A stretch of DNA of 40,000 bases from Undibacterium sp. Ji22W (lineage in GTDB: Bacteria; Pseudomonadota; Gammaproteobacteria; Burkholderiales; Burkholderiaceae_D), in NCBI RefSeq assembly GCF_049340305.1, contig NZ_JBMPOU010000001.1:631511-671510 (forward strand), in the 5' to 3' direction. Numbering within the stretch: the stretch's first letter is position 1; the number at the start of each line of letters is the position of its first letter. Shown here piece after piece: positions 1 through 40,000 of the stretch. The notes below the pieces were generated by a model, which made no database searches, was not told the origin of the DNA, and saw only the letters and a program-made list of their open reading frames with translations. Position numbers and translations under genes: made by a program.

Positions 1-104
1 CCCAGATAAATAATATCCACAGGCCAGTGCATAGCCTCTACATAAAAACGCATCGTGGCTTCTTTGGACCAATAATAAGACAGTGGTGCGAGGGAGAGTT
101 TCAT
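1..104 (-). CDS. ubiV: U32-family protein UbiV (YhbV-like); only the 5' part is present because the gene runs off the left edge
   Basis: Reverse-strand ATG at 104-102. The translation MKLSLAPLSYYWSKEATMRFYVEAMHWPVDIIYLG stays open to base 1 and resembles the E. coli YhbV/UbiV N-terminus (MKYSLGPVLWYWPKE...). It lies downstream of ubiU. It is absent from the ORF track because no stop codon falls in the window. Confidence 0.6.
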   Translation of the reverse strand, partial: MKLSLAPLSYYWSKEATMRFYVEAMHWPVDIIYL

Positions 105-210
105 AAGTTCTTTAGGTCTATATTTTCAAGCAAATGGCAGAGCGATTAGCTGCGTTGTAAGTTGGTGTACTTCGATACATCTATATTTTCTGAATCCCCC
201 CTCACCCTAA

Positions 211-234
211 CCCTCTCCCGCTCGCGGGAGAGGG
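211..234. repeat. REP-like GC-rich hairpin (CCCTCTCCCG-ctcg-CGGGAGAGGG) in the ubiU-ubiV spacer
   Basis: Perfect 10-bp stem with a 4-nt loop, preceded by CCCCTCACCCTAA. This is the GGGAGAGGG/CCCTCACCC type of intergenic repeat common in proteobacteria. A second hairpin (GCAATAC-gtcg-GTATTGC) lies at about 327-344. Confidence 0.5.
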
Positions 235-393
235 GACTTGGTTCGAGGAATTTTGGTGAGTTCAATGAACCTTAATCGTGCTCAGAAATTCGATTCTAGG
301 GATGCAGGGCTAGGCGCCAAGCACAGCAATACGTCGGTATTGCGAGCATTGGTAACAACGCCATGCGCCCTATAATCGGATTTATGAGTACGA

Positions 394-1404
394 TTATTTC
401 CAGGGACGCTCGAATGCCCCTTGCGTCACTTGCGCTCCTTCAGCATGTTTCGCCAAGGTCGCATTCCAATCCGGCCTTGCCGTATATCGTTCAGGATCAT
501 GTTCAGCGGAATCCAACGCCGCTCGCAATGTGCCCACCACTTGTGATACATAATTGGGACTGCGTTGACGGCCTTCAATCTTGATCGCTCTCACACCCAT
601 TTTGAGCAACTGCGGCAATAAACCTATGGCATTCAAGCTGGTTGGTTCCTCTAAGGCGTAATCAATTTGTCCTTCGACTTCAAAGCGACCTTTACACAGC
701 GTCGGATAACCAGCAGCTTCGTTCGGTGCGTAGCGGTCAATCAAAGTACCACTCAGGCGCGCGGATAAGACCCTGTCTTTTTCTTCCCAGCTGACAGCAT
801 GACCGGGCGAGCAGACGCCTTTATTGTTGGGTGAATCTCCGGTGACATAACTCGATAACAGGCAACGTCCTTCCGCCATCACGCACAGGCTGCCAAAGCC
901 AAATACTTCAATTTCAACATCTGTCTGGCGAATAATTTTTTCAATTTCGGTCAGGGTCAATACGCGTGGAAGTACCGCACGACGTATGCCAAATTGTTCA
1001 CGCATGAGTTCAATCGCATCGACTGTGGTGGATGAGCTCTGCACGGATAAGTGCAAACGCACATCAGGATAACGATGGCGCGCATACGCCATTAATCCCG
1101 GATCGGCCAGAATAATCGCGTCGGCACCGAGCAATACGGCAGTGTCGATGGCGGCACGCCACTCATGCGCCATTTGTGCTTGCGGGTAAGTATTGATGGC
1201 AAACAACACCTGTTTGCCTCTTTGATGGGCGTACTCTACGCCAAGTCGGATATCGGCATCGGTGAAATTTAATCCACCAAAATTACGGGCATTGGTGGCA
1301 TTTCGCAAACCTAAATAGACGGCATCGGCACCTTTGTCGACTGCCGCTTTGAGCGCAACTAAGCTGCCTGCGGGTGCTACGAGATCGAGTGTTTTCATGC
1401 GCAA
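394..1404 (-). CDS. ubiU: U32-family protein UbiU (YhbU-like), O2-independent ubiquinone biosynthesis
   Basis: 336-aa ORF with strong recalled similarity to E. coli YhbU/UbiU: GSLCVMAEGRCLLSSYVTGDSPN, AGYPTLCKGRF, ALEEPTSLN, IKIEGRQRSPNYVSQV. Confidence 0.85.
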   Translation of the reverse strand: MRMKTLDLVAPAGSLVALKAAVDKGADAVYLGLRNATNARNFGGLNFTDADIRLGVEYAHQRGKQVLFAINTYPQAQMAHEWRAAIDTAVLLGADAIILADPGLMAYARHRYPDVRLHLSVQSSSTTVDAIELMREQFGIRRAVLPRVLTLTEIEKIIRQTDVEIEVFGFGSLCVMAEGRCLLSSYVTGDSPNNKGVCSPGHAVSWEEKDRVLSARLSGTLIDRYAPNEAAGYPTLCKGRFEVEGQIDYALEEPTSLNAIGLLPQLLKMGVRAIKIEGRQRSPNYVSQVVGTLRAALDSAEHDPERYTARPDWNATLAKHAEGAQVTQGAFERPWK

Positions 1405-1630
1405 GATGGTAGCTATACGCGCTGCACACGTCTTTGTCTTAGGTCAATGAAATGATGGATGCACGATTGTTCTCATGCAGCAAATGCTGCATAAGCTACA
1501 GAAAGCTAAGTTGGATTTGTCGCTTTGCCTATTTTTTGAGCTATGATGAAGTGCTGATGAAGTGCTTATGAAGCACTGATATTCGCTCACAGCACGATGT
1601 TGTTCTGATTGCTTACTTGAATAGGAGTCA

Positions 1631-3016
1631 ATGATGAAACCCCGTCGTTCCACCTGTCGTATCCCGCATCGCATGACCACGCTAAGCATATTGTTATTGG
1701 CAGCAGGCTTATTTAGTTTGCCAGAAACCAGTTTGGCGCAGACAAAAAATAAAGCCGCGGCCCCCATTAAACCCTCCACTGCCGGCAAAGAATTTGTACA
1801 AGTTGTCAAACCACCCATCGCCTTAGCGTATATCGATGTCGCGACCAGCGGTAGTGATATGCCAGGTGGAAATTTGATGGCAGGTGCGGCGCAGGGAGCA
1901 CAATCGGGTGGTGGATTATTTGGTGCTTTAACCGGCATGGCGAAAGGCGCAATGGGCGGTGCCAGTGATCGCGGCAACGTATTTGGCAGTACACATAGTC
2001 TGGGTTTTGTCAGTGGTAAGTTTCTCGACATCTCAGTGTATACCAGCAAAAATCCGGGTTTGAGTGAAGCGAAACAATTCATTCCTAATGTGATGAATTT
2101 GGGCGAGAGTCTGCAATTGAACGCACCAGTGCCGGAAAAGATAGTGCATGTGCCAGTCGATGAAACTCCGGTTGAACCAACCTACGAAAAACCCAAGGGA
2201 AAAATTTCTGTGTATTGGGGCTGCGGCGAAACCATACGTCCGGGGCAACCGCGCACCTTGGACGTGGCGACGGCATCGATGGACGACTATGCCAAATTTT
2301 TTGTCATGCGTGGTAAAACCACCAAGGGCGCACGCTGGCAACCAGGACATCCCGCGTGGCCAAATAAAGTGGACGACAGAAAAGTACCGGATACCGCTTC
2401 GCTCGTAGGCCAACATAACTTTGTCGGCAATGGCATTCCGGAAAGCTTCAAAGTCAGCTTAGCCGCGCCACAAGACTTGATGCCATCCATTGAACTCAAA
2501 CAAACGAAAAAAGATGGTGCGGTCGCGCTGGACTGGAAAAGTATCCCTCACGCCCGTGGCTATTTTGTGACTGTGATGGGTGGCAAGTCAGATGGAAGCG
2601 CAGGTGAAAATGCGAGCGGCGAAATGATCGTCTGGACATCGAGTGAGTTGGCCGATCTTGGATTCGGTTTAATGGATTATCAATCGAATCAAGATATTGA
2701 TAAATGGATCAAAGAAAAAGTTATCTTATCCGCCAACGCTACACAATGCGCAGTGCCTAAAGGTATTTTTCCGGATGGTGGTGCGGGCATGCTGCGCATG
2801 ATTGCTTACGGCTCTGACGCCTATTTTTCCTATCCACCACGCCCCGAAGACCCTAAGATTGCATGGGAGCCAGATTGGCAAACCAAGGTGAGAGTGAAGT
2901 CGGTATTTGGATCAATTCTCGGGGGGATGGGCGATATGGGAGAGAAACCACAACCTAAGAAAGAAGAGAAAAAAAATAAAGCCACCGATTTGTTGAAGAG
3001 TTTATTTGGAAATTAG
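1631..3016 (+). CDS. Exported protein of unknown function (461 aa)
   Basis: Long ORF with an N-terminal signal-like segment (TTLSILLLAAGLFSLPETSLAQT), a Gly/Met/Ala-rich segment and a Lys-rich C-terminal tail. I recognise no family. The opposite-strand ORFs overlapping it look spurious. Confidence 0.6.
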   Translation: MMKPRRSTCRIPHRMTTLSILLLAAGLFSLPETSLAQTKNKAAAPIKPSTAGKEFVQVVKPPIALAYIDVATSGSDMPGGNLMAGAAQGAQSGGGLFGALTGMAKGAMGGASDRGNVFGSTHSLGFVSGKFLDISVYTSKNPGLSEAKQFIPNVMNLGESLQLNAPVPEKIVHVPVDETPVEPTYEKPKGKISVYWGCGETIRPGQPRTLDVATASMDDYAKFFVMRGKTTKGARWQPGHPAWPNKVDDRKVPDTASLVGQHNFVGNGIPESFKVSLAAPQDLMPSIELKQTKKDGAVALDWKSIPHARGYFVTVMGGKSDGSAGENASGEMIVWTSSELADLGFGLMDYQSNQDIDKWIKEKVILSANATQCAVPKGIFPDGGAGMLRMIAYGSDAYFSYPPRPEDPKIAWEPDWQTKVRVKSVFGSILGGMGDMGEKPQPKKEEKKNKATDLLKSLFGN

Positions 3017-3322
3017 CATGCTGAAATGTTGAACCGTGTCCCGCGCAGCAAGATTTTTGAATTGCCGTCATAATCAAGGGATGTCGTTCAGTTGATTTTT
3101 GAATATTCAACTCTCACTCATGTGTGAACTGGATTCCGGTGTTTCGCGATGCTGAGATCACTGGGCTCCTGCTTTCGTGGAAATGACAACCCAGAACAGA
3201 AGACAATGTTTCACTGAACGGCATTCGTAAGAATATATTCATAGAATTTAGTAAGAATCAAAACGGCATAATAGGCTGTACCTTTGATTCCTGATTTATC
3301 AACCCAACGTGGAGAGTGATTT

Positions 3323-4285
3323 ATGAAAGTTCGTTTATCCGGAGTAGCTTTAGCATTGATGACAGCCCTTGCGAGTTTGACTGTTGTACCTGCTTACGCT
3401 GAAGCTCCAATGAGCAAAGCGGCAGCACCGGGATATTACCGCGTGATGTTGGGCGATTTTGAAGTCACCGCTTTGTCCGATGGTACGGTGGCATTACCAG
3501 TGGATAAGCTACTGAACAATAGCAAACCTGAAAAGACTCTGAAGGCACTGCAAAAGTATCATCTGAGTACACCTCTCGATACTTCGGTCAATGCCTATTT
3601 GATTAATACTGGGTCAAAACTAGTATTGATTGATGCAGGTGCCGCCACTTTGTTTGGCCCAACTTTAGGACGCTTGTCCAACAGTTTAAAAGCTGCCGGT
3701 TACACACCCGAACAAGTTGATGAAGTGTATATCACGCACATGCATGGTGATCATGTGGGCGGACTCATGAACGGCGCACAAATGGCATTTCCGAATGCGA
3801 TCGTGCGCGCGGATCAGCGTGATGCCGATTTTTGGTTGAGTCAGGCAAATATGGATAAAGCACCAGCAGATTCTAAAGGAGCGTTTCAAGGTGCAATGGC
3901 TTCGTTGAATCCTTATGTCAAGGCTGGCAAATTTAAAGCATTTGATGGTGATACAGAATTGGTGCCCGGTGTAAAAGCCGTGGCAGCACGTGGTCACACA
4001 CCTGGACATACGATTTATGCAGTGGAAAGTAAGGGACAAAAACTGATGTTGTGGGGCGATTTGATGCACGTCGCTGCGGTGCAGTTTGAAAATCCGACTG
4101 TGACCATTTCCTTTGATAGCGATAATAAGGCAGCGATGGCACAACGACTGAAAGCTTATGCGGATGCGGCTAAGCAAGGTTATATGGTCGGTGCAACGCA
4201 TTTGTCTTTCCCAGGCTTAGGATATTTGCGTACTGAAGGTAAAGGCTACGCGTGGATGCCAGTTAACTATGTGCCAGTGAAATAA
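3323..4285 (+). CDS. Secreted MBL-fold metallo-hydrolase
   Basis: Signal peptide MKVRLSGVALALMTALASLTVVPAYAEA. It has the metallo-beta-lactamase HxHxDH motif (ITHMHGDHVGG) and a later GHTPGH. An RBS (GGAGAG) precedes the ATG. Confidence 0.8.
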   Translation: MKVRLSGVALALMTALASLTVVPAYAEAPMSKAAAPGYYRVMLGDFEVTALSDGTVALPVDKLLNNSKPEKTLKALQKYHLSTPLDTSVNAYLINTGSKLVLIDAGAATLFGPTLGRLSNSLKAAGYTPEQVDEVYITHMHGDHVGGLMNGAQMAFPNAIVRADQRDADFWLSQANMDKAPADSKGAFQGAMASLNPYVKAGKFKAFDGDTELVPGVKAVAARGHTPGHTIYAVESKGQKLMLWGDLMHVAAVQFENPTVTISFDSDNKAAMAQRLKAYADAAKQGYMVGATHLSFPGLGYLRTEGKGYAWMPVNYVPVK

Positions 4286-4372
4286 ACGCCGACATTTTCT
4301 GACATTGCTTTGGGGCAGGATTAGTCCCAAAAAAGTATCCTTGTACAGAATCTGGATACCGTATCCAGATGC

Positions 4373-4431
4373 AAAATCCCGATTCGAATAGCGAGATTAA
4401 TTCTTGTGTATTCGATTCGGGATTTTTTTTC
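4373..4431. terminator. Rho-independent terminator between convergent genes
   Basis: Arms ATCCCGATTCGAATA (4376-4390) and TATTCGATTCGGGAT (4409-4423) pair at 14 of 15 positions. The hairpin is followed by T7-8 (4424-4430) and preceded by AAAA. Confidence 0.55.
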
Positions 4432-4434
4432 GCG

Positions 4435-5766
4435 TCAATCTGCGGGTGTTTGTTGTTCTGCATTGAGCACCAATAAGCTGCTAATTTTGGCGCTGCTGAG
4501 CGGCAATCTTCCTACATCTTTTTCCCACGAAAATAGGAAACGATTTGCGGCACCGCAGATGCGTCCTTGGCAAGCACCCATGCCGCAACGCGTGTGAAGC
4601 TTAGCATCGCGCCAGTCGCGATACTGTTGTAACTGGCTAAAACTGACATCCTCGCAGCGGCAGACGATGGTGTCTGCTTGTGCTAATTGACGTAGTTCTT
4701 TGCGTAAGGCGAAATGGCGATGGAGGCGTTGCGCAAAATTTTTCCAACTATCGCGCTCGCCAAAACAATGCTCGGCTGGTATGTTTTGAATTGTTTGATT
4801 GCTGGCGGCATAGCCCGCGATCGAGCCTTCTGCTAACGCTAAATCGACACCACCGACACCCGTGCCTTCGCCCGCACAGTAGATGCCATCAAGTGATGTC
4901 ATTTGCCATTCGTTGACTTTTACACACGCATAGTCTGTTTCGCTATTTGCATCGTGTTCCAGTTCGCATCCCAGTGCAGCGGCAATATCGATATTCGGAA
5001 TCAAGCCATAACCGCAGGCTAACAAGTCGCATGGCAATTCACGTTGTTCGCCTTGTATATTTACACGTACACCGTTGATTTTGTCATTCCCTACGGCCGC
5101 CTCCACGTAGCTGTTACTGTGGTAGGCGACCGAGCGCAAACTACGCCACAAACCAATAGCCTGAGTGATTTTACTTGGTGTCGCGAGTAAACCTAAACCA
5201 AACTTGCCGAGTTGGCTGAAAGTCGTTTGTTCCAAAATATGGGTGACTTGCGCGCCGCGCTCAATCAAACTGGCAGCAACCGCTAACAGTAAAGGACCAG
5301 TGCCAGCAACGATGATGCGTTTTCCTGCAACCGGATATCCAGCTTTCGCCAAGGCCTGTAAGCCACCTGCACCGGTGACTCCGGGAAGCGTCCAGCCCGG
5401 GAATGGCAACAATAGCTCACGTGCTCCAGTACATAAGATGATTTTTTTTGCAGTCAAAATGTGGGATTGCGTGCCCGCTTGCGAAGCGGCTTGGGTCTCC
5501 ACAATGAATTCATATTCGGCATTTTTTTTAGATGCGTGCACTACTTTCGATTGAAAGTGAAAGCGGACATGATTGTTATTCGTGAGCTTTTGCCACATCG
5601 CGAGTGCCCGTGGGTCGCGTTGTTGCTGTGCACCGCCACGCCAGATTTGGCCGCCTGACATAAAGTTGTCGTCAATGATGTCAATTTGTAGACCAGCGTC
5701 GGCAGCGGCAGTCGCCGCAGCCAGACCTGCGGGACCCGCACCAATGATCAGGATATCGCTACTCAT
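4435..5766 (-). CDS. FAD/NAD(P)-binding oxidoreductase, large (alpha-like) subunit of a D-hydroxyproline/opine/HCN-synthase-type dehydrogenase
   Basis: Dinucleotide fold ILIIGAGPAGLAAA and a C-terminal Cys cluster (CRCEDV...CGMGACQGRICG). I moved the start to the ATG at 5766, which forms an ATGA overlap with the stop of the upstream 2Fe-2S gene. The ORF-track start at 5817 would add 17 aa and overlap that gene. Confidence 0.7.
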   Translation of the reverse strand: MSSDILIIGAGPAGLAAATAAADAGLQIDIIDDNFMSGGQIWRGGAQQQRDPRALAMWQKLTNNNHVRFHFQSKVVHASKKNAEYEFIVETQAASQAGTQSHILTAKKIILCTGARELLLPFPGWTLPGVTGAGGLQALAKAGYPVAGKRIIVAGTGPLLLAVAASLIERGAQVTHILEQTTFSQLGKFGLGLLATPSKITQAIGLWRSLRSVAYHSNSYVEAAVGNDKINGVRVNIQGEQRELPCDLLACGYGLIPNIDIAAALGCELEHDANSETDYACVKVNEWQMTSLDGIYCAGEGTGVGGVDLALAEGSIAGYAASNQTIQNIPAEHCFGERDSWKNFAQRLHRHFALRKELRQLAQADTIVCRCEDVSFSQLQQYRDWRDAKLHTRCGMGACQGRICGAANRFLFSWEKDVGRLPLSSAKISSLLVLNAEQQTPAD

Positions 5767-6029
5767 ACAGCTTCTCCTGTCACGATATACATGTCTTTGA
5801 CACACAAAGTTTGACAAGCCAATTGATGTGGCTGACCATTAATGCTGACCCTACATTCTTGGCAAACGCCCATCCCGCATAAAGGTGCACGCGGCATGCC
5901 AGTCACCGAGACTCGGGTATTTGTGCAACCGCAACGTGCTAAAGCGGCTGCAACGCTGATGCCCGGTTCAACCTGATGGGCTGTGCCGTTGATGATCAGG
6001 CTTAGGGTGGGACGATTAGATGATTTCAT
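5763..6029 (-). CDS. Small (2Fe-2S)-binding subunit (gamma-like)
   Basis: 88 aa with Cys motifs (ARCGCTNTRVS, APLCGMGVCQECRV). It sits between the two flavoprotein genes, as in the LhpBEF / HcnABC / opine oxidase families. Confidence 0.7.
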   Translation of the reverse strand: MKSSNRPTLSLIINGTAHQVEPGISVAAALARCGCTNTRVSVTGMPRAPLCGMGVCQECRVSINGQPHQLACQTLCVKDMYIVTGEAV

Positions 6030-6100
6030 TTTGTATGCGCTGATGAATCGTGTTTGATCGTGGCTGATCGCGTTTGATCATATTAATGATGCAAAAAGTT

Positions 6101-7270
6101 TTAATGCTGACCAGCAGCACGTGAAGGCCAATAGGGTTCGACTGCAATTTTGCTCACTTGCTGACAAATCTGGTCTTTCAAAATCTCAGCCGTGGCAAGC
6201 GAAGTGGTGATGCCCAAGCCTTCATGTCCAGTCGCCATCCAGAGCTTTTGTATGGTGGGGTGCGGACCTATGTAAGGCAAACCATCTGGTGTCGCTGCTC
6301 GAAATCCGGTCCAGGTGCGGATTGCTTTTAGGTCTGCCAATGCAGGGACATAGCTAGTCGCTTGTGCCAGCATTTTGCTGAGTATGCCTGTATCAATTTC
6401 TTTGTGCGTCACATCGAACTGGCGTGAAGAGCCGATGAACACTTGTCCAGTCGGACGGGGTTGTAAATTGAAGGCAACCGAGTCACCGTCAGACGCGTGC
6501 GCGCTTTTGATGTAACCAAGTTCAACCAATTGATGCTGAATGAAGTTGGGATAACGATCGGTGATCACTAGATGTCCTTTTTTGTGGCGCAGTGGTAAAT
6601 CATTGACGAGTTGCGTCGACGCTATCCCATTCGCAACAACGATGTGTTGCGCGAATATTTCACTGCCATCCGCGCATTTAACACCGCGATGTGTACCATC
6701 ATCCAATAAATCGATTGCTGATTGACGATGCAAAGTAGCGCCATGCGCCAAGGCTAATTCCAGTAAGATTTGCGCGCTCTTGGGTGGGTAGACTAAAGCA
6801 TCTTGTTTGACCAATAAGCCACCTGCCAAGCCGGTGCGTAGCTGCGGTTCTCGTTGCCGTAGTTGTTCTGCATTGAGCATTTCGCAAGCGATATCATGAG
6901 CCTGTAAAATTTGGAGTTTGGCACGCGCCGCTTCCATTTCCTCGTCATCCGCGGCGACCCAAATCGTCCCGCATTGCATGTATTCATGGCGAGCTGCTTC
7001 ACGTTGATCTTCGGTGATCAATGCCCGCCACAGTTCCAGTGAATAGCTGCTAAGGGCGAGTTCTGCGGCGTTGTCATCCATCACCACCAGATGTCCCATA
7101 CCTGCTGCCGTTGTGCCGCCGCCTATGGTGCTAGGTTCGATGATGAGGACTTTAAGTCCGGCTTTAGCGAGACTGGCGGCGCAGGCGCAGCCGATGATGC
7201 CACCGCCGATAACGACAACTTCGTAGGTATCTTTAGATTTCATGGTTGATGTCGTAGTTGATGTAATCAT
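6101..7270 (-). CDS. FAD-dependent oxidoreductase (DAO family; beta-like subunit of D-hydroxyproline dehydrogenase)
   Basis: GxGxxG fold YEVVVIGGGIIGCACA. An SD (GGGAG) lies 3-4 nt before the ATG at 7270. The gene is adjacent to the epimerase. Confidence 0.75.
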   Translation of the reverse strand: MITSTTTSTMKSKDTYEVVVIGGGIIGCACAASLAKAGLKVLIIEPSTIGGGTTAAGMGHLVVMDDNAAELALSSYSLELWRALITEDQREAARHEYMQCGTIWVAADDEEMEAARAKLQILQAHDIACEMLNAEQLRQREPQLRTGLAGGLLVKQDALVYPPKSAQILLELALAHGATLHRQSAIDLLDDGTHRGVKCADGSEIFAQHIVVANGIASTQLVNDLPLRHKKGHLVITDRYPNFIQHQLVELGYIKSAHASDGDSVAFNLQPRPTGQVFIGSSRQFDVTHKEIDTGILSKMLAQATSYVPALADLKAIRTWTGFRAATPDGLPYIGPHPTIQKLWMATGHEGLGITTSLATAEILKDQICQQVSKIAVEPYWPSRAAGQH

Positions 7271-7279
7271 TGACTCCCA

Positions 7280-8257
7280 TCATCGGATGCCGAAAATAAA
7301 CGGATCGCGCGGATCGAGAATCAGACTAGCTTCTGCATTCACGTAAGCGGTTCCACGTAAAGTCGGATGAATTTTTCCGGATTCGCTGCTAGGTTCAAAG
7401 CTGCCTTCAAACACGCTGCCAATGATGCTTTCTTGACGCCAGATTTCGCCCGGTTGCAATTTTCCATCCGCTGCCAAACAAGCTAATTTGGCGCTAGTGC
7501 CAGTACCGCAAGGCGAACGGTCATACGCCTTGCCTGGGCATAGTACGAAATTTTGGCTATCGCTTTCGGGTGACGATGGTGGTGCAAATAATTCGATGTG
7601 ATCAATCTCGTCGCCGTTGTCGCCAGTAATTCCGTTCGCATTCAAGGCTTCGCGCACACGCCACGCAAAACTCGTTAGCGCCTCGACATTGGCTAATCGC
7701 ATGTCTTGACCATGGTCGGCGACTAGGAAAAACCAGTTACCACCCCAGGCTACATCGCCAGTAACAGGTCCATGTCCTTCCACTTCGATCTTGACGGCAT
7801 GACGTGCACGATAAGAGGGCACATTGTGAACCGTGACGCTATGGTCTTCATGTAACTCGACCTCTACTGCGCCAACCGGCGTGTCCACCTTATGTCTGCC
7901 GATTTCCAATATGCCTTGATATGCCAAGGTTGCTACCAAACCTATGGTGCCATGGCCACACATGCCGAGATAGCCCACGTTATTGAAAAAGATCACGCCA
8001 ACCGAACAGCTGGTGTCGTAAGGTTTGCACAGTAACGCGCCGACTAAAACATCTGAGCCGCGTGGCTCACATACTACGGCACTACGGAAATGGTCGAATT
8101 TTTCTTTGAATATCACAACCCGTTCTGCTAGTGGCCCATTGCCTAGATCGGGGCCGCCCTCGACGATCAAGCGGGTAGGCTCGCCGCCAGTGTGTGAATC
8201 AATAATACGAATTTTTTGTACGGAATTTGGTAGGCGGTGTGACATCGAATGTGACAT
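7280..8257 (-). CDS. 4-hydroxyproline 2-epimerase (proline racemase family)
   Basis: Both catalytic Cys contexts are present ([12 protein letters not shown] and [12 protein letters not shown]), along with [13 protein letters not shown] trimmed the start from the ORF-track 8575 to the ATG at 8257 ([20 protein letters not shown]), which is preceded by GGAG at 7-nt spacing. The extra 106 aa look non-coding. Confidence 0.8.
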
Positions 8258-8614
8258 GCGTTCGCTCCAGTCTGCAGAATATAAATCATTAGAAAAATGG
8301 TAAAGGAAAGTGTAGCGAAGCCAGCGATGGCTTGTCTTGCCGATTTCTGCTTTATCGCATGCAGATTTCGGCATAGTTAAATTACATACTGAATCTGGTA
8401 AGGGATTTGTTTGAGGTCGCCATGTATTTCTTCGCCTAATCGACACTTGAAAGAGTCTTGAGTTGTTTTTCTGTAGAATCACGGAACCAAACGCTAGGGA
8501 TTGCTTCCAAGCTTGTTCTGTTTTTACTTGCTGAACAGTACTTGCTGTGACAGAAATGGCGCAAACGCCAAGCATAGTTTCTTAAAATATTTTTACTTGA
8601 AGAAAGAATAAACC

Positions 8615-9643
8615 ATGAGTAGCGTCATTGATTTTCGAAGCGACACGGTCACCCGCCCAACTAACGCAATGCGCATTGCCATGAGTGGTGCAGCTGTAGG
8701 TGATGATGTGTATGGTGATGACCCCACCGTCAATGCGCTAGAGACAAAAATGGCAGCATTAACGGGTATGGAAGCTGCGATGTTAGTGGCGAGCGGTACC
8801 CAGAGTAATCTGGTAGCTTTGTTGACGCACTGCGGGCGCGGTGATGAATATATCGTCGGGCAAAATTATCATACTTACCTGTATGAATCGGGCGGTGCCG
8901 CGAGTTTGGGGAGCATCGTGCCACAACCGGTTGCGGTGGAGCTAGACGGTAGTTTGGATTTAGATAAAATCAAAGCAGTGATAAAACCCGACGACGTGCA
9001 TTACGCGCACTCTACGCTGTTGAGTTTAGAAAATACGCATTCCGGTAAGGTGTTGAGTAATGAGTATTTGCAATCCGCCATCGCGCTGGCGCGCAAGCAT
9101 AAGATGGCCGCCCATTTAGATGGCGCGCGTGTCTTTAATGCTGCAGTGGCGCAGCAATTGCCTGTGGCTGCGATCACGTCGGCTTTTGATACGGTGTCGG
9201 TTTGTTGTTCCAAAGGCTTGGGTGCGCCGATAGGTAGTGTTCTGTGCGGTCCTCGGGACTTTATTCATGCCGCACGTCGCTGGCGCAAGATGGTTGGTGG
9301 TGGTATGCGCCAAGCAGGAATCATCGCAGCGGCGATTGACTATGCGCTCGATCATCACGTCGAGCGTTTAGCTGACGATCATGCACACGCACAGCAATTG
9401 CAGCACAGTCTCAGTGAAATCGTCGAGTTAAAAATTGAAGCCGCCCATACTAATATGCTCTATATCGAATTTGCATCGGTAGAACTTGGCTTGGCTGCTG
9501 GCGATTTTTTGCGCGAACATGGCGTTATTATCTCCGCCGGTAAGCGCGTGCGCTTAGTGACACATTTAGATATCAATACACAGGATGTTGTGCGTTTCGT
9601 GAGTTTATTAAAAGAGTTCTTTCTGGAGCGTCGTGGAGCGTGA
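8615..9643 (+). CDS. ltaE: Low-specificity L-threonine aldolase
   Basis: Near-collinear recalled similarity to E. coli LtaE: DFRSDTVTRP, GDDVYGDDPTVNALE, LLSLENTH, KGLGAPIGS, RKMVGGGMRQAG. Confidence 0.9.
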   Translation: MSSVIDFRSDTVTRPTNAMRIAMSGAAVGDDVYGDDPTVNALETKMAALTGMEAAMLVASGTQSNLVALLTHCGRGDEYIVGQNYHTYLYESGGAASLGSIVPQPVAVELDGSLDLDKIKAVIKPDDVHYAHSTLLSLENTHSGKVLSNEYLQSAIALARKHKMAAHLDGARVFNAAVAQQLPVAAITSAFDTVSVCCSKGLGAPIGSVLCGPRDFIHAARRWRKMVGGGMRQAGIIAAAIDYALDHHVERLADDHAHAQQLQHSLSEIVELKIEAAHTNMLYIEFASVELGLAAGDFLREHGVIISAGKRVRLVTHLDINTQDVVRFVSLLKEFFLERRGA

Positions 9644-9664
9644 TTTTGTAAATTAAATTGCCCG

Positions 9665-9709
9665 CAAAAAAATCAGTGACCAGTGACAATGTTCTGGTCA
9701 CTTATTTTT
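9665..9709. terminator. Bidirectional hairpin terminator between ltaE and the convergent gene
   Basis: AGTGACCAG (9675-9683) pairs with CTGGTCACT (9694-9702). The stem is flanked by an A-run upstream and TATTTTT downstream. Confidence 0.5.
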
Positions 9710-10889
9710 AAACGACTAAATCGACTTGCTGCATCGTCTTAGCTTGCCCATCTTCGGTCAGCCACAGACCCGTTGAACGTATTTGTCCATCGCTATGGTT
9801 ATTGCCGCTTTTGAGTTCAAACGGCGTTTCTACTTGCCCAAGAAACAGTGCGCCGACATTGGCTTGTTTAAGTGATTGCAATTGATCTTTGCCGGCCGCG
9901 TCTTTGGTCCAGACTTTCAGTTTGCTATAAATCGCATCGTTCTCATCTATCCAATGATTGCCATCACTGTCATACGCGGCTAATTCAGAAAACCCATTGC
10001 CTGTGCCGGGTCCAAACAATTCAGTGCCATCATTGATTTTGCCATCACTATTTTTATCAAAAGCCAAAAAACCTGCGCCTTTTACAAAAGAAATTGAATC
10101 TTTTTTGCCGTCTGCATTCAAATCAAATTCAAATTTTTGTGACGTTAATTGCGCACTATTGCCTGAAAAATTTAAGGTGAGCGGATCAACTTTCTTGCCA
10201 TCGCCTTTGCGAATTTGCGTTTGACTCTCTTCGTGATAACTACGATTTAATGCGAAGCTTAGATCAAATTTAATCTGTTTATTGTCGGCTGTGGTGATTG
10301 TGCCGTTCGCCTGAAACTTCGTCTGCTCCGTTTCTGTGTAGCTATGATGCACATCAATTTCTACACCCCAACCAGCATTCGGGCGAGGATTTTTTGGCGC
10401 GACCTCCACTGAGTTTTGCGTTGCTGTATTTGGTGTCGTAGTTGGTCGAGGTGCGCTAACATTGGTGGCCGAATTGTCTTGCAGATCACTTGACTTGAGC
10501 GAGTCAATTTTACGTCCGGTTAACAGCTCAATCAAATAGCGAATTACCATCATACGCGGATCATTATCAACATCATCTTGAATACGATCAACCGCACTTG
10601 CTGCATCCGCGGCATTAGCCGCATCGCTGCTTCTTGCTTGCGCTTGTGCTTGCAATGCAGCGTCAGATAATTGGACTAGGTCGAAGGGAAGTAAAGACCG
10701 AGCCTCACGCGACATATCAGCACTTTTGGTTTGACCAACAGCCGCGCCAGCATCACGCAGCCGCGCTTCCATGCCTTCAAAATCAGGACGTTGACTACCC
10801 ACCCATGCACGCGTTTTTTCCTGGGTTTCTAATTTCTGTGTGGCGACATAACTGGCCTGCAGTTGTATATCTGAACTTGCGATTTTCAT
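9708..10889 (-). CDS. Hypothetical protein with EF-hand-like DxDxDG calcium-binding motifs
   Basis: 393-aa ORF. The C-terminal half carries DLNADGKKD, DKNSDGKINDGTELFG and DSDGNHWIDENDAIY. I recognise no signal peptide and cannot name the family. Confidence 0.6.
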   Translation of the reverse strand: MKIASSDIQLQASYVATQKLETQEKTRAWVGSQRPDFEGMEARLRDAGAAVGQTKSADMSREARSLLPFDLVQLSDAALQAQAQARSSDAANAADAASAVDRIQDDVDNDPRMMVIRYLIELLTGRKIDSLKSSDLQDNSATNVSAPRPTTTPNTATQNSVEVAPKNPRPNAGWGVEIDVHHSYTETEQTKFQANGTITTADNKQIKFDLSFALNRSYHEESQTQIRKGDGKKVDPLTLNFSGNSAQLTSQKFEFDLNADGKKDSISFVKGAGFLAFDKNSDGKINDGTELFGPGTGNGFSELAAYDSDGNHWIDENDAIYSKLKVWTKDAAGKDQLQSLKQANVGALFLGQVETPFELKSGNNHSDGQIRSTGLWLTEDGQAKTMQQVDLVV

Positions 10890-11463
10890 TTGTGTATCCC
10901 ATCAAAATGGCACATCGTCATACTCACGATTTTTCATCATTATTTCTATAAAAGTATCCGCATCATTCGATGCGAATGGAGCATGAAGCTATGCGTAAAA
11001 ATCGGCTGGCAAGTACATTGTTAAACATCGTCTTACGTCTTTTTTAGCGCGCAGAGACCACTTGGATGATGCGGAAACGCAGAGAACGTCGGTATGTGTG
11101 TGAACTGATTAGGCTGAACTGAATTAGGCCGAACTAAATTAGGCATTAATGAGCGACAAACATCACTCAAAGACAACAGACAAAATCAGCAAAAAAATAC
11201 CAAGCTATTCCCAGTGTAAACCGCAACCATTCCGATCAGAATGCCAGTCAGTATGGATCAAAATTTTTTGAAAAATGCTTTGCGAGAGTACTTAAAAAAG
11301 TTTGCTCGCCATGATGGGTATCGGTCGATTTTATGAAAGCTTGAAATTTCACTTAGACAGAAAGATGTTAAGGGGATGCAAAAATGGATGGTTTCCTATC
11401 AGTTTCATTTTAGGTAAAACAATGTACTTGTGAGCCATAAATACGCATCGTCGAATATTTTCC

Positions 11464-11492
11464 TTGACAATAGACGACTGGTCTAATATTGT
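11464..11492 (+). promoter_or_regulatory. Putative nemR promoter (TTGACA-17-TATTGT) with an embedded operator palindrome TAGACGACTGGTCTA (11471-11485)
   Basis: A consensus -35 and a plausible -10 at 17-nt spacing. The TAGAC/GTCTA inverted repeat lies in the spacer, and the same motif recurs upstream of nemA. Confidence 0.5.
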
Positions 11493-11498
11493 ATTGCC

Positions 11499-12116
11499 AT
11501 GCAAACCTCAAACTCTACTCATTCCACCCAGCACGACACTCGTGAGCGCATTTTGGCGACCGGTCAGTCGTTGATTTTGGGAAAAGGTTTTTCCGCATTG
11601 GGTTTGAGTGAAATTTTGGGTGCGGCAGCGGTGCCTAAGGGCTCTTTTTATCATTACTTCCAATCCAAAGAAGGATTTGGGGTGGCAATGTTGGAGCGGT
11701 ATTTTGCCGACTATCAGCCGCGCCTGCAGGAGCTTTTGTTGGAAGGTGACTTGCCAGCACGCGAGCGTGTGATCCGATATTTCGCGAGTTGGCAACAGAA
11801 GGCCGAGCAATCCGCTTGTCAGACGTTATGTCTGGCGGTGAAGTTGGCGGCTGAAGTTTCTGATTTGTCCGAGCCAATGCGCTTGTCTTTGACGGTAGGG
11901 ATGCAGGGTATTACTCGCAAGCTGGCAGAGGCCTTGCGGCAAGTGCAGCTAGACGGTGATTTATCCGCGGATTGCAATATTGATGAGTTAGCAGAATTTT
12001 TGTATGCCACTTGGGTTGGGGCGTCTTTATTAAGCAAGGTGAATTTGCATTTGCGGCCATTGGACATCGCGATGCAACAGACTAAGACTTTGCTGCAACC
12101 GACTAACGCGAGGTAA
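11499..12116 (+). CDS. nemR: TetR-family repressor, NemR-like
   Basis: Recalled similarity to E. coli NemR: HDTRERILATG, VPKGSFYHYFQSKEGFGVAMLERYF, KLAAEVSDLSEPMR. It lies upstream of nemA, as in E. coli. Confidence 0.75.
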   Translation: MQTSNSTHSTQHDTRERILATGQSLILGKGFSALGLSEILGAAAVPKGSFYHYFQSKEGFGVAMLERYFADYQPRLQELLLEGDLPARERVIRYFASWQQKAEQSACQTLCLAVKLAAEVSDLSEPMRLSLTVGMQGITRKLAEALRQVQLDGDLSADCNIDELAEFLYATWVGASLLSKVNLHLRPLDIAMQQTKTLLQPTNAR

Positions 12117-12252
12117 GTGTGATGATTCGGGATAAAGTTGGTGAATGATAAGTTGCAAATGTGTTGAAACGCTCTAAAGCAGCAGAGTAAAAATAAGCGG
12201 TAAAGAGCGGAAATACTCGATAGGCATACGCCTATTTTTTTGAAATACAATC

Positions 12253-12267
12253 TAGACGACCGGTCTA
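12253..12267 (+). promoter_or_regulatory. Second copy of the operator palindrome (TAGACGACCGGTCTA) upstream of nemA
   Basis: Matches the 11471-11485 motif at 14 of 15 positions, followed by the same AAT. It sits 40 nt before the nemA ATG. Confidence 0.5.
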
Positions 12268-12306
12268 ATTTATTGAGGACTGGTTTAATTCAATGAAAGA
12301 AATAGT

Positions 12307-13416
12307 ATGTTTGAACAATTATTAGCCCCTGTTAAAGTCGGTTCAACCGAATTAGCCAATCGCGTCGTGATGGCACCATTAACCCGTTCGCGTGCAGCGC
12401 AACCTGGTGATATTCCACATGCCTTAAACGTCGAATATTACGCGCAGCGCGCCAGTGCTGGTTTGATTGTCACTGAAGCAAGCCAGATTTCGCGTCAAGG
12501 TCAGGGCTATGCGTGGACGCCCGGTATCTACACTGATGCGCAAGAAGCAGGCTGGAAAACTGTGGTCGATGCTGTGCATGCAAAACAAGGAAAAATCGCG
12601 CTGCAACTGTGGCATGTGGGTCGTATTTCACATAATCTTTTGCAAGAAAATGGCGCAGCGCCAGTCTCGGCGTCGGCGATTACGGCAGAAAATTCTCAAT
12701 GCTTTGTGATTCAAGAAGATGGCACGCCAGCGAACGTGCAAACAGCACAGCCGCGCGCTCTGGAATTGGCAGAAATTCCAGGCATCGTTGAGCAATATCG
12801 TCAAGCTGCACATCGTGCAAAGCGTGTCGGTTTTGATTTTGTGGAAGTGCATGGCGCGAACGGCTATTTGTTGCAGCAATTCCTTGCTACCAATAGTAAT
12901 CAACGCGACGACATTTATGGCGGCAGTATTGAAAACCGTGCACGGTTGATGCTGGAAGCCGTGGATGCAGCGATCCGTGAAATGGGCGCAGAACGCGTTG
13001 GAGTGCGCTTATCACCTAACTTTGTGGCGCATGGCATCGCTGATGCAGAAGCAGAAGCAAGTGCATTGTATTTGGCACGTGAATTCACCAAGCGCGGCAT
13101 TGCTTATCTGCACATTGCCGAGCCAGACTGGGTAGGCGGCGCTGAAATGAGTGCGGAATTTCGTCAGCAATTGCGTGCAGCATTTAGCGGCACATTAATT
13201 TGCTGTGGTGGTTATAGCGCGGAAGAAGCCAATACATTGATTGCCAGCGGATTAGCCGATGCCGTTGCCTTTGGTCGTCCTTATATTGCGAATCCGGATT
13301 TGGTCGAACGATTTGCCGCTGGCGCCGATCTCACTACACCAGATCGTACGACTTTCTATGGCGGCGCAGAGAAAGGATATACGGATTATCCCTTCATGCA
13401 GAAAACCGCAGCGTAA
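12307..13416 (+). CDS. nemA: N-ethylmaleimide reductase / alkene reductase (Old Yellow Enzyme family)
   Basis: Collinear recalled similarity to E. coli NemA: MAPLTRSRA, EYYAQRASAGLI, LQLWHVGRISH, PRALELAEIPGIV, HGANGYLLQQFL, GIAYLHIAEPDW, AFGRPYIANPDLV. Confidence 0.88.
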   Translation: MFEQLLAPVKVGSTELANRVVMAPLTRSRAAQPGDIPHALNVEYYAQRASAGLIVTEASQISRQGQGYAWTPGIYTDAQEAGWKTVVDAVHAKQGKIALQLWHVGRISHNLLQENGAAPVSASAITAENSQCFVIQEDGTPANVQTAQPRALELAEIPGIVEQYRQAAHRAKRVGFDFVEVHGANGYLLQQFLATNSNQRDDIYGGSIENRARLMLEAVDAAIREMGAERVGVRLSPNFVAHGIADAEAEASALYLAREFTKRGIAYLHIAEPDWVGGAEMSAEFRQQLRAAFSGTLICCGGYSAEEANTLIASGLADAVAFGRPYIANPDLVERFAAGADLTTPDRTTFYGGAEKGYTDYPFMQKTAA

Positions 13417-13594
13417 TAAGGCGGAGTAATTGCGGGGAGTAATAAGCTAGGGTCAGTGAGCTTAGCTATTTTCAGATTGTTTATTGGAATTTTTTGATTG
13501 CTGCTGTTTCGCTTGTTGAATTTGACATCGCGAACACAGCACAATCAATGAGATGTGTAGAATACGATTTTCAGTAACTCTACTTTTAATCCTC

Positions 13595-14221
13595 ATGTTA
13601 ACCATCTTCGGTAAATCTAGCTCAATTAATGTGCGCAAAGTCTTATGGACTTGTGTTGAAATTGGTATCCCATTTGAATTAACTGAGGTCGGTTCGGGCA
13701 CATCAAATCCGGCAACAACGCCAGAATTCATGGCGCTTAATCCAAACGCGATGGTGCCGGTGATTCAACATGAAGGCCAGACCTTGTGGGAATCAAATTC
13801 CATTTGCCGTTATCTGGCAACCCGTTTTGAACGGTGTGATTTGTTGCCACAAGAAGCGATGGCGCGGGCACAAATAGAGAAATGGATGGATTGGCAGGCC
13901 ACAGAATTAAATAATTCCTGGCGCTATGCCTTCATGGCCACCGTGCGCAAAAGCCCAGCGCATAGCGATGTAGCTGCACTAGAGCATGGTGTGCGTGAAT
14001 GGAATCGCCATATGCAAATTTTAGATCAGCAATTGCAAGGCACGGATGCCTATGTGAATGGTGCTGAGTTCTCTCTGGCTGATATCGTGCTGGGTCTGTC
14101 ACTCAATCGCTGGCGTTCCGCACCAATTGCACATGCAGATTTACCTGCGCTCGCAAGGTATTTCGGTCGCTTGTGTGAGCGTCCGGGATTTTTGCAATAT
14201 GGCGCGAATGGTATTCCCTAA
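13595..14221 (+). CDS. gstB: Glutathione S-transferase, GstB-like
   Basis: From the ATG at 13595, MLTIFGKSSSINVRKVLW parallels the E. coli GstB N-terminus (MITLWGRNNSTNVKKVLL). Later matches include LWESNSICRYLA and EKWMDWQ. The ORF-track start at 13553 adds 14 hydrophobic aa that GSTs are not expected to have. Confidence 0.8.
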   Translation: MLTIFGKSSSINVRKVLWTCVEIGIPFELTEVGSGTSNPATTPEFMALNPNAMVPVIQHEGQTLWESNSICRYLATRFERCDLLPQEAMARAQIEKWMDWQATELNNSWRYAFMATVRKSPAHSDVAALEHGVREWNRHMQILDQQLQGTDAYVNGAEFSLADIVLGLSLNRWRSAPIAHADLPALARYFGRLCERPGFLQYGANGIP

Positions 14222-14335
14222 ATTTATTTGAATATTCTGACGATCTTTTAGTTTGATTGTGAAAGTGAATGCGGCAAATGCGCAAATTTGCGGGATAATT
14301 CGTGCCTTATTCATTCGCTTCAATAAATAAATATT

Positions 14336-14992
14336 ATGAGCTTCGCTACTTGGTTTTCTTTTTTCTGTGCTGCCTGCCTGATCGCTATCTCCCCCGGTTC
14401 TGGGGCGATTTTGTCGATGTCCCATGGACTGGCTTATGGTGTGAAGCGTGCTAGTGTGACGATATTGGGATTGCAGTTTGGCTTGCTTTTAGTCTTAATT
14501 GTCGCTGGTGCAGGCGTTGGTTCTTTATTGCTCGCATCTGAAACTGCATTTAGCATCGTCAAAGTATTAGGTGCCTTGTATTTGATTTATCTGGGAGTCA
14601 CACAATTTTTCAGTAAGCCCCAGACGAGCTCAAATATGTCCGCAGTAGGCACTCAGGATACTGCGCAGGTACCGAGTTTTCGCCGCCGCGTCCTCACAGG
14701 TTTTTTGACGAACGCCAGCAATCCTAAAGGGATTGTTTTTATGGTCGCGGTTTTGCCTAACTTCATTAATAGTCATGCCGCTTTGCTGCCCCAGTTGATT
14801 ATTCTCGCTGTGACCATGGTGGTGGTAGACGCCAGCGTAATGCATAGTTATGCTTTATTGGCATCATCATTGCAAAATCTAATGCGCGACGTCAAAGCGC
14901 AGCGTATTCAAAATCGACTGTTTGGTGCGGTCTTGATGTTGGTCGGTGCGAGTTTATTTTTCGTTAAGCGTGAAACTAGCGTTGTAAATTGA
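14336..14992 (+). CDS. LysE/RhtB-family amino-acid exporter
   Basis: 218 aa and polytopic, with an N-terminus typical of the family (FFCAACLIAISPGSGAILSMSHGLAYG) and the NPKGIVF motif. Confidence 0.8.
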   Translation: MSFATWFSFFCAACLIAISPGSGAILSMSHGLAYGVKRASVTILGLQFGLLLVLIVAGAGVGSLLLASETAFSIVKVLGALYLIYLGVTQFFSKPQTSSNMSAVGTQDTAQVPSFRRRVLTGFLTNASNPKGIVFMVAVLPNFINSHAALLPQLIILAVTMVVVDASVMHSYALLASSLQNLMRDVKAQRIQNRLFGAVLMLVGASLFFVKRETSVVN

Positions 14993-15145
14993 ATCGCGAA
15001 GCGAGTTACTGTGCCATTTCCAGTCTTATTTGACCTATGTAGCAAGGCAACAGCGATCCATGCAACACACTACATAAGAAAACCAGTGAAAAACAGAAAA
15101 TCTGGGATAATGAAGATTCATTGTTTCTTATGAATATCAATTTGC

Positions 15146-17161
15146 ATGCGTTTTGATTCTACTCCCGAAGAACCTCAAGTAATGAGCGATGATGCTGTGG
15201 CAAATCGCCGATTGATGGGTGGTATTCTGGTATCACTGATCGCACATGCACTAATCTTATCTTTGCAATTTGGTATCCCTGGTCTCGATCTTCCAAGTCT
15301 CGAAGTCCCATGGAAAGAGCGACGTACGCCGGTGCAAACGCTGCAGGTAGAAATTGCCAGTCCAGCCCCAAAAGCGGCGCCGGTGCCACCGACGCCGGCA
15401 GTGACGACGCCCGAGCTGTTTAAATTGCCTACTCCCATTTTACCTGCGCCCATTCCTAAGATGACAGCGCCACCGACCGGTTTGCAAGTGTTAGCTATGC
15501 AATCGAAACCGGAACCAGTCCCGCCTGAGAAGAAACCGGCCAAATCGGTTAAGAGTAAGCCAGTACCACCGCTGCCGATCGAAAAGCGTGTGCCACCGCC
15601 GTCTGAATCACCGACGCGTATCATCGCGCAAGATAAGATCAAGAATGATGATTTTGTTGTGCCCTTAACCAGCGAAGAGGATTTAGAGCGGCACACACAA
15701 GATAAGAAAGAAACGAAGCAAAAGCTGGAAGCTATTCCTGAAGATGCGATTATCGATAAAAATGCCGAAGCAGACCTGATTGCCGAACAAAAACGTCAAG
15801 AAGAGCTGAAACAAAAAAAGATAGCGCAGGAAAAAGTCTTAGCTGAGCAAAAACAGCAAGAAGCAGAGCGCTTGCAACAAATCGCGAAAGCGAATGAAGA
15901 AAAACAAAAGCAGCAAGAGGCTGAACGTTTGCAGCAGATTCAGCAAACCAACGATTTGAAGCGTCAACAGGCTGAACAATTGGCACAACAAAAAATTCTC
16001 GCGCAACAGAAAGCAGTATTCGAGCAGAAACAACGTGAACAAGCGTTAGAAGAAGCCATGCGGGAGGCAAAACGCCAAGAATTATTGACGCAAGAAACCT
16101 TAAAGCAAGAAGAACAAAGTCGTCAGGCGGAGCAGAAACGATTGCGTCAATTGGCGCAAGAACAAGAGCAGCAAAAACAAGAAGCGCAGGCACAAGCACA
16201 ATTGCGTCAGAAATTGGCGGAAGAGCAGGCAGAGAAAAAGCGCGCCTTAGAAATCGCTGAACGTCAGCGCCAAGAAGATTTGGAAGCGAAGCGGGTGGAA
16301 GCTCAGCGTCAGTTGCAAATTGCAGAGCAAAAAGCGGCGGAACAAAAACAGTTAGAACAAAGACTGTTGGAGCAAAAAATCGCTGAACAAAAAATAGCGG
16401 AACAACGCGCATTTGAACAAAAAATCGCACAACAAAAGTTAGCTGAACAAAAGCTGGCAGAGCAAAAGTTAGCTGAACAAAAATTAGCTGAACAAAAAGC
16501 GCAGGAACAAAAATTAGCTGAGCAAAAAGCCCTGGCCGATGCTGCACGTGCTAATGCGGAACGCGAAGCCGCGATAGCCGCATCGCGCCAAACTGGCGCA
16601 TCCAATCGTAGTGATGTCAATGGTGATGGTAAGGGCGGTACTGGTAGTTCAAGCAATGCCAATAGTAGCGGTGCACTCACACAGAACTTGGGCAAGGGCG
16701 ATCTCGCCAGTCGTTTGCGCGAGCAGGCGCGCAATACTGATTTATTGAAATCGACACCGTCGAATAGTAAATTAGCCGACGAAAAGTCCGCGCGCAGACG
16801 TAGTTTCCTTGGTGCCTATGATAAAGAAGTTCCTTTGCGCATGTATGTCGATAGCTTGAAGCACAAACTCGAACGCAATGGCAATTTAATTTACGAACGT
16901 CGTACTTTAAGCGAGGTTGAACATAATGTGCAGATCAATATGGTGGTGCGCAGCGATGGCAGCATTGAAGAAGTGACGATCATGCGCAGTAGTGGCTCGC
17001 GTGCGATTGATGAGAAAGCCCGCAATATTATTATGGCCAATTCGCCATATTCAGCGTTCCCGCCCGCCTTGGCATTGAAATACGATGTGATCGAGGTGCA
17101 GCGAGTCTGGAGTTTCGGTGATAAATTGCGCATTCTAGATAACTTGCCATCGGCATTTTAG
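15146..17161 (+). CDS. TonB-family protein: TM anchor, Pro-rich spacer, about 290-aa E/Q/K/A coiled coil, and a TonB C-terminal domain
   Basis: TM segment GGILVSLIAHALILSL and a Pro-rich region (PAPKAAPVPPTPAVTTP...). The C-terminus is of TonB_C type (VQINMVVRSDGSIEEVTIMRSSGSRAIDEKARNIIMANSPYSAFPP). The start is uncertain: 15146 or the ATG at 15182. Confidence 0.7.
   Translation: MRFDSTPEEPQVMSDDAVANRRLMGGILVSLIAHALILSLQFGIPGLDLPSLEVPWKERRTPVQTLQVEIASPAPKAAPVPPTPAVTTPELFKLPTPILPAPIPKMTAPPTGLQVLAMQSKPEPVPPEKKPAKSVKSKPVPPLPIEKRVPPPSESPTRIIAQDKIKNDDFVVPLTSEEDLERHTQDKKETKQKLEAIPEDAIIDKNAEADLIAEQKRQEELKQKKIAQEKVLAEQKQQEAERLQQIAKANEEKQKQQEAERLQQIQQTNDLKRQQAEQLAQQKILAQQKAVFEQKQREQALEEAMREAKRQELLTQETLKQEEQSRQAEQKRLRQLAQEQEQQKQEAQAQAQLRQKLAEEQAEKKRALEIAERQRQEDLEAKRVEAQRQLQIAEQKAAEQKQLEQRLLEQKIAEQKIAEQRAFEQKIAQQKLAEQKLAEQKLAEQKLAEQKAQEQKLAEQKALADAARANAEREAAIAASRQTGASNRSDVNGDGKGGTGSSSNANSSGALTQNLGKGDLASRLREQARNTDLLKSTPSNSKLADEKSARRRSFLGAYDKEVPLRMYVDSLKHKLERNGNLIYERRTLSEVEHNVQINMVVRSDGSIEEVTIMRSSGSRAIDEKARNIIMANSPYSAFPPALALKYDVIEVQRVWSFGDKLRILDNLPSAF
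16318..16530 (+). repeat. 15-bp periodic coding repeat giving about 14 pentads of (L/I)AEQK
   Basis: Units such as TTAGCTGAACAAAAA / CTGGCAGAGCAAAAG recur in tandem. The protein reads IAEQKIAEQRAFEQKIAQQKLAEQKLAEQKLAEQKLAEQKAQEQKLAEQK. Confidence 0.8.
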
Positions 17162-17200
17162 GTGCGACAACTGCGTACGGAAATTAAGAACGGAAATAGC

Positions 17201-18100
17201 ATGCATATTTTAATTACTGGTGGAACCGGTCTGATTGGACGTCGCTTGTGTGCAGCGTTCACAGCGCGTGGCGATCAGGTGACTGTATTGAGCCGTCGTC
17301 CGCATTTGGTCGCCGGTCTATGTGGCGCAGATGTGCGTGCTTTGGCAAGTTTGGATGATTGGCAGCCTGATCAGCATTTCGACGCGGTGATTAATTTGGC
17401 GGGTGAGCCGATTATTGACAAAGCTTGGAGTGAATCGCGTAAGCAAGTTTTACTAGATAGCCGGGTTGCTCTGACGCATAAACTCATAGAGAAAATACGT
17501 CAAGCCTCGATTAAGCCGCAAGTACTGCTCAGTGGCTCGGCCATCGGCTATTACGGCATTCATCCAGAAGAAGTTTTATACGAAGATGCGCAGGCTGGGA
17601 ATGACTTTTCTGCGACGCTTTGCGAGCAGTGGGAACAAGCGGCTGCGCCTGCAAAAGATCTAGGCTTACGCCTTGTGTACCTGAGAACAGGTTTGGTCCT
17701 GGACGAAGCGGGTGGCGTGCTGAAGAAGATGTTACTGCCTTTCCAATTGGGAATGGGCAGCCGTTTAGGCAATGGCAAGCAATGGATGAGTTGGATACAT
17801 CGTCAAGATTATCTGCGCGCGGTGTTACGCCTGTTAGATGATGAACAAGCGCATGGTGCCTTCAATTTGACTGCACCTATGGTCGTCACGAATACCGAAT
17901 TTACACAAATATTGGCGCATACTTTGCATCGTCCCGCATTGTTGATGACGCCAGCCTTTGTGTTGAATTTGGTGTTAGGCGAGCGCTCGGATTTGCTCTT
18001 GGGCGGACAAAAGGTGTTACCAAAAGCCTTGCTGGCCAGAGGATTTCAATTTGATTTTTCTGATTTGTCTTCTGCATTAATCAATTTGCTCAAGAAGTAA
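17201..18100 (+). CDS. yfcH: TIGR01777/YfcH-family epimerase-like SDR protein
   Basis: From the ATG at 17201, MHILITGGTGLIGRRL parallels E. coli YfcH (MNIFLTGGTGLIGRHL). Later matches include INLAGEPI, LRTGLVL, GNGKQWMSWIH and LLGGQKVLPKAL. The ORF-track GTG at 17162 abuts the upstream stop and is less likely. Confidence 0.85.
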   Translation: MHILITGGTGLIGRRLCAAFTARGDQVTVLSRRPHLVAGLCGADVRALASLDDWQPDQHFDAVINLAGEPIIDKAWSESRKQVLLDSRVALTHKLIEKIRQASIKPQVLLSGSAIGYYGIHPEEVLYEDAQAGNDFSATLCEQWEQAAAPAKDLGLRLVYLRTGLVLDEAGGVLKKMLLPFQLGMGSRLGNGKQWMSWIHRQDYLRAVLRLLDDEQAHGAFNLTAPMVVTNTEFTQILAHTLHRPALLMTPAFVLNLVLGERSDLLLGGQKVLPKALLARGFQFDFSDLSSALINLLKK

Positions 18101-18122
18101 AGTTCGAGCAAAGGCAGCGAAC

Positions 18123-18869
18123 ATGGCAGTGATTCAGCAACAGACTTCAGAACAGAATGCACCTTCGAATGTACCAGAAAATGTACGTCCGGGTGCACAT
18201 CCGGGTGCACGTCCGAGTGGGCAAGCCAAGCGGCCAATCTGTCCGCAATGCGAGCGTGCATTGCGCGCCTGTATTTGCGCTTGTGTTCGTCGTGTGGACT
18301 GCCAAACCGAAGTGCTGATTTTGCAGCATCCCGCCGAGGTGCACCATGTCAAAGGCAGCGCGCGGCTCTTACATTTATGTTTGCCAAAGAGTGCGATTGT
18401 CGTGGGCGAAGCGTTCGATGCAAATGCATTGCAGCAGCACCTAAATGCGAATGGTAAAACCAGCGTGTTACTTTATCCAGATAGCGTAGTTTTTGGCTCG
18501 ACGCTTGTTGCGAAAACGGGCTCAGTCGCTAGCGTGCCCGCTGCGTCATCACACCAACCCGGCTCAGACGCCGCGATTCGACTCGTATTGATTGACGCAA
18601 GTTGGCGCCACAGTAAACAAATGCTGTTGCAAAGTCCCTTGCTACGAGCGCTACCGCGCTACGCATTGACTGAGGTACCAGCTTCGCGCTATCAGATTCG
18701 GCAGGCACATGCTGAGGATCAACTCTCGACTTTTGAAGCTTGCACGTATGCCCTGATGCAAGTCGAATCGCACAATCAGCAAATTGGAAATTTATTGCAA
18801 GCCTTCGATGCTTTTAATGCGCTGCAGATACAGTTTGGCGTGAATAATTTATTGCGCGTAAAAAAATAG
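18123..18869 (+). CDS. tapT: DTW-domain tRNA-uridine aminocarboxypropyltransferase-like protein
   Basis: N-terminal Cys cluster CPQCERALRACICAC and a DTW-type motif LIDASWRHSKQM, with YRLR-like SRYQIRQA. The architecture matches E. coli YfiP/TapT. Confidence 0.65.
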   Translation: MAVIQQQTSEQNAPSNVPENVRPGAHPGARPSGQAKRPICPQCERALRACICACVRRVDCQTEVLILQHPAEVHHVKGSARLLHLCLPKSAIVVGEAFDANALQQHLNANGKTSVLLYPDSVVFGSTLVAKTGSVASVPAASSHQPGSDAAIRLVLIDASWRHSKQMLLQSPLLRALPRYALTEVPASRYQIRQAHAEDQLSTFEACTYALMQVESHNQQIGNLLQAFDAFNALQIQFGVNNLLRVKK

Positions 18870-18930
18870 CGCTGATCTCATTTTAGTTTGAAAAGTATCA
18901 GCGCCATTTGGACTTTCTATCCGTATCGTC

Positions 18931-20919
18931 TTACATCAGGACATTCAACATCGCGTTTCCAATACCGATCAAAGCTGATCCAGCCAATAAGCCTGCCGCG
19001 ACAGCTTGCATACCATCGACCCAGACGCGATAGCCGGTGCTGTCCTTCGGGCTGGAGCGATGTTTGTTTTCCTTCAGCCAAAACACAAACGCACCGATCC
19101 ACATTGCCAATACTGCTTCCGGTGGTAACACCACACCAAGCCCAATCGAGATGGCAGAAAGGGGGAACTTACCCTTGCTAATAATGGTAGCGGCTTCAAA
19201 TATTACCGCCGCAATGGCCGCGATCATGACAGAAATGATTGCGCTATGCGAGAGGTTATTGAAGCCATGGCCTATGAGTTCGGCAACGCCTTTCCATTGC
19301 ATCGCGGCAGGAAAGGCGAATTGATCTGTGATAATCGTCGCAGTATGACGCACGCCATTCGCATCCGGCGGTAAGAACAGCAAAAAATACACAGGGATGC
19401 ATGCCAATGTGCCTGAAAAAATCCCGATCAAATGTCCTAAAACTTGATGACGTGGTTTGGCACCGAGCATATAGCCAGGTTTTATATCGGATAAGAGGCT
19501 AGCTGCACTGGAGGCCACCTCCGCCGACATCCCCGCCGGAATTAAGTTTGTCGCAGGATTGCTTCGGTCTAAAGCCCCCATAGAGAATTGCGTGATTTTT
19601 GATAAGCCGCTGGTTGGGATCCAAGATGTTAACGCCATCGAATTAATACAGATTACGGTCAGCAAATACACTAAGGCTAACGAGATAAACGCGAACATCC
19701 ATGGCACACCAAAGAAACTATGGGTCGCCCATACACCTAAAAAACTAAAGACAGGCACACCTAGGTACGAAATCCACAGTGGCACTTCGATATGCGCTAA
19801 GGGGTCCTGTGCTTGAACGGTTTTTTCTTCGGATTTAAAAAGGCGCGACAAGCCTTTGAAAATTTCTGGTTTGGCAAATAAGCTGATTAGGGCGGCCACG
19901 ACCATGATCACGATGCCCCACCACAGCGACCACTGATTCAAAATTTCTACGCGTGATAAGGGGACGAGCTGACCATCTAATCCTGTACGTGGCGCGATTT
20001 CGCCACGACTAATCATGATTGGTCCCAGAATGGCAAAATTGAGTACGGCTCCGATCAGGCAGCTAGTGGCAACACGGATACCCATTAAGGCGCCGACGCC
20101 TAACATTGCCGCGTCTAGCGTAAAGCGTAGGCCCAAGGTGCGGAAATCTGTGCCCAGAATTTTGGGTATCCACAGGTCGTATTTGACAGCCGCTTGATAG
20201 TAATAAGTATCGAGGCGCTCTTTCAGAAACCATGGCTCTGTGAGTCCAGCCCACTGATCCATGCGCAGTAATTTGAACTGCAATAATTTCATCCAACCAT
20301 CGCTAAGGATGATCTGCAAAGCGGCGGTCCACAATCCCACTTTAGCCAATAATTTTGCTTTAAAAATACCCGAGTCAGCATCGCCGGTATAGAGTGTATC
20401 GAGCACAACGCCGCAGGCATTGCCTTCGGGGAAGGGGAGTTGATCTTCATTGATGAAACGACGTTTGAGCGGAAATGCCAATAAGACCCCAAGAATCGCA
20501 ATAATGACCATCCAGATTAACATCTGCCACCAAGACGGAATCGTCGACGTAATCATCATATAGGCAGGCAGACAAGCGACTAAAGGCATTGTCATATAGC
20601 CAGCCGAAGTGGCAATCGACTGCGTGCAATTATTCTCTAGTATGGTGAAATTTTTTGCGATACCCGCATTGTCTAAAGCCTTGAATATGCCAAAGGCGAG
20701 AATCACTGAAATCAAATTAACGCCAATAGAAATACCCGTCTTGGCACCGATGTACATCGCGGTGGCCGACAATATTCCACCCAATAAAAAACCGGTCAAA
20801 CCGGAGCGCCAACTGAGTTGCGCCATGTCGCCGCGATACACATGATCTAACCACCACTGATCTTTTTGCTGGCGTGACCAGGATTTGATCTGTTCGTCAT
20901 TGAGCTGTTGAATTGGCAA
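18931..20919 (-). CDS. OPT-family oligopeptide transporter
   Basis: 662-aa polytopic membrane protein. The size and N-terminal region (WWLDHVYRGDMAQLSWRSGLTGFLLGGILS) are typical of bacterial OPT proteins. Confidence 0.75.
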   Translation of the reverse strand: MPIQQLNDEQIKSWSRQQKDQWWLDHVYRGDMAQLSWRSGLTGFLLGGILSATAMYIGAKTGISIGVNLISVILAFGIFKALDNAGIAKNFTILENNCTQSIATSAGYMTMPLVACLPAYMMITSTIPSWWQMLIWMVIIAILGVLLAFPLKRRFINEDQLPFPEGNACGVVLDTLYTGDADSGIFKAKLLAKVGLWTAALQIILSDGWMKLLQFKLLRMDQWAGLTEPWFLKERLDTYYYQAAVKYDLWIPKILGTDFRTLGLRFTLDAAMLGVGALMGIRVATSCLIGAVLNFAILGPIMISRGEIAPRTGLDGQLVPLSRVEILNQWSLWWGIVIMVVAALISLFAKPEIFKGLSRLFKSEEKTVQAQDPLAHIEVPLWISYLGVPVFSFLGVWATHSFFGVPWMFAFISLALVYLLTVICINSMALTSWIPTSGLSKITQFSMGALDRSNPATNLIPAGMSAEVASSAASLLSDIKPGYMLGAKPRHQVLGHLIGIFSGTLACIPVYFLLFLPPDANGVRHTATIITDQFAFPAAMQWKGVAELIGHGFNNLSHSAIISVMIAAIAAVIFEAATIISKGKFPLSAISIGLGVVLPPEAVLAMWIGAFVFWLKENKHRSSPKDSTGYRVWVDGMQAVAAGLLAGSALIGIGNAMLNVLM

Positions 20920-21057
20920 GGAGATCTCCAGATTTTTATTGTCAGGGAAGTATCTAGGGCAGTTGCCGTGTTGTCAAGACGAGTGATGTTTTCGCGACGC
21001 TTGAGATATACAAACTGTTCTTCTTTGAGAGCAATACACTACGCCCAACCGCCCAAC

Positions 21058-21093
21058 AACAAAAAAGCCCCGTTACCGGAGTAACGGGGCTTT
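21058..21093 (-). terminator. groEL rho-independent terminator
   Basis: On the minus strand, AAGCCCCGTTAC-tccg-GTAACGGGGCTT is followed by TTTTTTG. It lies 70 nt after the groEL stop. Confidence 0.8.
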
Positions 21094-21165
21094 CTCATTG
21101 TGTAGTGCTGCAGTATTACATTGCGAATAACTCTGAACGACTGTCGTGTCCAGTGTGTTCGGCTA

Positions 21166-22863
<1,698 letters not shown>

Positions 22864-22867
22864 TCAA

Positions 22868-23158
22868 TTATTTTTGAACGATAGCGAAGACGTCTTCTTC
22901 ACGCATAACCAACACTTCATTGCCGTCAACTTTGACAGCTTGACCAGAATATTTACCGAACAACACGCGGTCGCCAACTTTAACTTCTAAAGCGCGTACT
23001 GTGCCGTCTTCCAATACTTTGCCGTTACCAACAGCCAGTACTTCACCTTGATCTGGTTTCTCAGCTGCTGCGTCAGGCAAAACGATACCGGATGCTGTTT
23101 TTGTTTCTTGATCCAAACGTTTAACGATAATGCGATCGTGCAGGGGACGAAGATTCAT
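22868..23158 (-). CDS. groES: Co-chaperonin GroES
   Basis: [29 protein letters not shown], 96 aa, with AGGAG 6 nt upstream of the ATG at 23158. The ORF-track start at 23275 is an artefactual extension. Confidence 0.97.
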
Positions 23159-23257
23159 ACTAACTCCTAAAAAAATTACAAAAGTAAAATTACCAAAGTA
23201 AACAAAATTGCAAAAATGTGAGCTTACGTGTTTTGCGCCTAGCGATATGCAACCCAA

Positions 23258-23287
23258 CACATGGGAGCAGCACAAACCACTTTCAAG
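23258..23287 (-). promoter_or_regulatory. Possible second sigma-32-type promoter (CTTGAAA-N15-CCCATGTG), downstream of CIRCE
   Basis: The minus strand reads CTTGAAAgtggtttgtgctgctCCCATGTG. CCCATGTGG also recurs on the minus strand at about 23298-23306. Confidence 0.35.
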
Positions 23288-23339
23288 CCTTCAGTTCCAC
23301 ATGGGAATATGTTGCCAAAATAAAATGCTGGTTTGATTG

Positions 23340-23366
23340 TTAGCACTCTCTTTCGCTGAGTGCTAA
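23340..23366. promoter_or_regulatory. CIRCE operator (HrcA binding site)
   Basis: TTAGCACTC-tctttcgct-GAGTGCTAA is a perfect match to the CIRCE consensus TTAGCACTC-N9-GAGTGCTAA. Confidence 0.9.
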
Positions 23367-23367
23367 T

Positions 23368-23395
23368 TATATGGGCGGGTTGGGGCTTTTTCAAG
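23368..23395 (-). promoter_or_regulatory. Sigma-32 (RpoH) heat-shock promoter of groESL
   Basis: The minus strand reads CTTGAAAaagccccaacccgCCCATATA, a -35 CTTGAAA, 13-nt spacer and CCCATnT-type -10. It lies immediately upstream of CIRCE. Confidence 0.6.
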
Positions 23396-23525
23396 GAAGA
23401 AAGTTGAAAATAGCGGTTTTATTTTAAAAATCAGGGGGTTAGCACGGATTATTGCATTGTCTGGGATGTGAAATAGGGAGATTCTTGCACTTGTTTTGTG
23501 ATGAGAATTTACATAAAAGACGGCG

Positions 23526-24530
23526 TTAGAGGCTATCAAGCGGACTGCGTACACCACCAGCAATCTTTAAAATATGCGTATAAATCATGGTGGTGCTCAC
23601 ATCATTGTGTCCAAGCAAATCTTGAACCGTACGAATATCGCAACCACTTTGCAATAAGTGGGTGGCAAAGCTGTGCCTCAGGGTATGCGGTGAGGCAGGT
23701 TTAAAACAGGCGTTTTTCTTTAATGCGAGCTGAAACGCACGACGAAATGTTTGCGGATAAAGGTGATGCCGACGGACTATACGAGAACGAGGATCGGTAG
23801 AGACAGACTGTTGAGGAAAGACCCAAAACCAAGCCCAACTCTGATCAGCACGCGGATATTTTTTTGCAAGTGCAAATGGCATGTCGACACCGGCAAGCTC
23901 ATTTCGTCTATCCATTTCCCAGATCGTATGGCAACGCGCCAATTGTTCTTTTAAGGCGGGAACTAAGCTCTGAGGTTCTTTTAAGGCGGGAACTAAGCTC
24001 TGAGGAAGCATCACAACGCGATCTTTGAAACCCTTACCATCACGAATCAAGATCGCACCATGATCAAATTCAATATCTTTTACTCTCAATCGGGCAGCTT
24101 CCATGATGCGCATACCGGTTCCATACAAGAGTCTTGCAAATAGGCCAAAGGTCGTATTGCTGGAGTCGAGCACTTGAATGGTTTGTTGAACCTCTAATTT
24201 GGTAAGCACAACTGGTAAATGCTTTTTTTCCTTGGGGCGACCAATGTCGTTTAACCAAGGCAATTCGATTTTAAGCACTTCTTTATACAAATAGAGAATT
24301 GCACTTAAGGCTTGACGGTGCGTCGAAGGCGAAACCTTTCGCTCGACAACCAGCATAGACAAAAATGCTTCAACCTCCGGCCCTCCCATGTCCTTTGGAT
24401 GTCGAAGACCCGACCAACGAATAAAAAAACGGATCCAGTAAACATAATTTTTCTCTGTCGCAAGACTGTAATGTTTATAACGTATGCTCTCGCGCACTTG
24501 ATCCAACAAACGAGGTACTTTCGCTTCCAT
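23526..24530 (-). CDS. intI: Integron integrase IntI (tyrosine recombinase)
   Basis: Collinear with recalled IntI1: [99 protein letters not shown]. It also carries the IntI-specific insert [39 protein letters not shown]. It is divergent from the cassette array. Confidence 0.93.
23946..24006. repeat. Perfect 30-bp tandem duplication inside intI ([10 protein letters not shown] x2)
   Basis: TTCTTTTAAGGCGGGAACTAAGCTCTGAGG occurs at 23947-23976 and again at 23977-24006. The duplication is in frame. Confidence 0.95.
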
Positions 24531-24548
24531 CTAGGTTCCCTTGTTATA

Positions 24549-24564
24549 CTGTATATTTATACAG
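24549..24564. promoter_or_regulatory. LexA box (SOS box) overlapping the putative intI promoter
   Basis: CTGTATATTTATACAG fits CTGT-N8-ACAG perfectly, 19 nt upstream of the intI ATG. On the minus strand, TTTACT-N18-TATAAA places the -10 inside the box. Confidence 0.8.
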
Positions 24565-24574
24565 TATAACAAAA

Positions 24575-24645
24575 AAGAAGCAGTAAACATAAGCCTTTTG
24601 AGAAAGTTGAAACAGTGTTGCTCAATTTGTACGTTTGTGTTAACG
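24575..24645 (+). other. attI region with its core site GTTAACG (crossover G|TT at 24639/24640)
   Basis: It lies between intI and the first cassette ORF. TTTGT repeats are followed by GTTAAC. The extent is approximate. Confidence 0.45.
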
Positions 24646-24679
24646 TCGGTTTTTTCACTTTAAAACAAGTTAAATCTCA

Positions 24680-25117
24680 ATGAGTATGCCCAAGCCCAAA
24701 CGTATCGAAGAGATCACGGTATCCGATTTGAAGTTACATCGTTGGTGCTACTTCCACGACGATGAGGCTGGGTTCGATGCGTTTGAATATGTTATTCCAG
24801 ATACACATGAGCAGTTTGACGAGAACGTAATCGAGCTTGAACTAGCTGTCTTTAAATTTGATGGTGACAGAGAGTATTTCGGGATGTATGACGGCTCAAA
24901 GTCTTATAGCATTTTTCTAAATAATGAGTGGTTCTATTTTTGGCATGGAGTTCGCAAGCCGACAGAGTCGGAAATAGCCCATCTCAAAGATACGCTAATG
25001 GCGTCCGATTTAACGTTTCCGATTTCAGCACGAGCCTATTGGTCTGATCGGACCGAGTTATTTCGCGGACTTCGCTATTATGACGAACGGGGTGTCGAGG
25101 TTGAACTTGAGATTTAA
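24680..25117 (+). CDS. Cassette 1 ORF, unknown function (145 aa, acidic, aromatic-rich, cytoplasmic)
   Basis: Sole long ORF in cassette 24640-25198. Its stop codon lies inside the attC R'' box. No family recognised. Confidence 0.65.
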   Translation: MSMPKPKRIEEITVSDLKLHRWCYFHDDEAGFDAFEYVIPDTHEQFDENVIELELAVFKFDGDREYFGMYDGSKSYSIFLNNEWFYFWHGVRKPTESEIAHLKDTLMASDLTFPISARAYWSDRTELFRGLRYYDERGVEVELEI

Positions 25118-25204
25118 CTTGGCGGTCGGCGAGGAATCGCCGCGACCGACTTCTATACTATTTTATTTATTGGTGGCGGCGATCCCGGCACCTCAACGTT
25201 AAGC
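25112..25204 (+). repeat. attC 1 (93 bp; R'' ATTTAAC, R' GTTAAGC)
   Basis: The arms GGAATCGCCGCGACC and GGTGGCGGCGATCC are complementary. The 3' end CACCTCAACGTTAAGC is shared with other attC sites in the array. Confidence 0.75.
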
Positions 25205-25214
25205 ATCAAATTAA

Positions 25215-25475
25215 ATGAGACCTTTAGAGCGAATAGACGAAATATCAAATCTCATTAAAGAGATTTGGAATGGACTTCCAAGCATGAGGTATATGCAGTT
25301 AATCTACGTTTTGCAATCGAGTTTTTCAGAGAAGAATAAAAATATTGGAAGAATTGAGGCACGTGAGGATGGAACTAACTCCAGAATTGGATTCGATTTA
25401 TTTCATATTGAAGACGACGAGTTAAAACTTTTCCTCGAAAGCTTTCTATTTGATCTTAAAACAAACAATGCTTAA
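25215..25475 (+). CDS. Cassette 2 ORF, unknown function (86 aa)
   Basis: Sole ORF in cassette 25199-25553. Its stop codon lies inside R''. Confidence 0.6.
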   Translation: MRPLERIDEISNLIKEIWNGLPSMRYMQLIYVLQSSFSEKNKNIGRIEAREDGTNSRIGFDLFHIEDDELKLFLESFLFDLKTNNA

Positions 25476-25559
25476 CAGGTCAAGCGATGGAGAATCGCCA
25501 ATGACTATCTCACTGAAATTTTTGACCGTCGTGGCGATCTCGTCATTTCGGCGTTAAAC
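25470..25559 (+). repeat. attC 2 (90 bp; R'' GCTTAAC, R' GTTAAAC)
   Basis: R'' is the exact complement of this cassette's 5' boundary GTTAAGC. The arms GAGAATCGCCA and TGGCGATCTC pair. The 3' end GTCATTTCGGCGTTAAAC is identical to that of attC 3. Confidence 0.85.
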
Positions 25560-25570
25560 ATCAACAGCAA

Positions 25571-26068
25571 ATGCGCACAATCTCACTATTAATTGCAGTT
25601 CTTTTGGGCGTTCTAACTTTTTCAGTAACGTGCTTTGCCGCGCAAGCGCTGACTCCCCAAAAGGCGCTTGTTGCGAAGCTATATAAAAATTATGCATTCG
25701 AAGCTATACGCGATGAATCCGACTTAGATGGTGAATTTTTAGATAGACCCCGCAACGTATTACTTTCTTACTTGACGCCAAGTCTGGCGAAATTGGTTTT
25801 AAAAGATAGAAAATGCGCGGCTGACACACACGAAATTTGCAACTTGGACTTTATGCCACTTTGGGATAGCCAGGATCCGACTGGTGCCATTGTCCGGATT
25901 TTGCCAACGAGTAAAAACGATGAGGTTAATGTCCAATTGAGGTACGGGTCAGAAACACGAACACTCACTTACTTTCTTACACTCACTAATTTAGGTTGGC
26001 GAATTCGGGACATCGCTTATGAAAACGGACGAAAATCTCTGGTTGATATCCTCGGGCGAGCAAAATGA
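25571..26068 (+). CDS. Cassette 3 ORF, exported protein of unknown function (165 aa)
   Basis: Signal peptide MRTISLLIAVLLGVLTFSVTCFAAQA. The motif CNLDFMPLWDSQDP reminds me of DUF3828-type periplasmic proteins, but this is memory only and unverified. Confidence 0.65.
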   Translation: MRTISLLIAVLLGVLTFSVTCFAAQALTPQKALVAKLYKNYAFEAIRDESDLDGEFLDRPRNVLLSYLTPSLAKLVLKDRKCAADTHEICNLDFMPLWDSQDPTGAIVRILPTSKNDEVNVQLRYGSETRTLTYFLTLTNLGWRIRDIAYENGRKSLVDILGRAK

Positions 26069-26096
26069 TCGCTGCTTACAATTCTCAGGTATTGAT

Positions 26097-26153
26097 GTTT
26101 AACTCAACAATCGACTGGGACGCGCTGGCGAGCCGGTCATTTCGGCGTTAAAC
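26097..26153 (+). repeat. attC 3 (57 bp; R'' GTTTAAC, R' GTTAAAC)
   Basis: R'' and R' are perfectly complementary. The arms CGACTGG and CCGGTCA pair with bulges. Confidence 0.85.
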
Positions 26154-26167
26154 CTCAAGTTCCACTT

Positions 26168-26551
26168 ATGACATTTCTCCTCAAGCGAATTTTAGCTTTC
26201 CTCCCTGGAGGCATCCTAGTAGCTCTATCGACTATAGCAATTGAGTATGAAGATAAAGAACGCTTGGTTTTGGACTCAGACGGTTGGCTCATCGAGTTTA
26301 ACAAAGCATCGAAGTTAGTGTCTCGATCAGGGACGCTAGCTGCTTCGTTCGGGTCGATTCTGTCTGTTGATGTCGAACATTCCGTCAATGGAAAACGCTT
26401 CGAGTGGTGGGTTCTCAACCTGACACTCCAAGGAGGGAAGAAAATTTTTGTTGGTCGCTCAACTGATAGTGCTGAGGTGTCGATCGCAGCTGCGCATATC
26501 GCAAATGCAGTCAGCAAACGGGTTAGAGCTATTGAAAAGATAGGATTTTGA
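26168..26551 (+). CDS. Cassette 4 ORF, unknown function (127 aa, N-terminal hydrophobic anchor)
   Basis: The + strand ORF has the cassette orientation and fits inside cassette 26148-26654. The hydrophobic segment is LAFLPGGILVALSTIAI. Confidence 0.6.
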   Translation: MTFLLKRILAFLPGGILVALSTIAIEYEDKERLVLDSDGWLIEFNKASKLVSRSGTLAASFGSILSVDVEHSVNGKRFEWWVLNLTLQGGKKIFVGRSTDSAEVSIAAAHIANAVSKRVRAIEKIGF

Positions 26552-26567
26552 TTGGAAGAATATTGAG

Positions 26568-26660
26568 GTTTAACATTACGGTCGTAGGGGAATCGCCAGT
26601 GAGGATTTCTCGCTTTATTAATTTTCTGGTGGCGGTGATCTCGACACCTCTGCATTAGGC
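26568..26660 (+). repeat. attC 4 (93 bp; R'' GTTTAAC, defective R' ATTAGGC)
   Basis: It aligns along its length with attC 1 (GGAATCGCC ... CTGGTGGCGGTGATCTCGACACCT). At the position of the invariant R' G it reads A. Confidence 0.7.
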
Positions 26661-26683
26661 TTTCATACAACCACGGGCTCCCA

Positions 26684-27373
26684 ATGAGACACAGCGAACG
26701 ACATAGAACTCACAGAACTGGCTGGCTACGGGCCGCCGTGTTGGGTGCCAATGATGGGATTGTCTCTACTGCGAGCCTGGTCCTTGGGATAGCGGCTACA
26801 GGCGCCAGCACCAAGATCATTCTCGTTACAGGTGTTGCAAGCCTCGTTGCTGGAGCCATGTCAATGGCAGCAGGCGAATATGTTTCGGTCAGCTCACAGG
26901 CCGACACTGAAGGCGCAGATCTGGATCGAGAAAAAGCTGAACTTGTGGAGAACCCAGCCCAAGAACACGCAGAACTTATGGCGATCTACGTTAAGCGCGG
27001 ACTGGATGAGGCATTGGCATCGAGCGTCGCAACTAAGTTAATGGCGCACGATGCGCTTGCCGCGCATGCACGAGATGAGCTAGGTATCTCAGACACCTTG
27101 GCCGCCAAACCAATCCAGGCAGCGCTCGCCTCTGCGGGCACTTTTGCCGCTGGCGCACTTCTACCGCTGCTAATGGTCTTCGTTTTTCCCGCAGCAGCGC
27201 TTATGTGGGGTCTTGCCGGAAGCTCACTCCTTTTCCTTGCTCTGCTGGGTCTGATTGCCGCACGCGCAGGAGGCTCCCCAATGCTCGTGTCTGTGACGCG
27301 CGTAACATTCTGGGGAGCATTAGCAATGGGACTTACCGCTGGAGTTGGCGCCATCTTTGGAGTGGCAGCATGA
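26684..27373 (+). CDS. Cassette 5 ORF: VIT1/CCC1-family (DUF125) iron/manganese transporter
   Basis: HSERHRTHRTGWLRAAVLGANDGIVSTASLVLG is the family's hallmark N-terminus. It has the cytoplasmic E-rich helix and C-terminal TM bundle. The segment is visibly more GC-rich than neighbouring cassettes. Confidence 0.8.
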   Translation: MRHSERHRTHRTGWLRAAVLGANDGIVSTASLVLGIAATGASTKIILVTGVASLVAGAMSMAAGEYVSVSSQADTEGADLDREKAELVENPAQEHAELMAIYVKRGLDEALASSVATKLMAHDALAAHARDELGISDTLAAKPIQAALASAGTFAAGALLPLLMVFVFPAAALMWGLAGSSLLFLALLGLIAARAGGSPMLVSVTRVTFWGALAMGLTAGVGAIFGVAA

Positions 27374-27434
27374 AGCATTAAACGCGACACCTTTGAGGTA
27401 TATATGTTCTCAACGCCCTCTAGTACGCGCACCA

Positions 27435-27501
27435 GCCTCACCGTAAGTTCGAGTGCGGCCGCAATGCTTCGCATCGCGGCTCCTCAACCTTGGCGTTAAA
27501 C
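27435..27501 (+). repeat. attC 5 (67 bp; R'' GCCTCAC, R' GTTAAAC)
   Basis: R'' complements this cassette's 5' boundary (G)TTAGGC at 6 of 7 positions. There is a central stem GCCGCAATGC/GCATCGCGGC, and the arms AAGTTCGAG and CTCAACCTT pair. Confidence 0.65.
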
Positions 27502-27568
27502 AGCTAAGAATTTTCAGTACCTCACAAATAATGAATGAAATGCGTAGACTTCAAAAGATGAAAAACAA

Positions 27569-28315
27569 ATGAATAAAGTTTTTAGCTTAGGTTTTTTTAT
27601 TGCATTGTTTGTTATTGCAAATGCTTCCGCACTCACCAATGATCAAGAATGTGCTGAGGATATATTTGATATTTCAGCGCGCTACTTAAATCTCAAGAAT
27701 TTTACATATAAATCTAAAAATGGTGTTGTTATCGCGGCCGCATGCAAGGCCTCTCCGACTAATCCCAATTTGATCTTATCCGTCTTTGCATACGATAGTG
27801 CTATCAAAGATGAGAAGAATTTACTGGTAGCTATCATTGATGAAAAAAGAAACCAGATAGTTAGTAGCTACAAGAGTGTGATGAATCAGGACTTCTCGAC
27901 TCAGTTTAGTGAAAACAGCTTCAAGCTTGATACTGGGAGATACCAACTTTCCGATAAAGTGAGAGCATTTGGCGTCAGGTTTGATAATGCAGCAATATCT
28001 AGTTGTGGTGAGGAAGGTGGTCAGAATGATAATCTCACTTTGTTTGTGCAGGAAGGAAAAAAATTGCGTGCTGTTTTTGATATGTACATGTATTGGTATC
28101 GCTTAATTGAAGGAATTCGCTGCAATCCAAATTCTGAGGCAATTATGGAGAATGCCTACCTCACAGGGGCAGTGCAAAGGAACAGTACCAATGGTTTTGC
28201 TGACCTATTGCTTACTGCAAAAATTGATAGAAATCGTGTTGAACATCATTTGCTTCGCTACGATGGAAAGAGTTACCAAACAGGTTCCCAAAAACCTTGG
28301 TGGTTAGGGTATTGA
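27569..28315 (+). CDS. Cassette 6 ORF, secreted protein of unknown function (248 aa)
   Basis: Signal peptide MNKVFSLGFFIALFVIANASA, AT-rich coding and several Cys residues. No family recognised. Confidence 0.65.
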   Translation: MNKVFSLGFFIALFVIANASALTNDQECAEDIFDISARYLNLKNFTYKSKNGVVIAAACKASPTNPNLILSVFAYDSAIKDEKNLLVAIIDEKRNQIVSSYKSVMNQDFSTQFSENSFKLDTGRYQLSDKVRAFGVRFDNAAISSCGEEGGQNDNLTLFVQEGKKLRAVFDMYMYWYRLIEGIRCNPNSEAIMENAYLTGAVQRNSTNGFADLLLTAKIDRNRVEHHLLRYDGKSYQTGSQKPWWLGY

Positions 28316-28337
28316 GCCATTTAAGAAAGTAGAAGGA

Positions 28338-28391
28338 TGTTTAACTTTCCAATCAACTCGGACGCTGCGCACCTGCTATTTTAACGTTAGA
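28338..28391 (+). repeat. attC 6 (54 bp; R'' GTTTAAC, R' GTTAGAG)
   Basis: R'' exactly complements the cassette's 5' boundary GTTAAAC. The 3' end GCGCACCTGCTATTTTAACGTTAGAG resembles that of attC 8. Internal pairing is weak. Confidence 0.6.
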
Positions 28392-28406
28392 GGTTTAATT
28401 AAGCAC

Positions 28407-28961
28407 ATGGCAAAAATTGAAGTAGGAAAAGGAAGAAGTAAGATTGAGCAAACTAATCATGGTTTGCGAATTACTATCCCGTCTAAAAAGAATTTCTTTT
28501 TAATCGCCTTCATGGGCTTTTGGCTAATGGGTTGGGCATTTGGTGAGGTGTCAGTTTTAAAAGAATTATTAAATCCAAAAGATGGAGCGCCGCAATTTTT
28601 TCTTATTGCGTGGCTTGGTGGCTGGACTGTCGGTGGAGCCTTCGCCATATATGCTTGGCTTTGGAATGTTATGGGGAAAGAAATAGTAGACATAACTTCG
28701 TCAGAGCTAAGTCACATCAAGATTGTTGCTGGGTTTAGTAGAAGTAGTGAATATGCAGTATCTTCAATATCAAAATTAAGGCTGCAACCACAAAACACGT
28801 CGATGTTTGGCTCTAGAAATGGAATGGAGTTTTGGGGTATCACAGGAGGCACTATTGCCTTTGACTACGGACAAAGTACCCATAAATTCGGGGCGCAACT
28901 TGATGAAGCGGAAGCTAGCCATGTTATTGAAGCCATTAAAAACAGGTTCACAAACCTCTAG
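28407..28961 (+). CDS. Cassette 7 ORF, membrane protein of unknown function (184 aa, 2 TM)
   Basis: TM segments FFLIAFMGFWLMGWAFG and FFLIAWLGGWTVGGAFAIYAWLW. The stop codon TAG lies inside R''. Confidence 0.65.
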   Translation: MAKIEVGKGRSKIEQTNHGLRITIPSKKNFFLIAFMGFWLMGWAFGEVSVLKELLNPKDGAPQFFLIAWLGGWTVGGAFAIYAWLWNVMGKEIVDITSSELSHIKIVAGFSRSSEYAVSSISKLRLQPQNTSMFGSRNGMEFWGITGGTIAFDYGQSTHKFGAQLDEAEASHVIEAIKNRFTNL

Positions 28962-29012
28962 CAAGTCGCTCAAGGCCGCTTCGTTGGACAGCCCCTTAGC
29001 TCGGCGTGAGAG
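28956..29012 (+). repeat. attC 7, degenerate (57 bp; R'' CTCTAGC, R' GTGAGAG)
   Basis: R'' complements the cassette's 5' boundary GTTAGAG at 6 of 7 positions. The arms AAGTCGCTCAAGG and CCTTAGCTCGGC partly pair. An alternative or orphan R'-like end TCTTTAACGTTACAC lies at 29034-29048. Confidence 0.45.
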
Positions 29013-29063
29013 TACTCCGTAGTATCCTATTGTTTCTTTAACGTTACACACGAGGAGCTAAAA

Positions 29064-29468
29064 ATGCATGCCTTAAAATTGATAATGATTGTCTCTATTT
29101 TCGTTGGAAGCAGTAACTTAGTTGCTGCAGAAAATAGCGTAGAAAAAGAATTGAGAAAAAATAAGAGTTTGCGTTGTGTTGCTGTTGCAATGGAAGGTAA
29201 AAATTTGATGAAATCAAACGTGATGAGTGCCGATGCGAACTTCTCCCAACAAAATGATACTGTTTTACAAAATCATAAAGAACAACTAAGAACTAATCGC
29301 CCCCAAGGCACTGAAGACGAAATGTCAAACGCGTTATATAGCCTTGCAAAAAATGAGCATAAAGCAATGAATGTTTACATCTCCGAGAATATTAAAGATG
29401 CAAGCGAAGTTGAAAAATTCGCTAAGAAGTTTATATTAAACCGATACAAAACTATCGGATGTCTCTAA
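29064..29468 (+). CDS. Cassette 8 ORF, secreted protein of unknown function (134 aa)
   Basis: A strong RBS (GAGGAG) lies 6 nt upstream. Signal peptide MHALKLIMIVSIFVGSSNLVAAEN. Confidence 0.7.
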   Translation: MHALKLIMIVSIFVGSSNLVAAENSVEKELRKNKSLRCVAVAMEGKNLMKSNVMSADANFSQQNDTVLQNHKEQLRTNRPQGTEDEMSNALYSLAKNEHKAMNVYISENIKDASEVEKFAKKFILNRYKTIGCL

Positions 29469-29507
29469 AGAAAATATTTTCGATGTTTGAAGAAGCAGTA
29501 AATGCGC

Positions 29508-29596
29508 CCTAACTTGACATTCGTTACGGACGCGCGAATTATCTACGCGCTCTATTTTGAAAACTCGTGTGCGCACCTTTCAACTCAACGTTATAC
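29508..29596 (+). repeat. attC 8 (89 bp; R'' CCCTAAC, R' GTTATAC)
   Basis: The 3' end GCGCACCTTTCAACTCAACGTTATAC is of the array's family type. Both R boxes deviate by one position from consensus. Confidence 0.6.
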
Positions 29597-29614
29597 ACAT
29601 ACGGAGAAGATGAT

Positions 29615-29860
29615 TTGGAGACTTACAATTTCCAAGCAAGATGGAAAGAAGAATTGGTTTGTTCAACTCCTGCAAAGTCATTCGTATTGGAATTCCCAAT
29701 AGGTAATCCGACCGTTTACTTTCCAAATGAATGTAGATGGAAGGAAGTGGGGCCGTCATGGGCGACCGAGGACTGGCCTGCTCTGCATGAGCAGCTGCGA
29801 GCCTGGTGTAAGAAAAATAATGTAGAACTTATGATCGATGAGACCGCGAATGTCTATTGA
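29615..29860 (+). CDS. Cassette 9 ORF, unknown function (about 81 aa from TTG; the ORF track gives a GTG at 29567)
   Basis: The frame is open from 29567, but that start lies inside attC 8, which belongs to the previous cassette. The first in-cassette start is TTG at 29615, 8 nt after GGAG. There is no in-frame ATG until near the 3' end. Confidence 0.5.
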   Translation: METYNFQARWKEELVCSTPAKSFVLEFPIGNPTVYFPNECRWKEVGPSWATEDWPALHEQLRAWCKKNNVELMIDETANVY

Positions 29861-29869
29861 CCAGTCGAT

Positions 29870-29954
29870 GCATAACATGACAATCGACCGGACTGGCCCT
29901 GAAGCGGCTCAGTGTTTTATTAATTGGTGGGCGGCCATCCACTCACCGTTGCGT
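29870..29954 (+). repeat. attC 9 (85 bp; R'' GCATAAC, R' GTTGCGT)
   Basis: R'' complements the cassette's 5' boundary GTTATAC at 6 of 7 positions. The 3' arm ATTAATTGGTGGGCGGCCATCCACTCACC aligns with attC 1 and attC 4. Confidence 0.65.
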
Positions 29955-29963
29955 GATGCAAAC

Positions 29964-30314
29964 ATGACTAAATTCATACTCGCCCTTGTCTTTGTAGTTT
30001 GCACCTCATCTGTGTTTGCATGTGAGTCGCCCGATGCCGAATGGTCCATGATCCTTCAGAGCAAAAAACACACTGTGAAAGGGCCCTACACAATAGCTGA
30101 ATTAGAATCAAACAACTTGATCGAAATTCGTGAAACAAAAGAAGTGCTGCCATTTGGGTATATTAATAAATATTGGGTTCAGTTAAAAGCTAGATACTTG
30201 CCTGGTGATCGTTTTTATTTCGTCCATTTTCAAGATGGACGTTTTTTCGTTGAGCGGCATGTACTAGTTAGGAATGATTGTGTGATTGGTGCTTTAATGG
30301 GCGCGATCTCCTAG
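29964..30314 (+). CDS. Cassette 10 ORF, exported protein or lipoprotein of unknown function (116 aa)
   Basis: The ATG at 29964 gives MTKFILALVFVVCTSSVFACESPD, a signal peptide with a lipobox-like FAC. The ORF-track start at 29838 would read through attC 9 and the previous cassette. Confidence 0.65.
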   Translation: MTKFILALVFVVCTSSVFACESPDAEWSMILQSKKHTVKGPYTIAELESNNLIEIRETKEVLPFGYINKYWVQLKARYLPGDRFYFVHFQDGRFFVERHVLVRNDCVIGALMGAIS

Positions 30315-30320
30315 TGCTTT

Positions 30321-30375
30321 ATCTAACATTCGACGATGACGCATGAATGCGTCCCTTCCTAAATTTCAGTGATGG
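30321..30375 (+). repeat. Possible decayed attC 10 (R'' ATCTAAC; no canonical R'; best candidate GTGATGG)
   Basis: A consensus R'' lies 7 nt after the stop, and there is an internal hairpin GACGCA-tgaa-TGCGTC (30338-30353). No GTTRRRY follows. A second R''-like box ATTTAAC lies at 30388-30394. Confidence 0.3.
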
Positions 30376-30418
30376 GCGTGCTGGCCTATTTAACATGACA
30401 TGACATGGCATTTCTTTT

Positions 30419-30796
30419 ATGATTGATTGGCAAATTATCGTCGAGGGAAAATTTCCTTCAGGTTGGGATGAACATAAAGATGGTTGTTGGTTCCCTGACT
30501 TCGGCACCCAAAAATATTTGCTTCCTTACTTTGACGTTGGTGAGCAACCAATTGACGAATATGGCGCGACGCGCTTTGATGTCGATACGATGAAACGCCT
30601 TCGTACCCATCTCAAATGGCAGCGTGATTATTTCGAAGCAAAAGGGGATACATGGGTAATAACGGAGACCGGCGACGGACAATGTGAATCCTATACGCTT
30701 CAACGAGACGTCGTCGTTGGGGTCATTGATAGAACGATTTCAATGGTTGGGATCGCTATTCATTTGAATGGTCAACTTGTGTTTCGGGGTGACTAA
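30419..30796 (+). CDS. Cassette 11 (or second gene of cassette 10) ORF, unknown function (125 aa, cytoplasmic)
   Basis: Only long ORF in this segment, in cassette orientation. The stop codon is embedded in the R''-like ACTAAAC (30792-30798). Confidence 0.6.
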   Translation: MIDWQIIVEGKFPSGWDEHKDGCWFPDFGTQKYLLPYFDVGEQPIDEYGATRFDVDTMKRLRTHLKWQRDYFEAKGDTWVITETGDGQCESYTLQRDVVVGVIDRTISMVGIAIHLNGQLVFRGD

Positions 30797-31126
30797 ACGA
30801 AGATTGATGCCTTCTTGGTACACATCGTATTACCTATGGCAATCGTGACTCCGTTCGGTCAATCCATATCACATTTGGTTTTATGCCCCGCTTGATGGGT
30901 TTACTTCGCACCCGGCAGTAGCTTTCCTGTTGACGCGGGCGGCGCATGTCATTTGCTAGTACCGGTTTCTTAATCAAGCATAAGCTCAACGCGGACTTCC
31001 AAACGATGTGTCAATTCGCTAGTGATTAACAAACATACCTGGTTCAAAGTCGATTATGCTCGCCGGGGCAGCAGCTACAATGACAACTCCTCGCACCTTA
31101 AATCTATCTCTATGGAGAAGCAAGTT

Positions 31127-31474
31127 ATGTACGGTCTTATCGGAAAAATGAAGTGCACACCTGGGCAGCAAGATTACTTGATATCCATTTTGCTAGAAGG
31201 TGTGTCGGGAATGCCGGGTTGTCTTAGTTATGTTGTCGCTAAAGATCCCACTGACGCAGATGCGATATGGATTACAGAAGCATGGACAAGCCAGCAGGCG
31301 CATAAGGATTCACTTTCGCTGCCTTCGGTACAAGCGGCGATCGCCAAGGCACGGCCCATTATTGCCGGATTTGGCGAACGTTTTGAAACGCAACCTGTGG
31401 GTGGCCATGGTCTGGTGGCTGCGGGTGGTGTTGCGAATGGGATTGCAAATGGGATTGCAAATGGGATTTCTTAA
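31127..31474 (+). CDS. Antibiotic-biosynthesis-monooxygenase (ABM/YgiN-like) domain protein
   Basis: From the ATG at 31127 (GGAGAAG 6 nt upstream), MYGLIGKMKCTPGQQDYLISILL ... WITEAWTSQQAHKDSL is typical of ABM domains. The ORF-track start at 31022 is probably an extension. Confidence 0.7.
   Translation: MYGLIGKMKCTPGQQDYLISILLEGVSGMPGCLSYVVAKDPTDADAIWITEAWTSQQAHKDSLSLPSVQAAIAKARPIIAGFGERFETQPVGGHGLVAAGGVANGIANGIANGIS
31430..31468 (+). repeat. 12-bp tandem repeat x3 (ATTGCAAATGGG) encoding the (GIAN)3 C-terminal tail
   Basis: GTTGCGAATGGG ATTGCAAATGGG ATTGCAAATGGG ATT. Confidence 0.85.
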
Positions 31475-31581
31475 GCATTCACCCCGCGAGCATGCTGGGG
31501 CAAGCTGTGAGTTCTACAAAAAAGCTGTTCCTTGGTATTCGATATTCAAATAGTTCGCTATTCTCGGAGGAGAAATCGACA

Positions 31582-32469
31582 ATGAAGAAGAACACATTCA
31601 TTGCAAGTTTGGCCTTTTTGCTGATGAACTTTGCTCAAGCGGAAGTGGTGCGTGTCGATGTGCGACCTTCAACCACTGCGCCTGAGATCAAGGCGGCAGA
31701 TTCGCCGCATATTGTTCTTGTTGATGCAGGTCGCGTCGCAGGTGATCTCTTGCTATGGATGCCGGGCACTCTGGGACGTCCGCATCTTGGTGCACAATTT
31801 GATTTTCCGCAATTTGCGGCGCAGCAGGGCTATCGTGTCATTATTTTGTCCTACATTACTGATCAGGCTGTGTCGGGTATTTGCGTTGGCAAGAATTTGC
31901 GCGGCAACCGGTCTTGCGCGGAAGATTTTCGACGCAAACGCATTTTTGGTGATCTGGGATTTTCGCTGATCGCGGACCAAGCGCAAGACGCCATTCAATA
32001 CCGATTTACGCAGCTTTTACAATATTTGAAAGACACGCGCCAGGATGAACATTGGGAGCATTATCTCAACGCCGATGGCAGTCCGCGGTGGGAACGCATT
32101 GCAGTCGGCGGTCAATCGCAGGGCGGTGGACATGCCGCTTTTATCGCCCAAACGAAACCAGTGGCGCGCGTGATCATGTTGTCGGGAGGCTGGGATATAA
32201 GCGCACCAGGGGAGATTGCCGACTGGTACACCAAGCCCAATGCAACGCAGCCCAAGCGCTGGTTTGCTACCTATCATGTGGAAGAGCCTACCGCGAATCT
32301 GATGGCAGAAATTTATCGTGCTTTGCGTATACCCGCGGCGAATGTGGGTGTGTTCGAAAAGCCAGTCCGGGGAGCCAAAGCACATGGCGAAGGCTTATCT
32401 AATTCTGCTTATCAATCGTGGTGGAAATTTGCGCTTGGACGCGCTGCCTCGGTTTTGGAATCGCCTTGA
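31582..32469 (+). CDS. Secreted alpha/beta-hydrolase-like protein (GxSxG)
   Basis: The ATG at 31582 follows GGAGGAG and gives signal peptide MKKNTFIASLAFLLMNFAQAE. A nucleophile-elbow-like GGQSQGGGHAAF is present. The ORF-track start at 31492 is an upstream extension. Confidence 0.6.
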   Translation: MKKNTFIASLAFLLMNFAQAEVVRVDVRPSTTAPEIKAADSPHIVLVDAGRVAGDLLLWMPGTLGRPHLGAQFDFPQFAAQQGYRVIILSYITDQAVSGICVGKNLRGNRSCAEDFRRKRIFGDLGFSLIADQAQDAIQYRFTQLLQYLKDTRQDEHWEHYLNADGSPRWERIAVGGQSQGGGHAAFIAQTKPVARVIMLSGGWDISAPGEIADWYTKPNATQPKRWFATYHVEEPTANLMAEIYRALRIPAANVGVFEKPVRGAKAHGEGLSNSAYQSWWKFALGRAASVLESP

Positions 32470-32537
32470 GTTATTACCTGGCACCATCGGCGTGAAGCGA
32501 CTTGCGTTCACGCTAGATGGTGGCAATTTCTCTGTAA

Positions 32538-33581
32538 TTACTGCGCGGGATTTGCGCCTTCAGCATGAATTTGATTGATCGCTGCAATCAGCTCATTACT
32601 TAAGCAAACTTCCGTTGCGCGAATGTTTTCTTCCAATTGGATTAAGTCGGTTGCGCCTATGATGGTGCTGGCCACAAACCAGCGTGAGTAACACCAGGCC
32701 AATGCAAGTTGTGCAGGGGTTAGTCCATGCGCGCGCGCTAAAGCCGTATACCGTGCGCTCGTGGTGATGACTTCAGGTCGCATATAGCGCGGACTCCAAG
32801 TTGGCGGGAATTTTGTCAAGCGTCCTTTGGCTAGTGCATCATCGACGTATTTACCCGTTAAGCGTCCGAACGCGAGTGGGCTATAAGCGAGCAGTCCGAC
32901 TTGTTCGCGATAGCAGGTCTCAGTTAAGCCTTGCTCGTAGCTGCGGTTCATCAGATGGTAGGGATTTTGAATTGAGACGATGCGGGCTTGTTGCTTGCGT
33001 TCGGCATGCTTGACGAATTCGCTCACGCCCCAAGGTGTTTCGTTGGACACGCCGATGTGACGAATCTTGCCTTCTTTGACCAGGCTGTCTAAGACATCCA
33101 ATGTGGCCTCAATGTCGACGCTGTCGTGTTCTAAGTCGGGATTAAATTCTTTCTGACCAAAAATAGGCGCGTTGCGGCTAGGCCAGTGTAATTGATACAG
33201 ATCGATGTAATCGGTATGCAGGCGTTGCAAACTCGCTTCGATGGCGATACGGATATTCTTTGCATCGAGATCGTTATCGCCATTGCGTATCCATGGCATG
33301 CCGCGTGACGGACCGGCTACTTTGGTGGCTAAAATGATGTTGTTTCGTTGACCAGATTGCTTAATCCAGCTGCCGATAAATTGCTCTGTACGGTGGACTG
33401 TTTCTGCGCGTGGCATGACAGGATACATTTCGGCGGTATCAATAAAATTCACGCCATTTGCTACTGCGAAATCAAGTTGCTGATGTGCTTCTGCTTCTGT
33501 GTTTTGCTCACCGAAAGTCATGGTGCCAAGACATACTTCTGACACCATTAAATCGCTGCAGCCAAGTTTTTTGAGTTTCAT
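32538..33581 (-). CDS. tas: NADP(H)-dependent aldo-keto reductase, Tas-like
   Basis: MKLKKLGCSDLMVSEVCLGTMTFGEQNTEAEAHQQLDFAVANGVNFIDTAEMYPV and 347 aa, typical of Tas/AKR11-type enzymes. Confidence 0.85.
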   Translation of the reverse strand: MKLKKLGCSDLMVSEVCLGTMTFGEQNTEAEAHQQLDFAVANGVNFIDTAEMYPVMPRAETVHRTEQFIGSWIKQSGQRNNIILATKVAGPSRGMPWIRNGDNDLDAKNIRIAIEASLQRLHTDYIDLYQLHWPSRNAPIFGQKEFNPDLEHDSVDIEATLDVLDSLVKEGKIRHIGVSNETPWGVSEFVKHAERKQQARIVSIQNPYHLMNRSYEQGLTETCYREQVGLLAYSPLAFGRLTGKYVDDALAKGRLTKFPPTWSPRYMRPEVITTSARYTALARAHGLTPAQLALAWCYSRWFVASTIIGATDLIQLEENIRATEVCLSNELIAAINQIHAEGANPAQ

Positions 33582-33651
33582 GATTAATCTGAAATTTTGA
33601 GATGGAATCGATAGGGTGGATATAGCATTGTCGTAGCCACCTTATGTAAAG

Positions 33652-34695
33652 TCATTTATTGTTTCGTATTGCGAGGGCGCACTCACGCACCAAAGCGGGA
33701 CCGCGGTAGATCAAGCCTGAATACACTTGCACTAACGATGCACCTGCATCCATTTTTGCCACTGCATCTTTGCCTGAAAAAATACCGCCAACGCCGATGA
33801 TGGGCAGCGCGTTGCCGAGCTCTGATTTTAATGTGCGTATGACTTTGTTGGATAATTCAAATACCGGTTCACCCGATAATCCACCAGCTTCTTCGCCATG
33901 TTGTAGACCTTTGACCGCATCGCGGGTGATCGTCGTGTTGGTGGCGATCACGCCATCAATTTTATGGCGCAATAAAGATTCGGCGATGTTTTTGATTTGC
34001 TCGCTGTCGATATCAGGTGCAATTTTTAAAGTGATGGGCACATAACGTTTATGTTGATCGGCTAAGCGCTGTTGTGCGTCTTTGAGTTTGGATAACAGAT
34101 CGTCGAGTTCGGATGCACCTTGCAATTGACGTAAGTTTTTTGTATTCGGTGAGGAGATGTTGACAGTGACGTAGCTAGCGTAAGGATAGACTTTATTCAG
34201 ACACAGCAAATAATCGTCGGCAGCTTTTTCTATCGGTGTATCTGCGTTCTTCCCGATATTTAAGCCGAGCACACCTTGCTTCTCTTGATAAAAACGTGAA
34301 GCTTGCACATTCGCGACAAAGGCATCGACGCCACCGTTATTAAATCCCATACGATTAATAATCGCGTTGGCTTGCGGCAAGCGGAACATGCGTGGCTTAG
34401 GATTGCCAGCTTGGGCGCGTGGTGTGACAGTGCCGATTTCGATCGAGCCAAAACCTAAAGATGCCAGCCCATCAATATAGCGGCCATCTTTGTCCAAGCC
34501 TGCGGCTAAACCCACCGGATTCGGAAACGTAATTCCCATCACTTTACGCGGATCGGCCGCTGGCTTAGGGAGCAGGCGCGTCAGACCCATATTGTGAGCG
34601 CGCTTTAGACCCGGTAGCGTTAGGTCATGCGCGCTTTCAGGATCCATGAAGAAGAGGAAAGGGCGAGCTAAGGAATAGAGCAATTGATCGGACAT
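33652..34695 (-). CDS. pyrD: Dihydroorotate dehydrogenase (quinone), class 2
   Basis: [48 protein letters not shown] and GVGGI motifs; 347 aa. Confidence 0.93.
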
Positions 34696-34719
34696 AATTT
34701 TAAGTAGTTTACATTGAGT

Positions 34720-35529
34720 TTAGAGTGATTGCCAGCTGCCATCGAGTAAAGCTTGCAGTGGTTTGAAATTGGTTTTGTACGACATTTTACGGCTGGCTTC
34801 TATCCAGTAACCGAGATATAGGTAGGGTAGGCCAAGTATTTTGGTCTGGGCGATTTGCCATAGCACATTGAAGGTGCCGTAAGCGCTATGTGGCACATCG
34901 GGATCATAGAAAGTGTAAACGGAGGATAAACCATCATTCAAGATATCGATGATGCTAATCATACGTACAATATCTTGCGCGTCACGAAATGCGACCAGTC
35001 GCGTATTGACTCTACTCTGTAATAGAAATTGTGCATATTGATCGCGCCCATCTTGATCCATGCCACCGCCCGCATGGCGGCGACTTTGATATCGTTGATA
35101 GAGCTCGAAGTGTTCTTCAATAAATTCGAGTGGCAAAATTTCGGCATGTAAATCGGCGTGCAATCGTAGTGCGCGACGTTGGCTACGGTTGGTTTTGAAT
35201 TCGTCGACGATGGTACGTACCGGTGTGCAGGCCGAACAATGGTCACAATACGGGCGATAAACAAAAACACCGCTGCGTCGAAAGCCACGACTGACTAATT
35301 CCGAATACACCTCATTGCCGATCAGGTGTGCTGGTGTGGCAACCTGCGAACGCGCTTGCCGATCATCCAAATAGCTGCAGGCGTAGGGCGCTGTCGCATA
35401 GTAATGCAACGTGATGTAGTTGCCCGCATCATTGCTATTATCGGCACTATCAGTATGATCAGCGCGTTGAATTGCTTCGTCAGCGATAGGCAAAATAGAC
35501 TGTGTTGGCGGATTAGTTCGGGATTGCAT
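34720..35529 (-). CDS. bpt: Arginyltransferase-family aspartate/glutamate leucyltransferase (Bpt)
   Basis: ATE N- and C-domain features ([38 protein letters not shown]). It overlaps the aat stop by 17 nt, the usual aat-bpt pairing. Confidence 0.8.
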
Positions 35530-36295
35530 CGCTGATCATCTTTCTGCTGGCTAGGGGATGCGTGGTTTGTAAATATTCCTTGAAGCTGATTAAATCTAAA
35601 GAACTCCAATGTTGGATCGTCTCTTGCACAATCGCCTGCCTTACATGTTGCATGAAGTCATGGCGGCTTATGGGCTTAGCGCCAAATGTCGCCAGATGCG
35701 AGGTTTCTTGCTGGCAGTCTATCATTTCCACATCCTGCTTGCGTAAGAAAACCACTAACTGACTTAATGCCATTTTAGAAGCATCCGTCACCTTAGCAAA
35801 CATCGATTCACCATAAAACATTTTACCGATGCAAATGCCGTAGGCTCCACCGACTAATTGGTCGTCAAGCCAGACTTCTGAACTATGCGCATAGCCTAAT
35901 TGGTGCAGAGCGGTATAGCCAGCGATGATCTCTTCTGAAATCCAGGTTCCATCTTGATTTTTGCGTGGTTCGGCGCAATAGCGCATGACTTGTTCAAATG
36001 CCGTGTCAAAACGAAAACTCCAGTGCGGATCTTTGAGCGATTTGTTCAGACGCTTCTTTAAACTATCGGAGAGTTTGAAATCGCTAGTTTTTAAGACCAT
36101 ACGCGGATCAGTTGACCACCACAACACGGGCTGATCTTCAGAAAACCATGGGAATATGCCGTTCTGGTAGGCATTTAATAGGCGTTCAGGTGACAAATCG
36201 GCACCAGCAGCCAATAAGCCTGCGGCACCTTGTTCCTCCGTCAAGGCGTCCTCGACATTGGGGAACGGGCTGTCAATTTCTAACCAAGGAATCAT
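35513..36295 (-). CDS. aat: Leucyl/phenylalanyl-tRNA--protein transferase
   Basis: [48 protein letters not shown]. Confidence 0.88.
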
Positions 36296-36324
36296 AGGTG
36301 CGGGATGCCGATATACTTGCTTAC

Positions 36325-36894
36325 TTAGTTAGGGCGATGTGATTTATAAAAATCATGTTCGTGCAAGCTAAATTGTCCACCAGCGCGGACTTTTTTTAGG
36401 TCTTCAAAAAAAAACTTCAAAGTCTGTCCCACTGTAGCAAACGCAATTTCGTCCCAAGGGATTTCATGTTCGGCAAATAAAGCTACTTCGAGACTCTCGA
36501 TCCCGGCCAGATAATTCAAGTCAACCAAAGTTGCTCTATAGAATAGGTGGACTTGATCTACATGCGGTACGCTGAGCACGGAGAATAATTCGTGCAGTTC
36601 AATATTTGCTCCAGATTCTTCTATCGTCTCGCGTTGTGCAGCTTGGCGACAAGTTTCCTGATTCTCCATAAAGCCTGCTGGCAAAGTCCAGAAGCCATAA
36701 CGAGGCTCAATCGCGCGTTTGCAGAGCAACACTTTGACTTCGCCTGCAATATTCCATATTGGTAAAGTACCGACCACCATGTTCGGATTTTGATAATGAA
36801 TCGTGCCGCAGTCTGTGCAGACAAAGCGTTCTCGCGTATCGTCAGCGGGAACTTTCAAAGCCACAGGCGCAGCGCAATCAGAGCAAAATTTCAT
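36325..36894 (-). CDS. NUDIX hydrolase with N-terminal zinc ribbon
   Basis: CSDCAAPV...[12 protein letters not shown], followed by a Nudix box ([22 protein letters not shown]). Confidence 0.8.
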
Positions 36895-37090
36895 AGCGTA
36901 AATCTTTCGGAGCAGACATATAAATTGTATCTATCAAAGTGTATCACTGTCAGTCAGATTCGATGAGAGCATAAGTGATAAAACCACGTAGAGTCATGAT
37001 GTGGCGATAAGTATCTACTTACGAATACTGCTTAAGTATAGAAAGAAATTGCGCAAAGCAGCAAAGTCCTGTATAGTTCTATTTATCAGA

Positions 37091-37167
<77 letters not shown>

Positions 37168-37175
37168 GTTTTAAG

Positions 37176-37203
37176 AAAAAGCCACGTTTCATCGTGGCTT
37201 TTT
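37176..37203 (+). terminator. Rho-independent terminator after tRNA-fMet
   Basis: AAAAAGCCACG-tttcat-CGTGGCTTTTT. Confidence 0.85.
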
Positions 37204-37487
37204 CGTTAGGCTGACGAATTTTTTTGATTGGTTTGCGTTTAGAGCGTATTTCTAGACTACAATCGGGCATCTACTAAATTGATCGACTGTTTTGACTGAC
37301 TTATATTGGTTGCTCGCGAATTGGCGACCCGAGAACAAGTTGGCTGCAGACTGATCCACCAGGCGCACATCGATGATTCGTGCTGCGCAATGTCCTACAA
37401 GACTAGACTGGTTGGGATAATAATTATCCCGAGTGCTTCACTGAATACTTCTTAAGATCAACACAACCTGTTAGCTAAAGAGTTTGC

Positions 37488-38480
37488 ATGAATACTGCAG
37501 ATGCCAAGCGTGTACTCGAAACCGCATTGTTATGCGCACATGAGCCGCTGACCATTAATACAATGAAAAAATTGTTTGTTGATAGTAGTGATCAAGAAGA
37601 TTTGGTCGGTGCTGATACGATCAAATTAATGCTGGAAGAAGTGCGTCAAGATTGGTCGGATAAAGGAATTATGTTGGTTTCCTTATCGACCGGTTGGCGC
37701 TTTCAAAGTCGCCCTGAGATGCGTGCTTTCATTGATCGTTTGAACCCAGAAAAGCCGCCCAAATACTCACGTGCGACCTTGGAGACTTTAGCGATCATTG
37801 CTTATCGTCAGCCAGTGACGCGTGGTGATATTGAAGAAATACGCGGTGTTGCAGTGGCCTCGCAAATGGTAAAGACGCTTGAAGACCGTGGATGGATAGA
37901 AACCATTGGTCATCGTGAAGTGCCGGGGCGACCAGCTTTGTTTGCGACGACCAAGCAATTCTTAAGTGATTTGGGTTTGGCATCGCTTGATCAATTGCCA
38001 CCTTTGCAGCAGATTGGTCAAGAAGAGGCTGAGGACGGGCTTCCTTCTCAAGATGACTCTCCAGAATTGAATATGTTCGACGGGATTGAGGCTTTGGTTG
38101 AGGTTGCTGATGCGCCTGTGGTGAATGTTGACACGCTTGGTGATGATTTGCTTTCTAATGTTGATGTAGATGGCGAGCTTGAGGTCGAGGTTTCTCAAGA
38201 AGATGTTATTGCGGTTGTCGTTGAAAATAATACGATTGAAATAGTTGAAGATGAAATTAAAGTAAATGCGCTAATAAGTGTGCAAATAAGTGCGCAAGAA
38301 GAATTGAGTGATGTTGTAGCGGAAGGCAATGCTGCAGATGCTCTAGAAAAAGAAGCAGCCAGTGATGTGATCTTGGATGATGTTGCAATGATGGCTGATA
38401 CGAATATAGATGAAGTAGTGGAAGCAGATGCTGAAGCTCTAACACCTTTCAAACCAGAATCAGATAATGAACACAAATAA
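37488..38480 (+). CDS. scpB: SMC-Scp complex subunit ScpB with a roughly 150-aa acidic C-terminal extension
   Basis: [54 protein letters not shown] and [13 protein letters not shown] are ScpB winged-helix motifs. The tail is D/E/V-rich. Confidence 0.88.
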
Positions 38481-40000
38481 TCCAGACGATACTTCTAGCC
38501 AGCAAAATCCTGGTGCTGAAACCGACGCACCGCGTGCTCGTGCAAAACGCGTTGCACGTCCAAAAGTCGCAAAGACCGATGATGCAACTGCCGATGCTGT
38601 AAATGCGGTGAGTGACGGCGCGCCAGCTGTTAAAGCGCCACGTGCACCGCGCAAGCCTAGATTGAAGCCAGAAGCAGACAGTGCTGAAGTGGTTCAAGCA
38701 TCAGCTTTTGCAGAGCGGTCAGCGCCTGCTGCCAGAGCGCCGCGTCAAGAGCGTCCGCCACGTCAGCCGCGCGCGCCACGTCAAGTTGAGTCGCGTGAAG
38801 TGAATGCATTGCAGCAAAATGCACCCCAGTTGGAGTCAGCGAATCAAGTTGGTGTTGAAGAGAGTAATGAGCGCCAACGTCGTCCGCAAAGCGATAGAAC
38901 AAATTCCCGTAACGCGAAACCTCGTGATGGGCAGGCGCGCGATGGTCAGCCACGTAATCGTCAACAGGCTAAACCTGGACAAGGTGGTCAAAATCGCAAC
39001 GGCGATCAGCGCAACCAAAATACTCAACGTCGTCCGGGTCAGCAAAATAGTCGTGGCGCAGTACCAGATGCGGATGATGTGTTTTCATTCGTGACTTCTG
39101 ATGCCTATGACGCAGCAGATGATACTCAGCTATTACGCAACGATAAAAATAAGAAGCCGCGCCGTGATTTAACGGCCGATGATGATGCGCCAAAATTGCA
39201 TAAAGTTTTGGCAGAAGCTGGTCTCGGTTCGCGTCGTGATATGGAAGAGTTGATTATTGCTGGTCGCGTTTCCGTCAATGGTGAGCCAGCGCATATTGGT
39301 CAGCGGATCTTGCCGCAAGATCAAGTGCGGATTAACGGAAAACTAATTCAGCGTAAGGTTAGTAAAAAACCGCCACGCGTGCTGATTTACCACAAACCAG
39401 CCGGTGAAATCGTTAGTACTAGTGATCCAGAAGGTCGCGCATCGGTGTTTGATAGTTTGCCGCAAATGAAGGTGGGTAAATGGTTGGCAGTTGGTCGTCT
39501 CGATTACAACACTGAAGGTTTGTTGTTGTTCACCACGTCGGGTGATCTCGCAAACCGCCTGATGCACCCACGTTACGGCATTGAGCGAGAATACGCCGTG
39601 CGTACTTTGGGTGATTTGGAAGAAGGCATGCGTCAAAAACTGTTGGCCGGTGTTGAGCTAGAAGACGGTCTGGCGCAATTCTCCAAAATTTCTGATGGTG
39701 GTGGTGAGGGCGTGAATAAATGGTATCGCGTCATCATTGGAGAGGGCCGAAACCGCGAAGTGCGTCGTATGTTCGAGGCTGTAGGTTTGACTGTGTCGCG
39801 TTTGATTCGTACTCGCTATGGTGTGATGACTTTGCCTTCTGGCTTGAAACGCGGCCGTTGGGATGAGTTAGGCGAGGATGCAGTGCGTAGCTTGCTCAAA
39901 GTTAGTGGTTTGGAAAAAACTGCTGGTGAAAAATCCGAAAAACCTATGGGCAAGCCAAATGGTAATCGCGTGCAAGGTGGCAAAGTGCCACGTAATGTGA
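38467..40000 (+). CDS. rluB: 23S rRNA pseudouridine synthase RluB-like with a long basic/Q-N-rich N-terminal extension; 3' end beyond the window
   Basis: I translated it by hand from the ATG at 38467, which overlaps the scpB end by 14 nt. The frame stays open to 40000. It has an S4 domain ([30 protein letters not shown]) and the catalytic motif [15 protein letters not shown]. It is absent from the ORF track because no stop codon falls in the window. Confidence 0.85.

Follow-up and report, generated by a model that had tools for sequence, protein, structure and literature searches.

A complete chromosomal integron directly upstream of groESL in a freshwater Undibacterium

In a freshwater Undibacterium (Betaproteobacteria, Oxalobacteraceae), a recombinase gene is located directly upstream of the groESL operon, on the same strand, and a row of ORFs runs away from it on the opposite strand. 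This raises the question of whether the region is an integron, how it came to lie beside the chaperonin genes and whether it is still working. Our analysis of the 40-kb window (the whole stretch of DNA that was analysed, 40,000 nucleotides) makes it very probable that this is a complete chromosomal integron, comprising a recombinase gene, its docking site and nine cassette sites that can still be recognised. The initial annotation had proposed a complete chromosomal-type integron, and intI, the attI boundary and the attC sites with their orientation are all seen. Housekeeping genes flank the element on either side, and GC content drops from about 0.48-0.50 in these flanks to about 0.40-0.45 within the array. 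The integrase platform and its chaperonin neighbours are as follows.

21166..22818, - strand: groEL, 550 aa, context outside the integron (ORF; 99.8% identity to U. flavidum and UBA7693 GroEL)
22868..23158, - strand: groES, context (Pfam Cpn10, 1.6e-33)
23340..23394, - strand: groESL control region, promoter TTGAAA-17-TATAAT (23394..23366; promoter scan 11/12), then CIRCE (23340-23366)
23526..24530, - strand: intI, integron integrase, 334 aa (TIGR02249, NF011946, full-length VchIntIA match)
23945..24005, - strand: perfect 30-bp tandem duplication within intI, repeating 10 aa (TRF: period 30, 2.0 copies, 100% match)
24547..24566: LexA (SOS) box TACTGTATATTTATACAGTA (0 mismatches vs 0.01 expected by chance)
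24632..24675, + strand: attI, GTTAACG...CACTTTAAAACAA-GTTAAAT, crossover after G24669 (homology end and attI1 alignment)

IntI passes both integron-specific NCBIfam models, with 424 bits for TIGR02249 (cutoff 265) and 440 bits for NF011946 (cutoff 435), whereas its XerC (144, cutoff 335) and XerD (136, cutoff 330) scores are far under the cutoffs. VchIntIA (PDB 2a3v) aligns across IntI residues 9-333 (6e-74), extra domain included, while the alignments with Xer proteins break into two parts, on either side of the IntI-specific insert (residues ~185-253). Residues K209, W219, P232 and HH240-241 are conserved between IntI and VchIntIA, and an alignment of eight sequences shows no variation in the RKHRHY catalytic residues (R141, K166, H282, R285, H308 and Y317). 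The tyrosine-recombinase catalytic contexts and the integron-specific extra domain that had been recognised earlier are thus borne out. IntI is 91, 87, 76 and 65% identical to Undibacterium and Curvibacter IntI proteins, Curvibacter (65%) being the closest outside Undibacterium in our sample, and 60-62% identical to IntI1.

The 30-bp duplication is in frame and lies just past the K166 beta-hairpin. The resulting 10-aa insert is absent from all seven other aligned IntI proteins, IntI1 included, and faces a gap in the VchIntIA alignment. As the two copies are 100% identical, the duplication is very recent. It may have inactivated the enzyme, and the current activity of an IntI with this unique 10-residue duplication is uncertain.

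The intI stop codon is located 131 nt from the -35 hexamer of the groESL promoter, which is overlapped by a sigma-32-like CTTGAAA-N13-CCCATAT (identified by eye) and accompanied by the CIRCE element TTAGCACTC-N9-GAGTGCTAA (0 mismatches vs 0 expected by chance). The integron had been described as inserted against this heat-shock promoter; the adjacency holds, but a recent insertion is not supported, the arrangement being common to relatives. Three other genomes, those of U. flavidum, U. macrobrachii and Oxalobacteraceae UBA7693 (loci L001, L002 and L027), carry this intI-groES-groEL junction too, and their GroEL is 94-99.8% identical to that of the window. The far flank (ABM, BPSS1187 hydrolase and AKR) is syntenic with U. 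flavidum, and at locus L049 an array is located at the same hydrolase/AKR flank. Among 41 intI loci, the position directly upstream of groESL is confined to the clade of the window (none of the 37 others adjoins groESL), and no empty site, that is, a locus lacking the integron, was found in the relatives examined. Because intI directly precedes groES-groEL in all three relatives, its location is inherited within the clade. Cassette content, the other point on which comparison of this locus had been suggested, is wholly different: no cassette is common to the window and any of these three genomes, and only attC fragments match. The platform has occupied this site from before the split of several Undibacterium species, and its cassettes have meanwhile been fully replaced.

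The LexA box precedes the intI ATG by 17 nt. It is kept in every Undibacterium relative and lines up with its counterpart in the intI1 promoter. On the other side, the attI-like site terminates in GTTAAAT (24669-24675). Homology to the three loci above and to L003 stops at 24671/24672, within this heptamer; in the alignment (A4), ...TTTAAAACAAGTT is conserved as far as AAGTT and the sequence beyond is unrelated. The attI core aligns with attI1 CCCTAAAACAAAGTTAGAC. From established integron biology, we infer SOS control, bottom-strand recombination and cassette expression from a promoter near attI. With a LexA box in its promoter region, intI would be expected to be switched on in the SOS response, and IntI would join the folded bottom strand of an attC to the double-stranded attI between G and TT of GTTAAAT (24669). 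Incoming promoterless cassettes would land beside attI and be expressed from the promoter near it, and recombination between attC sites would excise them. A promoter scan found no sigma-70 consensus promoter directed into the array near attI, nor a Pc-like consensus.

The array consists of 11 co-oriented + strand ORFs, which make up nine attC-bounded cassettes and two distal ORFs without a recognisable attC (bits and E values are those of the attC model R1 described below).

24670..25198, + strand: cassette 1, ORF 24680-25117 (145 aa, no family) and attC1 25112-25204 (ATTTAAC...GTTAAGC; 46.3 bits, E=4e-9)
25199..25553, + strand: cassette 2, ORF 25215-25475 (86 aa) and attC2 25470-25559 (GCTTAAC...GTTAAAC; 45.1 bits, E=8e-9)
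25554..26147, + strand: cassette 3, ORF 25571-26068 (165 aa, signal-peptide-like N-terminus) and attC3 26097-26153 (57 nt, GTTTAAC...GTTAAAC; 40.7 bits, E=9e-8)
26148..26654, + strand: cassette 4, ORF 26168-26551 (127 aa) and attC4 26568-26660 (R' mutated, ATTAGGC; 39.7 bits, E=2e-7)
26655..27495, + strand: cassette 5, ORF 26684-27373 (229 aa, VIT1-family membrane protein; Pfam VIT1, 4.6e-65) and weak attC5 27435-27501 (R'' GCCTCAC, R' GTTAAAC; 10.4 bits, E=2)
27496..28386, + strand: cassette 6, ORF 27569-28315 (248 aa, PA3715-family; NCBIfam NF052451, 4.9e-31) and attC6 28339-28392 (GTTTAAC...GTTAGAG; 29.9 bits, E=4e-5)
28387..29006, + strand: cassette 7, ORF 28407-28961 (184 aa, membrane-like) and attC7 28956-29012 (both boxes mutated, CTCTAGC...GTGAGAG; 22 bits, E=0.003)
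29007..29590, + strand: cassette 8, ORF 29064-29468 (134 aa, signal peptide) and attC8 29507-29596 (CCCTAAC...GTTATAC; 30.4 bits, E=3e-5)
29591..29953, + strand: cassette 9, ORF ending 29860 and attC9 29870-29959 (R' mutated, GTGATGC; 45.1 bits, E=8e-9)
29954..31111, + strand: distal variable segment, ORF 29964-30314 (116 aa, lipoprotein-like), ORF 30419-30796 (125 aa), then a 315-bp non-coding stretch (synteny and R1)

R1 is a home-made covariance model trained on 16 attC-like sites from five other related genomes, which were picked by eye and some of which are homologous to the window attCs. In the 40-kb window it finds eight sites at E<=0.003 and a weak one (E=2), all on the + strand and each behind a cassette ORF; elsewhere, on both strands of the window, no match falls below E=2 (best 10.1 bits, E=2.4). 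On loci outside the training set (L007, L009, L010 and L012) it matches solely on the array side of intI, and it matched nothing in control loci without an integron, about 100 kb in all. The two points on which the initial annotation depended are thereby answered in its favour by proxy: integron-specific models accept the integrase, and an independently trained attC model is significant in the array alone.

In eight of the nine attCs, the R'' flank fits the beginning of its own cassette better than the R' downstream, and cassette 1 shows complementarity at 15/15 positions between its start at 24666-24680 and its R'' at 25107-25121. attC3, attC5 and attC7 fold into an R stem (7 bp in attC3), a 5-nt unpaired spacer, an L stem and one bulge on the R''-L'' arm, and the stem of attC6 is weak (constrained dG +1.0). 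Hairpin energies alone are not significant against shuffles (z from -2.0 to +1.0). A palindrome bounded by RYYYAAC and GTTRRRY had been claimed behind each + strand ORF. An attC is indeed present behind 9 of the 11, but none behind 29964-30314 and 30419-30796, and both boxes are fully on consensus in attC1-3 only; R' of attC4 and attC9, R'' of attC5 and both boxes of attC7 deviate, so that the crossover triplet or R'' is mutated in 4/9 sites. The proposed repeat families are recovered, with the long type GGAATCGCC...GGTGGCGGYGATC in attC1 and attC4 (a variant in attC2) and GTCATTTCGGCGTTAAAC closing attC2 and attC3.

Cassette 5 has a GC content of 54%, against about 40% in the adjoining cassettes, and the R'' GCCT of its weak site matches its own start TTAGGC. 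The listed GTG start of cassette 9 (29567) is doubtful because it lies inside attC8, and translation more probably begins with the TTG at 29615, which follows GGAG; attC9 is 79% identical to two U. flavidum attCs. In the distal segment, the inter-ORF gaps show no R1 match at E<=10 and neither ORF belongs to a Pfam, NCBIfam or PADLOC family. This segment is absent from U. flavidum, with which synteny returns at 31113.

In its distal third, the array is decaying and not canonical. Four mutated attCs out of nine and two ORFs without attC suggest that much of the array may be immobile. The three attI-nearest cassettes, whose crossover boxes are intact, would be the likeliest to be still mobile, whereas farther cassettes are probably locked to their neighbours by boxes mutated at the crossover (ATT, GTG), and the last two ORFs have lost any attC. 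The intI gene of U. flavidum has lost 644 bp through an internal deletion, which on sequence grounds shows that the system decays in the clade.

Could the region be no integron at all, but an ordinary XerC/D-like recombinase near genes separated by REP-like palindromes? The RYYYAAC and GTTRRRY heptamers do indeed occur often by chance, with 40 and 48 per strand of the window, and the palindromes are thermodynamically unexceptional. However, we rejected this reading, whose probability is close to nil, on the integron-model and Xer scores, the IntI-specific insert, attC matches on one strand and within the array alone, and an attI boundary that coincides with the point of divergence from related genomes. 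It is also very unlikely that a transposon, ICE or genomic island lately brought a mobile integron to the groESL promoter. The resemblance to IntI1 and the lower GC of the array would fit such an arrival, but the junction shared with three other genomes, the syntenic far flank and the absence of groESL from the surroundings of the other 37 intI loci argue against it. Moreover, the window showed neither a transposase nor Tn402-type tni genes, inverted repeats or a 3'-CS, nor did it show any resistance gene or qacEdelta1/sul1, in keeping with what had been read initially.

A weightier alternative, which we regard as possible but doubtful, is that the element descends from an integron but is now a fossil, with IntI inactivated by the 10-residue duplication and the array frozen and eroding toward an integrase-less, CALIN-like state, as in U. 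flavidum. The perfect in-frame duplication, unique to this genome and placed just after the catalytic-lysine hairpin, would agree with this, as would the mutated boxes of attC4, 5, 7 and 9, the two ORFs without attC and the deletion in U. flavidum. On the other hand, the intI frame and the catalytic and attC-binding residues are all intact, the duplication is very recent, the three attI-proximal attCs are canonical with cassette 1 pairing with its own start, and the LexA box and attI are preserved. The evidence supports a non-class-1/2/3 integron directly upstream of groESL, without transposition or resistance genes.

Integron classes have little internal diversity, and an IntI just 60-62% identical to IntI1 therefore excludes this integron from class 1. 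Like the class 1 platform, it has an attI core TTTAAAACAAGTTA that aligns with attI1 CCTAAAACAAAGTTA, an upstream GTTAACG that aligns with attI1 GTTACGC, and an alignable LexA box; unlike class 1, it has no Tn402 tni module, qacEdelta1/sul1, resistance cassettes or Pc-like consensus promoter. The stated dissimilarity to clinical class 1-3 integrons holds for gene content, but not for an integrase that is not remote from IntI1. Salmonella genomic island 1 has a described groEL-intI1 fusion in its In104 region, where a truncated intI1 (441 bp kept) lies in a segment with ISCR3, floR and tet(G) (PMC3285670). There too, groEL sequence adjoins the 3' side of an integron integrase gene; however, that fusion, compared here by description and with no relationship claimed, arose by rearrangement within a clinical element, whereas the window holds a native intI-groES-groEL neighbourhood.

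With the Vibrio cholerae superintegron it shares a full-length alignable integrase with the residues that hold extrahelical bases, a sedentary, vertically inherited platform and rapid cassette turnover. In contrast to the superintegron, it has 9 sites instead of >100 (VCR attC), its attCs are less homogeneous and its array showed no toxin-antitoxin or defence cassettes. No integron described for the genus Undibacterium was found in the searchable literature. Cury et al. 2016 (PMC4889954) put the share of beta-proteobacterial genomes with an integron at about 10%. The array in the window is small, and among the 41 intI loci its groESL-upstream position was seen in this clade alone. Otherwise, the element resembles the chromosomal integrons known from Betaproteobacteria of soil and freshwater in its intI divergent from co-oriented promoterless cassettes of mostly unknown function, its chromosomal site, its lack of resistance genes and a transposition module, and its attCs in few related families. 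The kind of element is already well known, and the Undibacterium integron is an ordinary new example of it.

The integrase gene of this element lies on the same strand as the chaperonin operon and directly upstream of it, in the following arrangement:

21166-22818, minus strand: groEL, context of intI
22868-23158, minus strand: groES, context of intI
23526-24530, minus strand: intI, an ORF of 334 codons directly upstream of groES/groEL

The intI product passes both NCBIfam integron-integrase models, TIGR02249 (424 bits, cutoff 265) and NF011946 (440 bits, cutoff 435), whereas it fails the Xer models (XerC, 144 against a cutoff of 335; XerD, 136 against 330). Its alignment to VchIntIA, the Vibrio cholerae integron integrase of known structure (2a3v), is unbroken over residues 9-333 (6e-74), whereas Xer structures align in two blocks only and skip query residues ~185-253, which are the integron-specific insert (the additional domain near patch III). 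The VchIntIA alignment is continuous through residues 199-241, and K209, W219, P232, H240 and H241 of VchIntIA, the residues that hold the flipped-out (extrahelical) attC bases, are matched by K, W, P and HH. The catalytic residues R141, K166, H282, R285, H308 and Y317 occupy invariant columns in the alignment with five relatives and IntI1. TIGR02249 and the 2a3v alignment served here as a proxy for the IntegronFinder intI_Cterm HMM, and by both the initial annotation was right to see tyrosine-recombinase catalytic contexts and an integron integrase with the IntI-specific domain rather than an XerC/D-like protein. The protein shares 91, 87 and 76% of its residues with three proteins of the Undibacterium clade, 65% with a Curvibacter protein, 60-62% with IntI1 and ~51-54% with gammaproteobacterial examples; the loci closest to the window are all from Undibacterium or Oxalobacteraceae.

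Each strand of the window has 40 heptamers of the form RYYYAAC and 48 of the form GTTRRRY; being so frequent by chance, they are by themselves no evidence of attC. Bottom-strand minimum-energy folds of attC were no better than those of shuffles (z -2.0 to +1.0). Two hand-made hairpin-arm aligners were dropped since only one or two sites stood out from noise, the unpaired spacer and bulges of attC defeating ungapped arm matching. Because attC were indistinct by folding energy, heptamers and arm matching, a covariance model (R1) was built without any sequence of the window, from sixteen attC-like sites in the arrays of five other genomes (L001-L004 and L027). RNAalifold predicted zero pairs on a MAFFT alignment of the relatives' sites, and the structure of R1 (a 7-bp R stem and a 5-bp L stem) was set by hand from constrained folds of each sequence; 68.7% of cells in the training sites are paired under it, and sliding the partner by 1-3 columns lowers this to 31-40%. 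Rfam found no attC in the window, its sole match being a tRNA at 37091-37164 that is unrelated to the integron.

As a proxy for the attC model of IntegronFinder, R1 was run with filters off on both strands of the whole 40-kb window. It gave eight matches at E<=0.003 and one weak match. Every one of the nine is on the plus strand, in the gap that follows a cassette ORF. Numbered from attI outward, as are the cassettes, they are:

25112-25204, plus strand: attC1, R1 match at E<=0.003
25470-25559, plus strand: attC2, R1 match at E<=0.003
26097-26153, plus strand: attC3, R1 match at E<=0.003
26568-26660, plus strand: attC4, R1 match at E<=0.003
27435-27501, plus strand: attC5, weak R1 match (10.4 bits, E=2)
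28339-28392, plus strand: attC6, R1 match at E<=0.003
28956-29012, plus strand: attC7, R1 match at E<=0.003
29507-29596, plus strand: attC8, R1 match at E<=0.003
29870-29959, plus strand: attC9, R1 match at E<=0.003

The best match outside the array, on either strand of the window, scores 10.1 bits (E=2.4), and one true attC scores 7.7 bits on its reverse strand against 40.7 bits. The first attC is 582 bp from the intI start, and all attC are on the strand opposite to intI. R1 generalises beyond its training genomes; in 510 kb of other loci its matches are confined to the array side of intI, including gammaproteobacterial loci outside the training set, and five non-integron control loci gave zero matches. 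The covariance-model check proposed in the initial annotation, carried out with this proxy, yields significant sites that are confined to the array.

In constrained DNA folds of attC3, attC5 and attC7, a 5-nt unpaired spacer separates the R stem from an L stem whose R''-L'' arm has a single bulged base. The fold of attC1 is a long stem with three bulged bases on the R''-L'' arm and one on the other; the attC layout is not evident in attC2, attC8 and attC9, whose minimum-energy folds differ. The first bases of cassette 1 are complementary to its own R'' end at 15/15 positions (comparison I11). For eight of nine cassettes, agreement of the R'' flank with the start of its own cassette exceeds that with the R' now behind it, as expected if the 3' part of R' moves along with the following cassette. 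Judged from these sequences, the cassettes appear to behave as discrete units. Canonical boxes are found in attC1-3; attC4 (R' ATTAGGC), attC5 (R'' GCCTCAC), attC6 (ending GTTAGAG; the site barely pairs), attC7 (CTCTAGC and GTGAGAG) and attC9 (ending GTGATGC) are off consensus.

All eleven ORFs between 24680 and 30796 are on the plus strand and thus divergent from intI, as first described. The pattern of an ORF followed by a palindrome holds for nine cassettes but fails for the last two ORFs (29964-30314 and 30419-30796), for which no attC is detectable by R1; ATCTAAC at 30321 may be a remnant R'' box. Where an attC would be expected before the last array ORF, the pentamer ACATG is repeated 3.8 times (30393-30411), close to that ORF. 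Synteny with U. flavidum resumes at 31113, and the variable segment therefore extends from 24670 to at most 31112. Of the extent first assigned to the element, 23526-30798, the array is retained, but the end point is moved, the variable segment reaching slightly further, to at most 31112.

On the proximal side, DNA homology to U. flavidum, U. macrobrachii, the Oxalobacteraceae genome UBA7693 and U. rugosum extends from intI across a non-coding stretch of ~140 bp and stops in all four at 24671/24672, within GTTAAAT. Our alignment of the attI-side region across relatives (A4) reveals that the block CACTTTAAAACAAGTT is common to the genomes and that the sequence beyond it is unrelated in every genome. 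This block aligns with the attI1 core CCCTAAAACAAAGTTAGAC, and GTTAACG upstream of it aligns with GTTACGC of attI1. The homology break combined with an attI1-like core is the signature that an attI with its crossover at G|TT is expected to show. At 17 nt before its start codon, intI has a perfect LexA box, TACTGTATATTTATACAGTA (chance expectation 0.01); the box is kept in all relatives and aligns with the box of the intI1 promoter. As for the array promoter Pc, no plus-strand sigma-70 consensus match (>=9/12) was found between intI and cassette 1, and inspection by eye gave weak candidates only. U. macrobrachii (locus L002) has a second LexA-box-like palindrome, AACTGTATGTTTATACAGCT, ~100 bp downstream of attI and immediately before the first cassette ORF, which suggests that this cassette has an SOS-controlled promoter of its own.

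Families were found for only two of the cassette proteins, VIT1 and PA3715. The VIT1-family (iron/manganese transporter-like) ORF at 26684-27373 has a GC content of 54% against 38-42% in the neighbouring cassettes and is clearly foreign to them; its attC is the weakest of the array (10.4 bits) and has a mutated R''. The cassette proteins gave zero matches to resistance and defence models, which bears out the earlier remark that resistance genes are absent, and PADLOC assigned zero defence families to ten cassette proteins.

The gene order intI-groES-groEL is also present in U. flavidum, U. macrobrachii and UBA7693, and is missing in U. rugosum and the other 37 intI loci. Since the order is common to those species, the platform was in place before they diverged, and the conserved locus argues for vertical inheritance. 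The initial annotation spoke of an integron inserted against the groESL promoter; with the same order in three other species-level genomes, insertion is not demonstrated. A search via six homologues of the flanking hydrolase found no empty groES-upstream site, because the gene order is lost beyond the close clade. The suggested comparison of the groES-upstream locus in related genomes showed it to be occupied in three. Cassette content has been wholly replaced between relatives: against U. flavidum, whose GroEL is 99.8% identical, only attC fragments match. In U. flavidum LX15W intI lacks 644 bp internally (at L027 10335-10336, equivalent to 23551-24195 of the window), so that residues 1-112 and the last few codons remain; it keeps attI, the LexA box and a ~7-kb array in which at least eight attC were matched. 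The locus is an integron in transition to an integrase-less array. A 7-kb metagenomic contig (L049) contains the aldo-keto reductase and a homologue (78%) of the flanking hydrolase, with two strong attC matches in the same orientation upstream (427-516 and 1005-1127), after which come a LysR gene and two unknown ORFs. Genomes therefore differ at the distal end of the array.

Both flanks consist of ordinary chromosomal (housekeeping) genes, for a TonB-like protein, an epimerase, a DTW-domain protein and an OPT transporter on the groEL side and for an ABM monooxygenase, a BPSS1187-family hydrolase and an aldo-keto reductase on the array side. The hydrolase is 100% identical to a protein of Undibacterium sp. 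Ji22W, and with the nearest loci all from Undibacterium or Oxalobacteraceae the source is very probably this strain or one nearly identical to it; look-ups of the exact IntI and hydrolase sequences matched no contig. No transposase or other transposition genes were found in the window, so the chromosomal setting first proposed is upheld. On the groEL side, the 671-aa TonB-C-terminal-domain protein (15146-17161) has a low-complexity middle whose coding strand is strongly A-rich (AT skew reaching +0.49 at 15500-16500) and is the sole part of the protein poorly conserved in U. flavidum. On the array side, the ABM monooxygenase gene has at its 3' end a 12-bp tandem repeat (31431-31468, 3.2 copies) that encodes (ANGI)n; U. 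flavidum homology ends at 31410, just before it.

The groESL promoter is strong (TTGAAA-17-TATAAT), with its -35 hexamer 131 nt from the intI stop codon; by eye, a sigma-32-type CTTGAAA-N13-CCCATAT overlaps it, and a perfect CIRCE follows directly. The stretch from the intI stop to this promoter (23395-23525) contains no intrinsic terminator or stable hairpin (RNA fold z = -0.3), and read-through from intI into groESL is therefore conceivable. SOS-induced intI transcription could then pass the sigma-32/CIRCE-controlled promoter and raise chaperonin during DNA damage; alternatively, the HrcA/CIRCE complex could act as a roadblock that halts intI transcripts. In both cases cassette shuffling would be tied to the heat-shock regulon. 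However, we regard it as highly improbable that the conserved head-to-tail order intI, groES, groEL is functional in one of these ways and not accidental.

A perfect 30-bp in-frame tandem duplication (23945-24005) is present inside intI, which doubles a ten-residue stretch straight after the hairpin bearing the catalytic lysine. It is unique among the eight IntI proteins compared, and VchIntIA has a gap at this place. The duplication could be an assembly artefact, or else an event of very recent date that was neutral or inactivated the enzyme, so that this IntI allele may no longer work. An already dead integron, with this allele inactive, is a possibility that we consider rather unlikely. In a working integron, by analogy with characterised ones, DNA damage would relieve LexA repression of intI, and IntI would use the folded bottom strands of attC as substrates, recombining them with one another or with attI, so that new cassettes would enter at G24669|TT and others would be excised. 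By their sequence the proximal three cassettes look competent, and the distal ones are probably fused into larger immobile blocks.

IntegronFinder calls an integron complete when intI is accompanied by at least one attC (Cury et al. 2016, PMC4889954), and the element in the window is complete by this definition. Sedentary chromosomal integrons are defined in the same work by >19 attC and by presence in 100% of the genomes of a species (PMC4889954). With nine attC the element stays below that number. One genome of its species was available; occupation of the locus in three other species-level genomes argues for vertical inheritance, which differs from the second criterion. Since integrons are present in ~10% of beta-proteobacterial genomes (PMC4889954), an element of this sort is to be expected; routine IntegronFinder annotation would detect it, and it leaves the knowledge of integrons unchanged. 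It adds one environmental chromosomal integron, devoid of resistance genes and of recognised defence genes, to a genus from which no integron appears to have been reported. We found no paper linking Undibacterium to an integron of its own and no description of a native integron adjoining groESL, in agreement with the initial view that this locus is undescribed. Intact, freshly duplicated and internally deleted intI together with complete cassette turnover form a comparative series at one conserved locus, which could serve as a small natural model of platform decay while arrays persist.

Clinical groEL-intI1 fusions were considered as a trace of a native intI-groEL neighbourhood and set aside, the link not being shown: the fusion in SGI1 (PMC3285670) involves a 5'-CS that is truncated, and ISCR3 is present in the same segment. 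On the enterobacterial plasmids examined, groEL fragments adjoin rmtB and IS26, not intI. Integrons of classes 1-5 have an IntI near-identical to the prototype and are linked to transposons or plasmids. In contrast, the integrase described here is at best 60-62% identical to IntI1 and stands among housekeeping genes without transposition genes; the element falls outside classes 1-5 and is, as was first noted, unlike a clinical class 1-3 integron.

Follow-up and report, generated by a model that had tools for sequence, protein, structure and literature searches.

A chromosomal integron of Undibacterium sp. Ji22W: its cassette array and mostly unnamed single-gene content

The integron and its attC sites

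The window, a 40,000-nucleotide stretch of the genome of Undibacterium sp. Ji22W, carries a chromosomal integron with a small cassette array: downstream of an integron integrase gene there are 11 plus-strand ORFs of 81-248 aa, with attC-like sites between them (Table 1). The array comprises 11 cassettes in about 6.4 kb. All of the ORFs listed by the first-pass annotation were found at their positions on the plus strand, while its start of the array at 24640 gave way to the first-cassette junction core at 24669. Upstream of this junction the window has attI, whereas locus L135 has an attC.

Table 1. Features of the integron, its cassettes (C1-C11) and the adjoining chromosome
Feature	Position	Strand	Remarks
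intI, integron integrase, 334 aa	23526..24530	-	Pfam Phage_integrase 3.3e-38, Phage_int_SAM_4 2.5e-27
Perfect palindrome with LexA box	24541..24572		inverted repeat I12, 15+15 nt, 100% complementary
attI/cassette-1 junction core GTTAAAT	24669..24675	+	L135 identity begins exactly here
C1, 145 aa, acidic, predicted cytoplasmic	24680..25117	+	ORF; public annotation from 24686
attC1	25112..25204	+	R'' ATTTAAC, R' GTTAAGC
C2, 86 aa, acidic	25215..25475	+	shuffle p=0.028
attC2	25470..25559	+	GCTTAAC ... GTTAAAC; family D1
C3, 165 aa, predicted secreted (signal peptide)	25571..26068	+	no family; singleton 90% cluster
attC3, 57 nt	26097..26153	+	GTTTAAC ... GTTAAAC; R boxes pair in unconstrained fold
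C4, 127 aa, predicted N-terminal membrane anchor and about 100-aa soluble domain	26168..26551	+	no family; singleton cluster
attC4, R' mutated to ATTAGGC	26568..26660	+	G>A at crossover base
C5, 229 aa, VIT1/CCC1 Fe/Mn transporter (by profile)	26684..27373	+	PF01988 4.6e-65, full length (1-213 of 214)
attC5, 125 nt	27377..27501	+	ATTAAAC ... GTTAAAC; constrained fold -21.2 kcal/mol, z=-2.4
C6, 248 aa, predicted secreted PA3715-family protein	27569..28315	+	NCBIfam NF052451 4.9e-31
attC6	28339..28392	+	GTTTAAC ... GTTAGAG
C7, 184 aa, predicted two-TM inner-membrane protein, cytoplasmic beta-rich domain	28407..28961	+	widespread unnamed family
attC7, irregular	28956..29049	+	R'' CTCTAGC (AAC>AGC)
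C8, 134 aa, predicted secreted, Lys-rich	29064..29468	+	no family
attC8	29507..29596	+	CCCTAAC ... GTTATAC; fold z=-1.95
C9, 81 aa, TTG start	29615..29860	+	widespread 81-aa family
attC9	29870..29954	+	GCATAAC ... GTTGCGT
C10, 116 aa, predicted signal peptide or possible lipoprotein (VFA|C)	29964..30314	+	no family
attC10, R' degenerate (ATGACAT)	30321..30401	+	ACATG copy number unlike sister strain
C11, 125 aa, acidic, predicted cytoplasmic, last ORF of the array	30419..30796	+	no family
ORF-free array tail	30797..31050		no recognisable attC; fold z=+0.93
ABM-domain monooxygenase, first conserved chromosomal gene past the array, non-cassette	31127..31474	+	PF03992 4.3e-14

The integrase (IntI) contained the IntI-specific patch, and its identity to the IntI proteins of Oxalobacteraceae and Curvibacter was 88-63%. 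A tandem duplication of 30 nt (10 aa), which keeps the reading frame, lies in intI at 23946-24005; it was missing in four relatives and makes the current recombination activity of IntI uncertain. The LexA box TACTGTATATTTATACAGTA (24547-24566) precedes the intI start by 17-36 nt and lies in a palindrome that was kept in locus L004. Because the box covers the intI promoter region, IntI is probably under SOS control. Following established integron biology, IntI would excise cassettes at the GTT cores of attC and reinsert them at attI. Each of the 11 units would consist of one ORF with no promoter of its own and an attC behind it; a promoter on the attI side would transcribe the cassettes near attI, and the distal ones would form a largely silent stock. 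The promoter scan gave no convincing site near attI, and its 10 matches across the array were at chance level (11.6 expected).

R''/R' cores were found on both sides of each ORF, and the attC sites fell into two sequence families (repeat sets D1-D3). Both the AAC and the GTT triplet were intact in seven sites, and the core triplet was mutated in attC4, attC7 and attC10. The junction matching attC4 in L136 reads GTTAGGC. Two R'-like cores, GTGAGAG (29006-29012) and GTTACAC (29043-29049), were present in attC7, whose loop had lost about 47 nt relative to L044, and attC9 is of a type common to other Undibacterium-like arrays (76-79% identity to attC in L029 and L044-46). For several attC sites the DNA folding was no better than in shuffled controls. 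Since the triplets of attC4, attC7 and attC10 are point-mutated and no recognisable attC was found 3' of C11, the cassettes C4+C5, C7+C8 and C10+C11 are probably frozen as pairs.

Both flanks, towards groESL and towards the ABM gene, were kept in other Undibacterium genomes, and those sharing them had none of the 11 cassettes (0/11) in common with the window. The array stops short of about 31050-31113, where conserved chromosomal sequence begins: flank homology to U. flavidum was weak again from about 31055-31075 and clear at 31113, and the ABM-domain monooxygenase gene had 86% nucleotide identity to L029.

Coding evidence and cassette products

The ORFs fill 58-84% of each cassette and have a GC content of 34-57%. 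With one ORF per cassette, and all of them on the same strand, the array contains no two-gene modules. Compared with dinucleotide shuffles, the longest ORF was significant by length in 9 of 11 cassettes (p<=0.028; C3 and C4, p<=0.011), while C9 (p=0.11) and C11 (p=0.055) did not pass on length alone. Against a 98.6% identical sister strain, pooled pN/pS for C6-C11 was 0.21 (14 synonymous and 11 non-synonymous changes), and divergence reached 3.8% between the genes vs about 1% in the ORFs; these substitution patterns show C6-C11, taken as a pool, to be under purifying selection. Judging by the consecutive NCBI accession numbers, the public record appears to lack annotations for C2 and for one of C9/C10.

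Family searches (Pfam, NCBIfam, PADLOC and PHROGs at E<=1, with C5 covered by a separate Pfam search) named only two of the 11 cassettes, C5 and C6. It had been claimed that ten cassettes lacked a recognisable family and that the VIT/CCC1 transporter was the sole exception. The transporter was confirmed, but the ten become nine, as C6 matches NF052451 (107.8 bits vs a cutoff of 70, residues 57-224). C6 thus belongs to the PA3715 family, which is itself uncharacterised, and differs from it in being cassette-borne with an added signal peptide. C5 has the hydrophobic segments expected for VIT1/CCC1 and, like the MbfA/PfVIT-type Fe2+/Mn2+ transporters, aligns with the profile over its full length; our best guess from this profile is an Fe/Mn exporter. 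Unlike these transporters it is a mobile integron cassette and not a core gene, and a VIT copy with at least 90% aa identity to C5 occurs in a Noviherbaspirillum integron remnant.

For the other nine cassettes, functional guesses were drawn from composition and topology only. The localisations proposed earlier were borne out: signal-like N-terminal hydrophobic segments were found in C3, C6, C8 and C10, an N-terminal anchor in C4 and two TM helices in C7, so that with VIT the products of 7 of the 11 cassettes are envelope-targeted. C3, C8 and C10 are best guessed to be periplasmic proteins or lipoproteins (C8 helical by prediction), and C4 a single-domain protein with a membrane anchor. The description of C1, C2, C9 and C11 as small cytoplasmic aromatic- or acid-rich proteins also held (pI 4.65-4.91, 10.5-17% aromatic residues, 15-21% Asp+Glu, no N-terminal hydrophobic segment); going by this composition, they would most likely act by binding or inhibition and not as enzymes. 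Of all genes in the array C2 is the least certain: the searches run returned no homologue beyond a weak phrog_8499 match (7.6e-4), and it has no Shine-Dalgarno-like sequence. The status of C2, C3, C4, C8, C10 and C11 as orphans without relatives is provisional.

C1, C7 and C9 belong to real, mobile, uncharacterised families that are worth functional testing. The C1 family, with about 14 clusters in a set of 1.84 billion representatives, is a rare one and so far seen solely in cassette arrays. From GTT core to next GTT core, the C1 cassette (24669-25199) had 97.2% DNA identity to the L135 integron. More distant homologues (27-44% identity) sat among small ORFs of one orientation on short contigs; at least one of them, in L048, precedes a canonical attC, and L049 has an attC-like sequence. 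The AlphaFold model of C1 was confident (pLDDT 90.8) and gave no Foldseek match in PDB or BFVD. The family lies outside Pfam and shares a VIPDTHP motif with an invariant His.

The C7 family is widespread (375 clusters), and its TM helices are strongly conserved and Gly/Trp-rich with an invariant Glu47. The C7 cassette had 94.4% DNA identity to L044-46, where it is the fourth cassette of another integron, and the identity to L044 starts at the GTTAGAGG core, 28386. Its model (pLDDT 74.4) has two TM helices and a beta domain; with moderate confidence, the N-terminal hairpin and the C-terminal domain form a predicted cytoplasmic beta-sandwich with a terminal helix, which is possibly PH-like, and we infer an inner-membrane protein acting alone. 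Membrane proteins of the bPH_2 family (PF03703, YdbS/YdbT type) have a two-TM hairpin and, after it, a cytoplasmic beta-sandwich with a C-terminal helix as its cap, and C7 would share this plan. It differs in an extra N-terminal beta-hairpin ahead of the TM helices, modelled as packed into the sheet, and neither C7 nor 37 family members had a Pfam match. No Foldseek match was significant: the best was a COX2-like protein with two TM helices and a beta domain (E 0.014), and the PH/PTB-type matches (5yqr, 3u12, 2gjy, 3hqc, 7o4l) had E 0.26-2. C7-family genes also stand alone in ordinary chromosomal surroundings, in one case flanked by a glycosylase and an M20 peptidase, and the loci examined had no conserved neighbour and no defence-island context.

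C9 has 97 metagenome relatives, and its TTG start codon is backed by the substitution pattern relative to the sister strain. Copies with 44% identity occur on Paraburkholderia plasmids; on one Paraburkholderia plasmid the homologue (45% identity) is likewise TTG-started and adjoins a Tsi6-family ORF (PF18660, 2.4e-6, above cutoff) in a cluster with further small ORFs, downstream of a DUF3701 tyrosine recombinase. The C9 family lies outside Pfam. In 80 metagenomic loci the family showed neither a conserved neighbour nor a toxin-like gene beside it; pyruvate carboxylase was among the neighbours. No member of the C7 or C9 family was found in viral contigs.

Interpretation of the cassette content

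With a probability of about 0.8, we read the region as an array of cassettes belonging to a sedentary chromosomal integron, whose position between groESL and the ABM-monooxygenase gene is fixed; the array would hold independent single-gene accessory functions. The gene content is best explained as a mixture of such functions with heterogeneous origin and an envelope bias. The locus is an ordinary integron of this kind with a few good leads. According to the abstract of 10.64898/2026.03.17.712381, most integron cassettes everywhere are uncharacterised, so the array-wide lack of function is a generic finding and normal for integrons. As the first-pass annotation held, an array of this kind is a reasonable place for undescribed functions; the ORFs lay outside housekeeping families, and the testable ones were conserved and under purifying selection. 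For the toxin-antitoxin, immunity and anti-phage roles it mentioned there was no positive evidence: PADLOC gave zero matches for ten cassettes at E<=1, and no toxin, antitoxin or Imm families appeared among the Pfam and NCBIfam results.

It is possible, though tentative, that one or more of the cassettes act, each as a single gene, in a new anti-phage defence of the BRiC type, with C7 and C4, then C1, as lead candidates that would act at the envelope (injection block or pore) or by abortive infection. Kieffer et al. (10.1101/2024.07.02.601719) report protection above 5-fold for 45 of 129 mobile-integron cassettes whose function was not known, and about one third of the characterised cassettes had TM helices. 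The cassettes described here are similar to BRiCs in being compact, single-gene and devoid of recognisable domains, many of them with TM helices; C7 in particular is a circulating cassette with conserved helices. A small TM cassette protein is also reported to give T4 resistance (10.64898/2026.03.17.712381). However, the published base rates come from mobile-integron cassettes over-expressed in E. coli and may not hold for an integron of an environmental betaproteobacterium, and the solitary chromosomal settings of C7-family genes argue against a defence role. Unlike BRiCs, the Undibacterium cassettes match no PADLOC model, and the relation is a prior only. This PADLOC miss is weak evidence, because PADLOC and DefenseFinder predicted just 4 of the 129 (10.1101/2024.07.02.601719). 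It is rather unlikely that C1, C2, C9 and C11 serve as orphan immunity proteins or inhibitors against interbacterial toxin effectors, stockpiled like acquired immunity islands. The Tsi6-family neighbour on the Paraburkholderia plasmid, the composition of the four proteins and the restriction of the C1 family to cassette arrays agree with such a role, but 40 C9-family and 14 C1-family members matched no Imm/immunity Pfam family, the metagenomic C9 loci show no toxin partner, and the invariant His of the C1 family could equally mean a small enzyme or a metal site.

Part of the array might also be decaying junk, with C2 and perhaps C11, C3 and C4 non-functional and the distal half a non-recombining fossil. 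The doubtful coding status and apparently missing public annotation of C2, the marginal shuffle result of C11, the singleton clusters of C3 and C4, the mutated attC triplets, the lack of an attC past C11 and the intI duplication all point in this direction. We consider it improbable: all 11 ORFs occupy most of their cassettes on one strand, C6-C11 are under pooled purifying selection, C3 and C4 passed the shuffles, and the lack of relatives for the four suspect genes is provisional. Toxin-antitoxin cassettes are frequent in large chromosomal integrons. They are also mentioned in 10.64898/2026.03.17.712381, and their frequency would favour stabilising toxin-antitoxin modules. Such modules are very improbable here, as each cassette holds one ORF with no two-gene unit and no inverted cassette, and no such family was matched in Pfam, NCBIfam or PADLOC; known toxin-antitoxin types are effectively refuted.

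As a sedentary chromosomal integron, the locus resembles those of Vibrio cholerae (the superintegron) and Xanthomonas: intI diverges from a co-directional array of single-ORF attC cassettes, a LexA box lies at intI, most cassettes have no assigned function, the site is fixed genus-wide while cassette content differs fully between species, and attC types are common within the lineage. It differs from them in its small size, the lack of toxin-antitoxin cassettes and the unique 10-aa duplication in its integrase. Its attC sites are heterogeneous, with two families and several degenerate cores, in contrast to the highly uniform VCRs.

The integrase, attI and the cassette array

The tyrosine recombinase of the window (IntI) shared 63-88% identity with the integron integrases of Oxalobacteraceae and Curvibacter, and 41 IntI relatives were found. 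The IntI-specific additional-domain patch is present and aligned with those relatives, and the catalytic R, HxxR and Y were all found. A perfect 30-nt in-frame tandem duplication (a 10-aa block occurring twice), which four close relatives do not carry, leaves the catalytic residues intact. attI adjoins intI, and its junction with the first cassette is the GTTAAAT core at 24669, the very position at which identity to an independent copy of C1 begins. Both elements by which an integron is recognized, an IntI-type recombinase and an attI with a GTT-core junction to the first cassette, were thus present (see table).

Features of the integron region and of the comparison loci
Feature	Sequence	Positions	Strand	Remarks
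groEL	window	21166-22818	minus	groES next, then divergent tyrosine recombinase
intI, tyrosine recombinase	window	23526-24530	minus	Pfam integrase domains
30-nt duplication	window	23946-24005		within intI
Palindrome, perfect, 15+15 nt	window	24541-24572		encloses consensus LexA box
LexA box	window	24547-24566		TACTGTATATTTATACAGTA
C1 cassette	window	24669-25199		
Cassette ORFs C1-C11	window	24680-30796	plus	
C7/C8 junction	window	28956-29049		irregular
L001	NZ_CP155076.1	637-5737		DUF3701-type tyrosine recombinase, then a run of small ORFs with a C9 homologue and a Tsi6-family ORF
L135	ENA ERZ26695388 contig	2200-14800		groESL-linked array
L136	Noviherbaspirillum autotrophicum JWJG01000028.1	3731-7656		integron remnant

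The LexA box lies just upstream of intI, 17-36 nt from the start codon, and suggests that the integrase is under SOS control. The palindrome/LexA segment was kept in the corresponding locus of U. macrobrachii (L004, 93.75% identity). By established integron biology, IntI would be induced by the SOS response, the cassettes would be shuffled between attC and attI if the predicted enzyme is active, and the expression of each cassette is predicted to be set by its position relative to attI. C1, being the attI-proximal cassette, is presumably the best expressed of them. A promoter scan of the array gave matches at chance level, and an attI-side promoter was not found. A motif similar to the LexA box was also seen in the attI region of L044, a comparison locus.

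Our results revealed that all eleven small, co-oriented ORFs listed in the first-pass annotation are present downstream of intI, on the plus strand. Each of them but the last is bounded by core sites of the RYYYAAC/GTTRRRY type (attC1-attC10, each following the ORF of the same number), which fall into two sequence families, and no recognizable attC was found within 250 nt past C11. The AAC and GTT triplets were both intact at seven sites (attC1, 2, 3, 5, 6, 8 and 9). The core R' is point-mutated in attC4 (ATTAGGC) and in attC10 (ATGACAT), and in attC7 the inverse core carries AGC and R'-like cores occur twice. On this reading of the sequence, core mutation would have left C4+C5, C7+C8 and C10+C11 able to travel only pairwise, if they still travel. 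Fold energy was better than that of shuffles for attC1, 5 and 8 only. At the irregular C7/C8 junction, the inverse core has become CTCTAGC by mutation, creating the TAG stop, about 47 nt of the loop are deleted relative to the copy in L044, and GTGAGAG is followed, after a stretch resembling an attC 3' end, by GTTACAC. A cassette may have been lost at this junction and left it as a scar. At window position 30392, the R' region of attC10 (ATGACATGACATGG) differed by one ACATG unit from that of the sister strain (contig L047), the two strains being 98.6% identical; this ACATG repeat is small, slippage-prone and situated just upstream of C11.

Coding evidence and cassette turnover

The sister-strain contig (3.8 kb, 98.6% identical) carries C5-C11 in the same order. 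Between the two strains, 14 synonymous and 11 non-synonymous changes were counted in C6-C11 (pooled pN/pS 0.21), and divergence was 3.8% in intergenic sequence vs about 1% inside the ORFs. ORF length exceeded that of shuffles in 9 of the 11 cassettes. The weakest gene was C2 (ORF-length p=0.028), for which neither a homologue nor a ribosome-binding site was found. In C9, the changes cluster upstream of a TTG at 29615, a pattern that supports a predicted product of 81 aa; C9-type products of this length were also called by gene finders elsewhere. In the public record, C1, C3, C4, C6, C7, C8 and C11 are annotated as 'hypothetical protein' and C5 as 'VIT1/CCC1 transporter family protein'; the NCBI protein accession numbers run consecutively, which suggests that C2 and one of C9/C10 lack an annotation there. 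The public annotation of C1 begins at the second ATG, 24686.

The strongest evidence that the cassettes are real is comparative, namely the copies of C1, C7 and the VIT gene elsewhere. The C1 cassette matches, at 97.2% identity, a stretch that lies several cassettes inside L135, another groESL-linked array, the identity starting exactly at the GTTAAAT core and ending at the following core. C7 has its counterpart in the fourth cassette of another integron, which adjoins flagellar genes; the two cassettes are 94.4% identical, and there too the identity starts at a core, GTTAGAGG. The VIT protein (C5) recurs in the Noviherbaspirillum autotrophicum remnant with at least 90% amino acid identity but only 79% DNA identity, and the junction reads GTTAGGC in the remnant vs ATTAGGC in the window. 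Core-bounded recurrence in other arrays was thus found for C1 and C7, and in part for C5. Outside the window, C6-C11 as an array were seen only in the near-identical sister array. L135 itself shares C1 as its sole cassette with the window; its intI is apparently degraded to fragments (72-73% identity), and among its many cassettes are those for a GRAM/PH-like protein of 109 aa, a glyoxalase, a thioesterase, an acetyltransferase, MipA and NTP_transf_6. In the Noviherbaspirillum remnant, a 71-aa N-terminal fragment of IntI is followed by RibD_C, OmdA-like, VIT, glyoxalase and unknown cassettes.

Other Undibacterium species have kept both flanks of the array, groESL-intI on one side and the ABM gene (from about 31113) on the other. 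In tblastn and phmmer searches, the 41 IntI-linked loci of other species shared none of the eleven cassettes. Conserved flanks around unshared cassettes mark the array, on sequence grounds, as a sedentary chromosomal integron whose cassettes turn over rapidly. It is an ordinary one, and the finding is confirmed but generic: as in sedentary chromosomal integrons known elsewhere, the site is fixed, the cassettes are completely turned over between species and most of the genes are unknown. To our knowledge, integrons have been little studied in Undibacterium (Oxalobacteraceae). Among the cassette ORFs, GC content ranged from 33.7% (C2) and 34.8% (C8) up to 56.7% (C5), compared with 45-52% in the flanking chromosomal genes, and this spread is consistent with heterogeneous origins. 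When the cassette proteins were compared with plasmids and phages by tblastn, C7 matched at 31% (Novosphingobium), C9 at 44% (Paraburkholderia) and C6 at 32.5% (Pseudomonas phage Y1 by its record name); for the remaining cassettes there were zero matches. Just beyond the array, the ABM-domain protein ends in GVANGIANGIANGIS, which is encoded by a 12-nt tandem repeat in three copies at window 31426-31468.

Family searches and putative roles of the cassettes

Pfam, NCBIfam, PADLOC and PHROGs were run on the cassette proteins at lenient thresholds. C5 is VIT1 (E 4.6e-65), with a full-length PF01988 match of 219.9 bits against a gathering score of 28.1. The other ten had been described as familyless, which held for nine of them in all four libraries; C6 belongs to the NCBIfam 'PA3715 family' (NF052451, 107.8 bits vs the curated cutoff of 70), for which a literature search returned nothing relevant. 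PDB sequence searches gave nothing significant, with single sequences for C2, C3, C6 and C11 and with family profiles for C1, C7 and C9. No relatives were found in viral contigs for C2, C3, C4, C8, C10 and C11 or for the C7 and C9 family profiles, and, provisionally, C2, C3, C4, C8, C10 and C11 had no relatives outside the sister strain. An assignment of C3 as DUF3828/NTF2-like was dropped, being unsupported by Pfam at E<=1. Hydropathy and composition reproduced the properties proposed earlier: C3, C6, C8 and C10 begin with a signal-like segment, C4 has an anchor at its N-terminus, C7 has two TM helices, and C1, C2, C9 and C11 are acidic (pI 4.65-4.91), aromatic-rich and non-hydrophobic. The array would be a collection of accessory functions, each carried by a single gene and independent of the others, with 7 of the 11 predicted at the envelope; this bias agrees with the view that integrons store functions for surface interaction.

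Three roles had been put forward for such cassettes: toxin-antitoxin, immunity and anti-phage. The toxin-antitoxin role found no backing, as each cassette holds one ORF and no TA families were matched in Pfam, NCBIfam or PADLOC. The immunity role fared no better: no Imm families were matched by C9, C1, C11 or C2, across 80 loci no neighbour of the C9 family is conserved, and the only support came from a single island with a Tsi6-like neighbour. For the anti-phage role, positive support was not found either, the ten cassettes other than VIT having 0 matches to the PADLOC-DB protein models at E<=1. In published screens, about a third of the mobile-integron cassettes of unknown function protected against phage, and PADLOC-type tools flagged few of them (10.1101/2024.07.02.601719). 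Given this protection rate and the low detection, an anti-phage role for some cassette stays a live possibility, which our analysis puts on the unlikely side. It is likewise rather unlikely that at least one cassette has a function of a type so far undescribed, the concrete candidates being C1 and C7. C7 could, for instance, be a new envelope-level device for phage exclusion or stress sensing.

The C1, C7 and C9 families

C1, C7 and C9 are real, conserved and horizontally circulating families that stand in no curated library. The added value of this analysis lies in these three mobile, uncurated families and in one possibly novel fold. All three, as compact single genes, lend themselves to cloning, and since C7 (hundreds of clusters) and C9 (about 100 metagenomic loci) are abundant, an assigned function would annotate many genomes together.

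The C1 family is rare. Exhaustive HMMER searching of 1.84 billion representatives gave 16 matches, two of which, to a 2179-aa RHS-type protein and a repeat protein of 698 aa, were discarded as artefacts inflated by repeats, leaving about 14 clusters of proteins of about 146 aa. All contexts seen were arrays of small co-oriented ORFs, and at least one homologue (in L048) has a canonical attC alongside. An invariant His lies in a VIPDTHP motif. The AlphaFold model from the 14-sequence alignment is confident and mostly beta (pLDDT 90.8, pTM 0.81). Foldseek found no match for it in PDB (best E 0.24, TM 0.2) or BFVD, and neither a PDB profile match nor a Pfam match was obtained across the members. 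As modelled, C1 may represent a new, undescribed fold.

The C7 family comprises 375 clusters (40-66% identity) from Planctomycetes, Gammaproteobacteria, Bacteroidota, Nitrospirota and Bradyrhizobium, all of them 'hypothetical' and free of Pfam domains. The TM hairpin is conserved and Gly/Trp-rich, with invariant Trp/Gly and Glu47 in its helices; FDYG...DEAEA is found in the tail. The model (pLDDT 74.4) consists of an N-terminal hairpin, two TM helices, six strands and a C-terminal helix. Its Foldseek matches were weak: a COX2-like protein with two TM helices and a beta domain (E 0.014) and several PH/PTB domains (E 0.26-2); bPH_2 (PF03703) had zero Pfam matches to C7 and 37 relatives at E<=0.1. 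Outside integrons, C7-family genes are lone genes in unrelated neighbourhoods. Kinship of the C7 family with C4 was rejected (hhalign probability 2%), the two having only a 'G-x-x-x-D-x-AE + helix' tail in common.

For C9, 97 metagenomic relatives were found, 37-57% identical and each about 81 aa long, which share an invariant RWKEEL motif together with a WC pair; 40 members gave no Pfam or PDB match. On one Paraburkholderia plasmid, a DUF3701 recombinase has downstream of it a C9 homologue and, beside this, a Tsi6-family ORF, and in its gene content this stretch (L001) looks like a recombinase-associated immunity-gene island.
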